NCBI GenBank assembly: GCA_963675245.1
Contig: OY775910.1
Location: 448,001 to 512,000, forward strand
Direction: 5' to 3'
Length of the DNA stretch: 64,000 nt
Origin: Acholeplasmataceae bacterium
GTDB taxonomy: Bacteria > Bacillota_I > Bacilli_A > Acholeplasmatales > Acholeplasmataceae
Part shown: positions 1 to 64,000 of the stretch, piece by piece
Layout of the letters: the number at the start of each line of letters is the position of its first letter
Numbering within the stretch: the stretch's first letter is position 1
Made by a program: the position numbers and the translations under genes
The notes under the pieces: generated by a model
Database searches by the model: none
What the model saw: only the letters and a program-made list of their open reading frames with translations
Told to the model about the DNA's origin: nothing

Positions 1-2125
1 CTGTTTTTAAATAATATGTATCAAATGTTGCATAAAATATGTCTTTCAGTCTTAGCGATATTAACTTATCCATAAAATCATATGTATCAAATATTACTGT
101 GTCATAATCGATATCTAAAATATTAGAATCTGTAAATTTAGGATATCTCTTTAGATTAATGTTGGGAATATCGTTATAGCCCACTAAATATTTTGCTTCA
201 ATGTTTGATAGCTTATGAATTAATTTTTTTTTGTCTTCACCATTTGCATGTATCAATTGATTTCTTATATCTTTTACTTCTTCATCAAAAAATTTCGTCG
301 TAAAAAAATACCTTAATGCAGCTATTTGCTTAAAACTCTTGCCTAATATAGACCACAACATTATTTGAAAACCCTCATTAAGAACATCTTGTTCTCCTAA
401 ACTTAACTCTTTTCGTCTTATATGTCGAAGATAAATACTCATAAAAGCTGATTTGATAATACCTTTTGTTTCCGTACTATATATTTTAAAAGTTTCATAA
501 GGAATTAATTTGTTGTCAACAAATAGGTAATTTATTATTTTATTTATTTCAATATCTATTTCATTTGATGTAAGTAATTCTACTTCTTTATTAGTTAAAT
601 TATATTTATCTGAAAAATCGTTGTTTTTTATAGCTTCTTTTAATTCAGCGACATCAATCTCGTTCTCTCCAAAATTTCTATCAATATTTGATTTTTCATC
701 AATAAACTCATTATGATTCATTAACTTTCTAAATCCAGATTTGTTTTGATCCTTAATGAGTACAATACCAAAGTCAAAACCCTTTAGTTTTGAAGCTCTT
801 CCTGCTCTCCCTATTAAATTCTTAACACCTAAAGTCTTACTTAATTCCAATCTTTCTACCCAAACAAGATCAAAAGGCATATTAATTCCTTGATATAGTG
901 TAGATGTTGCAATACATACTTTTGATAATCCTAGATTTATAAATTTTTCTATTTTTTTTCTTAAATCCAAAGGCATTGATCCATGATGGATTACTATACC
1001 AAATTTCATTAAACGAAGCAAAAATGAGTCTTTATATCTTGAAACTCCTAATATATCTTTCACTTCTTCTATAAGTTTTAATCCTTCTTCAGTATTTATG
1101 ATTCTGAAATATTTCCTATATTTAAACAAATCTTGTAAGTATTTTTTATTTATAATCTTGCTTTTTGGCATATAAATTAGAATGCTTCGTCCATTAGATA
1201 GTACACGTTCAATAGGATCAAAATGTAATTCCATTTTGTGATTGCCAAGCGCTTCCTTATCTACAGCAAATTGGTAAAATTTATTATCATCATAAGAAAA
1301 ATAAATTTGACCAACATTTCTTTGTTCATAAACTTTTGATTCGTTATCAACATTGAATAAATGATTTCTTGTGATTTGCGCTTCAGGATTAGATATAAAT
1401 GGATGTGCGAATAATATTTTTGAATTTGGAAATTCTTTGTGGAATCTTCTAACTATTCCATCGAAAAGAACTCCCCTGATATTTTTCTCATCAGCTAATT
1501 GTGCTTCATCAAATAGAATTAAATCTAAATTGAATAGATTCTTCAATGAGAAAACAGACTTCGCTCTTTCTGGTGTTAATATGAATATATTTCTCTCCAC
1601 ATTATTCCTGTTGACGAAATCCACATGTTGCAATAAGTTAACTTTTTTAAAATTCAAAGTTTCCTCTAATAAAATTATATACTCATTAATTAACGCTCTC
1701 GATGGTACAATAATAACTACATCATTTAAATACTCGTTAAGTAATTCTCGAAACACGAAAGATTTTCCTACACTCGTGCCACTTGAAAAACTAAACACTT
1801 TATTTTTGTTACTTTTTTCAATTATCTCGACTTGAGTTGGTGTGAATTTTTGATTCATCTTTTTTATAATAGCACTTTTGTTTATTGAAAATATAGTGCT
1901 TTTCAATGTTGTTGGATTAGAATCTTTATAAAACAACCCCATAGCTAAATTTACTTCATCTTCATAAAATTTAAAAAAATCTTCATGGTAATATTTTATT
2001 GAGGATAATATTTCCAACACACCAGACCTTATTGGTCCGTTGTAAAATAAATCTCGAATGCATCTTTTTATGATTTCTTCTAGATTGATACCGTTGTATA
2101 TGTCATTGATTAAACTATTACTCAT
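1..2125 (-). CDS. Ski2-like SF2 helicase, Hachiman HamB-like (3' end runs off the window)
   Basis: Not in the ORF track. Translated by hand from ATG at 2125 (overlaps the upstream stop): MSNSLINDIYNG...FSFSSGTSVGKS (Walker A), IIVPSRALINE (Ia), ILTPER (Ib), LILFDEAQ (II), IHHGSMP, ATSTLYQGINMPF (V), NLIGRAGR (VI). Confidence 0.85.
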   Translation of the reverse strand, partial: MSNSLINDIYNGINLEEIIKRCIRDLFYNGPIRSGVLEILSSIKYYHEDFFKFYEDEVNLAMGLFYKDSNPTTLKSTIFSINKSAIIKKMNQKFTPTQVEIIEKSNKNKVFSFSSGTSVGKSFVFRELLNEYLNDVVIIVPSRALINEYIILLEETLNFKKVNLLQHVDFVNRNNVERNIFILTPERAKSVFSLKNLFNLDLILFDEAQLADEKNIRGVLFDGIVRRFHKEFPNSKILFAHPFISNPEAQITRNHLFNVDNESKVYEQRNVGQIYFSYDDNKFYQFAVDKEALGNHKMELHFDPIERVLSNGRSILIYMPKSKIINKKYLQDLFKYRKYFRIINTEEGLKLIEEVKDILGVSRYKDSFLLRLMKFGIVIHHGSMPLDLRKKIEKFINLGLSKVCIATSTLYQGINMPFDLVWVERLELSKTLGVKNLIGRAGRASKLKGFDFGIVLIKDQNKSGFRKLMNHNEFIDEKSNIDRNFGENEIDVAELKEAIKNNDFSDKYNLTNKEVELLTSNEIDIEINKIINYLFVDNKLIPYETFKIYSTETKGIIKSAFMSIYLRHIRRKELSLGEQDVLNEGFQIMLWSILGKSFKQIAALRYFFTTKFFDEEVKDIRNQLIHANGEDKKKLIHKLSNIEAKYLVGYNDIPNINLKRYPKFTDSNILDIDYDTVIFDTYDFMDKLISLRLKDIFYATFDTYYLKT

Positions 2126-2819
2126 ACAATTTCACCCCTATAAATATGGCTTCTTCGTAATTACATAATATTTTAAAATGTGGATTATCAATTATATTTT
2201 TTATTAGTTTTTCCTCATCATTTGTATGCAACGAAAATCCTGCAATATAGCCTTTATGATCATTCATAAATTCATCAATATTTATCTTTGTAATAAATTT
2301 GTCAATATTTGCCAGTTCCTCTAAATCTTTATTGTCGTTTATAAACCTCTCAATTTGCTCCAATGCTGCCCCATATCCATTGTTATTTGATCTGTATTTT
2401 GATTCGCCAAACATCAATATAGTATTGTTTATGGTGATAAAATCAAATCCTGGGTTTCCCTTTACCTGCTCTTTTATTAATTCTAATAGTGGTAGTGCTT
2501 TATGATGTAATTCGTGTTGAACAGAATAAATACTTTGCGTGCTGACGATATACTCACCAGCTTCTTCTGCTAATGAATTTTTTTCAACTGCTTTTATCTC
2601 TTCACTTATTTTTTCAGCAGTTTTTTTACATCTGCTTGCAAATGATGCTTTCAACCAATCAATTTCTAAACTATTAATCCAAGTTAAATCATTTAAATAC
2701 AATAAAAGTTTGTACACTTCAAACTCTAAGTCGTCTACTAAGACTTCAATATATCTCAATGTAACGTTTTCTTTTATTCCATATTTACTGTTTTGAATAA
2801 TAATATTGCTTTTTATCAA
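2118..2819 (-). CDS. PD-(D/E)XK nuclease, Hachiman HamA-like
   Basis: AGEYIVS...KGNPGFDF...FGESKY nuclease-type motifs; TTG start with GGGGAGGG RBS; coupled to the Ski2-like helicase. Confidence 0.7.
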   Translation of the reverse strand: MIKSNIIIQNSKYGIKENVTLRYIEVLVDDLEFEVYKLLLYLNDLTWINSLEIDWLKASFASRCKKTAEKISEEIKAVEKNSLAEEAGEYIVSTQSIYSVQHELHHKALPLLELIKEQVKGNPGFDFITINNTILMFGESKYRSNNNGYGAALEQIERFINDNKDLEELANIDKFITKINIDEFMNDHKGYIAGFSLHTNDEEKLIKNIIDNPHFKILCNYEEAIFIGVKLYE

Positions 2820-2882
2820 TGATTCGCCCTCCCCAAAAATATTTATTGTAAAACTAGATTTGTATAGATTATTCTTGATAAC

Positions 2883-2911
2883 ATTATATCATTTCTTCAA
2901 TTCTGTATCAA
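2883..2911 (-). promoter_or_regulatory. sigma70/SigA promoter for the Hachiman-like pair
   Basis: TTGATA-17 nt-TATAAT with TGn extension on the minus strand, directly after the MFS stop codon. Confidence 0.65.
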
Positions 2912-2913
2912 AA

Positions 2914-4146
2914 TCATACAAAATTAGTTTTAAAAACTGAAAGTAAATATGTAATCAACATCAAGCATCCAACTAATATAAACATAAACTGATAAGAAAT
3001 ATTATCAGCAATCAATCCCAACAATGGTGCAAATATAATAATAAATATAGACGTCAATTGTGAATCTATTGATAAGACACTTGCTCTTCTATCTGGATCC
3101 GCATGGTCCCCAATCACTTCTACCATTAATGGTTTCCTAATATTTAAGAATACATACATGAATATAAAACCAATGAATGTTATGATTAACTGATTAATAA
3201 ATATGCCTATTACAACCATGGTTATTCCACTTAACGCCCACATCAGGGCATTAATCGTTTCATGATTGCTTAACCTAAGTAGTTTATATGCATTTCTGGA
3301 TACAATCGCACTAATCAAGAATATCACAGCGTACATAATCGCAGAATACACTTCAACATGTTCATCTGCACTTAACTGATTAAATAGTAATAATGTCATA
3401 GGCATAGCGACTAATATTAATTGAATAAAGTCTTTTAATATTTTAAACATCGCTTGATAACTAGATGATCTAAACAATATGCTTCTCATCTCTTTATCTT
3501 TCCATACATAAGCTAATGTATTCTTATTCTCATTTATAAATGATTTCCATTTAAATGAACTTTCTTTTCGTTCATTTAAGAATTTAGGATAAGTCATAAT
3601 TAAAATGATATCCAAAAGATATGGAATAATCGCTAAGAAGAATAAGAATCTTAATTCTGGAATAGCAAGTACAAGATAAATCGTAAATAAACTAGATACC
3701 ATAGAACCTATCATAGAGTAAGATCTTGTTTTACCATAGATCTTACTCTTTTCATCTTTTAGATTCTTCTCATCCATATATTGCATAATCATGGCTTTAT
3801 GCGTACCACTTCTAAATGCTTCTCCTAATCCAAATAAGATCATGGCAATGATAAATACCCAGAATACTGTGCCAATGGCAAATATCACAAAACTTGCAAT
3901 ATAAAAGACAAAACACAAAATGAGTTCTGTCTTCTTACCATACCTGTCAGCAAACACACCTGATGGTATTTCAAATATGTAGATGATTGCTTCTCTGATG
4001 GAATATAATAAACCAATCTGAAAGACACTTAATCCAAATGAATAAAGATAGATTAAGAGTACTGGATCAAAGAAACGTAAGTTCTTAAAGAATCCATAGA
4101 AACCAAATTTAGTTATTTGTGTCGTTGCTTTTTTATCTTCATTCAT
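2914..4146 (-). CDS. MFS transporter
   Basis: About 12 hydrophobic segments; FEIPSGVFADRYGKK motif A; GEAFRSGT. Confidence 0.9.
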   Translation of the reverse strand: MNEDKKATTQITKFGFYGFFKNLRFFDPVLLIYLYSFGLSVFQIGLLYSIREAIIYIFEIPSGVFADRYGKKTELILCFVFYIASFVIFAIGTVFWVFIIAMILFGLGEAFRSGTHKAMIMQYMDEKNLKDEKSKIYGKTRSYSMIGSMVSSLFTIYLVLAIPELRFLFFLAIIPYLLDIILIMTYPKFLNERKESSFKWKSFINENKNTLAYVWKDKEMRSILFRSSSYQAMFKILKDFIQLILVAMPMTLLLFNQLSADEHVEVYSAIMYAVIFLISAIVSRNAYKLLRLSNHETINALMWALSGITMVVIGIFINQLIITFIGFIFMYVFLNIRKPLMVEVIGDHADPDRRASVLSIDSQLTSIFIIIFAPLLGLIADNISYQFMFILVGCLMLITYLLSVFKTNFV

Positions 4147-4180
4147 AAGTCTCGTTTTATTCTACTTCTTAACGAATGTT

Positions 4181-6238
4181 TTAATTGATTAACTTACTCT
4201 CAAGCATAAATAAGTTATTTAATAAAATATAAACGACAAAGTATATTTTGTTAATCAATCTATCCAACTCAGATAAAACAGGTATTGTTTGTTGATGAAT
4301 ATATTTGTTTCTTTCAATTCGAAATTCATTGATTTCTTTAACTGTATTTTCGACTGTTATATATCTATTTCCCATGCTAACAAACAACTCTTTTAAAATC
4401 ATAGTATAGTCATACATTGTGAGATTAATCACCCACTCTTCTAATTCTAATGAAACTTCTTTTTTTATGTTATTTCTAACATATTTTATAATAAATGCTT
4501 CATTTTTATCTAAATTATTTCGAATATAATTAATCATATTAACCATTAGTTTTTCAATACCTTTTAACTGTGGAAACAAAATAAAAGAAAAATCCATTAA
4601 ATCTTTAACAACATTACTATCAACTTGTTTCTTAAAATATCCACAAAGAAACTCGCTTTCTATTAAATGTAGATACCAATCTTTACTTATTTTATTAAGG
4701 CATTCTATTGAATTAACAATATCATTTTCCGACATAAAAGGTAAATTCCAAAATTTGTGATATTCAGATTTAGATATATTGAGTAGTTTTTCTAAAAACA
4801 CTTTTGATAAGTCATCAAAAGCAAAATCTGAATAACTATACTGATTGGTAGTATCTAATTCGATTTGTAATAGTTGTTCGTTTATTTTATTAACAATGAA
4901 TTTTTCTCGCAAATATTGTTGGTACAATTCATCATCAAACAATTCATAAGAATATATGCAATCATTGAACAATAAATCACGTGTGCAACTTTCTAAAGTC
5001 ATTAACCTCATTGTTAGATAATTTTCTAAATCTTGTATAACATCTAAATCATTATGTTTATGTGCATAGTCTAGAAGGTATAACAGACTATCCTGAAAAA
5101 ATTCATGAGCCTTTATTAATTCATTAATAAAATTGTTGCTGTCTATTTTAATTGTACCCTCAATATCATTGTAAACAAAAGATAGATATTTAGAAAGTAA
5201 ATTTTCTCCATTTGTGATTTTTCTATATATATCTTTAGATAAATTTAGGTTTTCAAATAATTCTTCTACGCTGCTAAAAACTTCTTGCGTATAATCTTCA
5301 TTAAATGTATCAATTAAATCTGAAATATTCGAAATAAATCCTTTTTCAATTTTTTCATATTGTTCAACAAAAAATCTTTTCCAATCAAATTGTTCTAAAT
5401 ATTCTTTTCTATTTTTTAAAAGTTTTATCATTAAGCCTCTAGACAATTTATTATCTTCAATATATTTATCTAAATCTATTTTCATCATTGAGAATAGATT
5501 ATATTTAGTTATGTCAATTAATCTTTGGAATTGATAACCCAATTGCCATTTTTTTCTATACTCATCAAAATATTCTAAAATAGAAATGCTTATGTTTAAT
5601 TTATCGGTATTAAAATCTGAAGAATCATAACAATCGTTAATAATTTCCAATATTTCATATAATATACCTGAATGTCTTTTTATTTCGTAATTATAATTTT
5701 CAAACAAGCGTTTTACTACATTGTTATAATCAAAAACATAGAAAAAGATCTCTACTAGATACTTTTTGTATTTGTAGGCATTTTCTTCAACAAATTTGTC
5801 TATTATTGAAAATAAACTACTAAAAAGAAAGCTAGACTCAGCATTAATGTTTCTTGAGGCATCTATTTGTTCTCCATGAACCATTAAATCCACAAGCTTA
5901 ATAACTTGTTGTTTAAACGTTTTATATTTAGAAAAATTAAATTCAATTCCATAAATATTGAAAATGAAATGATAAACAAAATCATGATATTGAAATGACT
6001 TTTCTTTATAAATTAACAATTCATTATATAAAAAATCACTGTTTTTTTTTATTAGAATTTCGTCAAGATCTTTGATAGAATTTTGCAACATATAAAACGT
6101 GGGAAATAAATCAGAACTTTTGTAATACAACTCTATCATTAATAACCCAAGTTCCTCATTGGATATTCTGCGTTTAGTATTTTCCAGAATTCTTTTATAG
6201 TGTTCATCGTAATATTTCCATATAATCGTTTCGTTCAT
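4181..6238 (-). CDS. Large helical protein with putative C-terminal HEPN RNase domain
   Basis: ATG at 6238 with GGAGG RBS at 6245-6249; C-terminal DFSFILFPQLKGIE...EFRIERNKYIH (RxxxxH at 4295-4312); N-terminal ~530 aa unrecognised. Confidence 0.55.
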   Translation of the reverse strand: MNETIIWKYYDEHYKRILENTKRRISNEELGLLMIELYYKSSDLFPTFYMLQNSIKDLDEILIKKNSDFLYNELLIYKEKSFQYHDFVYHFIFNIYGIEFNFSKYKTFKQQVIKLVDLMVHGEQIDASRNINAESSFLFSSLFSIIDKFVEENAYKYKKYLVEIFFYVFDYNNVVKRLFENYNYEIKRHSGILYEILEIINDCYDSSDFNTDKLNISISILEYFDEYRKKWQLGYQFQRLIDITKYNLFSMMKIDLDKYIEDNKLSRGLMIKLLKNRKEYLEQFDWKRFFVEQYEKIEKGFISNISDLIDTFNEDYTQEVFSSVEELFENLNLSKDIYRKITNGENLLSKYLSFVYNDIEGTIKIDSNNFINELIKAHEFFQDSLLYLLDYAHKHNDLDVIQDLENYLTMRLMTLESCTRDLLFNDCIYSYELFDDELYQQYLREKFIVNKINEQLLQIELDTTNQYSYSDFAFDDLSKVFLEKLLNISKSEYHKFWNLPFMSENDIVNSIECLNKISKDWYLHLIESEFLCGYFKKQVDSNVVKDLMDFSFILFPQLKGIEKLMVNMINYIRNNLDKNEAFIIKYVRNNIKKEVSLELEEWVINLTMYDYTMILKELFVSMGNRYITVENTVKEINEFRIERNKYIHQQTIPVLSELDRLINKIYFVVYILLNNLFMLESKLIN

Positions 6239-6276
6239 AATCAACCTCCATACCGTTGACTAACAATTTAAAATTT

Positions 6277-7194
6277 TCATTTATTTGTATTTATAATATC
6301 TAATATTTTACATTCCTTAGCAAGATCACATGCACTTTCATAAGAAATATTTGTTACTCCTTGTGGAATAGTTGTACTGATTTGTGGTAAATCCTTACTA
6401 TTCATTAATTTTACACTTCTAATGCTGTTTTTTAATGAAAAAACAATACCTTGATTTAGAGTATCAATTCCACAATAATTCATCATTTTGTGTAGAGAAA
6501 ACTTCGTTTCAAAATTATTGGTTTTGTTTAACACTTCCACAAATAATTCAAATAAACTAGTACCTTTTTCAGTTGTATATAAGATAACGGAAGATACAAA
6601 TATGTCATATAATAAATTATGAAGTTGTTCATGAGTAAATCTATGAATTCTATTTGCTTTAGTGGTTGTTTTTACCTCAATTTTTTTGGTCTCTGTAATT
6701 TCGATGTCGTGTTTAGAATATGCGTTTTTATGATAGTCATTGAGTATGTTTTTATACCCTTTATTATAAAAATATAAAAGTGTTATTAGTTCTCCTGCTG
6801 TACCTATCTGTATATTGTTAAGATCACCACTTGGTTTTTGAAATAAATTTTGTATTGAAAACATTAGTTCTGAAAAAGTGTCTTCATCAATTGGGTTTTC
6901 AATTTTTTTAAAAACATATTCATAAATAATATCAAAATTATGATCCATATAATCTGTACTATCTTTACAACTAATAAGATGAAAATAGTACTTTTTGTTA
7001 TCATAGTTTAAAACTACATTTTTTTTAATAATAAGATGTTTTGTGTCATAACTAAATTCTATAATCTTTAGGGATGAATTCTTGAAAAGTAAGGTTCTTT
7101 GACCAGATTCGTTAATGCATGGAATAACATTTGCGTTTTGAAGTTCACCTTTTTCAATTTCAGTAATGTATTTATAAATCATAAATAAATTCAT
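6277..7194 (-). CDS. PD-(D/E)XK nuclease, DUF4420-like
   Basis: GTAGELITL...KHDIEITETKKIEVKTT...HRFTHEQL; follows the Z1 gene as in MORC-Z1 systems; start may be 7182. Confidence 0.75.
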   Translation of the reverse strand: MNLFMIYKYITEIEKGELQNANVIPCINESGQRTLLFKNSSLKIIEFSYDTKHLIIKKNVVLNYDNKKYYFHLISCKDSTDYMDHNFDIIYEYVFKKIENPIDEDTFSELMFSIQNLFQKPSGDLNNIQIGTAGELITLLYFYNKGYKNILNDYHKNAYSKHDIEITETKKIEVKTTTKANRIHRFTHEQLHNLLYDIFVSSVILYTTEKGTSLFELFVEVLNKTNNFETKFSLHKMMNYCGIDTLNQGIVFSLKNSIRSVKLMNSKDLPQISTTIPQGVTNISYESACDLAKECKILDIINTNK

Positions 7195-9325
7195 CTCCTG
7201 TTACATATCTAATACTATATTTAGTTAGAGGATTGTTAAACGCCAATAGTGGTATAATTTTTTTTTCCGTTTTGTCTGTGTAAACTAAATGTATCTGTAG
7301 TTGTAATTTATTTTCTAAACCTGTCAAATTTTTATCTCCTGGATACTCTGTTCCAATATCATATCCTTGTGGAAGTTCTTTAATGGAATTTCCCTGAAGA
7401 GATAAGGAACGATACTGACCCGTTTTATATCTCATTATAACTATCTTTATAAGATTTTCTATCATGCCATCTTTTACTTGTTCTAAAATTTTTTTAAATG
7501 GTATAGGTCCTATTACTGAATTTCTTTGAAATTTAAACTTAGAAATGAAATTTTTATATAATTCAGTATATTCACTTGTAATAATCAAATGGTTTTGGGA
7601 ATCATTTAATGCAAATTTTATAATTTCACTTTTGTAGTTTTTTTCTTCAATTAACGATTTTATTATCTCATTGTTATTATATATATCTTTTGCACTAAAT
7701 AGTATAGATTTATCATAAGTATAGCCAGATTTAATCCTTTGCAATGTAATAGTTTTAGAAACAGTTCTTCTGGTTATGATAAGTTTATCATGATCTAATG
7801 AAAAAATTCTTTTGTATTCTTTTAAATTGATTTTAGTTTCTAGAAACTCTGAAACAGACACCCACAAATCACGTTCATTGTCTGCTATTGCAATGAATTT
7901 TTCTTTCAAACTTTTTGTCATATATACTCTGCATACATCAAAGTAGTTGCGTTTATAACCAAACCATCTAGCTCTTTGATACAAAGTATCAATTGCGGAA
8001 ACTTTTGAATCCCTATACATATATGTAACTATTAGGTTAGGAATTGTTACCCCCCTTGACAGCATATTACCACCTACATAAATTTTAAATAGAATATTTT
8101 CATCTTTTTTGCTTTCTTCAATATCTGTCATTCCTTTCGCAGAAGTATTATATTCATAAACCTTATAGAAGTCTAGAGAATTAATTAAGATTCTTATAAT
8201 TGACTCAAAAGAATATTTTACATTAAATTCATTTTCATATATCTTTTGAAAATCTTCAATTATCATAGCATGAAACGGATGATTTGAATGAAATATTATT
8301 TCTTTTAAATCTTCTAAATCATCAGATATTTTTTCAACTATGTTTTTTTGAACTTTTTTTAAGTGTGAAGGGTGAATAAGCATCGAAAATGGTTTGTTAG
8401 GATTTTTTATTTTTTCTATAATGGTACCTAACATAAAATATTTTAATGCGGATTTATAAGAATCAGGTATGGTGAATTTAAAATCATCTGTATCATCAAT
8501 TGTAATTACATGGGGGTTTGACATCAAATCATGAAAAGCGTCTCCACCAGTATAGGATTCTCCTGGTTCAACCAAGACAGCATAATCCGGGCTTAATTCA
8601 TCAAGTGTTGATAAGAGTAAATTAGCCTGTGGTGTAGCAGTGATAAACATCATTGTAATATTTTTAAAACTGAACAATATATCACTTATAACGTCGTGAG
8701 TGATTCCTGCTCTATTGTTTCTACTTTTCATTTTTGGAGCTCCAGGTGTATGTTCGTCACTTTCATCATCAACTATCAAAATCGGAACATCCTTCATTGT
8801 TTCAGCAAAATCAAGAGCTAAATAAAGATTAGTTTGTTTGGAACTAACGTTTTTTAAAACAATTACAATAACTTTGAAACCATCATTAATTAATTTTAAT
8901 ATTTTATCGCATTTTGAATCTTTCAAGACTAAAATTTTCACTTGATAATTGTTATCAAACTCCTGAGATAATCTTGTCAAGTTTTGATCTAATAAATTAT
9001 TTTTTGTCCCTCCAAATAAAAAACAAACGTTATAACCATTATCAAATGCTAAGGCTATTGATGAGATGAAAAATGCAGTTTTCCCGCTTTGTACTTTACC
9101 CAAACATAAAATTTTAGATCTGCTCGTTTCTTTTTTAGGGTCTGCAAAAAAGGAAACTGCTTTTTTTGAATTAGTTTGTATATGTTTTGCTACTTTTTCT
9201 CCTCTGCTATTAATCAGATTTTCTAACATTAGATGATGATGATATCCATCTAAAACAACTGTATTTAGTCTATCATCATTGTCTTCTCTTAAGATATAAT
9301 CAAATTCTACATGTTCTGTCTTCAT
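7172..9325 (-). CDS. Z1-domain SF2 helicase/endonuclease subunit
   Basis: LGKVQSGKT, LIVDDESD, TATPQANLL, YTGG, SMLIHPS, VGGNMLSRGVTIPNL, DTLYQRARWFGY. Confidence 0.9.
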   Translation of the reverse strand: MKTEHVEFDYILREDNDDRLNTVVLDGYHHHLMLENLINSRGEKVAKHIQTNSKKAVSFFADPKKETSRSKILCLGKVQSGKTAFFISSIALAFDNGYNVCFLFGGTKNNLLDQNLTRLSQEFDNNYQVKILVLKDSKCDKILKLINDGFKVIVIVLKNVSSKQTNLYLALDFAETMKDVPILIVDDESDEHTPGAPKMKSRNNRAGITHDVISDILFSFKNITMMFITATPQANLLLSTLDELSPDYAVLVEPGESYTGGDAFHDLMSNPHVITIDDTDDFKFTIPDSYKSALKYFMLGTIIEKIKNPNKPFSMLIHPSHLKKVQKNIVEKISDDLEDLKEIIFHSNHPFHAMIIEDFQKIYENEFNVKYSFESIIRILINSLDFYKVYEYNTSAKGMTDIEESKKDENILFKIYVGGNMLSRGVTIPNLIVTYMYRDSKVSAIDTLYQRARWFGYKRNYFDVCRVYMTKSLKEKFIAIADNERDLWVSVSEFLETKINLKEYKRIFSLDHDKLIITRRTVSKTITLQRIKSGYTYDKSILFSAKDIYNNNEIIKSLIEEKNYKSEIIKFALNDSQNHLIITSEYTELYKNFISKFKFQRNSVIGPIPFKKILEQVKDGMIENLIKIVIMRYKTGQYRSLSLQGNSIKELPQGYDIGTEYPGDKNLTGLENKLQLQIHLVYTDKTEKKIIPLLAFNNPLTKYSIRYVTGDEFIYDL

Positions 9326-9331
9326 TGATAA

Positions 9332-10813
9332 TCACTCCAGATTTTTAATAATTTCATTTATTTTTTTTACAAATTTATATGAGTCTTTAAATCCAGCTGT
9401 TATACTTGACAATTCTGAGATAGCAATAATTATTGCAAAAGTTTGCATTAGTTCAGATTCACCTTGTTTAAGTTTTTTAAATAGTTTAAGATTATTGTTA
9501 ATTCTAACGGAATATTGATTTTTTTCTATGGAGATAATTGATACATTTATCCATTCTTCATCTCTTTCGTTTTCATCACAATAACTAAGTAAAAATTGAT
9601 AATCTTGACCCTCATAACTAATTTCAAGTTTATGCATATCTTCTTCTAAAACTGAATTTACTGGAAGATCACCATCGTTTTGTTTATCGACTAAAACCGT
9701 CTTTTTGATCTGTTTTAGACTTTCAAATCTTTTATAATCTTTTTTAACCATGATTTGTTGTTTTTCTGCTGATAATCTGTTTTTTTTAGATTTTCTAAGC
9801 GAGCTAGCAATCTTTATAAATTTACTAATAATACTGTTATTTTTCAATTCAATAATAAACTTGTCTTGTAATCCATTGTTCCATGTAAAAGATCCCTTAT
9901 TAAAATCTACTGGCCATTCATTTAAATTAATTTCACCTACGATTCTCTGATATGGAAATGAATTTGCTTTACCAAGCAAGAGTTCAGGTCTATAATTGCT
10001 TACAATAATTCTGTCCTGCTTGAGTAGAGAAAATCCAGCCTTACCATTTTTTGATGTATCTGCCGTGTGTAAAATACCTATCCATCCGAAATATTCATAT
10101 CTTTTTCCACCAAATGTTAATTCACCTTCGAAATCTTGGAGAAATTCCGATCCATCTTCATTGATCCATAGTTGAGGTGGTTCATACTTAACCGATTGAT
10201 TTGGATAAAAATTAATTTCTAGTTCTTCGTTACCTAAATAAATATGATAAATTTTTGACAAGGCTTCCATTAATAATATTTTTTCTTTATTTGTGATTTT
10301 TACAATTAGATTTCTTATTGTGATTTTTGAATAGTGTTCATTTGGTAATACAGTGTCATCAATTTGTGCGATTACTATTTTACTGTTCTTTTTCAATAAT
10401 TCCTCATTTATAGTAGCTGTGTATTTTTCTGAATTTCCAAGCATTGTTGTCTCGATTGTATATTCATATCCTAAAGATATCGCTGCATATTTTAAGCCCA
10501 TACCAAATTCACCCAAACTGTTTTCTGGATATTCTTTATTTTTCTCATTGAGAGTTAATGCTCGTTTAAATGCTTCTAAATTCATGCCGTATGCATTATC
10601 AGAAATAGAAATCTCATCTTTGCTAATTGTTATCAATACAACACATTTATCGATACCAAGTTCTTTTAATTTTATATTATTTTCCTTCGTACGAAAACTT
10701 TGTAAAGAATTATCAATAAATTCTTTGAAAATGTTTTCTAACTTCAATTGATTTCTTTGAAATTGTAGTTGAATACTTGTTCCAACTTCAATATTTATTT
10801 TTTCTTGTCTCAT
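9332..10813 (-). CDS. MORC/MutL-like GHKL ATPase
   Basis: KEFIDNS (N-box), ISDNAYGM (G1), LGEFGMGLK (G2); later RIVGEINL...VDFNK of the S5-like domain. Confidence 0.88.
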   Translation of the reverse strand: MRQEKINIEVGTSIQLQFQRNQLKLENIFKEFIDNSLQSFRTKENNIKLKELGIDKCVVLITISKDEISISDNAYGMNLEAFKRALTLNEKNKEYPENSLGEFGMGLKYAAISLGYEYTIETTMLGNSEKYTATINEELLKKNSKIVIAQIDDTVLPNEHYSKITIRNLIVKITNKEKILLMEALSKIYHIYLGNEELEINFYPNQSVKYEPPQLWINEDGSEFLQDFEGELTFGGKRYEYFGWIGILHTADTSKNGKAGFSLLKQDRIIVSNYRPELLLGKANSFPYQRIVGEINLNEWPVDFNKGSFTWNNGLQDKFIIELKNNSIISKFIKIASSLRKSKKNRLSAEKQQIMVKKDYKRFESLKQIKKTVLVDKQNDGDLPVNSVLEEDMHKLEISYEGQDYQFLLSYCDENERDEEWINVSIISIEKNQYSVRINNNLKLFKKLKQGESELMQTFAIIIAISELSSITAGFKDSYKFVKKINEIIKNLE

Positions 10814-10815
10814 AT

Positions 10816-12021
10816 TTACACTCCTTTGTTATTGTCGATATAATTTATAAACTGTTCAAAAACATTATAAATAACATCCACATTTACTGCATTTCCAAGC
10901 ATTCTATAAATGTCTTTGCCTACACTATCATACTTAAATGAAGTAGGAAAACTTTGAAGTCTCAAGGCTTCAATCGGTGTAATATACCGTTTAAATTTTC
11001 CAATAATAGGAATATGTGCCATTGCAACTAATGTTGGTGAATAATCAGGCTTTTTAACACGCACCCCAGATGGCCTAAATTGTATAATGCCTTCATAAAC
11101 CGATTTAATTGCTGTACCAGCCTGCCATTCAAATTTTCTTTGAGTTTTTTTAAATTGAGCAATATTATGTTTGATATACCAACCATCAATAAATTTTTTA
11201 TTATCGTAGTATAGTTTTCTATTTTTCATTATAAATATTTGTTTCCACTTGGGTAAATGTTCAATATCGTAAGTGAGTTTGAATTCATCTGACCAAATCG
11301 GAAATCCAATTATTTTCTTGTTTATATGTTTATAAAAATCATCCCATGCATCTAACACTTTTTGTTCATATTCATTTATACCGTATTCTAACATGATTTT
11401 TTGTGTGTTTTTCTGATAATATTCGGATATTTTCGTTGTTGGCGATAATTTTTTAACATTGAAATTTAATTCATCTGAAAAAACATCGCTATCAACAGCA
11501 AGTATAATTGCTCTATCTCTCAATTGTGGTATATCAAAATCAATTGGTTTTAATATGATTGGTTTTTTAATAGTGTTATATCCAAGCTCAACCAAAGTCT
11601 GATAGATAGTTTTCCATGTATTTCCATTGTCATGGGATTCTAAGTTTCTTACATTTTCTAATATTAGTATTTTTGGTTTATAACCATTTTGAGTTTTTTC
11701 TCTAATAATTCGCTCTATTTGAAAAAATAATGTCCCTCTTGTATCATTAAAGCCGTTTTGTTTGCCTGCTTTAGAAAATGGTTGGCATGGAAAACCAGCG
11801 CACAATACATCAAAATCATCCATATTTTTAGTGATTATAGTTTTGATGTCATTGTTACTATTTTGATTAAAATTTATTTTATATAAAGCGACTGCGTTCT
11901 TATTAATTTCAGACGCTAAAACACATATAGCTTCTTTATCGTATTTGTTCATAGCAAAATGAAACCCACCGATTCCGGCAAATAAATCTATAAATTTAAA
12001 TTTTTTCGGTAAAACGCTCAT
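10816..12021 (-). CDS. dcm: DNA (cytosine-5)-methyltransferase
   Basis: FIDLFAGIGG (I), AGFPCQPFS (IV), ENV (VI), PQLRDR (VIII), RLQSFP (IX), LGNAVNV (X). Confidence 0.95.
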   Translation of the reverse strand: MSVLPKKFKFIDLFAGIGGFHFAMNKYDKEAICVLASEINKNAVALYKINFNQNSNNDIKTIITKNMDDFDVLCAGFPCQPFSKAGKQNGFNDTRGTLFFQIERIIREKTQNGYKPKILILENVRNLESHDNGNTWKTIYQTLVELGYNTIKKPIILKPIDFDIPQLRDRAIILAVDSDVFSDELNFNVKKLSPTTKISEYYQKNTQKIMLEYGINEYEQKVLDAWDDFYKHINKKIIGFPIWSDEFKLTYDIEHLPKWKQIFIMKNRKLYYDNKKFIDGWYIKHNIAQFKKTQRKFEWQAGTAIKSVYEGIIQFRPSGVRVKKPDYSPTLVAMAHIPIIGKFKRYITPIEALRLQSFPTSFKYDSVGKDIYRMLGNAVNVDVIYNVFEQFINYIDNNKGV

Positions 12022-12023
12022 TA

Positions 12024-12521
12024 TTAAGCACCTAATGCACTTTCATTAAATTTCATGTAGTCTTTCAAAATTATATTAAAATTAAACTTATCTGAAAGCC
12101 AAATTTTTTGCTTAAAATCAGTTGTTATAGTATATCCTTTATTGAACGTTTGAAATATATTATTTACATGAACATAACAAGATCTATTTTTCTTGTGATT
12201 ACCAAAATTATAAATGTTCCAAAATATAAAAATATCTTTACTATAAAGAGAGTCTACACCAATAATCATGCTTGTGTTTGAGTGTCCCGACGCAATAACA
12301 CTATCTATATCAAACCCTTTGATTTGTACTCTTCTTATGTCCGGCTTATTAGACCATCCACTACCACTAACAGTTCTTATAAAAGCATAAATAGTATAAT
12401 GGTTTATTTTGTCGATTTCAATTTTGTAAAATCCTTCATTTGTTCTATTGAAATTAATAATGCTGAAACCCGAACATAATATAGCTTCTTTAATTTTATC
12501 AATATTGTTTTGCTTCTTCAT
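12024..12521 (-). CDS. Small methylase-associated protein (MTaX1-like)
   Basis: FIRTVSGSGWSNKPDIRRVQI...MIIGV...DIFIFWN...RSCYV resembles, from memory, the methylase-associated X1 domain; lies directly upstream of the MTase. Confidence 0.5.
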   Translation of the reverse strand: MKKQNNIDKIKEAILCSGFSIINFNRTNEGFYKIEIDKINHYTIYAFIRTVSGSGWSNKPDIRRVQIKGFDIDSVIASGHSNTSMIIGVDSLYSKDIFIFWNIYNFGNHKKNRSCYVHVNNIFQTFNKGYTITTDFKQKIWLSDKFNFNIILKDYMKFNESALGA

Positions 12522-14612
12522 TTACACTATCACATACTTTTTCACTATATTAAGTATATCCTCTCCAAAATTGTTAATTGAGAATGATTTCATACCACAA
12601 TCGTTTCGTAACGACGACAATGTTTTAGGCTTATAAAAATTTATTTTTGATCTTTGATTATTTGTAAAAATATGATAGGCTTCGACTTTCCCTTGATATT
12701 CTCTATATTTATTTCTTCGATATTCAGTCAATTCTTGTGACAGTCCCGGTTTATATTCATTAAATATTTTTATATCCGACAAAAATCCAACTTCATTTTC
12801 ATTCTCACATAAAAAATATTTATCAAAATAATTTTTATGAGAAACACTTGTTGTCCAATATTTATTTATCAGATTCGTAAGTTTGGGTATTACCGTTCGA
12901 TAATAGTATGTATCATTCTTTGTAAAATTAGAGTATGCATAATTCGGATAAAGATTTTTAAAGAATCTATATGCTTCAATTACATAATTATCATATAAAA
13001 AATCAAAGAATTCATATGCAATTTCCCTTTCGCTTATTATATTTGAATTTTTAAATATTGCTAGTTTTCCGATATCATTTTGTGATATCTTTAGTTTAAA
13101 ATCAGAATCTTCTACAAAATCGTGTTTTATTGATAATCCAGAAATCAATTTATAGAAATCTTTATTAAAATAAATTTTTACTATAAATCCAAAAATAGCT
13201 AAAAAGAGAAAAAATCCATTTCTTGCCAACCCATTCTTATCTGCATTTGTTTCTATTCTTTGTACTCTGAGTTTCCATTTATAAAATCCTACTTTAAAAT
13301 GTTGCAATACTAATAGTAAAAGTGTATTGTATTCATTTTTGTAAATAATATCATAATAACTATCATTTGATAACATTCTAGATTTACTATTTCTTGCTAT
13401 CCCTGGGTGTTGATAAATAAAGGAAAAAAGCATCTGCCCAATTTCATCATTTTTAGCGTTTTGCCATTTCTCGTGATATATACTTCTGTTGATTTTTTCT
13501 CCTCTCTTCACTTGTACATAAACTCCTACTTTTTTAAGTTGATATTGTAGTTTTTTTTGTTCTATCCTGTTAGCAATTATATCCTTCATATTTATTGGTT
13601 TCTGTGTATTGCTTGTTTCAGCTACTTTGCTTAAAAATTCCAGATTTTCATCTTTATTTTCATACTTAGTTTTTATAATTTTACACACTACTGAAAAATC
13701 CTCTGAAAACAAAGAATTTCCGATTAAATTAGTCGTTTGTCCACCATTAACTATTGAAAAATTAATCAATTCAATTTTATTTTGCTTTATTTTGTAATCA
13801 TCACAAGTGATTATGATTCCATTGTTAAAATACCAAAATTTTTCAGGTTCATTTAAAATACTATCTTTAATGTTTTTGTCAATTTTTGATGATTTAACGT
13901 AATACCTAAGATTATTAGAAAACAAACCAGTTGTTCCATAATTAATGAATAAATCTTTTAATGAAGTAGCTAAAATAGATGTCACAATTGATTTTTCATT
14001 TCCATGAAAAAACAATTGACCAGCTGAACTCATAGTAACGACTCCAGATTTAACATTCATGTTTGGACTATCTATATCAGATACAATTTCTTCTATATCA
14101 TCACGAAAAAAGATTAGATAATTTAAATTTTCAAGTTTGCTTTTAAAGTTTGTTACTAATTCTTTGATTTCAGATTTTATTTCCGGTTTTATTATCAAAT
14201 CACATAAAAGTATAATTTGCATTCTAGATTCATCTGAAATGTTTTTATCCATAAGTATGCTTCGAATTTCATTTTTTTCAAAAGATTTATGTCCACTAAA
14301 TAAACTAGCATAAAAATGATCAATATTTTGTATATAGTTTCGAATGTTATCTAAAATAAAATCTTCAATTAAAATATCCAGAACTTTTATGATATCAATG
14401 TTTCCAATCTCAGATTCTTCTTCTTCTCCAATACCATCCAAATATTCATATTCGTATATATTATCTAATAAATTATCAATACGAGTTTCGTCTGCATTAT
14501 AATACTCATAAAACATGTAGATTTTCACAATCGTACTTTTATCGTCGGTTTTAAGTATTAAATTGTTTTCCTTGTAAATTTGATTTAATCTTTCTATTGC
14601 TTTTTCTAACAC
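12522..14612 (-). CDS. AIPR family protein with C-terminal HRDC domain
   Basis: LFSNNLRYY, EPEKFWYFNNGIIITC, SIVNGGQTT, SNTQKPI (AIPR); C-terminal LTEYRR...AYHIFTN...KPKTLSSL...GM...FGEDILNIV (HRDC); GTG start with GGGAGG RBS. Confidence 0.88.
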   Translation of the reverse strand: MLEKAIERLNQIYKENNLILKTDDKSTIVKIYMFYEYYNADETRIDNLLDNIYEYEYLDGIGEEEESEIGNIDIIKVLDILIEDFILDNIRNYIQNIDHFYASLFSGHKSFEKNEIRSILMDKNISDESRMQIILLCDLIIKPEIKSEIKELVTNFKSKLENLNYLIFFRDDIEEIVSDIDSPNMNVKSGVVTMSSAGQLFFHGNEKSIVTSILATSLKDLFINYGTTGLFSNNLRYYVKSSKIDKNIKDSILNEPEKFWYFNNGIIITCDDYKIKQNKIELINFSIVNGGQTTNLIGNSLFSEDFSVVCKIIKTKYENKDENLEFLSKVAETSNTQKPINMKDIIANRIEQKKLQYQLKKVGVYVQVKRGEKINRSIYHEKWQNAKNDEIGQMLFSFIYQHPGIARNSKSRMLSNDSYYDIIYKNEYNTLLLLVLQHFKVGFYKWKLRVQRIETNADKNGLARNGFFLFLAIFGFIVKIYFNKDFYKLISGLSIKHDFVEDSDFKLKISQNDIGKLAIFKNSNIISEREIAYEFFDFLYDNYVIEAYRFFKNLYPNYAYSNFTKNDTYYYRTVIPKLTNLINKYWTTSVSHKNYFDKYFLCENENEVGFLSDIKIFNEYKPGLSQELTEYRRNKYREYQGKVEAYHIFTNNQRSKINFYKPKTLSSLRNDCGMKSFSINNFGEDILNIVKKYVIV

Positions 14613-14622
14613 ATTAGCCTCC

Positions 14623-16506
14623 CTAGAAATTTTTAGTGATCATATTTTTGTCATTAAAATGGATATTTAGTAGATATTTTTTAAAATCTATATTCTCACA
14701 ATATACAAAACATCCCTTTTGTGCTCTAGATAATAAAGTTTTATATGTATTTCTAATTATTCTATCTGCAAATTCATAATTTTTAGTTGTTTTGATACCT
14801 TTTAGACTTTGATCTGTCTTAGCTCGTTTTGTAAAATCCGTTTGTACTTTGCCATCTTTGTATATCATATCTTTTCCGATAATTATACCTACATAATCAA
14901 ATTCTAGTCCTTGAGATGTATGTATACATCCAACCTGATCAAACGATGATTTATCGATTGCCCATGTATTTGTATCATTAAAATTCCATTTTGCTTTAAA
15001 TCCGTTTTCTAACTCTATATCATAAACATCATCATGTTTATTCTTTTTAGTAATCCACTCATAACAATATCCAGCAATCATTCTTGCCTTGTTGTTTATT
15101 TCATTTAATTCTCGTAAGTCTTCTCTCATTTTGACTGGGTCATCATAAACTCGAAAATCATAATCCATTTCAAATCCATCAAAGTTAGCTGTTTCTCTTA
15201 TGCCTAACAAGTTGTCAAGAAATGAAATATAACCTTCGCTACCATTGCATCTAAATTGAGATGATAGTTTAAAATCATCGCCAGATAAGACTTTGCTTCC
15301 TAATTTTTTTGCTTGCTTCTTTATTTCATTAATTGAACCGAAGTCTTTCGTCGTAACGATCTGATCTTCATCAATAAAGAAGACACTTACGCGAGCAGCA
15401 TTAATTAATTCTTTGATTTGATTTTCACCTTTATTTGCGAACAATCCTGATCTTTCATTTAATCTATGTGCCTCATCTATAACGATACAATCATAATCAT
15501 TTTTCTTAGAATCAATAAATGCCCCTGATCCCTTGAATAAATTTTTAACATAACTTTGCTTGTAGTTGCCCTGCATCATTTTAGCAAAATACACATTCCT
15601 TGGCGCTGCGTTCTTAGTGACATAATTAACATTCAAATGTTTGAATTCTGCAAGTAAATTGATAGCTATGACACTTTTGCCAGTTCCTGGTCCACCCTCA
15701 ATGATAATTGTATATTTCTCATCGTTTTTTTCTGCAAGCTCAATAACCTTTTTGACGGTTGAGAATACTACTTTTTGTTCATCAATCATATAGAACTCTG
15801 GATTACCTTCAATCATTGAAACTATTGCGTCTTGTAATGCTTTTGAAGGTTTAATTCTTCCATGCTCTATTTCATAGATGGTTTTACCTTGATCAGACTT
15901 CTTAACATATCTTTTGATGAATTCACGCAATTTTAATACGTCAGTTTTAATAAACATTGGTGCTAATTTAATTGCAGTTTCATATAAACTGTTGTCTAAT
16001 TCAACTCTATATTCTTCTTTATAGTTATGTAAAAAACTACATGGATGTAGTTCGATTTTATTTTGTTGGACATACTCATTATAATTTTCAATTGTTTTTG
16101 CATAGGAGTATGCTTGATAAGATGGATGAGTTGTTGGCCGAATGGCACCAGCTAGATAGGTAGTTACTAAATCTTCTCTACTTGTTTTTTCGGCTTGTTC
16201 CCATTGTTTAAGTTCAATAATAACGACTTGCTGATTATTGTTTTCATCTAAACCACTAACAATAAAATCAACTCTCTTAGATGTAGTTGGTATTTGATAT
16301 TCTATAGATACATGTATATCTTGAGATATTTCAGGATCACTTAATGCATTTTTCATATGTAGTAAAGAAGCATCAAATGCATGATATTGACTGAGATTCA
16401 CACCACCAATGTGTCTTTTACGCATCTCTTCAACTATTAAATCTGCAATTATTCCACGATCAACATCTTTATTAAATTGTGCTATTTCTCCCGAATATAC
16501 AATCAA
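14623..16506 (-). CDS. DUF2075 / Schlafen group-3 nuclease-helicase
   Basis: IEYQIPTTSKRVDF...IIELKQW nuclease part; HPSYQA; GGPGTGKS; IDEAHRL; QFRCNGS; VGCIHTSQGLEFDY; TTG start at 16506 after AGGGGT. Confidence 0.9.
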   Translation of the reverse strand: MIVYSGEIAQFNKDVDRGIIADLIVEEMRKRHIGGVNLSQYHAFDASLLHMKNALSDPEISQDIHVSIEYQIPTTSKRVDFIVSGLDENNNQQVVIIELKQWEQAEKTSREDLVTTYLAGAIRPTTHPSYQAYSYAKTIENYNEYVQQNKIELHPCSFLHNYKEEYRVELDNSLYETAIKLAPMFIKTDVLKLREFIKRYVKKSDQGKTIYEIEHGRIKPSKALQDAIVSMIEGNPEFYMIDEQKVVFSTVKKVIELAEKNDEKYTIIIEGGPGTGKSVIAINLLAEFKHLNVNYVTKNAAPRNVYFAKMMQGNYKQSYVKNLFKGSGAFIDSKKNDYDCIVIDEAHRLNERSGLFANKGENQIKELINAARVSVFFIDEDQIVTTKDFGSINEIKKQAKKLGSKVLSGDDFKLSSQFRCNGSEGYISFLDNLLGIRETANFDGFEMDYDFRVYDDPVKMREDLRELNEINNKARMIAGYCYEWITKKNKHDDVYDIELENGFKAKWNFNDTNTWAIDKSSFDQVGCIHTSQGLEFDYVGIIIGKDMIYKDGKVQTDFTKRAKTDQSLKGIKTTKNYEFADRIIRNTYKTLLSRAQKGCFVYCENIDFKKYLLNIHFNDKNMITKNF

Positions 16507-16831
16507 TGTGCTACCCCTTTTATAGAACAAATAACGACAAATTGTCGCTATGAATCCCCCAACATGAATAAAGCCTAGAAATTCTATAGCAATATCCCGA
16601 TTTATGTCTGCTTTAATATATATTTTACTCTATTTTGATCAATAATCAAAGTTTATTTAGATATAGTCAATAAATCTTAAGTTTTTTTTGAAAAATCACA
16701 AATCAGAAATAATCTTTAAGTAATTTGTTTCCATTTTGAATTGGTACATATATCTTTATATTATACATGTATATTTTTATCTTTTTTATCTGTTCAGTAC
16801 TATAATGAAAGTGAACAAAGGAGATGATTAA

Positions 16832-17353
16832 ATGAGCTTATTTGAGACGATTCCATATGAAACATTAATGAAAGATAAAGCCATTGAAATCAGAGCGTAT
16901 GACGACATCCTATTAGCGAGTACAAAATCATCCATTAATAAACATTATGATAATGGTTTTATGAATGTATTCAATTATATTTCTGGTGAAAATGATCAAT
17001 CTAAAAAGATCTCAATGACCACGCCTGTTGTTTCTTACGAGGATAAGAATCAACTCATCACTGGATTCTACGTGCCTAAAAAATATAACAAAGAAAATGT
17101 CCCTATACCAAACGCTGAAAATGTGTTTATTGATGAGATTGAACAATCACTATATGCGGTGATACGCTTTAGAGGTTCATGGAAAAAAGAACGGTTTGAT
17201 AAAAAAGAAAAAGAGTTAAGAGATTACTTAAACGAACATCATTATAAGATCTTATCTTCTCGTTATCTCTTCCGTTATCAACCACCGTTTATTCCAGGGA
17301 TATTCCGCCATAATGAAATCGCGTTTAAAGTGGATAAGAAAAATGTGGATTGA
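16832..17353 (+). CDS. SOUL heme-binding family protein
   Basis: ETIPY...IEIRAY, GFMNVFNYISGEN...KISMTTPV, YQPPF...RHNEI. Confidence 0.85.
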   Translation: MSLFETIPYETLMKDKAIEIRAYDDILLASTKSSINKHYDNGFMNVFNYISGENDQSKKISMTTPVVSYEDKNQLITGFYVPKKYNKENVPIPNAENVFIDEIEQSLYAVIRFRGSWKKERFDKKEKELRDYLNEHHYKILSSRYLFRYQPPFIPGIFRHNEIAFKVDKKNVD

Positions 17354-17375
17354 CATATGTCTTTCCACATTTTTT
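17339..17375. terminator. Bidirectional intrinsic terminator between the SOUL gene and the Mbx operon
   Basis: AAAAATGTGGA...TCCACATTTTT inverted repeat between convergent genes. Confidence 0.7.
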
Positions 17376-17388
17376 ATACGATGACTTC

Positions 17389-19386
17389 TTATTTCGTTTC
17401 CGGTTTAATCGCTAGTTCTGGATTATTAAATCTAATCGCTTCTCTGATTTCTTTCATATAATCAGATTGCTCTTTCTTCTTCGCTTTTTTGTAAAGATAG
17501 TCATCAATACCTACAGCAGCTCTATGTCCATCTGAAACAGCTGTAATAATATCAGGACCTCTTAAAACGTCCCCACCAACAAATAGCCAATCAATACCTT
17601 CCACATGACCGTTTCCATCGGCTTTGATCTTGCCTCTTTCAATCGTCATCTTAGATGACAAGCTTTCTGGAAGATATGTGTAATCAGGTGCTTGACCGAT
17701 TGAGAAGAAAATTTGTTCTCCTTCTAGTAATGTGACATCTTCATCATCAAATTGAGGATTGAACCGTCCATCTTCATCAAAGACACATAAACACTTCTTG
17801 ACTTTAATGCCTTCAATGTTGCCATCTTTAATAATGATTTCTTGTGGACCACATCCAAAGTGATACGCGATACCTTCTTCGCCACCTTCGACATATTCAT
17901 CTTCATCAGCTGGCAAAATATCATAGGTTTCAAGGGACGTAAGTTTCACATCGACCTTACCATATTTAATCGTTTGTAGTCTTGCTAGGTTTCTAGCCAC
18001 GTCAAACGCGACATTACCACCACCAACAACCACTGCTGATTCTTTCACGGTAATATCTTCTAGTTTTAAGTCTCCTCGTGCAAAGTCTCTTGTGAGTGGT
18101 AAGAAATCCATCGCACCCATGACATCTTGGTGATCACTTCCTGGGATGTTAAGTTTTCTTGCACTAAAGAACCCAGTGCCTAAGAAGACAGCGTCATATT
18201 TTTCCTCTAATTCATCTAATGTGATGTCTTTACCCACTCTCGTGTTTAAATGAATATTCACGCCAATCTTTTTAATGAAGTCAATATCCTTTTGAACCGC
18301 GTAATCAGGAATACGATATTGTGGTGCACCAAAACTTGCGACACCACCTGCATGACTCTTTTCTTCAAAGACATCCACGTGATACCCTAAACCTCTTAAA
18401 TAATAAGCGGCACTTAAACTGGATGGCCCAGATCCGGCAATCGCGATCTTCGCGTCAATGACTTCAGAGACAGGTTCACTAAAGATCTTTTCATACATAT
18501 CATCAGGTGCAGAGTCAATAATATACCGCTTAAGCCATCTAATCGCGATGGCTTCGCCTCTTACAGCGATAGCGCAGGCAAATTCGCAGTTATGCGTACA
18601 TACCCTGCCACAAACCCCTGGAAGTGGGTTTGTCTCATAGACTTGACGTAAAGCCCCTTCTATGTCATCTTCCCAAATCGCTTTAATATACTGTGGTATA
18701 TGCATTTGCACAGGACATGATGCCGTACAGACACCGCATTCCACACAACGTGCGGCTTCCTGTTTCGCAAATTCCTTAGAATAACCACGAACCACTTCAA
18801 TATAACTCTTAACCCGTTCTTCTGGTTCAATGTGTGCCATTTCAACGCGTTTTAAATCAAGCAGATCTGTTTCTTCAGTTTTATGATAACCGCCTTCAAC
18901 TTTCATCTTTTCCCAAAGCTCATCAGGCATTAACACGAAATTATCTGGATCAGAATCCGCGTAAATGTATTCTTTTGACATTTGAAGAGATTCTGTCGTG
19001 CATGTGTCCACACATAACCCGCAGAAACAACATCTACCATAATCAATCACTGGACGCACTTGATGCTTACCCGCGACTAACGGTAAGTCTGTTCGTTCAA
19101 CCATTGTAATCGCGTCTGTTGGACAAATGTCTTCACATGTCCCACAACCAATACATTTCGTCCAATCATTCGTGTGAAAACCACGAAGATTATCCGGTGC
19201 GGTTCTAGGGTTAGCGTTTTCTAATTTTTTCTTTCTAAAAGGATGGGTCTTACGAAGGTAAGCCGCATTTCTTTCAGTAAAGATCGTATTGAGTTCATGT
19301 GACACAGGTGCTCTAAATAGGTATTTAAATAATCTAAACGGTCTAAATATACTCGGTTTTGGATATTTCTTGTTTTTATCGTCCAT
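17389..19386 (-). CDS. NuoI/MbxN-like 2x[4Fe-4S] subunit fused to a GltD/NfnB-like FAD/NAD(P) oxidoreductase
   Basis: CIGCGTCEDICP and CCFCGLCVDTC (NuoI-like); EAARCVECGVCTASCP, CGRVCTHNCEFAC, GSGPS, GGGNVAFD, VGGDV (GltD-like). Confidence 0.9.
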   Translation of the reverse strand: MDDKNKKYPKPSIFRPFRLFKYLFRAPVSHELNTIFTERNAAYLRKTHPFRKKKLENANPRTAPDNLRGFHTNDWTKCIGCGTCEDICPTDAITMVERTDLPLVAGKHQVRPVIDYGRCCFCGLCVDTCTTESLQMSKEYIYADSDPDNFVLMPDELWEKMKVEGGYHKTEETDLLDLKRVEMAHIEPEERVKSYIEVVRGYSKEFAKQEAARCVECGVCTASCPVQMHIPQYIKAIWEDDIEGALRQVYETNPLPGVCGRVCTHNCEFACAIAVRGEAIAIRWLKRYIIDSAPDDMYEKIFSEPVSEVIDAKIAIAGSGPSSLSAAYYLRGLGYHVDVFEEKSHAGGVASFGAPQYRIPDYAVQKDIDFIKKIGVNIHLNTRVGKDITLDELEEKYDAVFLGTGFFSARKLNIPGSDHQDVMGAMDFLPLTRDFARGDLKLEDITVKESAVVVGGGNVAFDVARNLARLQTIKYGKVDVKLTSLETYDILPADEDEYVEGGEEGIAYHFGCGPQEIIIKDGNIEGIKVKKCLCVFDEDGRFNPQFDDEDVTLLEGEQIFFSIGQAPDYTYLPESLSSKMTIERGKIKADGNGHVEGIDWLFVGGDVLRGPDIITAVSDGHRAAVGIDDYLYKKAKKKEQSDYMKEIREAIRFNNPELAIKPETK

Positions 19387-19396
19387 GTTAGCCTCC

Positions 19397-20503
19397 CTAC
19401 CTATCTATCTCAGGGGAACAGATCCCCATCGTATCTACCCAAAGGGCAGCGTCATCAATTCTCGTACCTGGTAAGTATTTTTCAATACCGAGTAACCCTT
19501 GTGGGTAACTCGCACCTCTGACACCCACACGATATGGGTAAGTCCCACCATTTGATACCATATAGTATCCGAATTCACCACGACTGGATTCAATCGGTGA
19601 ATAGACATATCCTTTAGGTACTGTCCAACGCATCGATTGACCACGTTGTGGTTTCACTCTGACAGGACCTTCAGGCATCTTAGCTATACATTGTCTAATA
19701 ATATGAATGGATTGCTGGACTTCTTTAAGTTTAATATCAAGTCGTGCTCTTGCATCACTATAATCAGATGTCGGTACGTCAAAGTCCACTTGATCATATT
19801 TCGCATAAGGCATGACTTTTCTTAAGTCATTTTTCTTGTTTACTGCTGAACGCATCCCAATACCAGTCACACCTAATTCCCAAACGACTGATTCAGGTAA
19901 CATAATCGTATCTTTAATACGTTTAATTAACGTCGCGTTATCAATCCCTAAATCGCGATATTCAGATATTCTTGATTCTAAACCTTTCAAGAAATCAAGA
20001 ATCTCTGCGTCAATGCCTTTAGGCAGATCCATACGAACACCACCAATCACGATGTATTGGTGATAAACCCTCGCACCTGTAATTTTCTCAAAGATATCAA
20101 GAATTAAGTTACGATCAACGTGTGCGTGATACATCAAGGTATAGTTACCTGTTGGACCACCACATCCACCGTAAGCCATTAAATGTGCAGAAATTCTTGC
20201 AAGTTCTAAGATAATCATACGAATCCAATGGGCTCTTTCAGGTATGTCTAACTTTAAGAGTTTTTCAGCCGCTAACGCGAACGCCATTTCATTGATATCT
20301 GGTTCTGGTACGCAGACTCTAGGAATTAAAGAAATGTTTTGAACCCAAAGTTTCTTTTCCATGGCTTTTTCAAAGCCCCTGTGTAACATACCAGGCAGTA
20401 AATAACTTCTTTTGATGATATCGCCATCAACGAACATATGAACAGATGCGTTTCCGTGCATCCCAGGATGTTGAGGTCCTAAAAACAATTTCATTTCTTT
20501 CAT
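19397..20503 (-). CDS. NuoD/MbxL-like catalytic subunit
   Basis: LGPQHPGMHG, HRGFEK, PRVCVPEPD, ESSRGE, C-terminal ICSPEIDR; no NiFe CxxC pairs. Confidence 0.9.
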   Translation of the reverse strand: MKEMKLFLGPQHPGMHGNASVHMFVDGDIIKRSYLLPGMLHRGFEKAMEKKLWVQNISLIPRVCVPEPDINEMAFALAAEKLLKLDIPERAHWIRMIILELARISAHLMAYGGCGGPTGNYTLMYHAHVDRNLILDIFEKITGARVYHQYIVIGGVRMDLPKGIDAEILDFLKGLESRISEYRDLGIDNATLIKRIKDTIMLPESVVWELGVTGIGMRSAVNKKNDLRKVMPYAKYDQVDFDVPTSDYSDARARLDIKLKEVQQSIHIIRQCIAKMPEGPVRVKPQRGQSMRWTVPKGYVYSPIESSRGEFGYYMVSNGGTYPYRVGVRGASYPQGLLGIEKYLPGTRIDDAALWVDTMGICSPEIDR

Positions 20504-21081
20504 TGTTTCTTACCTCCACTTCTTAGACTTTCAGCACGTTTCGCTCTTTCTTCACGTTTCGCTTTACGCTTATTATCAGGGCTACTGACTTCATAATCAT
20601 GTTTTGGTTCTCTAGATGGATATTTCTTATCACTATACGCTTTAGAATCAAAATCTTTTCTTAAGGGGGGGATGTCATCCCAACCTTCCAAAATTAATTG
20701 CTTATGATACTCAGGATTTCCTGGGAATTTGATACCAAAAAATTCATGTGCTTCTCTTTCGTAATACTTAGCCCCTGGATAGATTGGCATAATGGTTGTT
20801 ACTTCAGGGTTTTCTCGATCGATCTTAGATCTGACTTGCACATAAACAGGTTTATCCCAATTAAAGACGATATAGACTAATTCAAATTGGTTGTCATCAA
20901 TCCAATCAACCGCGCTTAAATAAGAGAGTTGTTTCCAACCGGCTTGTTTTAAGGTGGTGAGTAAGACGTGAATATCTTTTTTCTCAATTTCAAACGCGAT
21001 TTGACCTTGATCAATCACATCGACTAACTTAGGCGTGATTGTCTTTTCAACGAGGTCTTTCACAAACGCTTGATTACTCAT
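20500..21081 (-). CDS. NuoC/MbxK-like subunit
   Basis: LSAVDW, YEREAHEFFGIKFPG, PPLRKDF; ATG at 21081 overlaps the upstream stop. Confidence 0.9.
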   Translation of the reverse strand: MSNQAFVKDLVEKTITPKLVDVIDQGQIAFEIEKKDIHVLLTTLKQAGWKQLSYLSAVDWIDDNQFELVYIVFNWDKPVYVQVRSKIDRENPEVTTIMPIYPGAKYYEREAHEFFGIKFPGNPEYHKQLILEGWDDIPPLRKDFDSKAYSDKKYPSREPKHDYEVSSPDNKRKAKREERAKRAESLRSGGKKQ

Positions 21082-21652
21082 GCCATTCGTCATGAACATC
21101 CACCTCCCCAAGTGCCGTCTTCTGGTTTTCTTTATACCACGCATTATTCTCATGATATTTCTTCCAACCATTCGCGGTCTTATGTTTAATACCTTGCATC
21201 AGATCAACAAATCCATTTAACACAGATTCAGGATTTGGCATACATCCAGCGACATAAACATCAACAGGAATATACTGATCAAGTTGATTGATGACGGCAT
21301 GTGAATCATGATAGATCCCACCATTAATCGGACATGACCCAAGTGCGACGACATATCTAGGTTCACTCATTTGTTCATACGTATAAATAAGTCTTCTTAA
21401 TGTCTTTAAAGATAGATAACCAGACACCAATAATATATCTGCTTGTCTAGGGGTTGCCATAGGTCCCATACCAAGACGTTCCATATCATAAGCGGATGTC
21501 ATTGACGGTGGTAATTCAATCGCGCAGCACCCTGTACAATACATGAGTAACCACAACGAATTTCTTCTAAAGAAATCGCCAACTTCCCACCATTTACGAT
21601 CTATTTCGGCTTTTGTTAATTTTTCTACTGGACTAAATTTTGTACTTTTCAT
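21074..21652 (-). CDS. NuoB/MbxJ-like Fe-S subunit
   Basis: CTGCCAIE, PRQADILLVSG, GSCPINGG, DVYVAGCMPNPE. Confidence 0.92.
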   Translation of the reverse strand: MKSTKFSPVEKLTKAEIDRKWWEVGDFFRRNSLWLLMYCTGCCAIELPPSMTSAYDMERLGMGPMATPRQADILLVSGYLSLKTLRRLIYTYEQMSEPRYVVALGSCPINGGIYHDSHAVINQLDQYIPVDVYVAGCMPNPESVLNGFVDLMQGIKHKTANGWKKYHENNAWYKENQKTALGEVDVHDEWHE

Positions 21653-21653
21653 A

Positions 21654-22565
21654 TTAGATCACCCATCCTAAATAGATTGCTATGACGGCTTGAACAACCG
21701 CCATGGCGAGTGGCCACTTGTAGAAGAATGTGACGACTTGGTCAATCTTGAACCTGCCATTCACGTTACTAATCAAATTCACCACGGTATAAACCACTGC
21801 GTACTTCAATATAAATTCAAATATGTTAGATGCCCCACCTAAGAATAAGTGGACAAATAAACTCACTTCAATAAACACAGATATTTCATGGAGGATGAAT
21901 AACATCCCTAATTGCTTACCACCATATTCCACCATCGGACCAGACGCGATTTCCGCTGGTGCGATATAGGTTTCAAATGGTTTCTTACCAAGCATACCCA
22001 TGAGCGCTAAGACACCAACGATACCACCAAGCGGTAACGCGATGATAAACCAGTTATGACCTACTTCTTGTTGGTATAACATGATCTCTGTTAATGAACT
22101 ATGACCAGATAAGTTAATAATCGTCATCACGACAATCAAGAACGGTACTTCATAAGCCATCATGGTCGTTAAGGCACGCATCACACCAACGCTTGCCCAA
22201 GGATTTCCAGAGCCGCTTGCTGACATCGCCATCCCTAACATACCAACCGCTAATAAATAGACGAAGATGAAGAAATTATCATAGTTCTCAAATGCTAAAA
22301 TACGTGACGTGATTGGCATGAACATCGCTGTCGCGATGATACCGCCAAGTGCCATAATGACACCAAAATCAAAGATCCAACCATGACTCACACTACGTTT
22401 ACTTAAGAGCTTAAAGATATCGATGAATTCTTGATACCACCTTGGACCTTGTCTCTTCTGAAGTCTTCCTATGATCTTACGATTAATCCCACCTAATGAT
22501 GTTTGTAAGACAAACCCGAATAATGCGACGCCTAATCCTATTAATATATTTATAAGTAATGTCAT
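21654..22565 (-). CDS. NuoH/MbxM-like membrane subunit
   Basis: RKIIGRLQKRQGP, MAYEVP, KKPFE...EIASGPMVEYGG; ATG at 22565 in an ATGA overlap. Confidence 0.9.
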   Translation of the reverse strand: MTLLINILIGLGVALFGFVLQTSLGGINRKIIGRLQKRQGPRWYQEFIDIFKLLSKRSVSHGWIFDFGVIMALGGIIATAMFMPITSRILAFENYDNFFIFVYLLAVGMLGMAMSASGSGNPWASVGVMRALTTMMAYEVPFLIVVMTIINLSGHSSLTEIMLYQQEVGHNWFIIALPLGGIVGVLALMGMLGKKPFETYIAPAEIASGPMVEYGGKQLGMLFILHEISVFIEVSLFVHLFLGGASNIFEFILKYAVVYTVVNLISNVNGRFKIDQVVTFFYKWPLAMAVVQAVIAIYLGWVI

Positions 22566-24382
22566 AAGATTACACCCCACAATAACAAGATGATGATCAC
22601 AACAATCCAAATGAGTGTCGATCCAATATATTTATTCATGAATAGGTATTTACTCAAAGCCCCTAATTCTTTAACCTTCTTCTTTAATGCCTCATAAAAG
22701 ACCGTCATATAATGCGAATGTTTTTCATACAGTCTTTCAAGTGGCGCATAAAAATCTACACTGTAATGAAGCAGATGGGAATCATGCACGAAGTTCGCTG
22801 CCGTATATGTATCCATTAAATCCACTTTTCTTGATCTCTTTAAGACGATGAAAATGATAAACGCAACAATCACACCCACCATAAAGACCAGTGAGATGAG
22901 CGCTGGATTTAAGATACCGTTATATCCTTGTATCTCATAGGTCGTGACAACCAGTGCCGGATATCCCATTTCTGCAATCACGTTATTAATATAGTTTAAG
23001 ATGCCTGCAGGGAATATCCCTGTATATAAATTCGCACCCATTAAAATGAATGTTGGAATTAACATGAGAAGCGGTGCTTCTTTGATGCCTTTATATTCTT
23101 TGAATTCTTGACCTAAGAATAATGCAGCGAGTGGCCTAAACACATATAGAAATGATCCTATGCTACCAAAGAACACGGCAATCCCTACAAAGACTAATCC
23201 CTGATTAATCACCGCTTGGAAGATGAGCCATTTCGAGATGAACCCACCCATTGGCGGAATCCCAGCCATCGAGATAATCGCGATCAAATACGCCAAATAC
23301 GTGATCGGCATTCTGTGAATCATCCCACCGAGCTCTTTCATCTTCGTCGTACCTGCTGCTCTACCCACAGCTGCGATCGCCATGAATGCTGCAGCACTTG
23401 CTAAGGCATGCGCTAGAATATGATAGAACCCACCAGCAAACGCGATTTCATTCATTAAACTAAACGCGACTAAAATATAACCACCATGACTCATGGATGA
23501 ATAAGCGAGTAATTTCTTCGCGTCATCTTCCTTAATCGCCATCAGTGTCCCAAAGACGATGGATACACTACCTAATATCGCCACCACATATTGACCAATC
23601 GGTAAACCAATTGGATCAAACACACCGGTTGCAGGTATGATTCTAATGAGTGCTAAAACACCAATGAACGCACCTAACTTAACGAGTGCACCTGATAAGA
23701 CAGGTGAGAATGGATGAGGTGCATTCCCATGCGCAATCGGTAACCACACATGAAGCGGGAAAGCCCCTAGCTTAGCGAATGCCGCCACCAAGAACGTAAT
23801 GAACACAACCAGTGCACTCGTTCCTGACAAGCCCGCTAAACTATCTGCAATATCCATGGTTCCTGTAGCTTGATATGCAACAAAGATACCAACGAGCATA
23901 GCGACTGAACCCGTCACGCTAAACCCATAATAGGTCACAGCTGCTTTCACGCTCTTACCCATAGGGATTAAGAACATCGTTGACCAGATAATCAGTTCAA
24001 AGAAGAAAAACAGTTGAATGAAATTATCGGTGAAGAATGCTCCCATGATGCCTGCTAAACTCAATAAGAATAACATGTTATAACTGTTTTTATATTTATA
24101 TTCATTTAAGTAATACGGATGGAAGAAACTCACCATCAAATAAATGAAGACGATAATCACAGAGAAATAAAACCCTAAATAAGTTTGTGTAAATGTGAAT
24201 GGTACATAGAGAGTTTCCTCAACAAGATTCATACCAAATCCATAACCAGCTAAAGAGATAAACACAAACAGTGTCGCGAAGATCGTAAATACCGAACCAA
24301 CAAATGTATGGAGCTTCGTCAGTAGATAACTAACAAGTGACGCACCTACTAAGAATAAAATCAAATATTCAATACTAGCCAT
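22562..24382 (-). CDS. MrpD/NuoL-like proton-conducting subunit (MbxH')
   Basis: FFFFEL, KLGAFPLHVWLPIAH..AP.PFSPVLSG, KKLLAYSSMSH, GIPPMGGFISKW. Confidence 0.9.
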   Translation of the reverse strand: MASIEYLILFLVGASLVSYLLTKLHTFVGSVFTIFATLFVFISLAGYGFGMNLVEETLYVPFTFTQTYLGFYFSVIIVFIYLMVSFFHPYYLNEYKYKNSYNMLFLLSLAGIMGAFFTDNFIQLFFFFELIIWSTMFLIPMGKSVKAAVTYYGFSVTGSVAMLVGIFVAYQATGTMDIADSLAGLSGTSALVVFITFLVAAFAKLGAFPLHVWLPIAHGNAPHPFSPVLSGALVKLGAFIGVLALIRIIPATGVFDPIGLPIGQYVVAILGSVSIVFGTLMAIKEDDAKKLLAYSSMSHGGYILVAFSLMNEIAFAGGFYHILAHALASAAAFMAIAAVGRAAGTTKMKELGGMIHRMPITYLAYLIAIISMAGIPPMGGFISKWLIFQAVINQGLVFVGIAVFFGSIGSFLYVFRPLAALFLGQEFKEYKGIKEAPLLMLIPTFILMGANLYTGIFPAGILNYINNVIAEMGYPALVVTTYEIQGYNGILNPALISLVFMVGVIVAFIIFIVLKRSRKVDLMDTYTAANFVHDSHLLHYSVDFYAPLERLYEKHSHYMTVFYEALKKKVKELGALSKYLFMNKYIGSTLIWIVVIIILLLWGVIL

Positions 24383-25751
24383 GCATCATCACCTGCCTTA
24401 CATGATCCACCAAATCATTCAACTCATAGAGTGGTGTGATATATACACCAAGCACAACTAACGCTAGTCCAATAACAACAAATACTATCTTAAACGACCA
24501 GTGGTACTTCACTTGAATATCATGTTCACCTTTATACCATAACTTCACAAGTAACTTGATGAAGTATATCCCTTCAATGACAGACGCTACTAGTATAAGA
24601 ACGACTAACCATATGTGGTCATAATCAGCTAATAACATTAAGAAATTTAGTTTAATGTTAAATCCAACAAATAGCGGTAATCCCATGACGCTTAATGCAG
24701 CGATCGTAAATGTGACACCAACGACCTTATTATGAGCAAATAACCCTTGTAAAGCGTGTGTCTCATCACTACCTACTTCTTTTGTCGCTTTATTGATGAC
24801 TAAGAATAAAACGGTTTTACTCACAGCATTCGCGACAATTAAGTAAACTGCCCAAATGATAATGCCATTCACAAATAACAACGCAACAATACTCGCTTGA
24901 GCCACACTGCTAAATAATAGAATTTCTCTCGTCTTACGGGATGCAAATGCCATCACATCACCCAAGATGATACCCACCACAAGAATGATCGTAACGACCA
25001 TTAACAAGGTGCCTTCGAATGCGAATAAATTCGTAATCAGTCTTCCTAAGACAAAACTCATCGCAGCTGCGTATACCCCTGCAATCATTGGACCAGATAA
25101 TGTATTAGAATTGCCTAATACACCTTTGACCCATGCATTAAATGGTAAGAGTTTCGCTTCTACGCCTAACCCGATAAACATCATTGAAAAAGGTAGAATC
25201 AATTGTTGATAGTTTCCAACAGCTTGAATCTTTTCAATCATATCGACCATATTGAGTGTACCAAACATGGCATATAAGATAATAAGTCCAAACAAGAATA
25301 ACGAACTACCAATCGCACCTAAAACCAAATAATGAAATGTACTCACTAACTTCTTATTCGATGCTGAAATCAAATAAGCAGCAATGCCTGATATTTCTAA
25401 GAACACAAATAAATTAAATAAGTCATTGGTCAACATCAAACCACTTAATCCCGCCATCGCAAGCAACATCACGCTTGCAAACTTTTCATATGCTTTAAAG
25501 TTAAGTACCGCGATCACTAAGATTAATGCATTCACTAAGATTAACCCTAGTCTTGCATACATATCAACAAGTAAGTTAATACCTAAAGGTTGATCAAATC
25601 CACCAATGATATAAAAGCCATCATTTAAGAAAAACAACAACACCACATTAAAGAGTCCCACCAATATAAGTAAATAAGGAGCAAGCTTCTTAACGATAAT
25701 AGCGATGAATGCGGCAAGCAACGGTATGACAATTAACAATATAGCGCTCAT
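24375..25751 (-). CDS. MrpD-like antiporter subunit (MbxH)
   Basis: TNDLFNLFVFLEI, EAKLLPFNAW, MGLPLFVGF. Confidence 0.88.
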   Translation of the reverse strand: MSAILLIVIPLLAAFIAIIVKKLAPYLLILVGLFNVVLLFFLNDGFYIIGGFDQPLGINLLVDMYARLGLILVNALILVIAVLNFKAYEKFASVMLLAMAGLSGLMLTNDLFNLFVFLEISGIAAYLISASNKKLVSTFHYLVLGAIGSSLFLFGLIILYAMFGTLNMVDMIEKIQAVGNYQQLILPFSMMFIGLGVEAKLLPFNAWVKGVLGNSNTLSGPMIAGVYAAAMSFVLGRLITNLFAFEGTLLMVVTIILVVGIILGDVMAFASRKTREILLFSSVAQASIVALLFVNGIIIWAVYLIVANAVSKTVLFLVINKATKEVGSDETHALQGLFAHNKVVGVTFTIAALSVMGLPLFVGFNIKLNFLMLLADYDHIWLVVLILVASVIEGIYFIKLLVKLWYKGEHDIQVKYHWSFKIVFVVIGLALVVLGVYITPLYELNDLVDHVRQVMMHG

Positions 25752-26083
25752 GATTCATCCCCCATTTCATCCAGTTCAAATGTTTTATGAACCTTGTGGA
25801 TATAATTAGCAATCGCTAGCGCGAGTGCGGTTGTTCCAACACCAATCACAATCGCGGTTAACACGAGTGCTTGAGGAATCGGATCAACATAGATTAACCC
25901 ATTTCCAGTTGTACTTGTCAATATAGGTGCGATACCATCATATGTAAACCCAATACTAATAATGAAAATATTTAATCCTAGTTCCATCACATTTAATGAA
26001 ACAATAATCTTAATCACGTTTTTGTTAATAAATAATCCATAGAGGCCTAAAACAAATAATAAGATAGCTGCGTATTGTATCAT
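25748..26083 (-). CDS. MrpC/MnhC-like subunit
   Basis: DPIPQALVLTAIVIG. Confidence 0.92.
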   Translation of the reverse strand: MIQYAAILLFVLGLYGLFINKNVIKIIVSLNVMELGLNIFIISIGFTYDGIAPILTSTTGNGLIYVDPIPQALVLTAIVIGVGTTALALAIANYIHKVHKTFELDEMGDES

Positions 26084-26790
26084 GATAAACCCTCCTCTGT
26101 TAAGAAGTTATCGACGATACCAGCGATTTCACTACCGACCTTCAGCCCAATTAAAATATAAATAATTGGTATAATACCGGCACTTAATAAATCACCTACT
26201 GTACCACTAGGTAGGAAGTTCTGTAAAAAGTATGTGGCTAACACTAACCCCAGTAATCCGATGACTACAAATAAACTACCTGCAATACCTTCTAATATCT
26301 TAAAGCCTTTGACATTACTTCTAAATTGATCATCTGCTAAATATAACAATAAGACCGCACTCGCGATAATCGCACCACCCGGAAAACCACCACCAGGAGT
26401 CAAATGACCATGAGCAATGATATATAAACTCACTACTAAAATCACGCTAAAGATAATTCTTGAACCCACTCTTAGCATGAAATTAGGTTTAAACTTAAGA
26501 TCTAATCTCGTTTGGTTTTCTCCACCAAACATCATCGCGACACCAAGTGCACAGATGAATAACACCGTCACTTCCCCTAACGTATCTAATCCTCGATAAC
26601 CAACGACGATTGCTGTCACGATATTCGCAGCACCAACCAATGCAACATGTTCATCTGTAAAATACAAACTTGAGACACGATCATTTAAATCAACATCACC
26701 AAATGCAGGAAATGAAGGCGCATCTGCTAACGCTAAAATGATGAGTACACCTAATGTCACTGCTACCAATAAGCCAACGACTTTTCTCAT
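26080..26790 (-). CDS. MrpB/MnhB-like subunit
   Basis: NIVTAIVVGYRGLDTLGEVTV, GHLTPGGGFPGG. Confidence 0.92.
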   Translation of the reverse strand: MRKVVGLLVAVTLGVLIILALADAPSFPAFGDVDLNDRVSSLYFTDEHVALVGAANIVTAIVVGYRGLDTLGEVTVLFICALGVAMMFGGENQTRLDLKFKPNFMLRVGSRIIFSVILVVSLYIIAHGHLTPGGGFPGGAIIASAVLLLYLADDQFRSNVKGFKILEGIAGSLFVVIGLLGLVLATYFLQNFLPSGTVGDLLSAGIIPIIYILIGLKVGSEIAGIVDNFLTEEGLS

Positions 26791-27038
26791 TTCGCATCCC
26801 TCCTTCTCACTGATAACAACGTAAACACAAATAACGATGTCACCAAACCACTACCAATTACTGCTTCAGTAATCGCGACATCTGGTGCTTTTAACATGAC
26901 AAAGGATACAACAGCGAGCATACTTAATGCTGATAGATACAGCACTGATTTAATCAGTTTCTTTGAATTCACAGCCATAAACGCCATCACTAAAAGTAAC
27001 ACACCAATCACGATCGATACAATATCAAAAAATGTCAT
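26787..27038 (-). CDS. DUF4040 / MbxD-like small subunit
   Basis: APDVAITEAVIGSG. Confidence 0.88.
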   Translation of the reverse strand: MTFFDIVSIVIGVLLLVMAFMAVNSKKLIKSVLYLSALSMLAVVSFVMLKAPDVAITEAVIGSGLVTSLFVFTLLSVRRRDAK

Positions 27039-27355
27039 GACTGATCACCTCGATCCTTTAAATCATCTTGAACAAGATTATCAGGAATTAAGTTTGCGTT
27101 ATAAGTCGCTTTCGCAATCACACTCGATCCAATCGGATTAGAGATCACAATAAATAAAATAATGACAATAATCTTAAATGTCCATTCCGGTTGTTGGAAA
27201 GCCACACCAATCAAGAATGAGAAAGCACCAAGTGTGGTCGCTTTTGTTCCTGCTTGAATACGGTTAAACGTATCTGGCATTCTAAGTACACCTAATCCGC
27301 CAAGAAAGAAAAAGAGTGCACCAATGATTAAGAACACATAACTAGTGATCAACAT
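27035..27355 (-). CDS. MrpG/MnhG-like subunit
   Basis: GVLRMPDTFNRIQAGTKATTLG; likely ATG at 27355. Confidence 0.9.
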   Translation of the reverse strand: MLITSYVFLIIGALFFFLGGLGVLRMPDTFNRIQAGTKATTLGAFSFLIGVAFQQPEWTFKIIVIILFIVISNPIGSSVIAKATYNANLIPDNLVQDDLKDRGDQS

Positions 27356-27611
27356 GATGTTTACCCTCCAAATATCTAGCGAATACAACCGTTTCTAAAA
27401 ACGCTAAAATCGCATATACAATCGCGATGTCCAAATAGAGGTTACTTTTAAATAATAAGGCTAAAGCAGCAATCACACCAATAACAATCATATTGAATGT
27501 ATCTAATGCTACAACCCTGTCACTTAACTTTGGACCTATAATCAATCTAATGACTGTAAATAAAACACCTAATCCCATGAGTGAGAATACGATATAATCT
27601 ATCCATTCCAT
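27342..27611 (-). CDS. MrpF/MnhF-like subunit
   Basis: RLIIGPKLSDRVVALD, YLDIAIVYAILAF. Confidence 0.9.
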   Translation of the reverse strand: MEWIDYIVFSLMGLGVLFTVIRLIIGPKLSDRVVALDTFNMIVIGVIAALALLFKSNLYLDIAIVYAILAFLETVVFARYLEGKHHVDH

Positions 27612-28093
27612 TAGTTAAAAATACCTCCCAAAATCTTTTCGAAAGGTTCCGAAATGCTTGCTTGTTGTTCAGCTTCGTTTTTTCCTTTGATATCAATTGT
27701 GTGAACATAAATATATGCATCTTCTACATCAATCGATAGTGTACCTGGCGTCAATGTAATTGAATTCGCCAATGTCAGTTTTCCAAAATCTCCCTTTAAA
27801 TTTGTTTTAACTTTGACAATGCCTGGATTGAGTGGAATTTTTGGACTTAGAACCCTTCTTGCCACATCTAGATTGGCCAAGACGAGTTTCCAAATGAACA
27901 CTGGAATGTATACAAAAACAAACTTTAACAATCTGATCGGAAACTTTATGTCAATTTTAAAATCGACAAACTTCACTAAAATCAGTGTTAAAGCAGCACT
28001 TATAATACTTCCCAGAATGACTTCTTCCACGATGAAACCTGCCAACAATAAATAAACAAGCAGCAGCGTGATAAAAGTGATGAAATATTTCAT
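27611..28093 (-). CDS. MrpE/MnhE-like subunit
   Basis: ANLDVA, NPGIV, LANSITLTPGTLS; AGGAGG RBS then ATG at 28093 (or 28099). Confidence 0.9.
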   Translation of the reverse strand: MKYFITFITLLLVYLLLAGFIVEEVILGSIISAALTLILVKFVDFKIDIKFPIRLLKFVFVYIPVFIWKLVLANLDVARRVLSPKIPLNPGIVKVKTNLKGDFGKLTLANSITLTPGTLSIDVEDAYIYVHTIDIKGKNEAEQQASISEPFEKILGGIFN

Positions 28094-28381
28094 TGCCATC
28101 CTCCTATGTATTTTATATGTACATTTAAAAAGCAATAAACAACACCGAAAAAAGACTTGCTTTTTAAAATATAAACGAATTAAAAAACCTATATATCACA
28201 TAAAAAAACATTTAGTTTTTTGTATTTCTAAACAACGCACGCATTTGCCATCATTATAGCATAAAAATATAGTTAAATTAAAGCGTTTTCTTTAATATAG
28301 AATTTTTATATTTTGAAGTTCAAAAATAATTTGGTAAGATATAAAATCCATGATATATTAATTTATATCGGAGGGTGTGTC

Positions 28382-29275
28382 ATGCAGACAATAAAGACTT
28401 TTAATGAAACATTAAATCAATCAGATGAAGAACGTTTTTTACTTTGGAAAGAATATCGGGAACAATTGACAAAATTCATCATTTCTTATTTAAATCCTAC
28501 AAATAAAGATGCACTCATACTTGGTGCAGGAAATGCTGATGATATCGATCTTTCTTTATTACAGAGTCATTGTCATATGATCTATTTATCAGACGTTGAT
28601 GAAAAAGCACTTTCTTCTGCCATGAACACCTATCATTTGTCAAAAGACCTTGTGACATTACTACCAGCTGAATATACAGGATTAGATGATCATCTATTAT
28701 GGAAAGATTTTATACATGAGGCGTTAAAGGTTAAAAATGAACGTGATGTTGATCAATTAATTGATACCTATAAAAACATCATTATCAACCATACTTTTTT
28801 ACCTGACTATATTCAACAATTTGATCAGATTATCATATCACCTATTTATACACAGTTATTGTTTCATCACTTTGAAACGTCACTACAATTTTTAAAAGAA
28901 TTACATTACCCTATTCGTTTCATAGATTTATTTAGACAATCTTTTCTTAATATGATGACTGTTGTGATTGATGCGTTCAATAAAAACGTCGTTCGTTTAT
29001 TAAAAGAAAAAGGTCAAGTGTTTGTCATTAGTGACATATTTGAATCAACAAAAGGCTCTGAGTTTTTTGAAAACATCAGAACCTTAATTAATCGTCCTAT
29101 TCACATGGATAAGTTTTACCTCGAGTACCAAAACACGCACGGTACTGGTTTAGGTGATTATGGTTTATTAAATATGAATGATTACCTTACACCACAATTA
29201 TCAGAATGGCTCGTTTGGCCATTTACTGATGAACGTCGTCTCATCGTAAAAGTCGTTTTGTATCAAAACGATTAA
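28382..29275 (+). CDS. Hypothetical protein, SAM-dependent methyltransferase-like fold
   Basis: LILGAGNADDIDL glycine motif followed by LSDVD; GGAGG RBS before ATG at 28382. Confidence 0.5.
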   Translation: MQTIKTFNETLNQSDEERFLLWKEYREQLTKFIISYLNPTNKDALILGAGNADDIDLSLLQSHCHMIYLSDVDEKALSSAMNTYHLSKDLVTLLPAEYTGLDDHLLWKDFIHEALKVKNERDVDQLIDTYKNIIINHTFLPDYIQQFDQIIISPIYTQLLFHHFETSLQFLKELHYPIRFIDLFRQSFLNMMTVVIDAFNKNVVRLLKEKGQVFVISDIFESTKGSEFFENIRTLINRPIHMDKFYLEYQNTHGTGLGDYGLLNMNDYLTPQLSEWLVWPFTDERRLIVKVVLYQND

Positions 29276-29643
29276 TACTTCTGTTTTATTGGTATAACTC
29301 CTCTAATACCACCGCTTGGGTCTTTCACATCCCCTTTATATCTTGGTATTAAATGCACATGGGCATGCATCACTGTTTGTCCGGAGGCTTCTCCGTTGTT
29401 AATCCCTATATTATAACCATCCGGGTGATACATATGATCTAACGTATTCTTTAGCCACATGATGGATTCATCAATGGCTTTTTTTTCTTCGTTTGTTAAT
29501 TCGAAATAATCAGCAACATGGCGTTTTGGAATAATGAGAACATGCCCTTTAGACACAGGATATTCGTCCTGAATCGCGAAAATTAAATCATTTTCGTAAA
29601 CAACAAATTTTTGATTTTTAAGAATCTCACAAAAAATACACAT
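29272..29643 (-). CDS. HIT family hydrolase
   Basis: CIFC, YPVSKGHVLIIPKRH, GQTVMHAHVHLIPR. Confidence 0.93.
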   Translation of the reverse strand: MCIFCEILKNQKFVVYENDLIFAIQDEYPVSKGHVLIIPKRHVADYFELTNEEKKAIDESIMWLKNTLDHMYHPDGYNIGINNGEASGQTVMHAHVHLIPRYKGDVKDPSGGIRGVIPIKQKY

Positions 29644-29655
29644 TGCTTATTCTCC

Positions 29656-30750
29656 TTACTTGATAACCAAATCTTTCATTAACTTTGTTAAATATGATTT
29701 AGCATCTTTCATGGATGCTTCTTTTTTAGCGTACTTAGGGACTACCGTATAGATTTCATCTAAAGATGCATGATGATCCAGTTCTGACATGCCGAATATA
29801 CCAATTGTTTTCTTTCCTAATTCTTTTGCCATCATAGCAATAGTAATCGGTGCTTTACCAAAATCACTTTGGTTATCTAACTTGCCTTCTCCAACAATCA
29901 CTACATCTGCTTCTTCTATCTTTGTCTTTAAATCTGAAAGTTCAGCAATTAAGTCAATCCCTTTAACAAGTTTCGCTTTTAATAACGAAATCGCACCAAA
30001 ACCAACACCACCAGCAGCACCAGCACCTGGTTCTTTTGAATAGTCTCTATTATAGTGCTTTCTAACGACCTCTGCAAAATGAGTCATGTTCTTTTCTAAG
30101 ACATCTACATCCGCATCACTCGCACCTTTTTGTTTCGCATAGACATGTGCACACCCCGTATCTCCTAATAATGGATTTACGACATCACTGGCGACCACAA
30201 ACTTCGTGCCACTGATTAACTGATCAATAAGCCATGCATCAAACCGATGCACACCGCCAATCATCCGGCCATTCATTTGTTTCGTCATGACCATATCACT
30301 TTCGTCAAAAAAGTCACACCCCATGGCTTGTAGCATACCTGCACCACCATCATTGGTCGCACTACCACCGATACCAAGAATGATTTTTCTAGCACCTCTT
30401 GAAATAGCATCTTTAATTGCTAATCCTACGCCATATGTGGTGTTTTCTAAAGGGTTTAATTGATTAGCTACGCTCATACCTGCAATCGCGTCTAAGCCTA
30501 TATACGCTTCTTTATCATTAAATATATATCTTGTCTGCATCATGTTTCCTGATGGTTCATAAGATAAACACTGTACGTCATCACCTTCAATGTAGGTTTT
30601 GATGACATCTAAAAAATGTTCTCCACCATCAGAGACAGGCACTGTTGTGACGTGATGTTCTTTTTGACTTAAGACTTCGTTTGCCAGTTCGGCAATCTCA
30701 AGTGACGATATAGAACCTTTGAATGAATTAACAGCTACTAATATGTTCAT
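29656..30750 (-). CDS. Glycerate kinase
   Basis: NSFKGS, SDGGE, GIGGSATNDGGAG, GAGAAGG, GEGKLDNQS; ATG at 30750. Confidence 0.93.
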   Translation of the reverse strand: MNILVAVNSFKGSISSLEIAELANEVLSQKEHHVTTVPVSDGGEHFLDVIKTYIEGDDVQCLSYEPSGNMMQTRYIFNDKEAYIGLDAIAGMSVANQLNPLENTTYGVGLAIKDAISRGARKIILGIGGSATNDGGAGMLQAMGCDFFDESDMVMTKQMNGRMIGGVHRFDAWLIDQLISGTKFVVASDVVNPLLGDTGCAHVYAKQKGASDADVDVLEKNMTHFAEVVRKHYNRDYSKEPGAGAAGGVGFGAISLLKAKLVKGIDLIAELSDLKTKIEEADVVIVGEGKLDNQSDFGKAPITIAMMAKELGKKTIGIFGMSELDHHASLDEIYTVVPKYAKKEASMKDAKSYLTKLMKDLVIK

Positions 30751-30963
30751 GTGATTTTCCTCGATCTTTCTACCTTCATCATAGCACAATAATCGTAGAT
30801 TGTCCTAAATCCAATGTGCTTCACATGATTTTGCATATATTTTTGAAAACATTTTCAAGTAAAATATGAATACATTTTATGTATTCTGTTGTATGATAAA
30901 TGTAAGTTATCTTTTATTTTGAATATCAAACTATTTATATTATATCTATTGAAGGAGTATTTT

Positions 30964-32418
30964 ATGGCAACAAGATCATTACCAGAAATCATTCAAGGGG
31001 GTATGGGAATCGGCGCATCAAGTATTAGATTAGCCAAGACCGTTTCCAAAGCAGGTTATTTAGGTGTTGTCTCAGGAACCGCTGTAGCAACAACACTGGC
31101 AAGACGTTTACAAGACATAAAAGGAAGAAAAAAATATGTGGACGCGGTGAATCAATTTCCGTTTCCTGAAGTATCAAAAAGAATTATAGAAAAATATGTA
31201 CCAGATTCACACATTGAAAAAATCAAAGCTCGCTTTAGACCTATGGTCATGCCAAGTCTAGATCAACCAGACCATTTAACAGAACTGATGGTGGTTGCTA
31301 ATTTCGTTGAGGTATATTTAGCGAAAAAAGGACATGATGGATTAATCGGTATTAATTTACTAGAAAAAATTCAACTGCCTACACTACCTTCGCTATATGG
31401 TGCAATGCTTGCTGGGGTTGACTACGTCTTAATGGGTGCGGGGATTCCTAAACACATTCCTGGTATCTTAACAAAGTTTGCCAACCACGAAGCTGCCAGC
31501 ATGCCAATTAAGGTTGCTGGTGCGACAGAACCTGTGTTATCAACATTTGATCCCAAAGCCTTTTCCGAAAGTGCTGAATTAGTGGACATCAAAAGACCAC
31601 AATTTCTAGCCATCATCGCTTCAACAACACTCGCACTACATTTATCAAGAAATGAAGAAAGCCGTCCAGATGGATTTGTCGTTGAAATGCCCATCGCAGG
31701 CGGTCATAATGCACCACCTCGTGGTAAATTGCAAGTAAATGAAAACGGTGAACCTATTTATGGTGAACGCGATGAAGTTGATTTAACCGTCTTAAAGGAA
31801 ATTGGTCTTCCCTTCTGGTTAGCAGGTGGTTATGGTAACTATGAGGCTTATGTATACGCAAAAGCACAAGGTGCTGCAGGTATTCAAGTCGGTACTGCTT
31901 TCGCATTCAGTAAGGAATCGGGTATGATACGTTCATTGAAAGAGCGAATCATTAGAGCAGTTAAAAGGGGTGCAGCACATGTGAAAACAGATTTACTCGC
32001 TTCTCCCACAGGATTCCCATTCAAAGTCGTTGAACTTTCAAACACCACTGGTGTTGAAAAGACATACAAAGAAAGAAAACGTGTATGTGATATAGGTTAT
32101 CTTAGAGAAGCTTATCTCAAAGATGATGGTAAGATTGGTTATCGCTGTCCATCCGAACCAGTCGATGCATATGTCAGAAAAGGTGGAAAATTAGAAGACA
32201 CTGTTGGTCGTAAATGTTTATGTAACGGTTTAATAGCAACCATCGGTTATGGCCAAGAACGAAAAGATTCAAAGGAAATGCCAATTGTTACAGCCGGTGA
32301 TGACTTGAAATATATATTAGCATTCCTTAAGCCCGGTGAATTAATATATAGTGCCTTAGATGTGTTAAAAACTATTTTAGGCCAAGCGTTCTCTCCTACG
32401 AGTCTTAAAATAGCTTAA
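30964..32418 (+). CDS. Nitronate monooxygenase / FabK-like flavoprotein with a C-terminal Cys cluster
   Basis: IIQGGMG, MGAGIP, AGGHN, LAGG, QVGTAF, CDIGYLR...CPSEP...CLCNGL. Confidence 0.85.
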   Translation: MATRSLPEIIQGGMGIGASSIRLAKTVSKAGYLGVVSGTAVATTLARRLQDIKGRKKYVDAVNQFPFPEVSKRIIEKYVPDSHIEKIKARFRPMVMPSLDQPDHLTELMVVANFVEVYLAKKGHDGLIGINLLEKIQLPTLPSLYGAMLAGVDYVLMGAGIPKHIPGILTKFANHEAASMPIKVAGATEPVLSTFDPKAFSESAELVDIKRPQFLAIIASTTLALHLSRNEESRPDGFVVEMPIAGGHNAPPRGKLQVNENGEPIYGERDEVDLTVLKEIGLPFWLAGGYGNYEAYVYAKAQGAAGIQVGTAFAFSKESGMIRSLKERIIRAVKRGAAHVKTDLLASPTGFPFKVVELSNTTGVEKTYKERKRVCDIGYLREAYLKDDGKIGYRCPSEPVDAYVRKGGKLEDTVGRKCLCNGLIATIGYGQERKDSKEMPIVTAGDDLKYILAFLKPGELIYSALDVLKTILGQAFSPTSLKIA

Positions 32419-32420
32419 AG

Positions 32421-32459
32421 AAATGTCAGTTGCGAATTGCAACTGACATTATTTTTTTT
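32421..32459. terminator. Intrinsic terminator between convergent genes
   Basis: AATGTCAGTTGC-loop-GCAACTGACATT followed by a T-tract. Confidence 0.8.
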
Positions 32460-32467
32460 ATTCTTTT

Positions 32468-33475
32468 TTAATGCTTTAAAAACTTCTTTTCATTTGAACC
32501 ATAACGTTCTCCAATATCAGGATACTTAACCAATAATTCATCAAGCACTTTCATATCATCATCTGTTAAGCTAACATCCACAGCACCTATATTATCTTCT
32601 AAGTACTTAACGTGTTTTGTTCCTGATATAGGGATAATAAATTCGCCGTGATGTAGTACCCAACTAATGGCGAGTTGTGCTGGTGTGCATCCTTTCTTTT
32701 TAGCGAATGCGCCAAACGCTTCTGCAAGCATTAAATTATTTTTTAAATGTTCACCATGAAATCGTGGTAGCCCTTGTCTAAAATCGTTACTATTTAGTTT
32801 ATTAATGTCTTTATTCTTAACTATGAGTCCTCTTGACAACGGTGAGAAAGGTATAAATGCGATGCCCATTTCTCGACAATAATCAAGAATACCATTTGTT
32901 TCAACTTGTCTTGTTAAAAAAGAATATTCAGATTGAATGGCGGATATGGGCCAAACCGATTCCGCTTTTTTTAAATCCTCTAATGTACATTCCGATAACC
33001 CTAGAAACTTAACCTTACCCATTTTAACAAATTCAGCCATCACCTTAACACTTTCTTCAACTGGCACATTTGGATCCACACGATGAAGATATAATAAATC
33101 AATATATGGTGTATCCAATCTTTCCAATGAAGCCTCAACTGCTTGTCTAATATATGAAGGTTTTCCACATACTTCTGTTTGTGCGGAAACGCTCTTACCT
33201 AAAACGTTTCCCTTTCTTTTGAATCCAATCTTTGTCGCGATAAAAAGATCTTCTCTGTTGTGCTTTTTAATGAATACACTTAAGAGTTTTTCATTATCAC
33301 CAAACCCATAAACATCAGCCGTATCAAAAAAATTAATACCCTGTTCATATGCATACGCTAATGTTTTTAAACTCTCCTCATCATTTCTATCTCCATAGGC
33401 ATGACTCATGCCCATGCATCCTAAACCGATACTTGATAGCTGAATATTTGTATTTGCAAACTGTCTTTTTTTCAT
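32468..33475 (-). CDS. Aldo/keto reductase
   Basis: GLGCMGMS, DTADVYG, IATK, IDLLYLHRVD, QSEYS, PFSPL. Confidence 0.93.
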   Translation of the reverse strand: MKKRQFANTNIQLSSIGLGCMGMSHAYGDRNDEESLKTLAYAYEQGINFFDTADVYGFGDNEKLLSVFIKKHNREDLFIATKIGFKRKGNVLGKSVSAQTEVCGKPSYIRQAVEASLERLDTPYIDLLYLHRVDPNVPVEESVKVMAEFVKMGKVKFLGLSECTLEDLKKAESVWPISAIQSEYSFLTRQVETNGILDYCREMGIAFIPFSPLSRGLIVKNKDINKLNSNDFRQGLPRFHGEHLKNNLMLAEAFGAFAKKKGCTPAQLAISWVLHHGEFIIPISGTKHVKYLEDNIGAVDVSLTDDDMKVLDELLVKYPDIGERYGSNEKKFLKH

Positions 33476-34152
33476 ATGGTCTTCTCCTTCATTTCTGCAA
33501 TGACTGTTTGATAATCTTTTAATGCTTGTTCGCCTTTATCTGTGAGATGATAAACACCTCTTCTAATCCGTTCGAACCAACCTTCATAATTTTTTTGTAA
33601 CACACTCGTCACTTTATTTTCCTTCAACGCTTCTTTTAAATACGCTGTTGTTCTTGGACCGTCTTTTAATTCTTCCGCGATCAAAAGGGTAAGTTCTTTA
33701 TATGCAGTAATAATTTTTGTCTTCGTCACTCCACCTGTATTGAGTGATGTCTTTCTCATATTAAATTCTTTTAAGAGTCTTTCTTTTTTCTGATGTTGTT
33801 TTTTAAAATGATAGGGTGCTGGATCAAATAATACGTCTAATGTTTCATGTGTCATATCCACTAAAATTAATCCTAATTCTAATCGTCTCGTGATGGACTT
33901 CTTCTCGTGAAAGTTATCTGATTTTAATACTTTACTTGAAGGTCTTGGAATAGCGAGATAAACATTATCTGATAAGTGTTCTCTTTTCAATCCTTGATAA
34001 ATGAGTGATATTGTAAAAGATGTCTTCATCTCAATGATGATGACATCTTGATCTTTTTTGGCAACAATATCAGCATGCATCACTTCTGCTTTCACATCAT
34101 AGCCATGCTTAACCAAATATGCTTTTATAATCGGAAACATTTCTTTTTCCAT
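33472..34152 (-). CDS. DUF2161-like putative PD-(D/E)XK protein
   Basis: GYDVKAEV..DIVA..IIEMK, ITAYKE, NYEGWFERIRRGVY. Confidence 0.75.
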   Translation of the reverse strand: MEKEMFPIIKAYLVKHGYDVKAEVMHADIVAKKDQDVIIIEMKTSFTISLIYQGLKREHLSDNVYLAIPRPSSKVLKSDNFHEKKSITRRLELGLILVDMTHETLDVLFDPAPYHFKKQHQKKERLLKEFNMRKTSLNTGGVTKTKIITAYKELTLLIAEELKDGPRTTAYLKEALKENKVTSVLQKNYEGWFERIRRGVYHLTDKGEQALKDYQTVIAEMKEKTI

Positions 34153-34159
34153 AATACTC

Positions 34160-36172
34160 CTATTTAATGTATTCAAATAATGCTAATTGTGAATTAAGTG
34201 GTTTATGATTACCCGGTTTAACTTTCTCATACTCATCCATATGATTCACATACGATTTCACATTATCTGAAAGTTGTAGATTGAGGAGTTTGATCAATAA
34301 TTGTTTCGAATCTTCATTTGTCACAGGCAACGCTGTTTCAATACGTCGTTCCATATTTCTAGTCATTAAATCAGCTGATGTAATAAATACATCTTCCTTA
34401 CCGTTGGCGTGAAAATAATAAATACGCATATGTTCTAAATATCGACCGACGATTGATTTTACATGAATGTTCTCACTAAAACCTTCAATACCAGGAATCA
34501 AACAACAAATCGATCTAATAATCATATCAATTCTCACGCCTTTTTGAGACGCTTTGATAAGTTCATTCATCACTTCAATATCTGTTAAAGAATTAATCTT
34601 AACAATGATGTGACCGTTCTTATATTTTTCTTGGTTCTTAATTTCTTTTCTGACGTTATGTATGAACATCTCTTTTATAGAATATGGAGACGCGATTAAT
34701 TTCTTATAATCTGGTTTTGCTGTATAGCTAGAAATATAATTAAAAAACTGAATAACATCGCTACCAATGACTTCATCTGTTGTAAACAAACTAACATCTG
34801 TATAAATCTTCGCGTTGTTTTCATTATAATTACCCGTGCTAAAGTGAACATAGGTCTTTACGCCATCATTTGAATTTTTAACGATCAACATTAATTTAGA
34901 ATGTGTTTTTAAATCGGGCACACCATAAATCACGTGTGCACCAACACGTTCTAATTCACTTCCCCAGTGGAGGTTATTCTCTTCATCAAAGCGCGCTCTT
35001 AATTCAAATAACACCGTGACTTGTTTTCCTGCCTCAGCTGCTTTAACAAGTGTTGACATAATCCTTGAATCTTTATTGGTACGATAAATGGTTTGTTTAA
35101 TCGCGACAACATCTGGATCATTCGCCGCTTCTACCATTAATCTCACCACAGGGTCATATGAATGATGTGGATGTAAAAGAATAATCTCTTTCTTATCCAT
35201 GACCTCCATAATCGACGGTTTTAAAAAAACTTCTGGTTCTACAGGGGTTTGATGATCATAAATTAAACCTCTTGTACGATCTTTAACAATATCATAGAGT
35301 TCACTCAAAAAGGATAAATCAACCGGTCCATCTACGAGGAACACATGTTTCTTTGGCAACTTGAGATGTGTATTTAAAAAAGTAATCACATCATCAGATA
35401 CGTGCGTATCAATTTCAATTCGTACTGCTGCACCACGTTTTCTATTTTTTAATTCTTGAGTGACACTCACAGCAAAATCATCAGACTGATCATTATATTC
35501 AATATCAAAATCTCGTGTGATTCTAAAAGGGTATGCTTCAACCACTTCAATACCCTTATAGATATATGCCATATGTTCAACAATTAAATCTTCTAACAAA
35601 ATAAATGTGTCTTTTTTGACTTGTACCACACGTTTAATATTTTTTGGTACTGTCACAACACTATATGAAATACGATCATCTTTATCTTTTAACATACTGA
35701 TAATATAGACACTTAAATTAGGTAATAACGGAAAAGGTAAATAGGGGCTGAACCTAATTGGTGTTAATACGGGATAGATAAAGTTATGAAAATAACTTGT
35801 CATCCTTTTCTTTTGATTATCGGTTAACGCTTTATAGGTCGTAAAATGAATGTGTTCATGTAATGCGTTTATTTTTTCTTTATAGATTTCATATTGTTTT
35901 TTAACAAGTTTTTGTGTTGTTTTTAAAATATCATTGATATATTCTCTTGGCAACATCCCTGACTTAATATCAATTTCTGTCATTCTTAATTTCGTTTGTG
36001 AGTAAATACCACTCACTCTAATCATGAAATACTCATCTAGATTCGTTGAGAATATGGATAAAAAGCGCAGTTGTTCCAAAAGGGGATTTGCATCATCTAG
36101 CGCTTCATTAAGTACTCTTTCATTAAATTTTAACCAACTGGTTTCTCTACCTGTGTAAACTCGGTTCATCAT
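34160..36172 (-). CDS. ppk1: Polyphosphate kinase 1
   Basis: RETSWLKFNERVL, NLDEYFMIRV, ELRARFDEENN, LKTHSK, STGNYN, SIVGRYLEH, SADLMTRN. Confidence 0.95.
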   Translation of the reverse strand: MMNRVYTGRETSWLKFNERVLNEALDDANPLLEQLRFLSIFSTNLDEYFMIRVSGIYSQTKLRMTEIDIKSGMLPREYINDILKTTQKLVKKQYEIYKEKINALHEHIHFTTYKALTDNQKKRMTSYFHNFIYPVLTPIRFSPYLPFPLLPNLSVYIISMLKDKDDRISYSVVTVPKNIKRVVQVKKDTFILLEDLIVEHMAYIYKGIEVVEAYPFRITRDFDIEYNDQSDDFAVSVTQELKNRKRGAAVRIEIDTHVSDDVITFLNTHLKLPKKHVFLVDGPVDLSFLSELYDIVKDRTRGLIYDHQTPVEPEVFLKPSIMEVMDKKEIILLHPHHSYDPVVRLMVEAANDPDVVAIKQTIYRTNKDSRIMSTLVKAAEAGKQVTVLFELRARFDEENNLHWGSELERVGAHVIYGVPDLKTHSKLMLIVKNSNDGVKTYVHFSTGNYNENNAKIYTDVSLFTTDEVIGSDVIQFFNYISSYTAKPDYKKLIASPYSIKEMFIHNVRKEIKNQEKYKNGHIIVKINSLTDIEVMNELIKASQKGVRIDMIIRSICCLIPGIEGFSENIHVKSIVGRYLEHMRIYYFHANGKEDVFITSADLMTRNMERRIETALPVTNEDSKQLLIKLLNLQLSDNVKSYVNHMDEYEKVKPGNHKPLNSQLALFEYIK

Positions 36173-37076
36173 ATTCACCTATCATCTGTAATAAGACGCC
36201 TTCTCTTAATCCGGTGACACTACAAACATAATATGTCGCGTGAATAAATTCAAAGATTGTTTCAAAAACAATCAGTGATGGGACAATCAAATCTGCACGA
36301 CTTGGTGTAAAGCCATTGATTTTTTTTATTTCTTCAACTGTTAACAATTGTAATATTTTTCTAGTTCGATTTAATTCTCTAAATCCTAGAATATAACCAT
36401 GCGTGTCCTCTTCTCTGCTTGAGAAGAAACGATCTAATCTAACGAGATTACGACTTGAACCACCAACCACAATCAATGGTAACTGAATACCTGTTAACCA
36501 CGGTAATGTCATTAATTTAGAACGCACATACTCTCTGATTTGATAGCTTTCAGCATCCGTTGGAATCGCTGAAGAAATCATCTGTCTTAAAACAACCGAT
36601 CCAAAATCAAAGAGTGCGTATTGGACTGGTTTATTATGCTCAAAGTGAACAATTTCAGCAGAACCACCACCTAGGTCTAAATAAACGCCTTCTTCTTCAT
36701 GTTTCAAATAATGGTTCATGCCTTGAAAGCCTAAAAGCGATTCTTGTTCCTCTGATAACATATCAATCTTGATGTCTAACGTTTCATACACACGGTTGAG
36801 AATATCCTTTTGATTATCAACCATACGAATTGTTTGGGTTGCGAAATACTTAACCAGATGTGCATCCTTCTTTTTAATGATTTTTTTATAAGTTGAAAGA
36901 ACATTAATTAACGCGCTTATACCGTCGTCTGTTAAAACATGATCTTTTACGTGATTACGTAACCGAACACTTTCTTTGATATTTAAAAGTAGTTGGTACT
37001 TTTTTCCCTTATTTACTTTGTATAGACAAAGCCTTACTGTATTAGAACCAATATCAACAAGTGCTACTTTCTTCAT
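36147..37076 (-). CDS. ppx: Exopolyphosphatase Ppx/GppA
   Basis: VDIGSNTVRL, LDLGGGSAE, VGGS, RADLI, GLREG. Confidence 0.9.
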   Translation of the reverse strand: MKKVALVDIGSNTVRLCLYKVNKGKKYQLLLNIKESVRLRNHVKDHVLTDDGISALINVLSTYKKIIKKKDAHLVKYFATQTIRMVDNQKDILNRVYETLDIKIDMLSEEQESLLGFQGMNHYLKHEEEGVYLDLGGGSAEIVHFEHNKPVQYALFDFGSVVLRQMISSAIPTDAESYQIREYVRSKLMTLPWLTGIQLPLIVVGGSSRNLVRLDRFFSSREEDTHGYILGFRELNRTRKILQLLTVEEIKKINGFTPSRADLIVPSLIVFETIFEFIHATYYVCSVTGLREGVLLQMIGEYDEPSLHR

Positions 37077-37201
37077 AAAGTGTCCTCTTTTCAACATGTC
37101 TGTTACCCCCATTATAATACAGTAAATCACAGAAAGTAAAATGGAACCCTATTTATCGAAATAAACATCGTTTTTTGTCATAAAAAATTGATGTGTAAAT
37201 C

Positions 37202-37230
37202 TTGACAACACCAAAATCCAGTATTATAAT
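37202..37230 (+). promoter_or_regulatory. SigA promoter of hsp20
   Basis: Perfect TTGACA-17 nt-TATAAT. Confidence 0.85.
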
Positions 37231-37239
37231 ATAGATGTA

Positions 37240-37266
37240 ATGGCACTTAATACAGTAGAGTGCCAA
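37240..37266 (+). promoter_or_regulatory. CIRCE element (HrcA operator)
   Basis: ATGGCACTT-N9-GAGTGCCAA versus consensus TTAGCACTC-N9-GAGTGCTAA, between the promoter and the RBS of a small heat-shock gene. Confidence 0.8.
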
Positions 37267-37285
37267 TCATAAAGGAGGTATAGTT

Positions 37286-37729
37286 ATGTTTGGAGTAACG
37301 CCATTCAATGGGCATGTTGTTAAGAGAAACAATGAACCAGATGCGTTTCGTGATTTGATTGATGATTTCTTTAGAGATGACTTCTTCCCATTTAGAAGTC
37401 TCAAGTATGACACATTCAAAGTAGACATTCAAGAAAAGGATGATAACTACTTGATTGAGGCTGATATGCCTGGTATTAAAAAAGAAGATATTCACCTAGA
37501 ATATCATGACGGTTTATTAAATATATCAATAAGTCACGAAGAAAACAAAGAAGAAAAAGATAAGAATTACATTCATAGAGAAAGAAAACAATGTGCTATG
37601 CATCGTACATTAAATCTAGGCGATTTAGATGAGGAGCATATTGAAGCTCAATTAAAAGATGGTATATTAACCATTAAAGCACCTAAAACAACGATTGCCC
37701 AAACAACAAAACAAATCGAAATTAAGTAA
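37286..37729 (+). CDS. Hsp20/alpha-crystallin small heat-shock protein
   Basis: KVDIQE, ADMPGIKKEDI, YIHRER, AQLKDGILTI. Confidence 0.93.
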   Translation: MFGVTPFNGHVVKRNNEPDAFRDLIDDFFRDDFFPFRSLKYDTFKVDIQEKDDNYLIEADMPGIKKEDIHLEYHDGLLNISISHEENKEEKDKNYIHRERKQCAMHRTLNLGDLDEEHIEAQLKDGILTIKAPKTTIAQTTKQIEIK

Positions 37730-37732
37730 AAG

Positions 37733-37757
37733 AAAAGAGCGATTATCGCTCTTTTTG
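37733..37757. terminator. Bidirectional terminator between hsp20 and the DEAD-box gene
   Basis: AAAAGAGCGAT-T-ATCGCTCTTTT. Confidence 0.75.
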
Positions 37758-37761
37758 CTTG

Positions 37762-39003
37762 TTACGCCTTACTTCTTGCTGGCTTATATGTTTTGTTTGT
37801 ATGATAGTAAAACTTCTTTTTCGCCTTCGGCTTATAAGACTTGGTTTGCATCTTCGTCTTTTTAGGTTGTTCTTGAACAAATGGGTGATAACCAACCACA
37901 TTAATTGTTTGTTTAATGTGACGTTCAACACTCGCTAATAGTTTTCGTTCATTGATATCGCAAAACGACATCGCTATCCCAGATAATCCTGCACGACCTG
38001 TACGGCCAATACGGTGAATATACGTTTCCGCTTCTTCAGGTAAATCATAATTGATCACGAATGATAAATTCTTAATATCAATCCCACGTGACGCGACATC
38101 CGTCGCGACTAATACACTTGTTCTTCTCTTTTTGAAGTTAGCAAGTGCACGTTCACGTGCATTTTGTGATTTATTACCATGAATGGTTTCTGCTTTAATA
38201 CCCGCTTTAAGCAACTCTTTCTCAAGATGATCTGCACCATGTTTCGTTCTTGTGAATACCAAAAGATTGTCTATTTGCATCTCTTCAATTAAATGTAATA
38301 ACAATTCAGTCTTTTGTTTCCTACTCACATAGTAAAGATGTTGAGAAATCTGTTCTACTGTTTCAGTGACGGGTGCGATCGCGATACGTTCAGGATCTTT
38401 TAACAACTCTTTTGCTAACGCTTCAATTGCTTTTGGCATCGTTGCAGAAAATAGCATCGTTTGTCTTTCTTGATGCATGTATTTCACAATCTCTTTCACA
38501 TCGACAATAAATCCCATATCAAGCATACGGTCAGCTTCATCTAAAACGAAATACTTAATATCGTTTAATTTTAAAACACGTTGTCTTAATAAATCAAGAA
38601 GTCTACCTGGTGTTGCGATAATGATATCGACACCTTTTCTAATCGCTTGTTCTTGTTTCTTTTGAGAAACACCACCAAAAATAACGGTGTGTCTTAATCC
38701 AGTATGTTTACCATAAAGTCTGAAGCTTTGCCCTATCTGATTCGCCAACTCTCTTGTTGGTGTTAAAATAAGCGCTGCTAACTTATGTTTTTTATCTCTT
38801 TTTTTGTCTTCGTAAATGTGCTGTAATATCGGTACTGCAAATGCAGCTGTCTTACCAGTACCCGTTTGTGCACTACCTAATACATCATTTCCACCCAATA
38901 ATAATGGAATGGCTTGTTCTTGTATTGGTGTTGGTGTTACATAGCCCTTTTCCTCGATTGATTTGAGGATGTTAGGGATAATACCTAAATCATAAAATGT
39001 CAT
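37762..39003 (-). CDS. DEAD-box RNA helicase (RhlE-like)
   Basis: PTPIQ, AQTGTGKT, PTRELA, DEAD, SAT, HRIGRTGR. Confidence 0.95.
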   Translation of the reverse strand: MTFYDLGIIPNILKSIEEKGYVTPTPIQEQAIPLLLGGNDVLGSAQTGTGKTAAFAVPILQHIYEDKKRDKKHKLAALILTPTRELANQIGQSFRLYGKHTGLRHTVIFGGVSQKKQEQAIRKGVDIIIATPGRLLDLLRQRVLKLNDIKYFVLDEADRMLDMGFIVDVKEIVKYMHQERQTMLFSATMPKAIEALAKELLKDPERIAIAPVTETVEQISQHLYYVSRKQKTELLLHLIEEMQIDNLLVFTRTKHGADHLEKELLKAGIKAETIHGNKSQNARERALANFKKRRTSVLVATDVASRGIDIKNLSFVINYDLPEEAETYIHRIGRTGRAGLSGIAMSFCDINERKLLASVERHIKQTINVVGYHPFVQEQPKKTKMQTKSYKPKAKKKFYYHTNKTYKPARSKA

Positions 39004-39142
39004 TCAATTTTCCTTTTTCTTTCCAAAACTCATAATAAAAGAGGCATGCTATTAAACTAGCAGCCCCTTATAAGAATCTGTTTCGCATTAACTACTTAAA
39101 CAGTATACCACATTTGTGTCATATTGTTTATTTAAAACGTTA

Positions 39143-40498
39143 TCAATCATATTCTCCATATGAATCTTCACGCTCTTCTTTAGATACGAACCTAGAATAT
39201 TCAGTATCAAATCTAAACGATAGACGAATACCAGCCATACCTTGCCTGTTTTTCGCAATCGACAATTCAACGTCACCTGTCTTCTTTTCAATATCATGAA
39301 TGTAATAATCACCACGATATAAAAACATTACGATATCGGCATCCTGTTCAATCGATCCTGATTCACGAAGATCAGCTAAGACCGGTCTCTTATCCTCACG
39401 TTTTTCAACGTCACGTGATAACTGCGATAACGCTAAGACTGGCACGTGTAATTCTCTCGCCATTTGTTTTAAAGCCCTAGAGATTTTAGCCACTTCTTCT
39501 TGTCTGTTACCTGATCTTGTGTCTCCTTTTATCAACTGGAGATAGTCAATGACGACGAAATCAAGTTTATCTTCTTGTTTTAATTTACGACATTTAGCTC
39601 GAATATCCGCGACTGTCACCGCAGATGAATCATCAAATGCGATATTTAATAAAGATAGTGTTTGAATACCACCTTCTAAGTGTTGCCACTCAGCTGCAGA
39701 TAGACTACCAGTTTTAATTTTATTATTTTCAACATTCGCTTCACTAGACAACATTCTAGCAGCTAATTGTTCATTACTCATTTCTAGTGAGAAAATAGCG
39801 ACCCCTGCATGTCCTTCTTTATTCAGTTTGGACACATTTAATGCAAGGTTCATTGCGAGTGCGGATTTACCCATTGAAGGACGTGCAGCAAGAATGATTA
39901 ATTCTTCTGGTTGTAAACCTGCTGTAATACGGTCTAAGTTATCAAACCCAGTACGTAAACCGGTAATACCGCCTTTTTTATTTTTATTACGTTCTGTCTT
40001 TTCTTTCACTTCAATAATAACTTCTGATAAATAAGAAAATTCAGTTGTTTTTCTTTTTTGTGCGAGTGCAAAAATTTCTTCTTCCGCACGCGTGATATAA
40101 TCAGCCGCATTTTCATCATTTAAATAGCCTTCATTTACAATATCTGATGCGAGCTTAATGACCTGTCTTTTTAGTGATCCATCTCTGACTAAATCCACAT
40201 ATGTGTTTAAGTTTCTAACAGACGGTACTGCATCTGATAAATCAAGGAGATAAGGCATACCACCAACACGCTCAAGATGACCTGCTTGCTCAAGCATCGC
40301 AGCCACACTTGCAAAGTCGACTTTAAGGTTCGCCTCATCAACGTCTTTCATTGCTTGAAAGATGAGCATATGCGCCTCTTCAAAAAAGTCTTCATTATGA
40401 AGTTGGTCTTTAACAGCAACCACTTTTTTAGGATCTAGAAATATAGCACCTAAAACTGACCGTTCTGCTTCTTGATGATAGGGTAACGACTTCGGCAT
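39143..40498 (-). CDS. dnaB: Replicative DNA helicase
   Basis: AARPSMGKS, FSLEM, IDYLQL, LSQLSR, DLRESGSIEQDAD, IAKNRQG. Confidence 0.97.
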   Translation of the reverse strand: MPKSLPYHQEAERSVLGAIFLDPKKVVAVKDQLHNEDFFEEAHMLIFQAMKDVDEANLKVDFASVAAMLEQAGHLERVGGMPYLLDLSDAVPSVRNLNTYVDLVRDGSLKRQVIKLASDIVNEGYLNDENAADYITRAEEEIFALAQKRKTTEFSYLSEVIIEVKEKTERNKNKKGGITGLRTGFDNLDRITAGLQPEELIILAARPSMGKSALAMNLALNVSKLNKEGHAGVAIFSLEMSNEQLAARMLSSEANVENNKIKTGSLSAAEWQHLEGGIQTLSLLNIAFDDSSAVTVADIRAKCRKLKQEDKLDFVVIDYLQLIKGDTRSGNRQEEVAKISRALKQMARELHVPVLALSQLSRDVEKREDKRPVLADLRESGSIEQDADIVMFLYRGDYYIHDIEKKTGDVELSIAKNRQGMAGIRLSFRFDTEYSRFVSKEEREDSYGEYD

Positions 40499-40548
40499 GT
40501 TTACTCTCCTTCTTTTCTACTTAACAAGTGTTCATATTATACCACAAT

Positions 40549-41478
40549 TTATATATCGATTTCGAGTGTTAAAAGGTGATTATAATATTCTTTATCATAC
40601 TCTTTTAATACCTTTAACATTCTAAGCGTATTAAAGCGTCCATATGTCTCTTCTTCGAGTGTAAAATGAATCAATCCAGAATGTTGAGAACCTCTTCTTG
40701 AAAGTGGTCCTTTCATGTGGCTTTTGAGCTCGTCTAGTGCTTCATCCAAGCGTGGATCATAAGGATACTTGATGCTTGCGAAAAATTCTAAAGCTTTCAA
40801 TATATCATATTTCCAACGAGGTGGATAAGTGGGACTTAAAATACCATTAAATAATGGCCTTCCATCTTTAAACGACTTAAAGAGTTCTCTTTCTAATAAT
40901 ACTTCTATACCGGCTTGCATCGCTTTTTCAAGTTCTGACGCTTTATATCTATAGCCATTATCCAAGTAATCTCTAATCGCTTCTAACATCGTTAACGTTG
41001 TGTGAACAGAAGATATTTTCGACGTTACTTTTCTGTCCCATTCACAGTTCCATCCGCCATCACGCATGCGATATCTTAAAATATAGTTAACGATCTCATT
41101 TATTTTAGGACTTTTTATTTTCGCATAGCTTGCCATAGATAACAACATACCAGATATACACATATCTTGATGTCTTCTTTTAATGACTTGATCTGGTAAA
41201 TCCCACAAGTGATCAAGTAATGTATGAATAGCTTTAAAATAAACGTGGTGACTCGGTCTAATCTCCATATACTTCAATTCTTTTAATGTATAATGTGTTG
41301 AGATCCACTTTTTACTGTAGACCGTATGACTCCACATGCCTGATTTCACATCAAAAAGAGCGAGATAACGACCAATATAACCCGTTTCTATATAGGTAAC
41401 TCTTTCTCCTAACAAATACTTTTTCGTTAATCGTTTAATGACAGGATCTCCTGTCATTAAATAGTCAATCACATTCAC
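40549..41478 (-). CDS. Conserved hypothetical protein (prenyltransferase/squalene-cyclase-like repeat fold)
   Basis: YSKKWISTHYTL, RDGGWNCE, SSVHTT, YPPRWKYDILKAL. Confidence 0.55.
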   Translation of the reverse strand: MNVIDYLMTGDPVIKRLTKKYLLGERVTYIETGYIGRYLALFDVKSGMWSHTVYSKKWISTHYTLKELKYMEIRPSHHVYFKAIHTLLDHLWDLPDQVIKRRHQDMCISGMLLSMASYAKIKSPKINEIVNYILRYRMRDGGWNCEWDRKVTSKISSVHTTLTMLEAIRDYLDNGYRYKASELEKAMQAGIEVLLERELFKSFKDGRPLFNGILSPTYPPRWKYDILKALEFFASIKYPYDPRLDEALDELKSHMKGPLSRRGSQHSGLIHFTLEEETYGRFNTLRMLKVLKEYDKEYYNHLLTLEIDI

Positions 41479-41502
41479 TATTTAACCCTCCCCAGAAGTT
41501 CT

Positions 41503-43950
41503 TTATTTCTCTACGACATTAATCTCAAACTGTGCTTTAATATCTTTATGTAACGTGACAAATGCTGTATAAATACCTACAGAGTTTATTTCGCTTTGTA
41601 GTTCTAGTTTCTTTTTATCGATGACAATACCATGTTCTTCTTGGAACTGTTCAACGATTTGTTTGGTTGTAATAGATCCAAACTGCTTACCACCTTTACC
41701 AAGCTGAATACCTACTGTAATGGATTTACCATTAATTTCTGATTTTAGTTTCTTCATTAATTCAAGATATCGTTTTTGTTCTTGAACTCTTTCTGCTTTT
41801 TCTTTTTCTAATGCTGTAACATTTTCATCTGTAGCAGCTACAGCCTTCTTTTGATTTAAAAGGAATTGTCCATAACCGTTCGCGACATCGATAATGTCAT
41901 CTTTCTTTCCTTTTCCTTTCACGTCTTCTGTTAAAATAATCTTCATCTGTTCGCCTCCTCCGTATTCTAATTCAACATATTCTTTAATTTTTTCATAAAC
42001 ATCCATGATAGATGTGTTTTTAATTTGTGCAGCGGCACTTGAAAAGTGACCTCCACCACCAATCATTTCCATCAAAACTTGCACATTCACTGTTTTCCAA
42101 CTTCTTGCGGATACAGCTACGGTTTCTTCATCCATTCTCGCTATCGTGAAGGATGCGTCAATACCATTGACCTGTAATGCTGCTTCTGAAACTTGAGCCA
42201 ATAGTGCACGATCATCATATATGTCTGTCGTAACAACAAACGCGAATCTCGCATCAACGATTTCCATTTGATCTAAGAGTTTATTGATTTCCATGGTTCT
42301 AACATAATCTTTTCTTAACCAAATCTTAACTTCTGCTGGATCAGCACCAAATTCTTTTAATTTGGATGCTACTTCAAATGTACGAGATGTCGTACGATAC
42401 ACGAAATCAGATGTGTCCATGACTAATCCACCATACATGATGGATGCTTCTAATTGACTTATTTGAAGGGGACTATCTGACATATTATAGAAACTCATCA
42501 TATCGATTAATAATTCGATCGTTGAAGATGCTGAAGGCTCGATGACAGAAAAAGTCGCGTGGAATCCTTCATCACCTGCACGATGATGATCAATCACAAT
42601 TTTAGGTGTTTTTTTCTTACAAAGTTCTGGTGCCATAGCGAGTGCTGGTGATTGTGTATCTAATAAGATTATCAAACTCCTATCATCCACATTATCTTTG
42701 ACTTCGTTGCTTGTAACTGTATCTTCAATAATATTTTTAGAGTCTTGTTTAATGCGATTAAAAACAATCTGTGTCGTGTGATCCAATTGTTCTTCATTAA
42801 CAATCATCTTGACATTTTTTTGTGTTGTCTTTGCCATATAATACATCGCTAGCATAGATCCATATGCATCCAAGTCAGCAGAATGGTGTGCCATGATATA
42901 AACTTCATCCGCTTTTTCAATATAATCTTTTATCGTTAGCGCATTGATTCTGACACCAACTCTTGAATTTCTAATCGCTGCATCACTTTTCGCACCAAAA
43001 TAGGCAATCTTTTGGTCTTGGACGTTAACAACCGCTTGATCACCACCACGCTTTTCAGCAAGTTCAACGGCATTTTGTGCATACACACCTAATTCTTCAT
43101 AGCTTATATCCCAACTTGCAATCCCCATAGAGACAGATACTCTAACTTTGTGTGTGTTTGAGATTTGTCTCACTTTATCTAACAAATCAAATTTATGTTC
43201 AATCATCATATCGAGATTGTGACGATTCGAAATAAAGACTAATTTGTCATCATCATATGGTTTTAAGTACCCATCATATTGATGTGCCCAATCATTAATC
43301 GCAGCTAAATACATACCTTGAAGAGATGATTGTTCAGAAACATCTAACATCGATAACGCTTCTTCTAAGTTATCTAAATATATCGTTCCTAATGCCGGTA
43401 TTTGTTGTTGATAACGGTGACTCATTTGTTCTCTTGAAGTTACATCAAACAAATAAAAGAACTTTAAATCTGGGCGATATGAGACATCATAATAACTTTG
43501 ATCGATTTGAATGGTAAAGTTTGTTTTTGTGCCAGACGTTGCTTCATAAAGTTTATTACTTACATCTTGTAGTCTTCGGCCGGTCACTCTATTTGAAAAA
43601 ATATGTTGTGCATGAGGATTAGCCCATTTAATTTCCAAATCCTCATCACATGCAATAATACCAATTGGTAATTCATTAAATATTTCATCGCCAACTTGTG
43701 AGACATGATATGATAATTTTGTCCACATGGATAGTCTATTTTGAAGGGTCGCTATTTTATGTCTAGATTGTTCATTAATCACAAACGTAATCGCGACAAA
43801 CATAAAAATAATACCTATGACTAAAAAGACGAATGCTGATATCGATCCGCCCGATGATAAATCAAGATATTGCCAATATAAGACGATACTGAGCAAGAAA
43901 ATAATTACTGCTACCGCCAATATAATCCAACGTTTCACGGTTTCACCCAC
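41503..43950 (-). CDS. rplI: GdpP-type c-di-AMP phosphodiesterase (TM-PAS-GGDEF-DHH-DHHA1) fused to ribosomal protein L9
   Basis: Two N-terminal TM segments, RGGDQAV, AHHSADLDA, IDHH, GGGGH; the last 147 aa are L9 (MKIILTEDVKGKGKKDDIIDVANGYG...FGSITTKQI). Confidence 0.92.
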   Translation of the reverse strand: MGETVKRWIILAVAVIIFLLSIVLYWQYLDLSSGGSISAFVFLVIGIIFMFVAITFVINEQSRHKIATLQNRLSMWTKLSYHVSQVGDEIFNELPIGIIACDEDLEIKWANPHAQHIFSNRVTGRRLQDVSNKLYEATSGTKTNFTIQIDQSYYDVSYRPDLKFFYLFDVTSREQMSHRYQQQIPALGTIYLDNLEEALSMLDVSEQSSLQGMYLAAINDWAHQYDGYLKPYDDDKLVFISNRHNLDMMIEHKFDLLDKVRQISNTHKVRVSVSMGIASWDISYEELGVYAQNAVELAEKRGGDQAVVNVQDQKIAYFGAKSDAAIRNSRVGVRINALTIKDYIEKADEVYIMAHHSADLDAYGSMLAMYYMAKTTQKNVKMIVNEEQLDHTTQIVFNRIKQDSKNIIEDTVTSNEVKDNVDDRSLIILLDTQSPALAMAPELCKKKTPKIVIDHHRAGDEGFHATFSVIEPSASSTIELLIDMMSFYNMSDSPLQISQLEASIMYGGLVMDTSDFVYRTTSRTFEVASKLKEFGADPAEVKIWLRKDYVRTMEINKLLDQMEIVDARFAFVVTTDIYDDRALLAQVSEAALQVNGIDASFTIARMDEETVAVSARSWKTVNVQVLMEMIGGGGHFSSAAAQIKNTSIMDVYEKIKEYVELEYGGGEQMKIILTEDVKGKGKKDDIIDVANGYGQFLLNQKKAVAATDENVTALEKEKAERVQEQKRYLELMKKLKSEINGKSITVGIQLGKGGKQFGSITTKQIVEQFQEEHGIVIDKKKLELQSEINSVGIYTAFVTLHKDIKAQFEINVVEK

Positions 43951-44014
43951 TTTACAATCATTATATCATAATGATTTTGTTATGCAATCAATGATCACCC
44001 GATTTGATTAAAGA

Positions 44015-44040
44015 AAAACCGCTAGCAAGGCTGCGGTTTT
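44015..44040 (-). terminator. Terminator after rpsR
   Basis: AAAACCGC...GCGGTTTT inverted repeat. Confidence 0.65.
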
Positions 44041-44049
44041 ATGTTTTAA

Positions 44050-44292
44050 TTAGTCTTTGACAAATGGAATTAATGCCATGTGTCTAGCGCGTTTGATTGC
44101 TACTGCCAATGGTCGTTGCCATTTAGCTGACGTACCTGTGACGCGTCTTGGTAAAATCTTACCTCTATCGGTAATGAATTTCTTTAGTAATTCAACGTCT
44201 TTAAAATCGATATGTTCAACTTTATTTTGTGTGAAGTAGCAAACTTTTTTACGGCGTCTAAAACCGCCGCCTTTATTATTGCGATATGCCAT
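44050..44292 (-). CDS. rpsR: 30S ribosomal protein S18
   Basis: [26 protein letters not shown]. Confidence 0.97.
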
Positions 44293-44307
44293 TATGTGTC
44301 CTCCTCG

Positions 44308-44745
44308 TTAGAATGGTAAATCTTCTTCTGCAGCGAGTTGTTTACTTGTTTCGTAAAACTCATCACTGTCATTTGATGATGGCTCAGGTTGTGAGTATGC
44401 ATCATCATTATTGTTATTCGAGCTGTCGCCCCTCGTCTCTAAGAACTGTACAGAATCACAGACAACTTCCGTGATATAGCGCATATTGCCATCGACTTCG
44501 TAAGAACGCGTTTGAATTCGTCCTTCTATGCCAAGGAGTGCACCTTTACGGATGTATTGTGCAAGATTTTCAGCTTGTCTACGCCAGACAACACATTGAA
44601 TGAAGTCTGCTTGGCGTTCGCCTGATTGATCTGCAAATTGTCTATTGACTGCGAGTGTGAAGTTAACGAAATTAACGTTAGATTGAGTTGATTTAAGCTC
44701 CGGATCTTTTGTAATTCGACCCACTAGAATCACGCGATTAATCAT
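44308..44745 (-). CDS. ssb: Single-stranded DNA-binding protein
   Basis: [26 protein letters not shown], acidic DLPF tail. Confidence 0.97.
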
Positions 44746-44748
44746 CGG

Positions 44749-45036
44749 TTACTCTCCTTCCTTCACAACGATGTAGCGAATTACTGGTTCAGTAATTCTG
44801 ACAACACGGTTGAACTCTGCAACAGCTTCTGGAGTCGCATTAACGAGTAGCCACACATAGTAGCCTTTCTTGTAATGGTTGATCTCATAAGCTAAATCTT
44901 TTAGTCCAAGTTCCTTAAGTTCAAGAACTTCCGAATTAAGATTAACGAAAATATCGTTAAAACTGTTTACGATTGTTTTAATGTTCTCGCTCTCTTCGGT
45001 TGGACGGATGATATACATGATTTCATATTTTTTCAT
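44749..45036 (-). CDS. rpsF: 30S ribosomal protein S6
   Basis: MKKYEIMYIIRP, LAYEIN; AGGAGG RBS. Confidence 0.96.
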   Translation of the reverse strand: MKKYEIMYIIRPTEESENIKTIVNSFNDIFVNLNSEVLELKELGLKDLAYEINHYKKGYYVWLLVNATPEAVAEFNRVVRITEPVIRYIVVKEGE

Positions 45037-45041
45037 CTTTT

Positions 45042-45090
45042 CCACCTCCTTCTGGTCTATGGTCTTTATTTGCATAAAGACAAGGATAAA
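45042..45090 (-). ncRNA. S6:S18 ribosomal protein leader
   Basis: Minus strand UCCUU-GUCUUUAU-GCAA-AUAAAGAC-CAUAGACC-AGAAGGAGG: anti-SD, GNRA-capped hairpin, CC-containing internal loop, then the rpsF SD. Confidence 0.65.
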
Positions 45091-45143
45091 ATCTCATGCT
45101 AGGTCATTATATCATAGAACCATCTATAATACAATAAATCACA

Positions 45144-45614
45144 TTAGTTTTTAAGTATGATTTTCTCGATTAAACGGTATGCAAGTGCAACCGTTTCTTC
45201 AATCGCTTCAACACGTGATTCATTTTCAAACGAAATGACTTCAACAAGGCATTGATTGCCATCGCTTACAGCCACAAAAGCCTCTCTTTTATCAGAGCCT
45301 TCTTGTAGGGTTGGACCAGCATTACCTGTAATCCCAACACCGATGTTTGAACAGAGTTCTAAGCGCACACTTTCTGCCATTGCTTTCGCAACTGGCGCAC
45401 TCACAATACCATGTTCGTACATGAATCTATAATTAATACCCAACACATCATATTTTACAGATTCGTTATAGGTCACTAAACTACCTTTTAATACTTTTGA
45501 AGCACCTGGATTTTCCACAATTTTGTAACTTGCGAGTCCCCCTGTCATGCTTTCTGAAAACCCTACTGTTAAATCATAGTCCAAGAGCAGTTGAAATACG
45601 TCTTTACCCGTCAT
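45144..45614 (-). CDS. CinA C-terminal / PncC nicotinamide-nucleotide amidohydrolase
   Basis: SESMTGG, PGAS, GIVS..VAKAMA, GITGNAGP. Confidence 0.88.
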   Translation of the reverse strand: MTGKDVFQLLLDYDLTVGFSESMTGGLASYKIVENPGASKVLKGSLVTYNESVKYDVLGINYRFMYEHGIVSAPVAKAMAESVRLELCSNIGVGITGNAGPTLQEGSDKREAFVAVSDGNQCLVEVISFENESRVEAIEETVALAYRLIEKIILKN

Positions 45615-46705
45615 GATAGTTCAATATCGTAAGTATGCGTTACAAACGATGTGCCTTCCTTTCGTACGATTGTCACCGATAGTATATCACCAAAATCTGC
45701 ATTTTGGATAAAACCACTTATTTCAGCAATCGTCGTCACAGATGTGCCGTTAATCGCAACAATTAAGTCTAATTCTTGTAACACTTCAACAGCTTGTCTT
45801 GTATAATCAAATCCAACGACAACAACACCAGCAGCATCGGTATCAAATTGGTCAGCATTTTCAGGATATTGTTCTAAATAATCCGTTAATTCCACAACAG
45901 TTACACCAAACTTAGGACGTCTTTCAACATTAATATAATCTTCTTCTGCATAGTTTCTAATGATTGGTGCAATCGTATTGATATTAAGTGAATAATTCAA
46001 TCCTTCTGCAGCGATATCGCCAGATTCTGTTGTGATCCATGTGTCTTTAGCAACATTAATCGCGATCACATCACCATTTAAATTGAATAATGGTCCTCCA
46101 CTATTCCCTGGATTTAATTCCGCATCATGCATGATTGCTAAATTATCGATACCATTATAGGATTGTGATGCTTTACTGACAACGCCTTGTGTCACATAAT
46201 TATAGTTCATTAAATCATTTGGTGTACCAATCGCATAAACATCTTGACCAACAATGATTTCAGTGGTTGTATTTTCACTAATTGGTTTAATATCTTTCAC
46301 TGCGAAATTTAAATCAGATACAAATCTCACAACGGCGATATCATAAAGTGAACTAGCTTGATAATCTTGTGCAGGAATCACTGTTTCTTCACTGCCATAA
46401 TAAATTCTAAGTTCATCACCGTCTGTCGCAACAGAATCAATGACGTGATAGTTTGTTAAGACATAATAAAGGAATTCACCTTCAACATCAGTCGCGTCTT
46501 TTTGGAAAATAACGCCTGATCCAAAGCCACTGTCCGTTTCAACAACGACAACCGTCGGTATAACCGATTGAAGCATATTGATTCTGGTTTGTTCATACGT
46601 GTCTGGTGATTCATATGGTGTTTCAGCTCGTAGATCTAAACATCCTACAAGAGCGAATACCATGAATAAAGTTAAAACGAGTAATAATAGTTTTCTTTTC
46701 ATCAT
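45611..46705 (-). CDS. HtrA-like serine protease (trypsin + PDZ), lipoprotein
   Basis: LVGC lipobox; LTNYHV, DIAVV, NPGNSGGPL triad; C-terminal PDZ. Confidence 0.9.
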   Translation of the reverse strand: MMKRKLLLLVLTLFMVFALVGCLDLRAETPYESPDTYEQTRINMLQSVIPTVVVVETDSGFGSGVIFQKDATDVEGEFLYYVLTNYHVIDSVATDGDELRIYYGSEETVIPAQDYQASSLYDIAVVRFVSDLNFAVKDIKPISENTTTEIIVGQDVYAIGTPNDLMNYNYVTQGVVSKASQSYNGIDNLAIMHDAELNPGNSGGPLFNLNGDVIAINVAKDTWITTESGDIAAEGLNYSLNINTIAPIIRNYAEEDYINVERRPKFGVTVVELTDYLEQYPENADQFDTDAAGVVVVGFDYTRQAVEVLQELDLIVAINGTSVTTIAEISGFIQNADFGDILSVTIVRKEGTSFVTHTYDIELS

Positions 46706-46706
46706 A

Positions 46707-47465
46707 TCAGTCTCCTAAATGAAATAGTTGATTTGCATTTCTAGTTGTTTGTCGGATGACTTCTTCTTCCGATAAATCTCGTAATCTTGCAATTTCTTTT
46801 ACAATGTAAGGTAAATATTTTGGTTCGTTACGTTTACCACGAAAAGGCGTTGGTGCTAAGTAAGGGCTATCTGTTTCTGTGAGTAACCATTCAAGTGGTA
46901 TACGTTTCGCGATATCAATCGCGTTTCTTCCATTTTTGAAGGTCACTGGACCATCAAGTCCTACATAGAAGCCTAAGTCAATCGTCTTTATAACATCGTT
47001 AAAATCTGAGCTAAAACAATGGAAGACACCTTGCACTTTATCCTTATATGGTAATACGGCTTCATACGCTTCTTCAAATGAACTTCTTGTGTGAATGATG
47101 AGTGGTTTGTTGTATTCAATGGCTAATTCGATTTGTTCTTTAAACACGTTTAATTGTGTTTCAAGATTATCCTTTCGCCAATGAAGATCAATCCCACATT
47201 CACCAATCGCGACCACCTTCGGATGATTGAGATAGGGTATTAATGTTTCAACACCACCATTATCTGCAACACTTGGATGGATACCTACGGTCGCATATAA
47301 ACCATCATATTGTTCAGCAAGTTCAACTGCTCTTTTATTTGACGCTGGATCAATACCAATCACAATGATTGGCTTTACGCCTGCAGCAAACGCATCCTTA
47401 ATGACTTGGTCGACGTCTGTTTCAAATTCTTCGATGTTAATATGGCAATGTGTGTCGATCATCAA
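46707..47465 (-). CDS. tatD: TatD family nuclease
   Basis: IDTHCH, GIHP, AIGECGID, IIHTR, FHCFS, ETDSPYL. Confidence 0.95.
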   Translation of the reverse strand: MMIDTHCHINIEEFETDVDQVIKDAFAAGVKPIIVIGIDPASNKRAVELAEQYDGLYATVGIHPSVADNGGVETLIPYLNHPKVVAIGECGIDLHWRKDNLETQLNVFKEQIELAIEYNKPLIIHTRSSFEEAYEAVLPYKDKVQGVFHCFSSDFNDVIKTIDLGFYVGLDGPVTFKNGRNAIDIAKRIPLEWLLTETDSPYLAPTPFRGKRNEPKYLPYIVKEIARLRDLSEEEVIRQTTRNANQLFHLGD

Positions 47466-47555
47466 ATCATCTCCTTACCTTGATAATATTATAACACTAT
47501 CGTGTTAAATTGTAATCGGTGAGACAGTTTCACGATATTTTAACATATAGTCTAT

Positions 47556-47581
47556 AAAAAAAGAGGCTTTTCAGCCTCTTT
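47556..47581 (-). terminator. Terminator after tuf
   Basis: AAGAGGCT-loop-AGCCTCTT plus U-tract on the minus strand. Confidence 0.8.
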
Positions 47582-47600
47582 AAATATATGTTTTTGGTTA

Positions 47601-48785
47601 TTATTCAGTAATCTTAACAACTGAACCAGCACCAACAGTACGTCCGCCTTCACGAATTGAGAACTTAGTTCCTTCTTCTAAAGCGATTGGGTGGATCAAT
47701 TCAACGTTCATCACAGTGTTATCACCAGGCATAACCATTTCTGTGCCAGCTGGTAATGTAATCACACCAGTAATGTCTGTTGTATGGAAATAGAATTGTG
47801 GGCGGTAGTTTGAGAAGAATGCAGTGTGACGACCACCTTCTTCTTTTGATAAGACGTAAACTTGTGCTTCAAACTTGAAGTGTGGGTTAACGCTCTTTGG
47901 TTTAGCTAATACTTGTCCACGTTCTACTTGTTCACGGCTGACACCTCTTAATAAGGCACCGATGTTGTCACCAGCTTCTGCATAGTCAAGAAGCTTTCTG
48001 AACATTTCAACACCAGTTACAACTGTGCTCTTTGTTTCGTGAATACCAACGATTTCAACGTTGTCACCGACTTTTAATTGACCACGGTCAACACGTCCAG
48101 TAGCAACTGTACCACGTCCTGTGATTGTGAAAACGTCTTCGACTGGCATTAAGAAAGGCTTGTCAGTTTCACGTTTTGGTGTGTCGATATATTCATCAAC
48201 AGCAGTCATTAATTCTTCGATTGATGCAATCCATTTTGCATCACCGTTTAATGCACCAAGTGCAGAACCACGGATAACAGGTACGTCATCGCCTGGGAAG
48301 TCATATTCTGATAATAATTCACGAACTTCCATTTCAACTAAATCTAATAATTCATCATCGTCAACCATATCTGATTTGTTTAAATAAACAACCATCTTAG
48401 GTACACCAACTTGACCAGCAAGTAAGATGTGTTCGCGTGTTTGTGGCATAGGGCCATCAGCAGCTGAAACAACGAGGATCGCTCCGTCCATTTGAGCAGC
48501 ACCAGTGATCATGTTTTTAACGTAGTCAGCGTGACCTGGGCAGTCAACGTGCGCATAGTGACGGTTTTCAGTTTCGTATTCTACGTGCGCAGTGTTAATT
48601 GTAATACCGCGTTCCTTTTCTTCTGGAGCGCTGTCGATTGACGCGTAGTCTTTGATTTGAGCAAGACCTTTACCAGCAAGTACTGTAGTGATTGCTGCAG
48701 TTAGCGTCGTTTTACCATGGTCAACGTGGCCAATTGTACCAATGTTAACATGTGGTTTGGTTCTTTCAAACTTTTGTTTTGCCAT
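47601..48785 (-). CDS. tuf: Elongation factor Tu
   Basis: [28 protein letters not shown]. Confidence 0.99.
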
Positions 48786-48847
48786 TTTAATGGTTCCTCC
48801 TAAATTGTTTTATATCGAGTATTTTTATAGTATTTTTTTACATACAT

Positions 48848-48876
48848 ATTGTATATGATAAACTTGTTTTTTGCAA
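48848..48876 (-). promoter_or_regulatory. Internal tuf promoter
   Basis: TTGCAA-17 nt-TACAAT in the fusA-tuf spacer. Confidence 0.6.
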
Positions 48877-48886
48877 GCAAGTACGA

Positions 48887-50959
48887 TTAATTCGTACCAC
48901 GTTTCTTCATTATTTCTTCCATAATAGACTTAGGTGTCTTATCATAGTGAGAAAATTGCATAACGAAGTTTGCACGACCTTGCGTATTTGATCTTAAGCT
49001 TGTCGCGTATCCGAACATTTCAGCTAGTGGTACTAACCCTCTGATTGCGATGGCGTTTCCGCGTGTTTCTTGACTTTCAAGATGTCCACGACGCGATGTA
49101 ATGTCGCCGATAACGTTACCTACATAATCATTTGGCGTAACTACTTCAACGTCCATGATTGGTTCTAGAAGCACTGGATTACCTTTGCTCTTTAATTCTT
49201 TTAAAGCCATTGAAGCAGCAATCTTAAATGCCATTTCTGAGGAGTCAACTTCATGGTATGAACCGAACTTAAGCGTAGCTTTTAAGTCGATGACTGGATA
49301 ACCAGCAATAATACCATTTGGAAGTGATTCTTCAATACCTTTTTGAACGCCAGGAATGTATTCTCTAGGAATAACACCACCAACGATTTTATCCACAAAC
49401 TCAAATCCTTTACCAGGGTTTGGTTCAAAGTTGATGACGACATGTCCATATTGACCACGACCACCAGATTGGCGAACGAATTTAGATTCAATTTCAGCAT
49501 CTGTATCAATTGTTTCACGATAGCTTACTTGTGGTTGAGCAACGTTAGCTTCCACTTTGAATTCACGTTTCATTCTATCAACGATAATGTCAAGGTGTAA
49601 TTCACCCATACCGGCAATAATCGTTTGACCTGTTTCATGATCAGTAAATGTTCTAAATGTTGGATCTTCTTCAGCTAATTTAACGAGCGCGACATTCATC
49701 TTGTCTTGGTCTTGTTTTGTCTTAGGTTCGATTGCTACGTTAATAACTGGTTCAGGGAAGACCATAGATTCAAGAATAATATCACCACCAACAACTGTTA
49801 GTGTGTCGCCTGTTGTTGTGTTCTTTAAACCAACAACAGCTGCGATGTCTCCTGCATAAATCTCTTTGATTTCTTCACGGGAGTTCGCATGCATTTGCAA
49901 AATACGTCCGAATCTTTCTTTTTGGTCCTTATTGGTGTTCATCACATATGAACCTGCATCAATATGTCCTGAATAGACTCTGAAGAACGTTAAACGTCCA
50001 ACATAAGGGTCTGTCATCACTTTAAATGCTAATGCTGTGAATGGTTCATTGTCATTTGGATGACATTCAACTTCTTCACCATCATCATTATGTCCCACTG
50101 TAGCTACGACATCCGTAGGTGCAGGTAGGTAACTGATGACTGCATCAAGCATTAACTTGACACCTTTGTTTTTAAATGCAGTACCACAGATGACCGGGAA
50201 GAACTTAACAGCTAGTGTTCCTTTACGGATTGCTGCTCTAATTTGATCATTAGAGATGTCTTCACCTTCTAAGAATGCGATCATGATGTCTTCATCGAAA
50301 TCTGCAACAGCTTCAACGAGTTCCATTCTCTTTTCTTCAACGATGTCAACTAAGTTAGCAGGAATCTCAATTTCAACTGCATCCTCACCTGGTTCACCAT
50401 CATAGTGATATGCTTTTCTTTCAATAATATCGATAATGCCATCAAATTCAGCTTCAGCGCCAATGGGCCATTGAACAGGCACAGCTTTAACACCTAAGCG
50501 ATTATGTATTGTTTGAATAGAGTGAGCAAAATCAGCACCGATTTTGTCCATTTTATTAATAAATACAATACGTGGAACTTTATATTCTGTTGCTTGACGC
50601 CAAACAGTTTCTGTCTGTGGTTCAACACCAGCTTGGGCATCAAGTACCGTAACAGCACCATCTAGTACACGTAGTGAACGTGATACTTCAACGGTGAAGT
50701 CGACGTGACCAGGTGTGTCGATAATGTTGACTTTGTGGTCTTTCCAATATGCTGTCGTTGCTGCTGATGTAATGGTAATACCACGTTCCTGTTCTTGCGC
50801 CATCCAATCCATTGTTGCAGCACCTTCATGTACTTCACCAATTTTATGGATTTTACCAGTGTGATATAAAATTCTTTCTGTCGTTGTCGTTTTACCAGCA
50901 TCAATGTGCGCCATGATACCGATATTACGAACTCTGTTAAGCGGGTATAGACGAGGCAT
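48887..50959 (-). CDS. fusA: Elongation factor G
   Basis: [24 protein letters not shown]. Confidence 0.99.
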
Positions 50960-50970
50960 GATAATTCCTC

Positions 50971-51441
50971 CTACCAGCGATAGTGAGCGAATGCTTTATT
51001 CGCTTCAGCCATGCGGTGCACGTCTTCGCGCTTTTTCACTGCTGCACCTTGTCCTTGAGATGCTTCAATGATCTCTTTTGCAAGTTTTTCTTCCATGGTT
51101 TTCTCATGACGAAGTCTTGCATAATTGATAAGCCATCTTAAACCTAATGTTGTTTTACGTGAAGGTCTGACTTCAACTGGTACTTGGTAGTTTTGACCAC
51201 CAATACGGCGTGAACGGACTTCTAATACAGGCATAATGTTATTTAAGGCTTCATTAAATACTTCAATTGGTTCGCGTCCTGTTACTTCTTTGACACGATT
51301 AAAAGCACCATATAAGATACTTTGAGCTGTTCCTTTTTTACCATCTAACATAATTGTATTTACGATTCTTGTTACAAGTTTTGATTGGTAAATTGGATCA
51401 GGTAATACGTCGCGTTTTGCGATATGTCCTTTACGAGGCAT
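50971..51441 (-). CDS. rpsG: 30S ribosomal protein S7
   Basis: MPRKG...[13 protein letters not shown]. Confidence 0.99.
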
Positions 51442-51482
51442 GGTTTCACCTTCTTCCTTTCAAATGATATGTCAATCTTGAA

Positions 51483-51899
51483 TTATTTTTTCTTTGGTCT
51501 CTTAGTACCATACTTGGAACGTGCTTGTTCACGGTTTTGAACACCTGAAGCATCAAGTGTGCCACGAACGATATGATAACGTACACCAGGTAAGTCTTTT
51601 ACACGTCCACCACGGATTAAGACGACACTGTGTTCTTGAAGTGAATGTCCAATACCTGGGATGTATGCTGTAACTTCTGTTTGATTTGATAAACGAACAC
51701 GTGCATATTTACGTAATGCTGAGTTTGGTTTCTTAGGTGTCATGGTTGTAACACGTGTACATACACCACGTTTTTGTGGGGAGCTATAAACAGATATTTC
51801 TTTTTCTTTAGAATTGTATCCGTAGCCTAAAGCTGGTGACTTTGACTTATAGTTTTTTGTTGATCTTCCTTTTTTTACTAACTGTTGAATAGTAGGCAT
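51483..51899 (-). CDS. rpsL: 30S ribosomal protein S12
   Basis: [20 protein letters not shown]. Confidence 0.99.
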
Positions 51900-52022
51900 A
51901 TCAAGCGGTTCTCCTTTCTTTCACACATATCCATGTGTTTCTTTTTTCTGTCTCAAAATTTTTTTTGGCTTAACAAAGCCAATTTAATGATTTAACTTAC
52001 GTGCAAATTGCACAGCGTTTTT

Positions 52023-52051
52023 ATTATATAATAAAGGGGTGTTATTGTCAA
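52023..52051 (-). promoter_or_regulatory. SigA promoter of the str operon
   Basis: TTGACA-17 nt-TATAAT on the minus strand. Confidence 0.8.
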
Positions 52052-52094
52052 CATTTTTTGATTTAATTTTCGTATTTTTTTAATTTACCTTTCA

Positions 52095-52123
52095 TTGACA
52101 AAACCCTTATATCACTTTATAAT
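52095..52123 (+). promoter_or_regulatory. SigA promoter of the lipoprotein operon
   Basis: TTGACA-17 nt-TATAAT. Confidence 0.8.
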
Positions 52124-52162
52124 TGAATTACATAAGGGGTCATATCATAGAGGAGCGTTACA

Positions 52163-53038
52163 ATGATAAAAAAAATATTAGTAACAGCATTTGCATTTCT
52201 GGTGTCACTATTGTTAGTTGCTTGTGATCATTTAGCCACAAACCCTAATGATTTTACGAATTGGCTGGATTCAAATGACGCTACAGATTTAAATAATGAT
52301 GACGTCATTGATGAAACAGATTATTCATTATTCCTTCTTTTGAATGATTACACCCTGTGGTTAAATTCAGATGATGCTGCGGATTTTAATGACGACCGTG
52401 TGATTAATGAAGATGATTATGTGTTGTATCGTCTACAAAACAGCTATACTTATTGGTTATCGTCAAGTGAAGCTGCTGATTTAAACAATGATGACATCAT
52501 TGATGAAGACGATTATGATTTATATCTATATCCCACCATCAGTGACTATAGCATGTGGCGCGATACATTAGACGCGATGGATCTCAATGATGACCAAGTC
52601 GTTGATGAAGACGATTATGCAATCTATTTAACATATCTTGAATTCGCTGGTGATTATGAGATTACAAATTTCTCATATACTGGATTAGCAAATGATTATA
52701 TTGGCGATTATATCTTTTTAGTTGATTTTGAAGACTATCTATCTGATATCACAATTACTGTAGATCATGCAGGTCAAGTTTCCACCACATTATCAAATGC
52801 ACTTATAGATAAACTGGATTATACCTATAGTATTATCTTAGAGGCTTTATCCAATATGACTATTACCAAGTTGTCAGCAAGTTTAGTTGCGATTGATACT
52901 GCTACTACCATTGATAGTTTAACCGTTAATTTCTCACTCTATTTAACACCGATTGAGGGTGGCTTTTCAACTTCTTATACCATCAGTGCCTATGAAACAA
53001 ATCCCGTAATGACATTCAATTTAATGAAGGTATCGTAA
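52163..53038 (+). CDS. Lipoprotein with four EF-hand/dockerin-like Ca-binding repeats
   Basis: LVAC lipobox; 4 copies of about YxxWLxSxDAxDLNxDxVIDExDY. Confidence 0.75.
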   Translation: MIKKILVTAFAFLVSLLLVACDHLATNPNDFTNWLDSNDATDLNNDDVIDETDYSLFLLLNDYTLWLNSDDAADFNDDRVINEDDYVLYRLQNSYTYWLSSSEAADLNNDDIIDEDDYDLYLYPTISDYSMWRDTLDAMDLNDDQVVDEDDYAIYLTYLEFAGDYEITNFSYTGLANDYIGDYIFLVDFEDYLSDITITVDHAGQVSTTLSNALIDKLDYTYSIILEALSNMTITKLSASLVAIDTATTIDSLTVNFSLYLTPIEGGFSTSYTISAYETNPVMTFNLMKVS

Positions 53039-53628
53039 TGAGCGTTAAACCAATTGAAACGAATATCAATATTTTGTGGGTTAAAACGATACTTTATGCA
53101 TTCATTTTGGTTTTAGTGATTGTAAGTGTCATCTTAATACCTAAAGTGATATTTAAACGTGATGCTGCTACAACCTACGCGATATCTTTGGCAAGCACTG
53201 ATGACGTTAATCTTCTTCTTTACGATTATGATGTTTATGCCACTACGACACGTTTTAACGAAGGATTGATTGCAGCTGTAGACATTGTAAAACAAGCATT
53301 TGATGAGAGAAATGAAGTCTTAGCAATTAAAGTTTATGGTGAAACAAAAACCATTGAGCGACGAAATGATTATATTTATATCACAGATCCAAACACATTA
53401 ATGTTAAATATAGAATATTATCTGGTAAAAGATGTTGCGCTAAATGATATCACCATTCCAGCTAGAACATTCATTATGTTATTTGATGATATTGCACCTA
53501 TTATAAATGGCATTTACATTGGATTATATACAATCGTCTTCATAAGTATTTTTACACCTTTTACGATTAAAGTAACGAGACAATCATTATATCTATATAA
53601 CTATTATCAAACAGAAAAAAGCGAATAA
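53038..53628 (+). CDS. Hypothetical membrane protein (2 TM)
   Basis: Hydrophobic N- and C-terminal segments; TAATG coupling to the upstream gene. Confidence 0.6.
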   Translation: MSVKPIETNINILWVKTILYAFILVLVIVSVILIPKVIFKRDAATTYAISLASTDDVNLLLYDYDVYATTTRFNEGLIAAVDIVKQAFDERNEVLAIKVYGETKTIERRNDYIYITDPNTLMLNIEYYLVKDVALNDITIPARTFIMLFDDIAPIINGIYIGLYTIVFISIFTPFTIKVTRQSLYLYNYYQTEKSE

Positions 53629-53686
53629 TCGCTTTTTTTATTAAAAGAAAAAGGAAAAATGCCACTGCTGAGCAATGGCATTTTAT
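53615..53686. terminator. Pair of terminators between convergent genes
   Basis: AAAAAAGCGA-ATAA-TCGCTTTTTT and AAAATGCCA...TGGCATTTT. Confidence 0.7.
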
Positions 53687-53709
53687 GTTTTTTTACTAGT
53701 TTATCTCAA

Positions 53710-54912
53710 TTATTTGTATAGATCGAAATCAATATTTGAGAATGTTGATGTAGTTTCATCTTTATAACCTGTAGCGAAAATGAGGTCATAAGTTGCTTGT
53801 GGTGTGCTAGCAAGTAATACGTCGATTGGTGAGTATGCTGTATCAGCACCATCAATTGAAGGACCACTTGATAAACCTTCTAGACCGTCAACGCCATCAA
53901 CGATATTCTTAGCGATTGCTACTGAGTCAGCACATAATTTAGATGTGTCTTTGAAGACTGTCATTGTTTGTGTGCCTTTACCATTAACTTCATCACCCAT
54001 TAAGCTTGCTAATGCAACGTCAGAAGCATCTTGACCTGTTGTCCAATATGCTGAATAAGGTGTTGTCATCAATGCAAATTGTTGACGAATAGCAGCTGAT
54101 GTATCATCATTTGGAGCAAGTACGAATACATCATCAGATGGATCAGTAATGTTTGTTTCTGCCCAAGTAACTAAAGCAGCAGCTTTTTCTTCAGCAGTTT
54201 GTGCATTCCAGTCAGTGTCTATTGGAAGCATTGCAGCTTGAAGAGCAGTTTTAGCAGCTTCGTTAAATGTCGCTTCAGTATAAAGTGCTAAACCTTCAAA
54301 TGGTGCTGGGTTTTGGTTAATAATACGGAACATATCTAAGTGTGGTTGAATTTCTTCCATTGCACCACCAAAGAAATATGTAGCGTTTGGCCAGTCAGCA
54401 ACACGACCAGCAAATAATGCTAAGTCAGCTTTATTAGTTGATGAATAACCTTCAGCGATTGCCATGTCAACTAAGTGTTTACCCATAGCTTTACCAACAT
54501 TCCAACTGTTGAATGTTGTATAGTAGTCAGCGTGAATATCTGCATCTTTCTTAGCCATACGGTCATGAGCGATTAGAATAACACCTTCATCGTTACATAA
54601 TTGTGCTACACCAGCACCTGAACCTTCTGCAGTTAAGATAATAACTTCAGCGCCTCTAGCGATAAGTGCTTCAGCATTAGCAACTTCTTTAGATTCGTCG
54701 CCTTCTGAGAATAGAATATCATATTCATATCCTGCACCTAATGCATCAAGTTCTTCTTCAAAGAAACGACCATCTTGGTTAGCCCAACGTTCTTCAGAAG
54801 CATCTGGTAAAATGACACCAATCTTAATGCTGTTTCCTGAACAGCTTGCCAGCGTAATTGATAACGCTGCAAATGCAACTAGCAATAAAACAGATAAAAC
54901 TCTTTTTTTCAT
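53710..54912 (-). CDS. Sugar ABC transporter substrate-binding lipoprotein (XylF/ChvE-like)
   Basis: LASC lipobox, ERW..D, IAHDR, LAPND, TGQD, MTVFKD. Confidence 0.85.
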   Translation of the reverse strand: MKKRVLSVLLLVAFAALSITLASCSGNSIKIGVILPDASEERWANQDGRFFEEELDALGAGYEYDILFSEGDESKEVANAEALIARGAEVIILTAEGSGAGVAQLCNDEGVILIAHDRMAKKDADIHADYYTTFNSWNVGKAMGKHLVDMAIAEGYSSTNKADLALFAGRVADWPNATYFFGGAMEEIQPHLDMFRIINQNPAPFEGLALYTEATFNEAAKTALQAAMLPIDTDWNAQTAEEKAAALVTWAETNITDPSDDVFVLAPNDDTSAAIRQQFALMTTPYSAYWTTGQDASDVALASLMGDEVNGKGTQTMTVFKDTSKLCADSVAIAKNIVDGVDGLEGLSSGPSIDGADTAYSPIDVLLASTPQATYDLIFATGYKDETTSTFSNIDFDLYK

Positions 54913-54967
54913 TTTTAACTCCCTCTCTTTCTATGTGATAAAGGTACAATTATACCTGAATCCCTAA

Positions 54968-57025
54968 TTAAACAAAATCTTCTTCTTTAGAACCACGAAT
55001 CATATCTTTAATACGTTTGAGTTGTCCTTCTGCATTCATATGACGATATTCGTAATCAATAAGGTTTTCTGCAGCTTCTTTTTTAGCAGCACGTAATTCT
55101 TTACGTGTCTGTTTAAACGCCATCCTAGCTTCAATTAGTCGATCCTTATTATCAACTTTCGCCATATAGACGCCAACCATGTCAACCGTTCTGACATTTC
55201 TAGTGTAAATATCAAAGACAACAGCTAGTAATAATACACTACCTAATACAACAGGTTCAATATTTGAATCGAATCCTGCTAACGCCATACCATTCTTCAA
55301 ACTCATGATAACTACTGCACCAACTACTGAGTTAACTATCTTACCAGATCCACCTTCAGCGGATGTACCACCAATGAAGGCAGCAGCAATCGCGTATAAT
55401 TCCCAGAATGGTCCATGGTTTGGTGAAGTGTTTTGTGTTCTTGTGACATACATAACCCCTGAAATCATCGCTAATATACCCATGCTAACCATAACGAAAA
55501 TAATGATTTTCGCAACGCTTATACCAGATAATTCAGCCGCTTCAGGATTACCACCAACAGCGAACACACGTCTACCAATAACTGTTTGTGTTGTCAAGAA
55601 TACATAAACGATAACGACAACGATTGTGATTAATAGTAGATATGAAATACCACGGAATGCTGCTAGCGTATATGTTAACCAAACGATAATACCTGACATA
55701 ACAAGAAGTTTTGTCATGAAGATTGGTATACCTTCAAGTCTTAAACCTAATTTTTGTTTCTTTTGTCTTCCTCTTATAAAGCTATAGATAACTGCGATTA
55801 ATAAGATCATACCAACTTCAACAGTTAATAAGTTGAAGTTACCAAGTGCGATTTGTTGACCAAGCCATCCAGTGATTAATGAGAATCCCAGCACAAAGGC
55901 GACCACAACAAGACTGCCAACCACTTTAGTAATAAAAATAATCACGTTTAATACTTTATCAATAAAGTTACTCTCAGTGTCACCTTTTGGCTTGTTAATT
56001 TCAATAACAAGACCAGGAATAATAATTGCGTAAGCTAACACAATACCAATTTTCTTTAATACGACGCTAACAAATGAATCGATTTGATCATTTTGTTTTG
56101 CATATACTTTATGAAGTGCATATAAGAGACCAACAATCACAAGTATTTCAAAGATTAAACCATAGATACCTATATTAGCTACGTTCATTGGATGAATAAC
56201 CACATACGCAAGTATTAATGTAACAATACCGACCATTGCTGTAATAACAACTGATCTAAATAAGAATATTAGAATTGCTTTATAATGTTTGAACCATTTA
56301 AGTAAAATGACATATAACACACTCTTTACGATAACTTTAACAACATCTTTAACAATGGTCCACCAAGAGACAGATTCCTTCACTTCTATTTTTTGTTTAT
56401 CATCCGTCACTGGTGCTCTTTTTTTGCCATATTTGAAAATCAAATATAAAGCAGCAATTGCGCCAAATATAATCATAGTAGCATCAAACGGTCCCCAAGA
56501 GGTTGAGGTTAAGTATTCAATACCAATGCGATTAAAAAATGTATTAGCTGTTGGTATCGTTCTCGTGTTTGTTTCTAACATGAGTAATCCTTTGAAGATA
56601 AACATCCCTGCGAGGGTAACAACAAATGCGGGTACATGAAGTTTCGCTACAGCAAATCCTTTAATAATACCAACGAAAATAGCGATAACCAGTGCACCCA
56701 GTAACGCTACACCAATGGATTGACCGTTAACTTCAACTGATACCACCACATATGCTCCCATGAATGCCCCTAAATACCCAACGGAGAGGTCAATCATCCT
56801 CGTAACAATAACGAGTGTCATCCCAACCGCTAGAACTGCAACATATGCTGTTTGATCTAATAGATTACTAAAGTTTCTTGGTTGTAAGAATAAACCACCT
56901 GTCATTATTGAGAAGGCAATCGCGATTACGATGAACGCGATGTACATCCCATAATCTCTAATATTTGATCGAATCATCGACCATACTGTAAGGAAATACT
57001 TTTTAATAGGGTGTATTTGTTTCAT
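54968..57025 (-). CDS. Sugar ABC permease (XylH/GguB-like), enlarged
   Basis: IDLSVG, VPAFVVTLAGM, GRRVFAVGGNPEAAELSGI, ELYAIAAAFIGG; about 200 extra internal residues. Confidence 0.88.
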   Translation of the reverse strand: MKQIHPIKKYFLTVWSMIRSNIRDYGMYIAFIVIAIAFSIMTGGLFLQPRNFSNLLDQTAYVAVLAVGMTLVIVTRMIDLSVGYLGAFMGAYVVVSVEVNGQSIGVALLGALVIAIFVGIIKGFAVAKLHVPAFVVTLAGMFIFKGLLMLETNTRTIPTANTFFNRIGIEYLTSTSWGPFDATMIIFGAIAALYLIFKYGKKRAPVTDDKQKIEVKESVSWWTIVKDVVKVIVKSVLYVILLKWFKHYKAILIFLFRSVVITAMVGIVTLILAYVVIHPMNVANIGIYGLIFEILVIVGLLYALHKVYAKQNDQIDSFVSVVLKKIGIVLAYAIIIPGLVIEINKPKGDTESNFIDKVLNVIIFITKVVGSLVVVAFVLGFSLITGWLGQQIALGNFNLLTVEVGMILLIAVIYSFIRGRQKKQKLGLRLEGIPIFMTKLLVMSGIIVWLTYTLAAFRGISYLLLITIVVVIVYVFLTTQTVIGRRVFAVGGNPEAAELSGISVAKIIIFVMVSMGILAMISGVMYVTRTQNTSPNHGPFWELYAIAAAFIGGTSAEGGSGKIVNSVVGAVVIMSLKNGMALAGFDSNIEPVVLGSVLLLAVVFDIYTRNVRTVDMVGVYMAKVDNKDRLIEARMAFKQTRKELRAAKKEAAENLIDYEYRHMNAEGQLKRIKDMIRGSKEEDFV

Positions 57026-57028
57026 TGT

Positions 57029-58549
57029 CTATACCGTCGCTTTCTCCATAATTTTCTCAGGGGTTGCTTCTGAAATATCAAATTCTGCTGTTTGGACACC
57101 TTCTGCAATGACATATATACGATCACACATGCCAAGTACTTCAGGTAGTTCCGAAGAAATCATCACAATACTCATCCCTTTAGCAATGAGTTCATTAATG
57201 ATGGTATACATTTCGAACTTAGCACCAACATCGATTCCTCTTGTCGGTTCATCTAAGAACAAGATTTCCGGTTCTGCACAAAGCCATTTACCCACCTGAA
57301 CTTTTTGTTGGTTCCCACCACTTAGATTTTTAACGGTTTGAAATATTGATGGTGTTCTAATCCCTAACTCATCAACATATTTATTTGTTAATTTATCCAT
57401 TTCTGAAAATTTGATAACACCTGTTCTTGATATTCTATTGAGTGCGGCTAATGTAACGTTTTGGCTGATGGTTTCTTTTAAGATTAAACCATTTCCTTTT
57501 CTATCTTCAGACACATAAGCAATCCCATTTTTGATGGCTTTACTTGGTGTATTGAATTTTACTGGTTTACCAAACGCTACAATATTACCTGATAATTTAT
57601 ATTTAGGTGTATTACCAAAAATAGATAATGCGAGTTCAGTTCGGCCAGCACCCATTAGTCCAGAAATACCAACGACTTCACCGCGTCTTACTTTAATGTT
57701 GATATCTGTTAAGATATTTCTACTCTTTTCAGGATCAAATGCTGTCCAGTGAATCGTTTCAAACACCACATCTTGAGGCACATATTTTGGTCGTTTTGGG
57801 AAAATATCCTCAATTTCACGACCGACCATATGACGAATGATTTCTGCTTCATTAATATCCGCTTTTTCCATTCGTTTCACTGTCTTACCATCTCTCAAGA
57901 TGGTTAAGGAATCTGCAGCGACTTCAACCTCTTTCAATTTGTGAGAAATCATAATAGATGTAATACCATCCTTCTTAAGTCCCTTGAGTAGGTTTAGGAG
58001 GTTTTCACTATCATCTTCGTTTAACGCGGATGTTGGTTCATCTAGAATGAGTAATTTAACATTATGTGCTAATGCTTTAGCGATTTCAATGAGTTGTTGT
58101 TTACCAACTGATAATTTACCAACAATTTCATGAATGTCAATTTCCAATCCCACCATGTCTAAATACTTTTTAGCCAAAGCTTGGGTTTCATTCCAATCCA
58201 TCAACATTTGACCACGTCGTTTTTCATTTCCCACAAAAATATTTTCATAAATAGATAAGTTAGGGAATAGTGCGAGTTCCTGGTTAATAATGACAATACC
58301 ACAACCTGTTGAGTCTTTTGTCCCATGAAAATGTCTAATCTCATGATCGAAAATAATGTCGCCATTAAAAGACCCTGAAGGATGGATACCTGATAATACT
58401 TTAACGAGTGTCGATTTACCTGCACCGTTTTCACCAACGATGAAATGAATTTCATTTTCACGAACATTCAAATTTACATCATCAAGTGCTACAACACCAG
58501 GGAATGTTTTTGTTATACCTTGCATAACGAGTAAGTCTTTTTGTTCCAT
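57029..58549 (-). CDS. Sugar ABC ATP-binding protein (XylG/GguA-like)
   Basis: GENGAGKST, LILDEPT, LSGGNQQK, DEPTRGIDVG. Confidence 0.93.
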   Translation of the reverse strand: MEQKDLLVMQGITKTFPGVVALDDVNLNVRENEIHFIVGENGAGKSTLVKVLSGIHPSGSFNGDIIFDHEIRHFHGTKDSTGCGIVIINQELALFPNLSIYENIFVGNEKRRGQMLMDWNETQALAKKYLDMVGLEIDIHEIVGKLSVGKQQLIEIAKALAHNVKLLILDEPTSALNEDDSENLLNLLKGLKKDGITSIMISHKLKEVEVAADSLTILRDGKTVKRMEKADINEAEIIRHMVGREIEDIFPKRPKYVPQDVVFETIHWTAFDPEKSRNILTDINIKVRRGEVVGISGLMGAGRTELALSIFGNTPKYKLSGNIVAFGKPVKFNTPSKAIKNGIAYVSEDRKGNGLILKETISQNVTLAALNRISRTGVIKFSEMDKLTNKYVDELGIRTPSIFQTVKNLSGGNQQKVQVGKWLCAEPEILFLDEPTRGIDVGAKFEMYTIINELIAKGMSIVMISSELPEVLGMCDRIYVIAEGVQTAEFDISEATPEKIMEKATV

Positions 58550-58567
58550 AGTTTGCCTTTCTCGTAA

Positions 58568-60028
58568 CTAGAATAGTGATTTAACAGTTGGATAAATTTT
58601 TACGAACTGTTTATATTTTTCTTGATATAATGCCACTTGATCCAATTGAGGTTCAAATACTTTTTCGATTTTAATCATTTGTTGACAAGCTTCTTCTACG
58701 TTTTGATAAACGCCTGATCCTACCATCGCTAAGATCGCAGCACCATAAGCTGGTCCTTCGTTTGAGGTGGTTCTAACCACTCTTGCATCCATGATGTCTG
58801 AAACAATCTGACACCATATATCATTTTGTGCACCGCCACCTGTTATTTTTATTTCTTTTATGTTGATTCCTAAGTCTTTAATCAGGCACATAGAATCATT
58901 TAAAGCAAATGTGACACCTTCAATTAAAGCTCTCCCCATATCAAATATGGTATGTTTTGCCGATAGACCCAAAAAGACGCCCTTAGCATTAGGATCGTTG
59001 ATTGGTGCTCTTTCTCCCATTAAATATGGTAGGAAAAATAAGTGTTCTTTGGGATCGGCATTTTCGATACCATTATACATCTCTTTAAATGAAATGTCTT
59101 TTATTATTTTTCTAAACCAACTCACTGATCCAGCTGCACTAAGCATAACAGCCATCAAATGATACTTACCGTTTGCGTGAGCATAACTCTGTAAATGACT
59201 CTTATAATCTGGGAAAAATTTGTTTGATGAGACAAAGATAACACCGGATGTGCCAAGTGAAATACTCACATCACCATCATTAACAACACCAAGCCCTATA
59301 GCACCTGCTGCTTGGTCACCTGCACCAGCAATAACATTCACATGTTGCGTGATTTTTAAATAACCTTTAACTGATTCCGTTAAATCACCTACAACATCAC
59401 TGCTTTCAACAATCGTTGGGAAACATGATAAATCTAATCCCGTAAGTGAAATAATATCTTTTGCATATTGTCTGTGATTAACGTCATACCATAACGTACC
59501 TGATGCGTCACTGACTTCTGAAACAAACTTTCCTGTTAACTTGTACACTAAATAATCTTTAGGTAACATGATTTTTGCAATCCGTTTAAAATGTTCAGGT
59601 TCATGTTTTTTAACCCATAACAATTTAGGTAATGTTAATCCAGTAACAGCGATATTTCCAGTTGACTTCATTAGCTGATCAATACCAAATTCATTATTTA
59701 GAAAATCAACTTCTTCTACAGTTCGTTGATCATTCCATAAAATAGCTGGTCTAATAATGTCATCATTTTCATCTAGTAAGGTCAATCCATGCATCTGTCC
59801 AGAAAAACTAATCCCTTTAATCACTGGTTCATTTCCTTGAATGATTTCTTTAAGTGCTGAAAATGTTTGATGATACCATTGATGAGGATCCTGTTCACTC
59901 CAGGAAGCTTTTTCCATGTTGACATCGAAACTTCTACTGACTGTATTTAGTATGTTGCCTAAGTGATCCACAAGGATTAACTTGACGCTTGATGTGCCTA
60001 GATCGATACCAACGAACATGTATTTCAC
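58568..60028 (-). CDS. xylB: Xylulokinase
   Basis: GIDLGTSSVK, SGQMHG, LWNDQR, GDQAAGA, PYLMGER; adjacent to xylA. Confidence 0.93.
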   Translation of the reverse strand: MKYMFVGIDLGTSSVKLILVDHLGNILNTVSRSFDVNMEKASWSEQDPHQWYHQTFSALKEIIQGNEPVIKGISFSGQMHGLTLLDENDDIIRPAILWNDQRTVEEVDFLNNEFGIDQLMKSTGNIAVTGLTLPKLLWVKKHEPEHFKRIAKIMLPKDYLVYKLTGKFVSEVSDASGTLWYDVNHRQYAKDIISLTGLDLSCFPTIVESSDVVGDLTESVKGYLKITQHVNVIAGAGDQAAGAIGLGVVNDGDVSISLGTSGVIFVSSNKFFPDYKSHLQSYAHANGKYHLMAVMLSAAGSVSWFRKIIKDISFKEMYNGIENADPKEHLFFLPYLMGERAPINDPNAKGVFLGLSAKHTIFDMGRALIEGVTFALNDSMCLIKDLGINIKEIKITGGGAQNDIWCQIVSDIMDARVVRTTSNEGPAYGAAILAMVGSGVYQNVEEACQQMIKIEKVFEPQLDQVALYQEKYKQFVKIYPTVKSLF

Positions 60029-61342
60029 CTACCCTAGTAAATACTGATTTATAATTGACTCCAATAATTCTTGACGACCAGATTCATTCGGTTCCAAATC
60101 GCCTTTTTCTAAGACATATTTTTCAAGTTTCTTGAAGTCGACTTTACCTTCTTCAATCGCTTTACCAATGCCATCATTGTATGATGCATAACGTTGATCT
60201 ATCAATTTTTCTAATACTTTATCTTCCCAAAGCTTCGCTGCAATTTTTAAACCTGCTGCGAATGCGTCCATACCAGCGATATGTGACAAGACTAAGTCAT
60301 CTAATTCGAATGAAGCTCTTCTTGGTTTTGCATCAAAGTTTAAACCACCAGAAGATAGACCACCACCACGAATAATTTCATACATCGCCATCGTCGTATC
60401 ATAAATGTTTGTAGGAAATTGATCGGTATCCCAACCAAGTAACATATCTCCTTGATTGGCATCAACACTACCTAACATACCCGCATCAACTGCTAGTCTT
60501 AGTTCATGTTGCATCGTATGTCCTGCAAGTGTTGCATGATTCGCTTCAATGTTTAACTTAAAGTGTTTATCTAATCCGTGTTGTCTTAAAAATGATAAGA
60601 CGGTTGCACTGTCATAATCATATTGATGTTTTGTTGGTTCTTTTGGTTTAGGTTCAATATATAACTGACCCTTAAATCCGATTTCTTTTTTATAGTCTAC
60701 TGCTAACCATAACAATTTAGCAAAATGTGCTTGTTCGCGTTTCATATCTGTATTTAATAATGTTTCATAACCTTCTCGACCACCCCAGAATGTATAACCA
60801 CTACCATTCAAACGGTGAGTAAGTTCCATGGCTTTTTTAATTTGAGCAGCCGTAAATGCGAAGACATCAGCGTTAGGAGATGTGCTTGCACCATTAACGA
60901 AACGTGCATTAGAGAATGTGTTTGCAGTTCCCCATAATAGTTTAATACCCGTTTCTTTCATCTTCTTTTCGATTTTGTCAGCAACAACATCTAATCGTCT
61001 GTTTGTTTCAGCTAAAGAGTCCGCTTCTGGTGCGATGTCACGGTCATGAAAACAAAAATATTCAATGCCTAACTTTTGCATAAACTCAAATGCTGCGTCG
61101 ACTCTATTTAAAGCTTGATCCATTGGATCTACATCTTTATTCCAAGGTCTATCAAAGAAAGGATCACCAAACATGTCTATCCCTAACCATTTGAATGTAT
61201 GCCAATAAGCGACTGAAAATTTCAAGTGATCCTTCATTGGTTTACCTAAAACGATAGCGTCTTTATCATAAAACTTAAACGCGAAAGGGTTCTTACTGTT
61301 TTTTCCTTCATACTTAATTTCTTTAATTTGATCAAAATACAT
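60029..61342 (-). CDS. xylA: Xylose isomerase (class II)
   Basis: [38 protein letters not shown]. Confidence 0.97.
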
Positions 61343-61390
61343 GGTTAATGCTCCTTTTTAAAAAATTTTAATGTTTGAGATTTATGCACA

Positions 61391-61419
61391 TTGTTTAATC
61401 ATAAAACTTTATGTATAAT
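61391..61419 (+). promoter_or_regulatory. Promoter of xylR
   Basis: TTGTTT-17 nt-TATAAT upstream of the GAGGT RBS. Confidence 0.6.
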
Positions 61420-61442
61420 GAGAGAAAGCGAGGTAATCACTT

Positions 61443-62603
61443 ATGAAAACGGGTAATGCTCAATCGATCAAATTAATCAATACACGTCTTGTGCTTGAAC
61501 AACTCATCGAACATCATGAGACAACACGCATTGAAATTGCACGTCGTACAACACTTAATAAAGCAACTGTTTCTTCAATTGTTGCCGAACTCGTCGACAG
61601 ACAATTCGTCTTAGAAACATCTAAGATTATTAAGACGGCTGGTCGAAGTGCCAACATTCTCGCTTTAAATAAAAATGCAGGTCGAATCTTCTCTTTAGAA
61701 TTACTTCCTAGAAGCATATATGCGATTATCACAAACCTTTATGGGAAAATCGTTTATGAAACGACGAGGCCAGTGGATAATCCAGAATTTAGTGCATATA
61801 TTAACGTCGTTTTCGACGTCATCGATGAATTGAAAGGTCAGACATTTGATTCTGTCTATGGTGTCATCGGTATTGGTGTCGGTGTTTATGGCATCTTATC
61901 CAAAGATAAGAAAATTAAATTTTCAACATTTAACTCATGGCGAGACATTGAACTTAAATCCATTATCGAAAACCATACTGGTATCGATACGTATATTGAA
62001 AATGAAGCGAATATCTCTGCATTAGGTGAACGAATCGTTTATCCTAATTTTGATAACATCGTGTCTTTAAATATTGGCGCCGGTGTCGGTACAGGTATTA
62101 TCATTAACAATAAATTATATACAGGCAATGATGGATACGCTGGTGAATTTGGTCATACGATTGTTGTTCCTAATGGAAAGCATTGCATCTGCGGTAACTA
62201 TGGCTGCTTAGAACGTTATATTGCTGATGATGCTGTCATTGAACGTTATTTTGAACTTGCCAATGAAACAGTGACCTTAAAGACATTAATTGATAAATTC
62301 AAACAAGGTAATCCTTATGCCATTCAAGTATATGATGAATTTATTAACTATTTGTCAATCGCTGTTAATAATCTAGCCCAAACTTTAAACCCTAAAGCAC
62401 TTGTGATCAACAGTCTCATTGTAGAAATGATTCCAGAAAGTATTCAACTCATTAAGGGAAATCTTCATTCAAAAATATTGAACCTAGATTTACTCACAAC
62501 ATCTACTTTCAAGTCAAAACGGAATGTTTTAGGATTAACACATCTACTCATTCAGCATTTTTACGATATCGTTAATTACTCTCCTAAACTCGCAAAAAAA
62601 TAA
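61443..62603 (+). CDS. xylR: ROK-family xylose repressor
   Basis: N-terminal HTH, IENEAN, GVGTG, GEFGH..V...G..CICGNYGCLE; divergent from xylA. Confidence 0.85.
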   Translation: MKTGNAQSIKLINTRLVLEQLIEHHETTRIEIARRTTLNKATVSSIVAELVDRQFVLETSKIIKTAGRSANILALNKNAGRIFSLELLPRSIYAIITNLYGKIVYETTRPVDNPEFSAYINVVFDVIDELKGQTFDSVYGVIGIGVGVYGILSKDKKIKFSTFNSWRDIELKSIIENHTGIDTYIENEANISALGERIVYPNFDNIVSLNIGAGVGTGIIINNKLYTGNDGYAGEFGHTIVVPNGKHCICGNYGCLERYIADDAVIERYFELANETVTLKTLIDKFKQGNPYAIQVYDEFINYLSIAVNNLAQTLNPKALVINSLIVEMIPESIQLIKGNLHSKILNLDLLTTSTFKSKRNVLGLTHLLIQHFYDIVNYSPKLAKK

Positions 62604-62636
62604 CAAGTCTTTAATTAACGATACCGTTTTAATTTA

Positions 62637-62684
62637 AGTTAGCGCTTTCAAAGTTAGTTTAACACTTATACTATGTTTTGTCAA
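62637..62684 (-). promoter_or_regulatory. SigA promoter with a cre/LacI-type operator, facing antisense into xylR
   Basis: TTGACA (62684-62679)-17 nt-TAAACT (62661-62656) with TGn extension; TGAAAGCGCTAACT at 62650-62637. Confidence 0.6.
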
Positions 62685-62712
62685 TGTTTTTTTGTTGATA
62701 TTTTTTTTCATA

Positions 62713-62739
62713 ATAAAAGGCCTTTATAAGGCCTTTTAT
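62713..62739 (-). terminator. Terminator after the SDR gene
   Basis: ATAAAAGGCCTT-TAT-AAGGCCTTTTAT. Confidence 0.75.
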
Positions 62740-62778
62740 CTTTCATAATATCAACTATTCATCCGTGTTTTCATGTTT

Positions 62779-63591
62779 TTAATTCTGCTTTAAATTCGTA
62801 AATCCATATAATTTATCAATGAGCCAGTGCACAAAACGTGAAGGCAATAAGCGATTAAGCAACAAGAATACTTTGTACTTAAAACCTATAATTTTATGAA
62901 GCGGCATTCTTCTTCTCTCAACCAATCTACCAATAACCTTACCCGCATCACTCGCATCAATACCATTTTGTTCATCCGTTTCCATAACTTTCAGTGATTT
63001 GATAAATCGTCTTCGATATTTAGAACTTTCTTCTTTGTTTTTAACGCGATTTTGTGTGAATCCCGTTTTAATATCTCCTGGGAAAACTGTGCACACTTGA
63101 AAACCAAAAGGTTTTAATTCTATATCAAGTGCATCTGATAAAGCTTCTACTGCAGCTTTTGAACTACTATAAAATGCCTGAAAAGGAATAGAAAATCTTC
63201 CAGCCACAGATCCTAGATTAATGATTTTAGGCTTTTTCACAACGTGCATATAAGGCAGTGCGGCTTTTACAGAATAAAAAACACCCATGAGATTGACATC
63301 AAAAATATAATTGGCATCTTCAATGGTCGTTTCTTCAACACTACCTGCAATACCCATGCCTGCGTTATTGATTAAAACATCAATACGACCTTCAACATCA
63401 AATATATCTTTATAAGCTAATTTAAGTTGTTCAAAATCTTTCACATTTGCTTGAATGGCATTCACACCTTTAGCAACCGTTTTTGATCTAGCTACACCAT
63501 AAACAATATGGCCTTTATTTGCTAGATAAGCTGCAGTTGATAACCCAATGCCTGAAGATGCGCCTGTGATTACAATGACCTTTTGTTTCAT
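62779..63591 (-). CDS. Short-chain dehydrogenase/reductase
   Basis: TGASSGIG, NNAG, YSSSK. Confidence 0.92.
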   Translation of the reverse strand: MKQKVIVITGASSGIGLSTAAYLANKGHIVYGVARSKTVAKGVNAIQANVKDFEQLKLAYKDIFDVEGRIDVLINNAGMGIAGSVEETTIEDANYIFDVNLMGVFYSVKAALPYMHVVKKPKIINLGSVAGRFSIPFQAFYSSSKAAVEALSDALDIELKPFGFQVCTVFPGDIKTGFTQNRVKNKEESSKYRRRFIKSLKVMETDEQNGIDASDAGKVIGRLVERRRMPLHKIIGFKYKVFLLLNRLLPSRFVHWLIDKLYGFTNLKQN

Positions 63592-64000
63592 TAATCTAAT
63601 ATATCCTTCGTTTCTTCTAAGACTTCTACAATATGTTTGATGGCTTCATCCATGAGTTCTTTTGTATGTGTTGCAGTATAAGATGTTCTAATTAAACATT
63701 CCCCCGCAGGTGCTGCAGGTGGCACAACAGGATTGACATAAACCCCACGTTCAAATAACATATTGCAAGCGATGATTGTTCGCATTTGCGTATAGGTATA
63801 TATCGGGATAATTGGTACTTTTGATTCTCTCATTTCAATCCCTTTTTCATGAAGTCCTTTACGCATATAATCAGCGATATTTAAAAGATTATGTGCACGT
63901 TCTGGTTCTCTTTTTAAAACCCTTAGTGCAGCAAGCGCAGCTGCTGTATTTGGTGCTGGAATCGCAGCAGAGAAAATATAGGGTCTTGAATTGTGTCTAA
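63591..64000 (-). CDS. Alpha-oxoamine synthase family PLP enzyme, serine palmitoyltransferase-like (5' part outside the window)
   Basis: Frame open to the edge: RHNSRPYIFSAAIPAPNTAAALAAL...EPER...PIIPIY...GVYVNPVVPPA...LIRTSYTATHT. Confidence 0.75.
   Translation of the reverse strand, partial: RHNSRPYIFSAAIPAPNTAAALAALRVLKREPERAHNLLNIADYMRKGLHEKGIEMRESKVPIIPIYTYTQMRTIIACNMLFERGVYVNPVVPPAAPAGECLIRTSYTATHTKELMDEAIKHIVEVLEETKDILD

Follow-up and report, generated by a model that had tools for sequence, protein, structure and literature searches.

A recurring MORC-Z1 methylation-and-cutting cassette, probably stacked with separate Nhi-like and HEPN genes in an Acholeplasmataceae defence island

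The stretch of DNA analysed here (the window) comprises 64,000 nucleotides of an Acholeplasmataceae bacterium (contig OY775910.1, positions 448,001 to 512,000). Its list of open reading frames holds eight intact, co-oriented genes at positions 4181..16506, on the minus strand. These genes and their downstream neighbours are as follows.

14623..16506, minus strand: gene 1, DUF2075 nuclease-helicase, TTG start, 627 aa
12522..14612, minus strand: gene 2, AIPR-HRDC, 696 aa
12024..12521, minus strand: gene 3, MTaX1, 165 aa
10816..12021, minus strand: gene 4, C5 cytosine methyltransferase (MTase), 401 aa
9332..10813, minus strand: gene 5, MORC-family GHKL ATPase, 493 aa
7172..9325, minus strand: gene 6, Z1 helicase-like motor, 717 aa
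6277..7194, minus strand: gene 7, DUF4420-like PD-(D/E)xK nuclease, 305 aa
4181..6238, minus strand: gene 8, orphan with a probable C-terminal HEPN domain, 685 aa
2914..4146, minus strand: MFS transporter, present in 10/10 genomes of the host genus at 63-86% identity
2..2819, minus strand: Hachiman-like pair, a 233-aa gene and then a HamB-type helicase (PADLOC HamB1, E 1e-49)

Each of the eight start codons is preceded by an RBS-like sequence. The DUF2075 and AIPR genes are 10 nt apart, followed by gaps of 0 nt to MTaX1, 2 nt to the MTase, 2 nt to MORC and 6 nt to Z1; the Z1 and nuclease genes overlap by 23 nt, and the orphan HEPN gene begins 38 nt further on. A previous reading of the letters alone (the sequence-only reading) described eight co-oriented, tightly packed genes in this order, and all are indeed intact and on the same strand. 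The co-oriented run extends past gene 8, with the MFS gene 34 nt on and then the Hachiman-like pair. Because the MFS gene is equally tightly spaced and occurs in all ten genus genomes, intergenic spacing alone cannot delimit a system. The MFS transporter is a resident gene that marks an insertion hotspot and lies outside the cassette; in genome G127, the cargo differs on both of its flanks. The HamB-type helicase continues beyond the window edge (778 aa in the full genome) and its 233-aa partner gave no HamA match; the pair is a separate system within the same low-GC island (24-29% GC vs 34%). Scans for promoters (116 against 115.7) and terminators (3 against 2.8) were at chance level, and the island ends yielded no att-like repeat pair, the repeats listed being AT-rich, chance-like pairs. 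The SOUL gene upstream of the array occurs in only one of nine congeners, in a different context, and therefore no empty insertion site is definable.

The domain identities proposed from the letters agree with Pfam matches for genes 1-6 and, through relatives, with DUF4420 for gene 7, and the domain matches bear out the proposed MORC/Z1/DUF4420/AIPR restriction-like core. The MTase (PF00145 DNA_methylase, E 5e-74) retains motifs I, IV (PC), VI (ENV), VIII, IX and X, all intact, and tblastn found no second copy in the host genome. The MORC protein has a Pfam HATPase_c_3 match, GHKL motifs at 31, 72 and 101, and the MORC-specific GhXhhpXXRhl at 260. In the Z1 protein (PF10593, E 2e-45), Walker A lies at 76, Walker B at 186 and DThhQXuRhFG at 446. 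At 717 aa it is of a short type, against which long-type Z1 proteins (open frames of about 900-940 aa) score much lower; the Z1 profile found no match among solved structures. The gene 7 nuclease itself has no Pfam match; 8/10 aligned members match DUF4420 (PF14390), and E135, D163, E173 and K175 are invariant in all ten. As a separate observation, GGCGCC is depleted (14 observed vs 75 expected), a depletion not attributable to this MTase, itself absent from the congener loci examined.

Several described systems resemble this gene set. As far as the available text of Iyer 2008 (PMC2292703) goes, MORC restriction-modification (R-M) operons of type 3 share with the window a true MORC motif (GHKL plus GhXhhpXXRhl), an SF2 helicase with a C-terminal DThhQXuRhFG (Z1), an adjacent RE-fold E-D-ExK nuclease and a cytosine methylase, frequent in that type; the legend of its Fig. 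2 names AIPR as common in R-M operons. Compared with the type 3 described there, the eight genes of the window include no Vsr, contain MTaX1, and place AIPR, with an HRDC-like tail, first, although this AIPR-MTaX1-first order may already be drawn in the figure or supplement of that paper. The type II systems of Miller 2022, in the accessible part of PMC9523054, likewise combine Z1, PD-(D/E)XK/DUF4420, a cytosine MTase, AIPR and MORC, but with a Z1 of 925 aa; the gene set here has no transcription regulator, and has MTaX1, which goes unmentioned in that part. Mza (mzaABCDE; Gao et al. 2020, via the available portions of PMC9523054 and bioRxiv 2022.06.16.496414) has the same domain types, whereas the window lacks MzaA (sigma-like), has an MTase and MTaX1, and differs in gene order. 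Scores of the Mza models fell far below the NCBIfam cut-offs (MzaB 21.3 bits/850, MzaC 120.1/1500, MzaE 43.5/1050), the MzaA and MzaD models matched no window protein, and the MzaD model matched 0/10 aligned nucleases (PADLOC). Of the kinship claimed previously with Mza-type and MORC R-M operons, the latter part stands, through the motifs of Iyer type 3 and the gene content of Miller type II; the former is a resemblance that falls short of the cut-offs. The DEAD-Z1 enzymes CglI and NgoAVII, as given in the accessible part of PMC5861437, share a Z1 motor and a C5 MTase but are three-gene systems with a site-specific R subunit, in place of which the window has a DUF4420-like nuclease and MORC. 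The six genes from AIPR-HRDC to the nuclease represent a variant, seen repeatedly, of a MORC-Z1 methylation-and-cutting defence cassette that is known but still poorly understood.

The recurrence was established with a census of the best 80 related Z1 loci, gathered by an alignment-based scan of genome contigs (a single-protein scan of the contigs with Z1 found nothing); in 46 of the 80, the flank extends for 2 kb or more in each direction. Z1 occurs in 80 of these loci, MORC in 78, the MTase in 76, the nuclease in 76, MTaX1 in 20, AIPR-HRDC in 8, DUF2075 in 5 and the HEPN orphan in none. The exact six-gene order of the window recurs in 6/80, including the rearranged, AIPR-first arrangement noticed earlier, which is therefore a real, recurring variant. 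The nearest Z1 relative (52-53%) has the same six genes, without DUF2075 and HEPN. Neither the eight-gene set nor a seven-gene set with DUF2075 was found (0/80 each), and the proposal that the eight genes form one undescribed layered system is not supported. Slots flanking the core hold other defence genes (AspBHI-like 9, McrBC-type 7, GIY-YIG 6, HNH 4), that is, interchangeable genes at rates similar to or above that of DUF2075. Trees of Z1 and DUF2075 were built with FastTree, which gave long-branch warnings, and omit Z1 proteins under 650 aa (3/80) and DUF2075 proteins under 570 aa. A suspected MTaX1 fusion in the 686-aa MORC of loci L037 and L079 was not confirmed.

The core of the cassette is MTase > MORC > Z1 > PD-(D/E)xK nuclease; in the window's clade it is preceded by MTaX1 and, in some loci, by AIPR-HRDC. 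MTaX1 (methylase-associated X1; PF20296, E 3e-9; Atlas 0.96) had been counted among the extra parts. It is nothing unusual: the domain has been described as an accessory of R-M systems (PMC10853773), and among the 22 other loci of this clade 19 have it, as a clade-wide fifth gene. AIPR-HRDC (PF10592, E 1e-28; C-terminal HRDC-like domain E 4e-4 at 20.9 bits, under the 23.8 cut-off) is conserved full-length in 8/80 core loci, all inside that clade; AIPR also occurs without the core. It is a variable accessory of the cassette.

Gene 1 matches PF09848 (E 1e-97, Pfam) and contains N-terminal nuclease residues D80..E..K100, a Walker A motif (GGPGTGKS) at 271 and DEAH at 344; these motifs give it the Nhi-like architecture known from stand-alone proteins, a PD-(D/E)xK nuclease joined to a DUF2075/SLFN-g3 helicase. 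It is likened to Nhi and Nhi-like proteins (bioRxiv 776245; bioRxiv 2022.05.11.491447) by this single-gene architecture, whereas the DUF2075 copies of the host's family are mostly paired with a MazG-like gene. Homologues in that family are up to 73% identical and mostly lie beside MazG without the core: among 19 full-length loci, MazG adjoins in 10 and the core in 3. MazG is missing in the window and in genome G491, where the order (DUF2075 > MTaX1 > MTase > MORC > Z1 > nuclease) is that of the window minus AIPR. DUF2075 may be a facultative but functional partner, recruited time and again to short-Z1 MORC cassettes and, for example, processing or degrading DNA after the first cut, with HEPN as a passenger. 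Four of the nine short-Z1 genomes of the family (the window's own counted) carry DUF2075, in all four no further than about 1.3 kb from the core; several independent juxtapositions appear on the Z1 and DUF2075 trees, with core-adjacent copies scattered over the latter; the spacing to AIPR is only 10 nt in the window; and DUF2075 has been reported beside modification-dependent nucleases (PMC6765204). Nonetheless, the other five family genomes gave no DUF2075 match, and DUF2075 lies near the core in just 5/80 loci, upstream or downstream and never together with AIPR; of these five, one is a weak match (23%, E 1e-5) and another is split. A rough enrichment test, with non-independent kin and approximate denominators, gave p = 0.12 without the window's genome and 0.04 with it. 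Moreover, DUF2075 also adjoins unrelated defence genes (DndB, FRG, a MutH-type R-M system, a GHKL-SduA/ResIII locus), and in genome G057 lies about 740 kb from a long-type Z1 operon. Such a partnership appears unlikely. The sequence-only reading would fall if DUF2075 and HEPN never accompanied the core elsewhere; among the 80 loci this is so for HEPN, and for DUF2075 only in part, as it sporadically adjoins related cores. DUF2075 is a probable passenger rather than a part of the cassette.

Gene 8 found no family in domain-model searches, and word-based homologue searches returned only itself; an exhaustive search gave two relatives, and a phylum search matched 2/399 genomes, the window's counted. 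Four homologues were found in all, one with both flanks known. R643, N644 and H648 (RxxxxH) are invariant in 5/5 sequences of the family, and RxxxxH is the motif of HEPN RNases. In the structural model (mean pLDDT 53), RnlA matches residues 420-677 (Z 9.9, rmsd 3.9, 146 aa), and LsoA (Z 8.7), sacsin HEPN (7.9) and HepS (7.8) also fall on the C-terminal part. Unrelated helical bundles reach Z values of this size too. A Foldseek search of the PDB returned nothing at E <= 0.001, a single-sequence fold (pLDDT 38) was unusable, and Atlas matches of low recognition (ApeA-like 0.90, RNase LS 0.81-0.83) serve as leads only. The protein is predicted to be all-helical. It has RxxxxH in common with the RnlA and LsoA endoribonucleases and may share their C-terminal fold; it differs from them in its length (685 aa), an N-terminal part of about 420 residues, predicted helical, that belongs to no known family, and the lack of any sequence-level match, and no small antitoxin ORF was seen beside the gene. 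The motif and the tentative RnlA-like fold of the model back the HEPN identity given in the sequence-only reading, and the orphan is probably a rare, genuine HEPN protein.

Whether this protein belongs with the cassette is another matter. If all eight genes were one layered system, HEPN would trigger abortive infection once restriction failed; the run is uninterrupted and co-oriented, the terminator scan marked nothing in the gap from gene 7 to gene 8, and the HEPN motif is intact. However, HEPN accompanies none of the 80 other cores, the one homologue with both flanks known (in G382, a genome with no Z1 match) lies between an IS and phosphate-transporter-like genes, another is followed by a macro-domain gene, and the same argument from spacing would draw in the resident MFS gene. 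We regard a single eight-gene system as very improbable. A looser version, in which short-Z1 MORC cassettes repeatedly recruit a Nhi-like DUF2075 partner and, here, have an undescribed family of 685-aa HEPN RNases as a back-up for layered restriction-plus-abortive defence, is quite unlikely. The orphan gene is a probable stand-alone passenger.

The reading we favour, at a probability of about 0.78, is a defence-island stack of three units: a six-gene MORC-Z1 R-M-type cassette, a Nhi-like nuclease-helicase and a stand-alone HEPN gene. Most likely, then, the DUF2075 and HEPN genes are separate anti-phage genes of the same island. From the observed gene content, intact catalytic motifs and co-occurrence pattern, we infer the following activities. 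The MTase would mark host DNA with 5mC; Z1 would act as an ATP-driven dsDNA motor, by analogy with the H subunit of CglI (in CglI and NgoAVII, according to the available part of PMC5861437, ATP-dependent translocation activates the nuclease); and MORC may serve as a clamp, gated by ATP, for looping DNA or loading the complex. Like MzaD, which cleaves the DNA of phages, the DUF4420-like nuclease would cut invading DNA that is unmarked; MTaX1 probably assists in reading the methylation state, and AIPR-HRDC may be an optional DNA-binding back-up. The Nhi-like protein would work by itself, the MazG gene that usually accompanies it being missing here, and the HEPN RNase may act independently as a candidate abortive-infection effector.

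Methylation-dependent restriction by MORC type 3 operons is itself a prediction in the accessible text of PMC2292703. Methylation-based self/non-self discrimination is an assumption here, since no sequence-recognition subunit was identified in the cassette and Mza has no MTase among its five name-giving genes. The core could instead be a Mza-like sensor-nuclease for phage DNA structures or modifications, with the MTase guarding self or serving otherwise. Consistent with this, no recognition domain was found in the cassette, purified MzaD cuts T4 DNA with C, hmC or ghmC similarly, and modified T4 remains subject to restriction by Mza (bioRxiv 2022.06.16.496414). Retention of the MTase in 76/80 loci, with its motifs intact here, argues against it, and we consider it rather unlikely. 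This alternative concerns mechanism, and its gene grouping overlaps that of the three-unit stack.

MORC-Z1-DUF4420 systems are of interest for how they distinguish self from invader, and have been proposed as the bacterial forebears of the MORC chromatin ATPases of eukaryotes (PMC2292703). In the census, loci with the four-gene core alone, with MTaX1 added and with AIPR-HRDC added as well form a natural series of deletions, through which the minimal unit, and what MTaX1 and AIPR contribute to it, become testable on a compact motor of 717 aa. Independently of any new eight-gene system, the orphan HEPN protein is of interest in its own right: whichever grouping holds, it represents a candidate defence effector that is very rare and lacks annotation, and a candidate anti-phage RNase.

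All eight open reading frames of the run (16506..4181) are present on the minus strand of the window, in the order DUF2075, AIPR-HRDC, MTaX1, C5 methyltransferase (MTase), MORC, Z1, DUF4420-like nuclease and HEPN orphan, and their tight spacing was confirmed, with gaps of 10, 0, 2, 2, 6, -23 and 38 nt from gene 1 to gene 8. Six domain calls of the sequence-only reading were borne out by Pfam, the HRDC tail of AIPR scoring under its cut-off; alignment identified gene 7 as a DUF4420-like PD-(D/E)xK nuclease. The block sits in a low-GC island (24-29% vs 33.9% for the 1.63-Mb genome), which runs on past gene 8 into an MFS gene after 34 nt and then a Hachiman-like pair:

Window 2-2819, minus strand (genome C1 447789-450819): Hachiman-like pair with a HamB-type helicase of 778 aa (PADLOC E 1e-49).

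The 233-aa gene ahead of this helicase contains a GESK nuclease-like motif and has no match to the HamA model; it is possibly a divergent HamA. The MFS gene is resident, as it occurs in 10 of 10 genus genomes, and genome G127 carries other cargo on either side of it, with helicases and a shorter DUF2075-type gene among the genes there. The site is therefore an insertion hotspot, and close gene spacing here is no evidence for a single system.

By its sequence features, the cassette is a variant of an already described MORC-Z1 restriction core. The core (MTase, MORC, Z1 and nuclease) has every feature of the third MORC operon type in the available text of Iyer et al. (PMC2292703), and shares its gene content with type II of Miller as far as the available text describes it (PMC9523054), from which it differs by a shorter Z1. 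Mza probably works alike, but the core scores below the curated cut-offs for Mza membership. An order headed by AIPR-HRDC and MTaX1 with a short Z1 was not found in the running text of the literature searched (figures and supplements aside).

A Z1 alignment search of genome contigs recovered 220 relatives, and the best 80 loci were retained for counts: Z1 80, MORC 78, MTase 76, nuclease 76, MTaX1 20, AIPR 8, DUF2075 5, MazG 2 and HEPN orphan 0. Contigs are often short: upstream of the core, 2 kb or more is available in 54 of the 80, downstream 2.2 kb or more in 60, and both in 46. Six loci share the order AIPR, MTaX1, MTase, MORC, Z1, nuclease (L108, L115, L116, L119, L120 and L121, L119 and L120 having identical Z1); L118 carries AIPR without MTaX1, and L117 has an AIPR-HRDC paralogue at either end of its core (L117:2343-4487 and 9634-11718). 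In the Z1 tree, L108 is the sister of the window, all eight AIPR loci are confined to one 16-row subclade, and MTaX1 is found in 19 of the 22 rows that accompany the window in its clade, two of the three lacking rows being cut by contig ends. AIPR-HRDC also occurs without the core, among housekeeping genes in G057 (43% identical) and inside another defence cluster in G464 (41%). Interchangeable defence genes flank the best 80 cores: AspBHI-like in 9 loci, McrBC-type in 7, GIY-YIG in 6 and HNH in 4.

These counts do not bear out the proposal that the eight genes form one layered restriction and abortive system: the HEPN orphan never recurs with the 80 cores, and of the two outer genes only DUF2075 does, in none of the eight AIPR-bearing loci. 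A class-level sample pointed the same way: it gave a Z1 match in 34 of 399 genomes, and neither a full-length DUF2075 nor a HEPN orphan occurred in any of the 16 Z1 loci inspected. The DUF2075 gene and the HEPN orphan are probably two passengers beside the cassette.

In the DUF2075 protein a PD-(D/E)xK motif at the N-terminus is combined with intact helicase motifs, an arrangement described for Nhi and Nhi-like defences, which consist of a single gene (bioRxiv 776245; bioRxiv 2022.05.11.491447); DUF2075 adjoining modification-dependent nucleases is noted in available text of PMC6765204. DUF2075 matches occur in 25 of 151 family genomes. Among 19 full-length family loci, a MazG-like gene is the neighbour in 10 and the core in 3; no MazG-like match was obtained in the genome of the window. 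DUF2075 may instead be an optional partner of the core, since four of the nine family genomes with a short-Z1 core (172 searched; this set overlaps the GTDB-wide one, so counts are not additive) carry it (own, G491, G454 and G452), never more than about 1.3 kb from the core, and G491 repeats the window's gene order minus AIPR. However, its position relative to the core varies, the Z1 of the neighbouring cores is only 30-38% identical to that of the window, against 72% identity for two of the DUF2075 copies, and core-adjacent copies are scattered on the DUF2075 tree. Moreover, in G454 and G491 it is preceded by the same module of an HTH protein and a gene presumed from its sequence to be recombinase-like. 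DUF2075 has no match in the other five genomes (completeness 77-99%; one contig cut upstream), and a rough Fisher test of the association, in which kin are not independent, gave p = 0.12 when the own genome was excluded and 0.04 when it was included. Common use of hotspots explains the adjacency most simply.

The HEPN orphan (gene 8, 685 aa, 4181..6238) has no family match in Pfam, PADLOC or NCBIfam, and only two relatives among 1.84 billion representatives; further relatives came from one metagenome locus, where a macro-domain gene follows and the upstream side is missing, and from genome G382:

L190:10013-12430: G382 homologue of 805 aa, into which a C4 zinc ribbon of the topoisomerase type (PF01396) is inserted.

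The latter lies between an IS, which adjoins it, and phosphate-transporter-like genes, near a gene we take to be a DndD-like ATPase; G382 has no Z1 match. All five sequences share R643, N644 and H648. In a model built on a four-row alignment (mean pLDDT 53, C-terminal part better), residues 420-677 align with RnlA (Z 9.9, rmsd 3.9, 146 aa) and LsoA (Z 8.7), as do the C-terminal 180 residues with sacsin HEPN (Z 7.9) and HepS (Z 7.8), scores not above helical noise; a Foldseek search with the model found nothing. Motif and modelled fold combined suggest that gene 8 is likely a HEPN protein. A simple HEPN pattern was also applied to the 54 genes that come immediately after the nuclease in related loci; its three matches proved to be genes for an MTase, for AIPR and for a McrB-like protein.

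The catalytic motifs of the core proteins are all intact. In the available text, the DEAD-Z1 H subunit of CglI acts as a dsDNA motor, driven by ATP, and activates a nuclease (PMC5861437), MORCs are proposed to loop DNA from recognition to cleavage sites (PMC2292703), and MzaD cuts phage DNA, growth arrest being absent with Mza (bioRxiv 2022.06.16.496414). From these together we infer a putative function for the cassette, which would restrict unmethylated DNA in an ATP-dependent manner while 5mC would shield host DNA. Alternatively, the core may sense the invader independently of methylation.

Related loci vary further. A conserved 100-aa ORF without a Pfam match (e.g. L136:6748-7050) occurs in 17 of the 80 cores, in most of them as the next gene after the nuclease, and is an unannotated accessory of a clade other than the window's. 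Three table 4 loci (L040, L041 and L042) have a 357-367-aa HNH protein that separates MTase from MORC, and DUF4420 gave no match in them; this HNH protein may have displaced the nuclease. A 686-aa MORC with an N-terminal extension of about 155 aa occurs at L037:7052-9112 and L079:9144-11204; HMM comparison did not identify the extension as MTaX1. Long-type Z1 operons (918-927 aa) with other gene sets come from the window's genus and family (L105 in G462, 7873-17877; L106 in G057, 7406-15992), the G057 order being MORC, Z1, a 307-aa gene, AIPR, MTase.

In the window, a 9-pair hairpin (16531-16551, minus strand) precedes the DUF2075 start by 25 nt and could be an operator or terminator-like element, terminator counts being at chance level. 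A cluster at 17389-24382 (minus strand) has a GC content of about 40%; we take it to be membrane-bound hydrogenase/NADH-dehydrogenase-like, and its 665-aa gene to be a fused 4Fe-4S/GltD-like gene. Across the whole genome GGCGCC is scarce (14 observed vs 75 expected), and GGCC and GCGC are low too.
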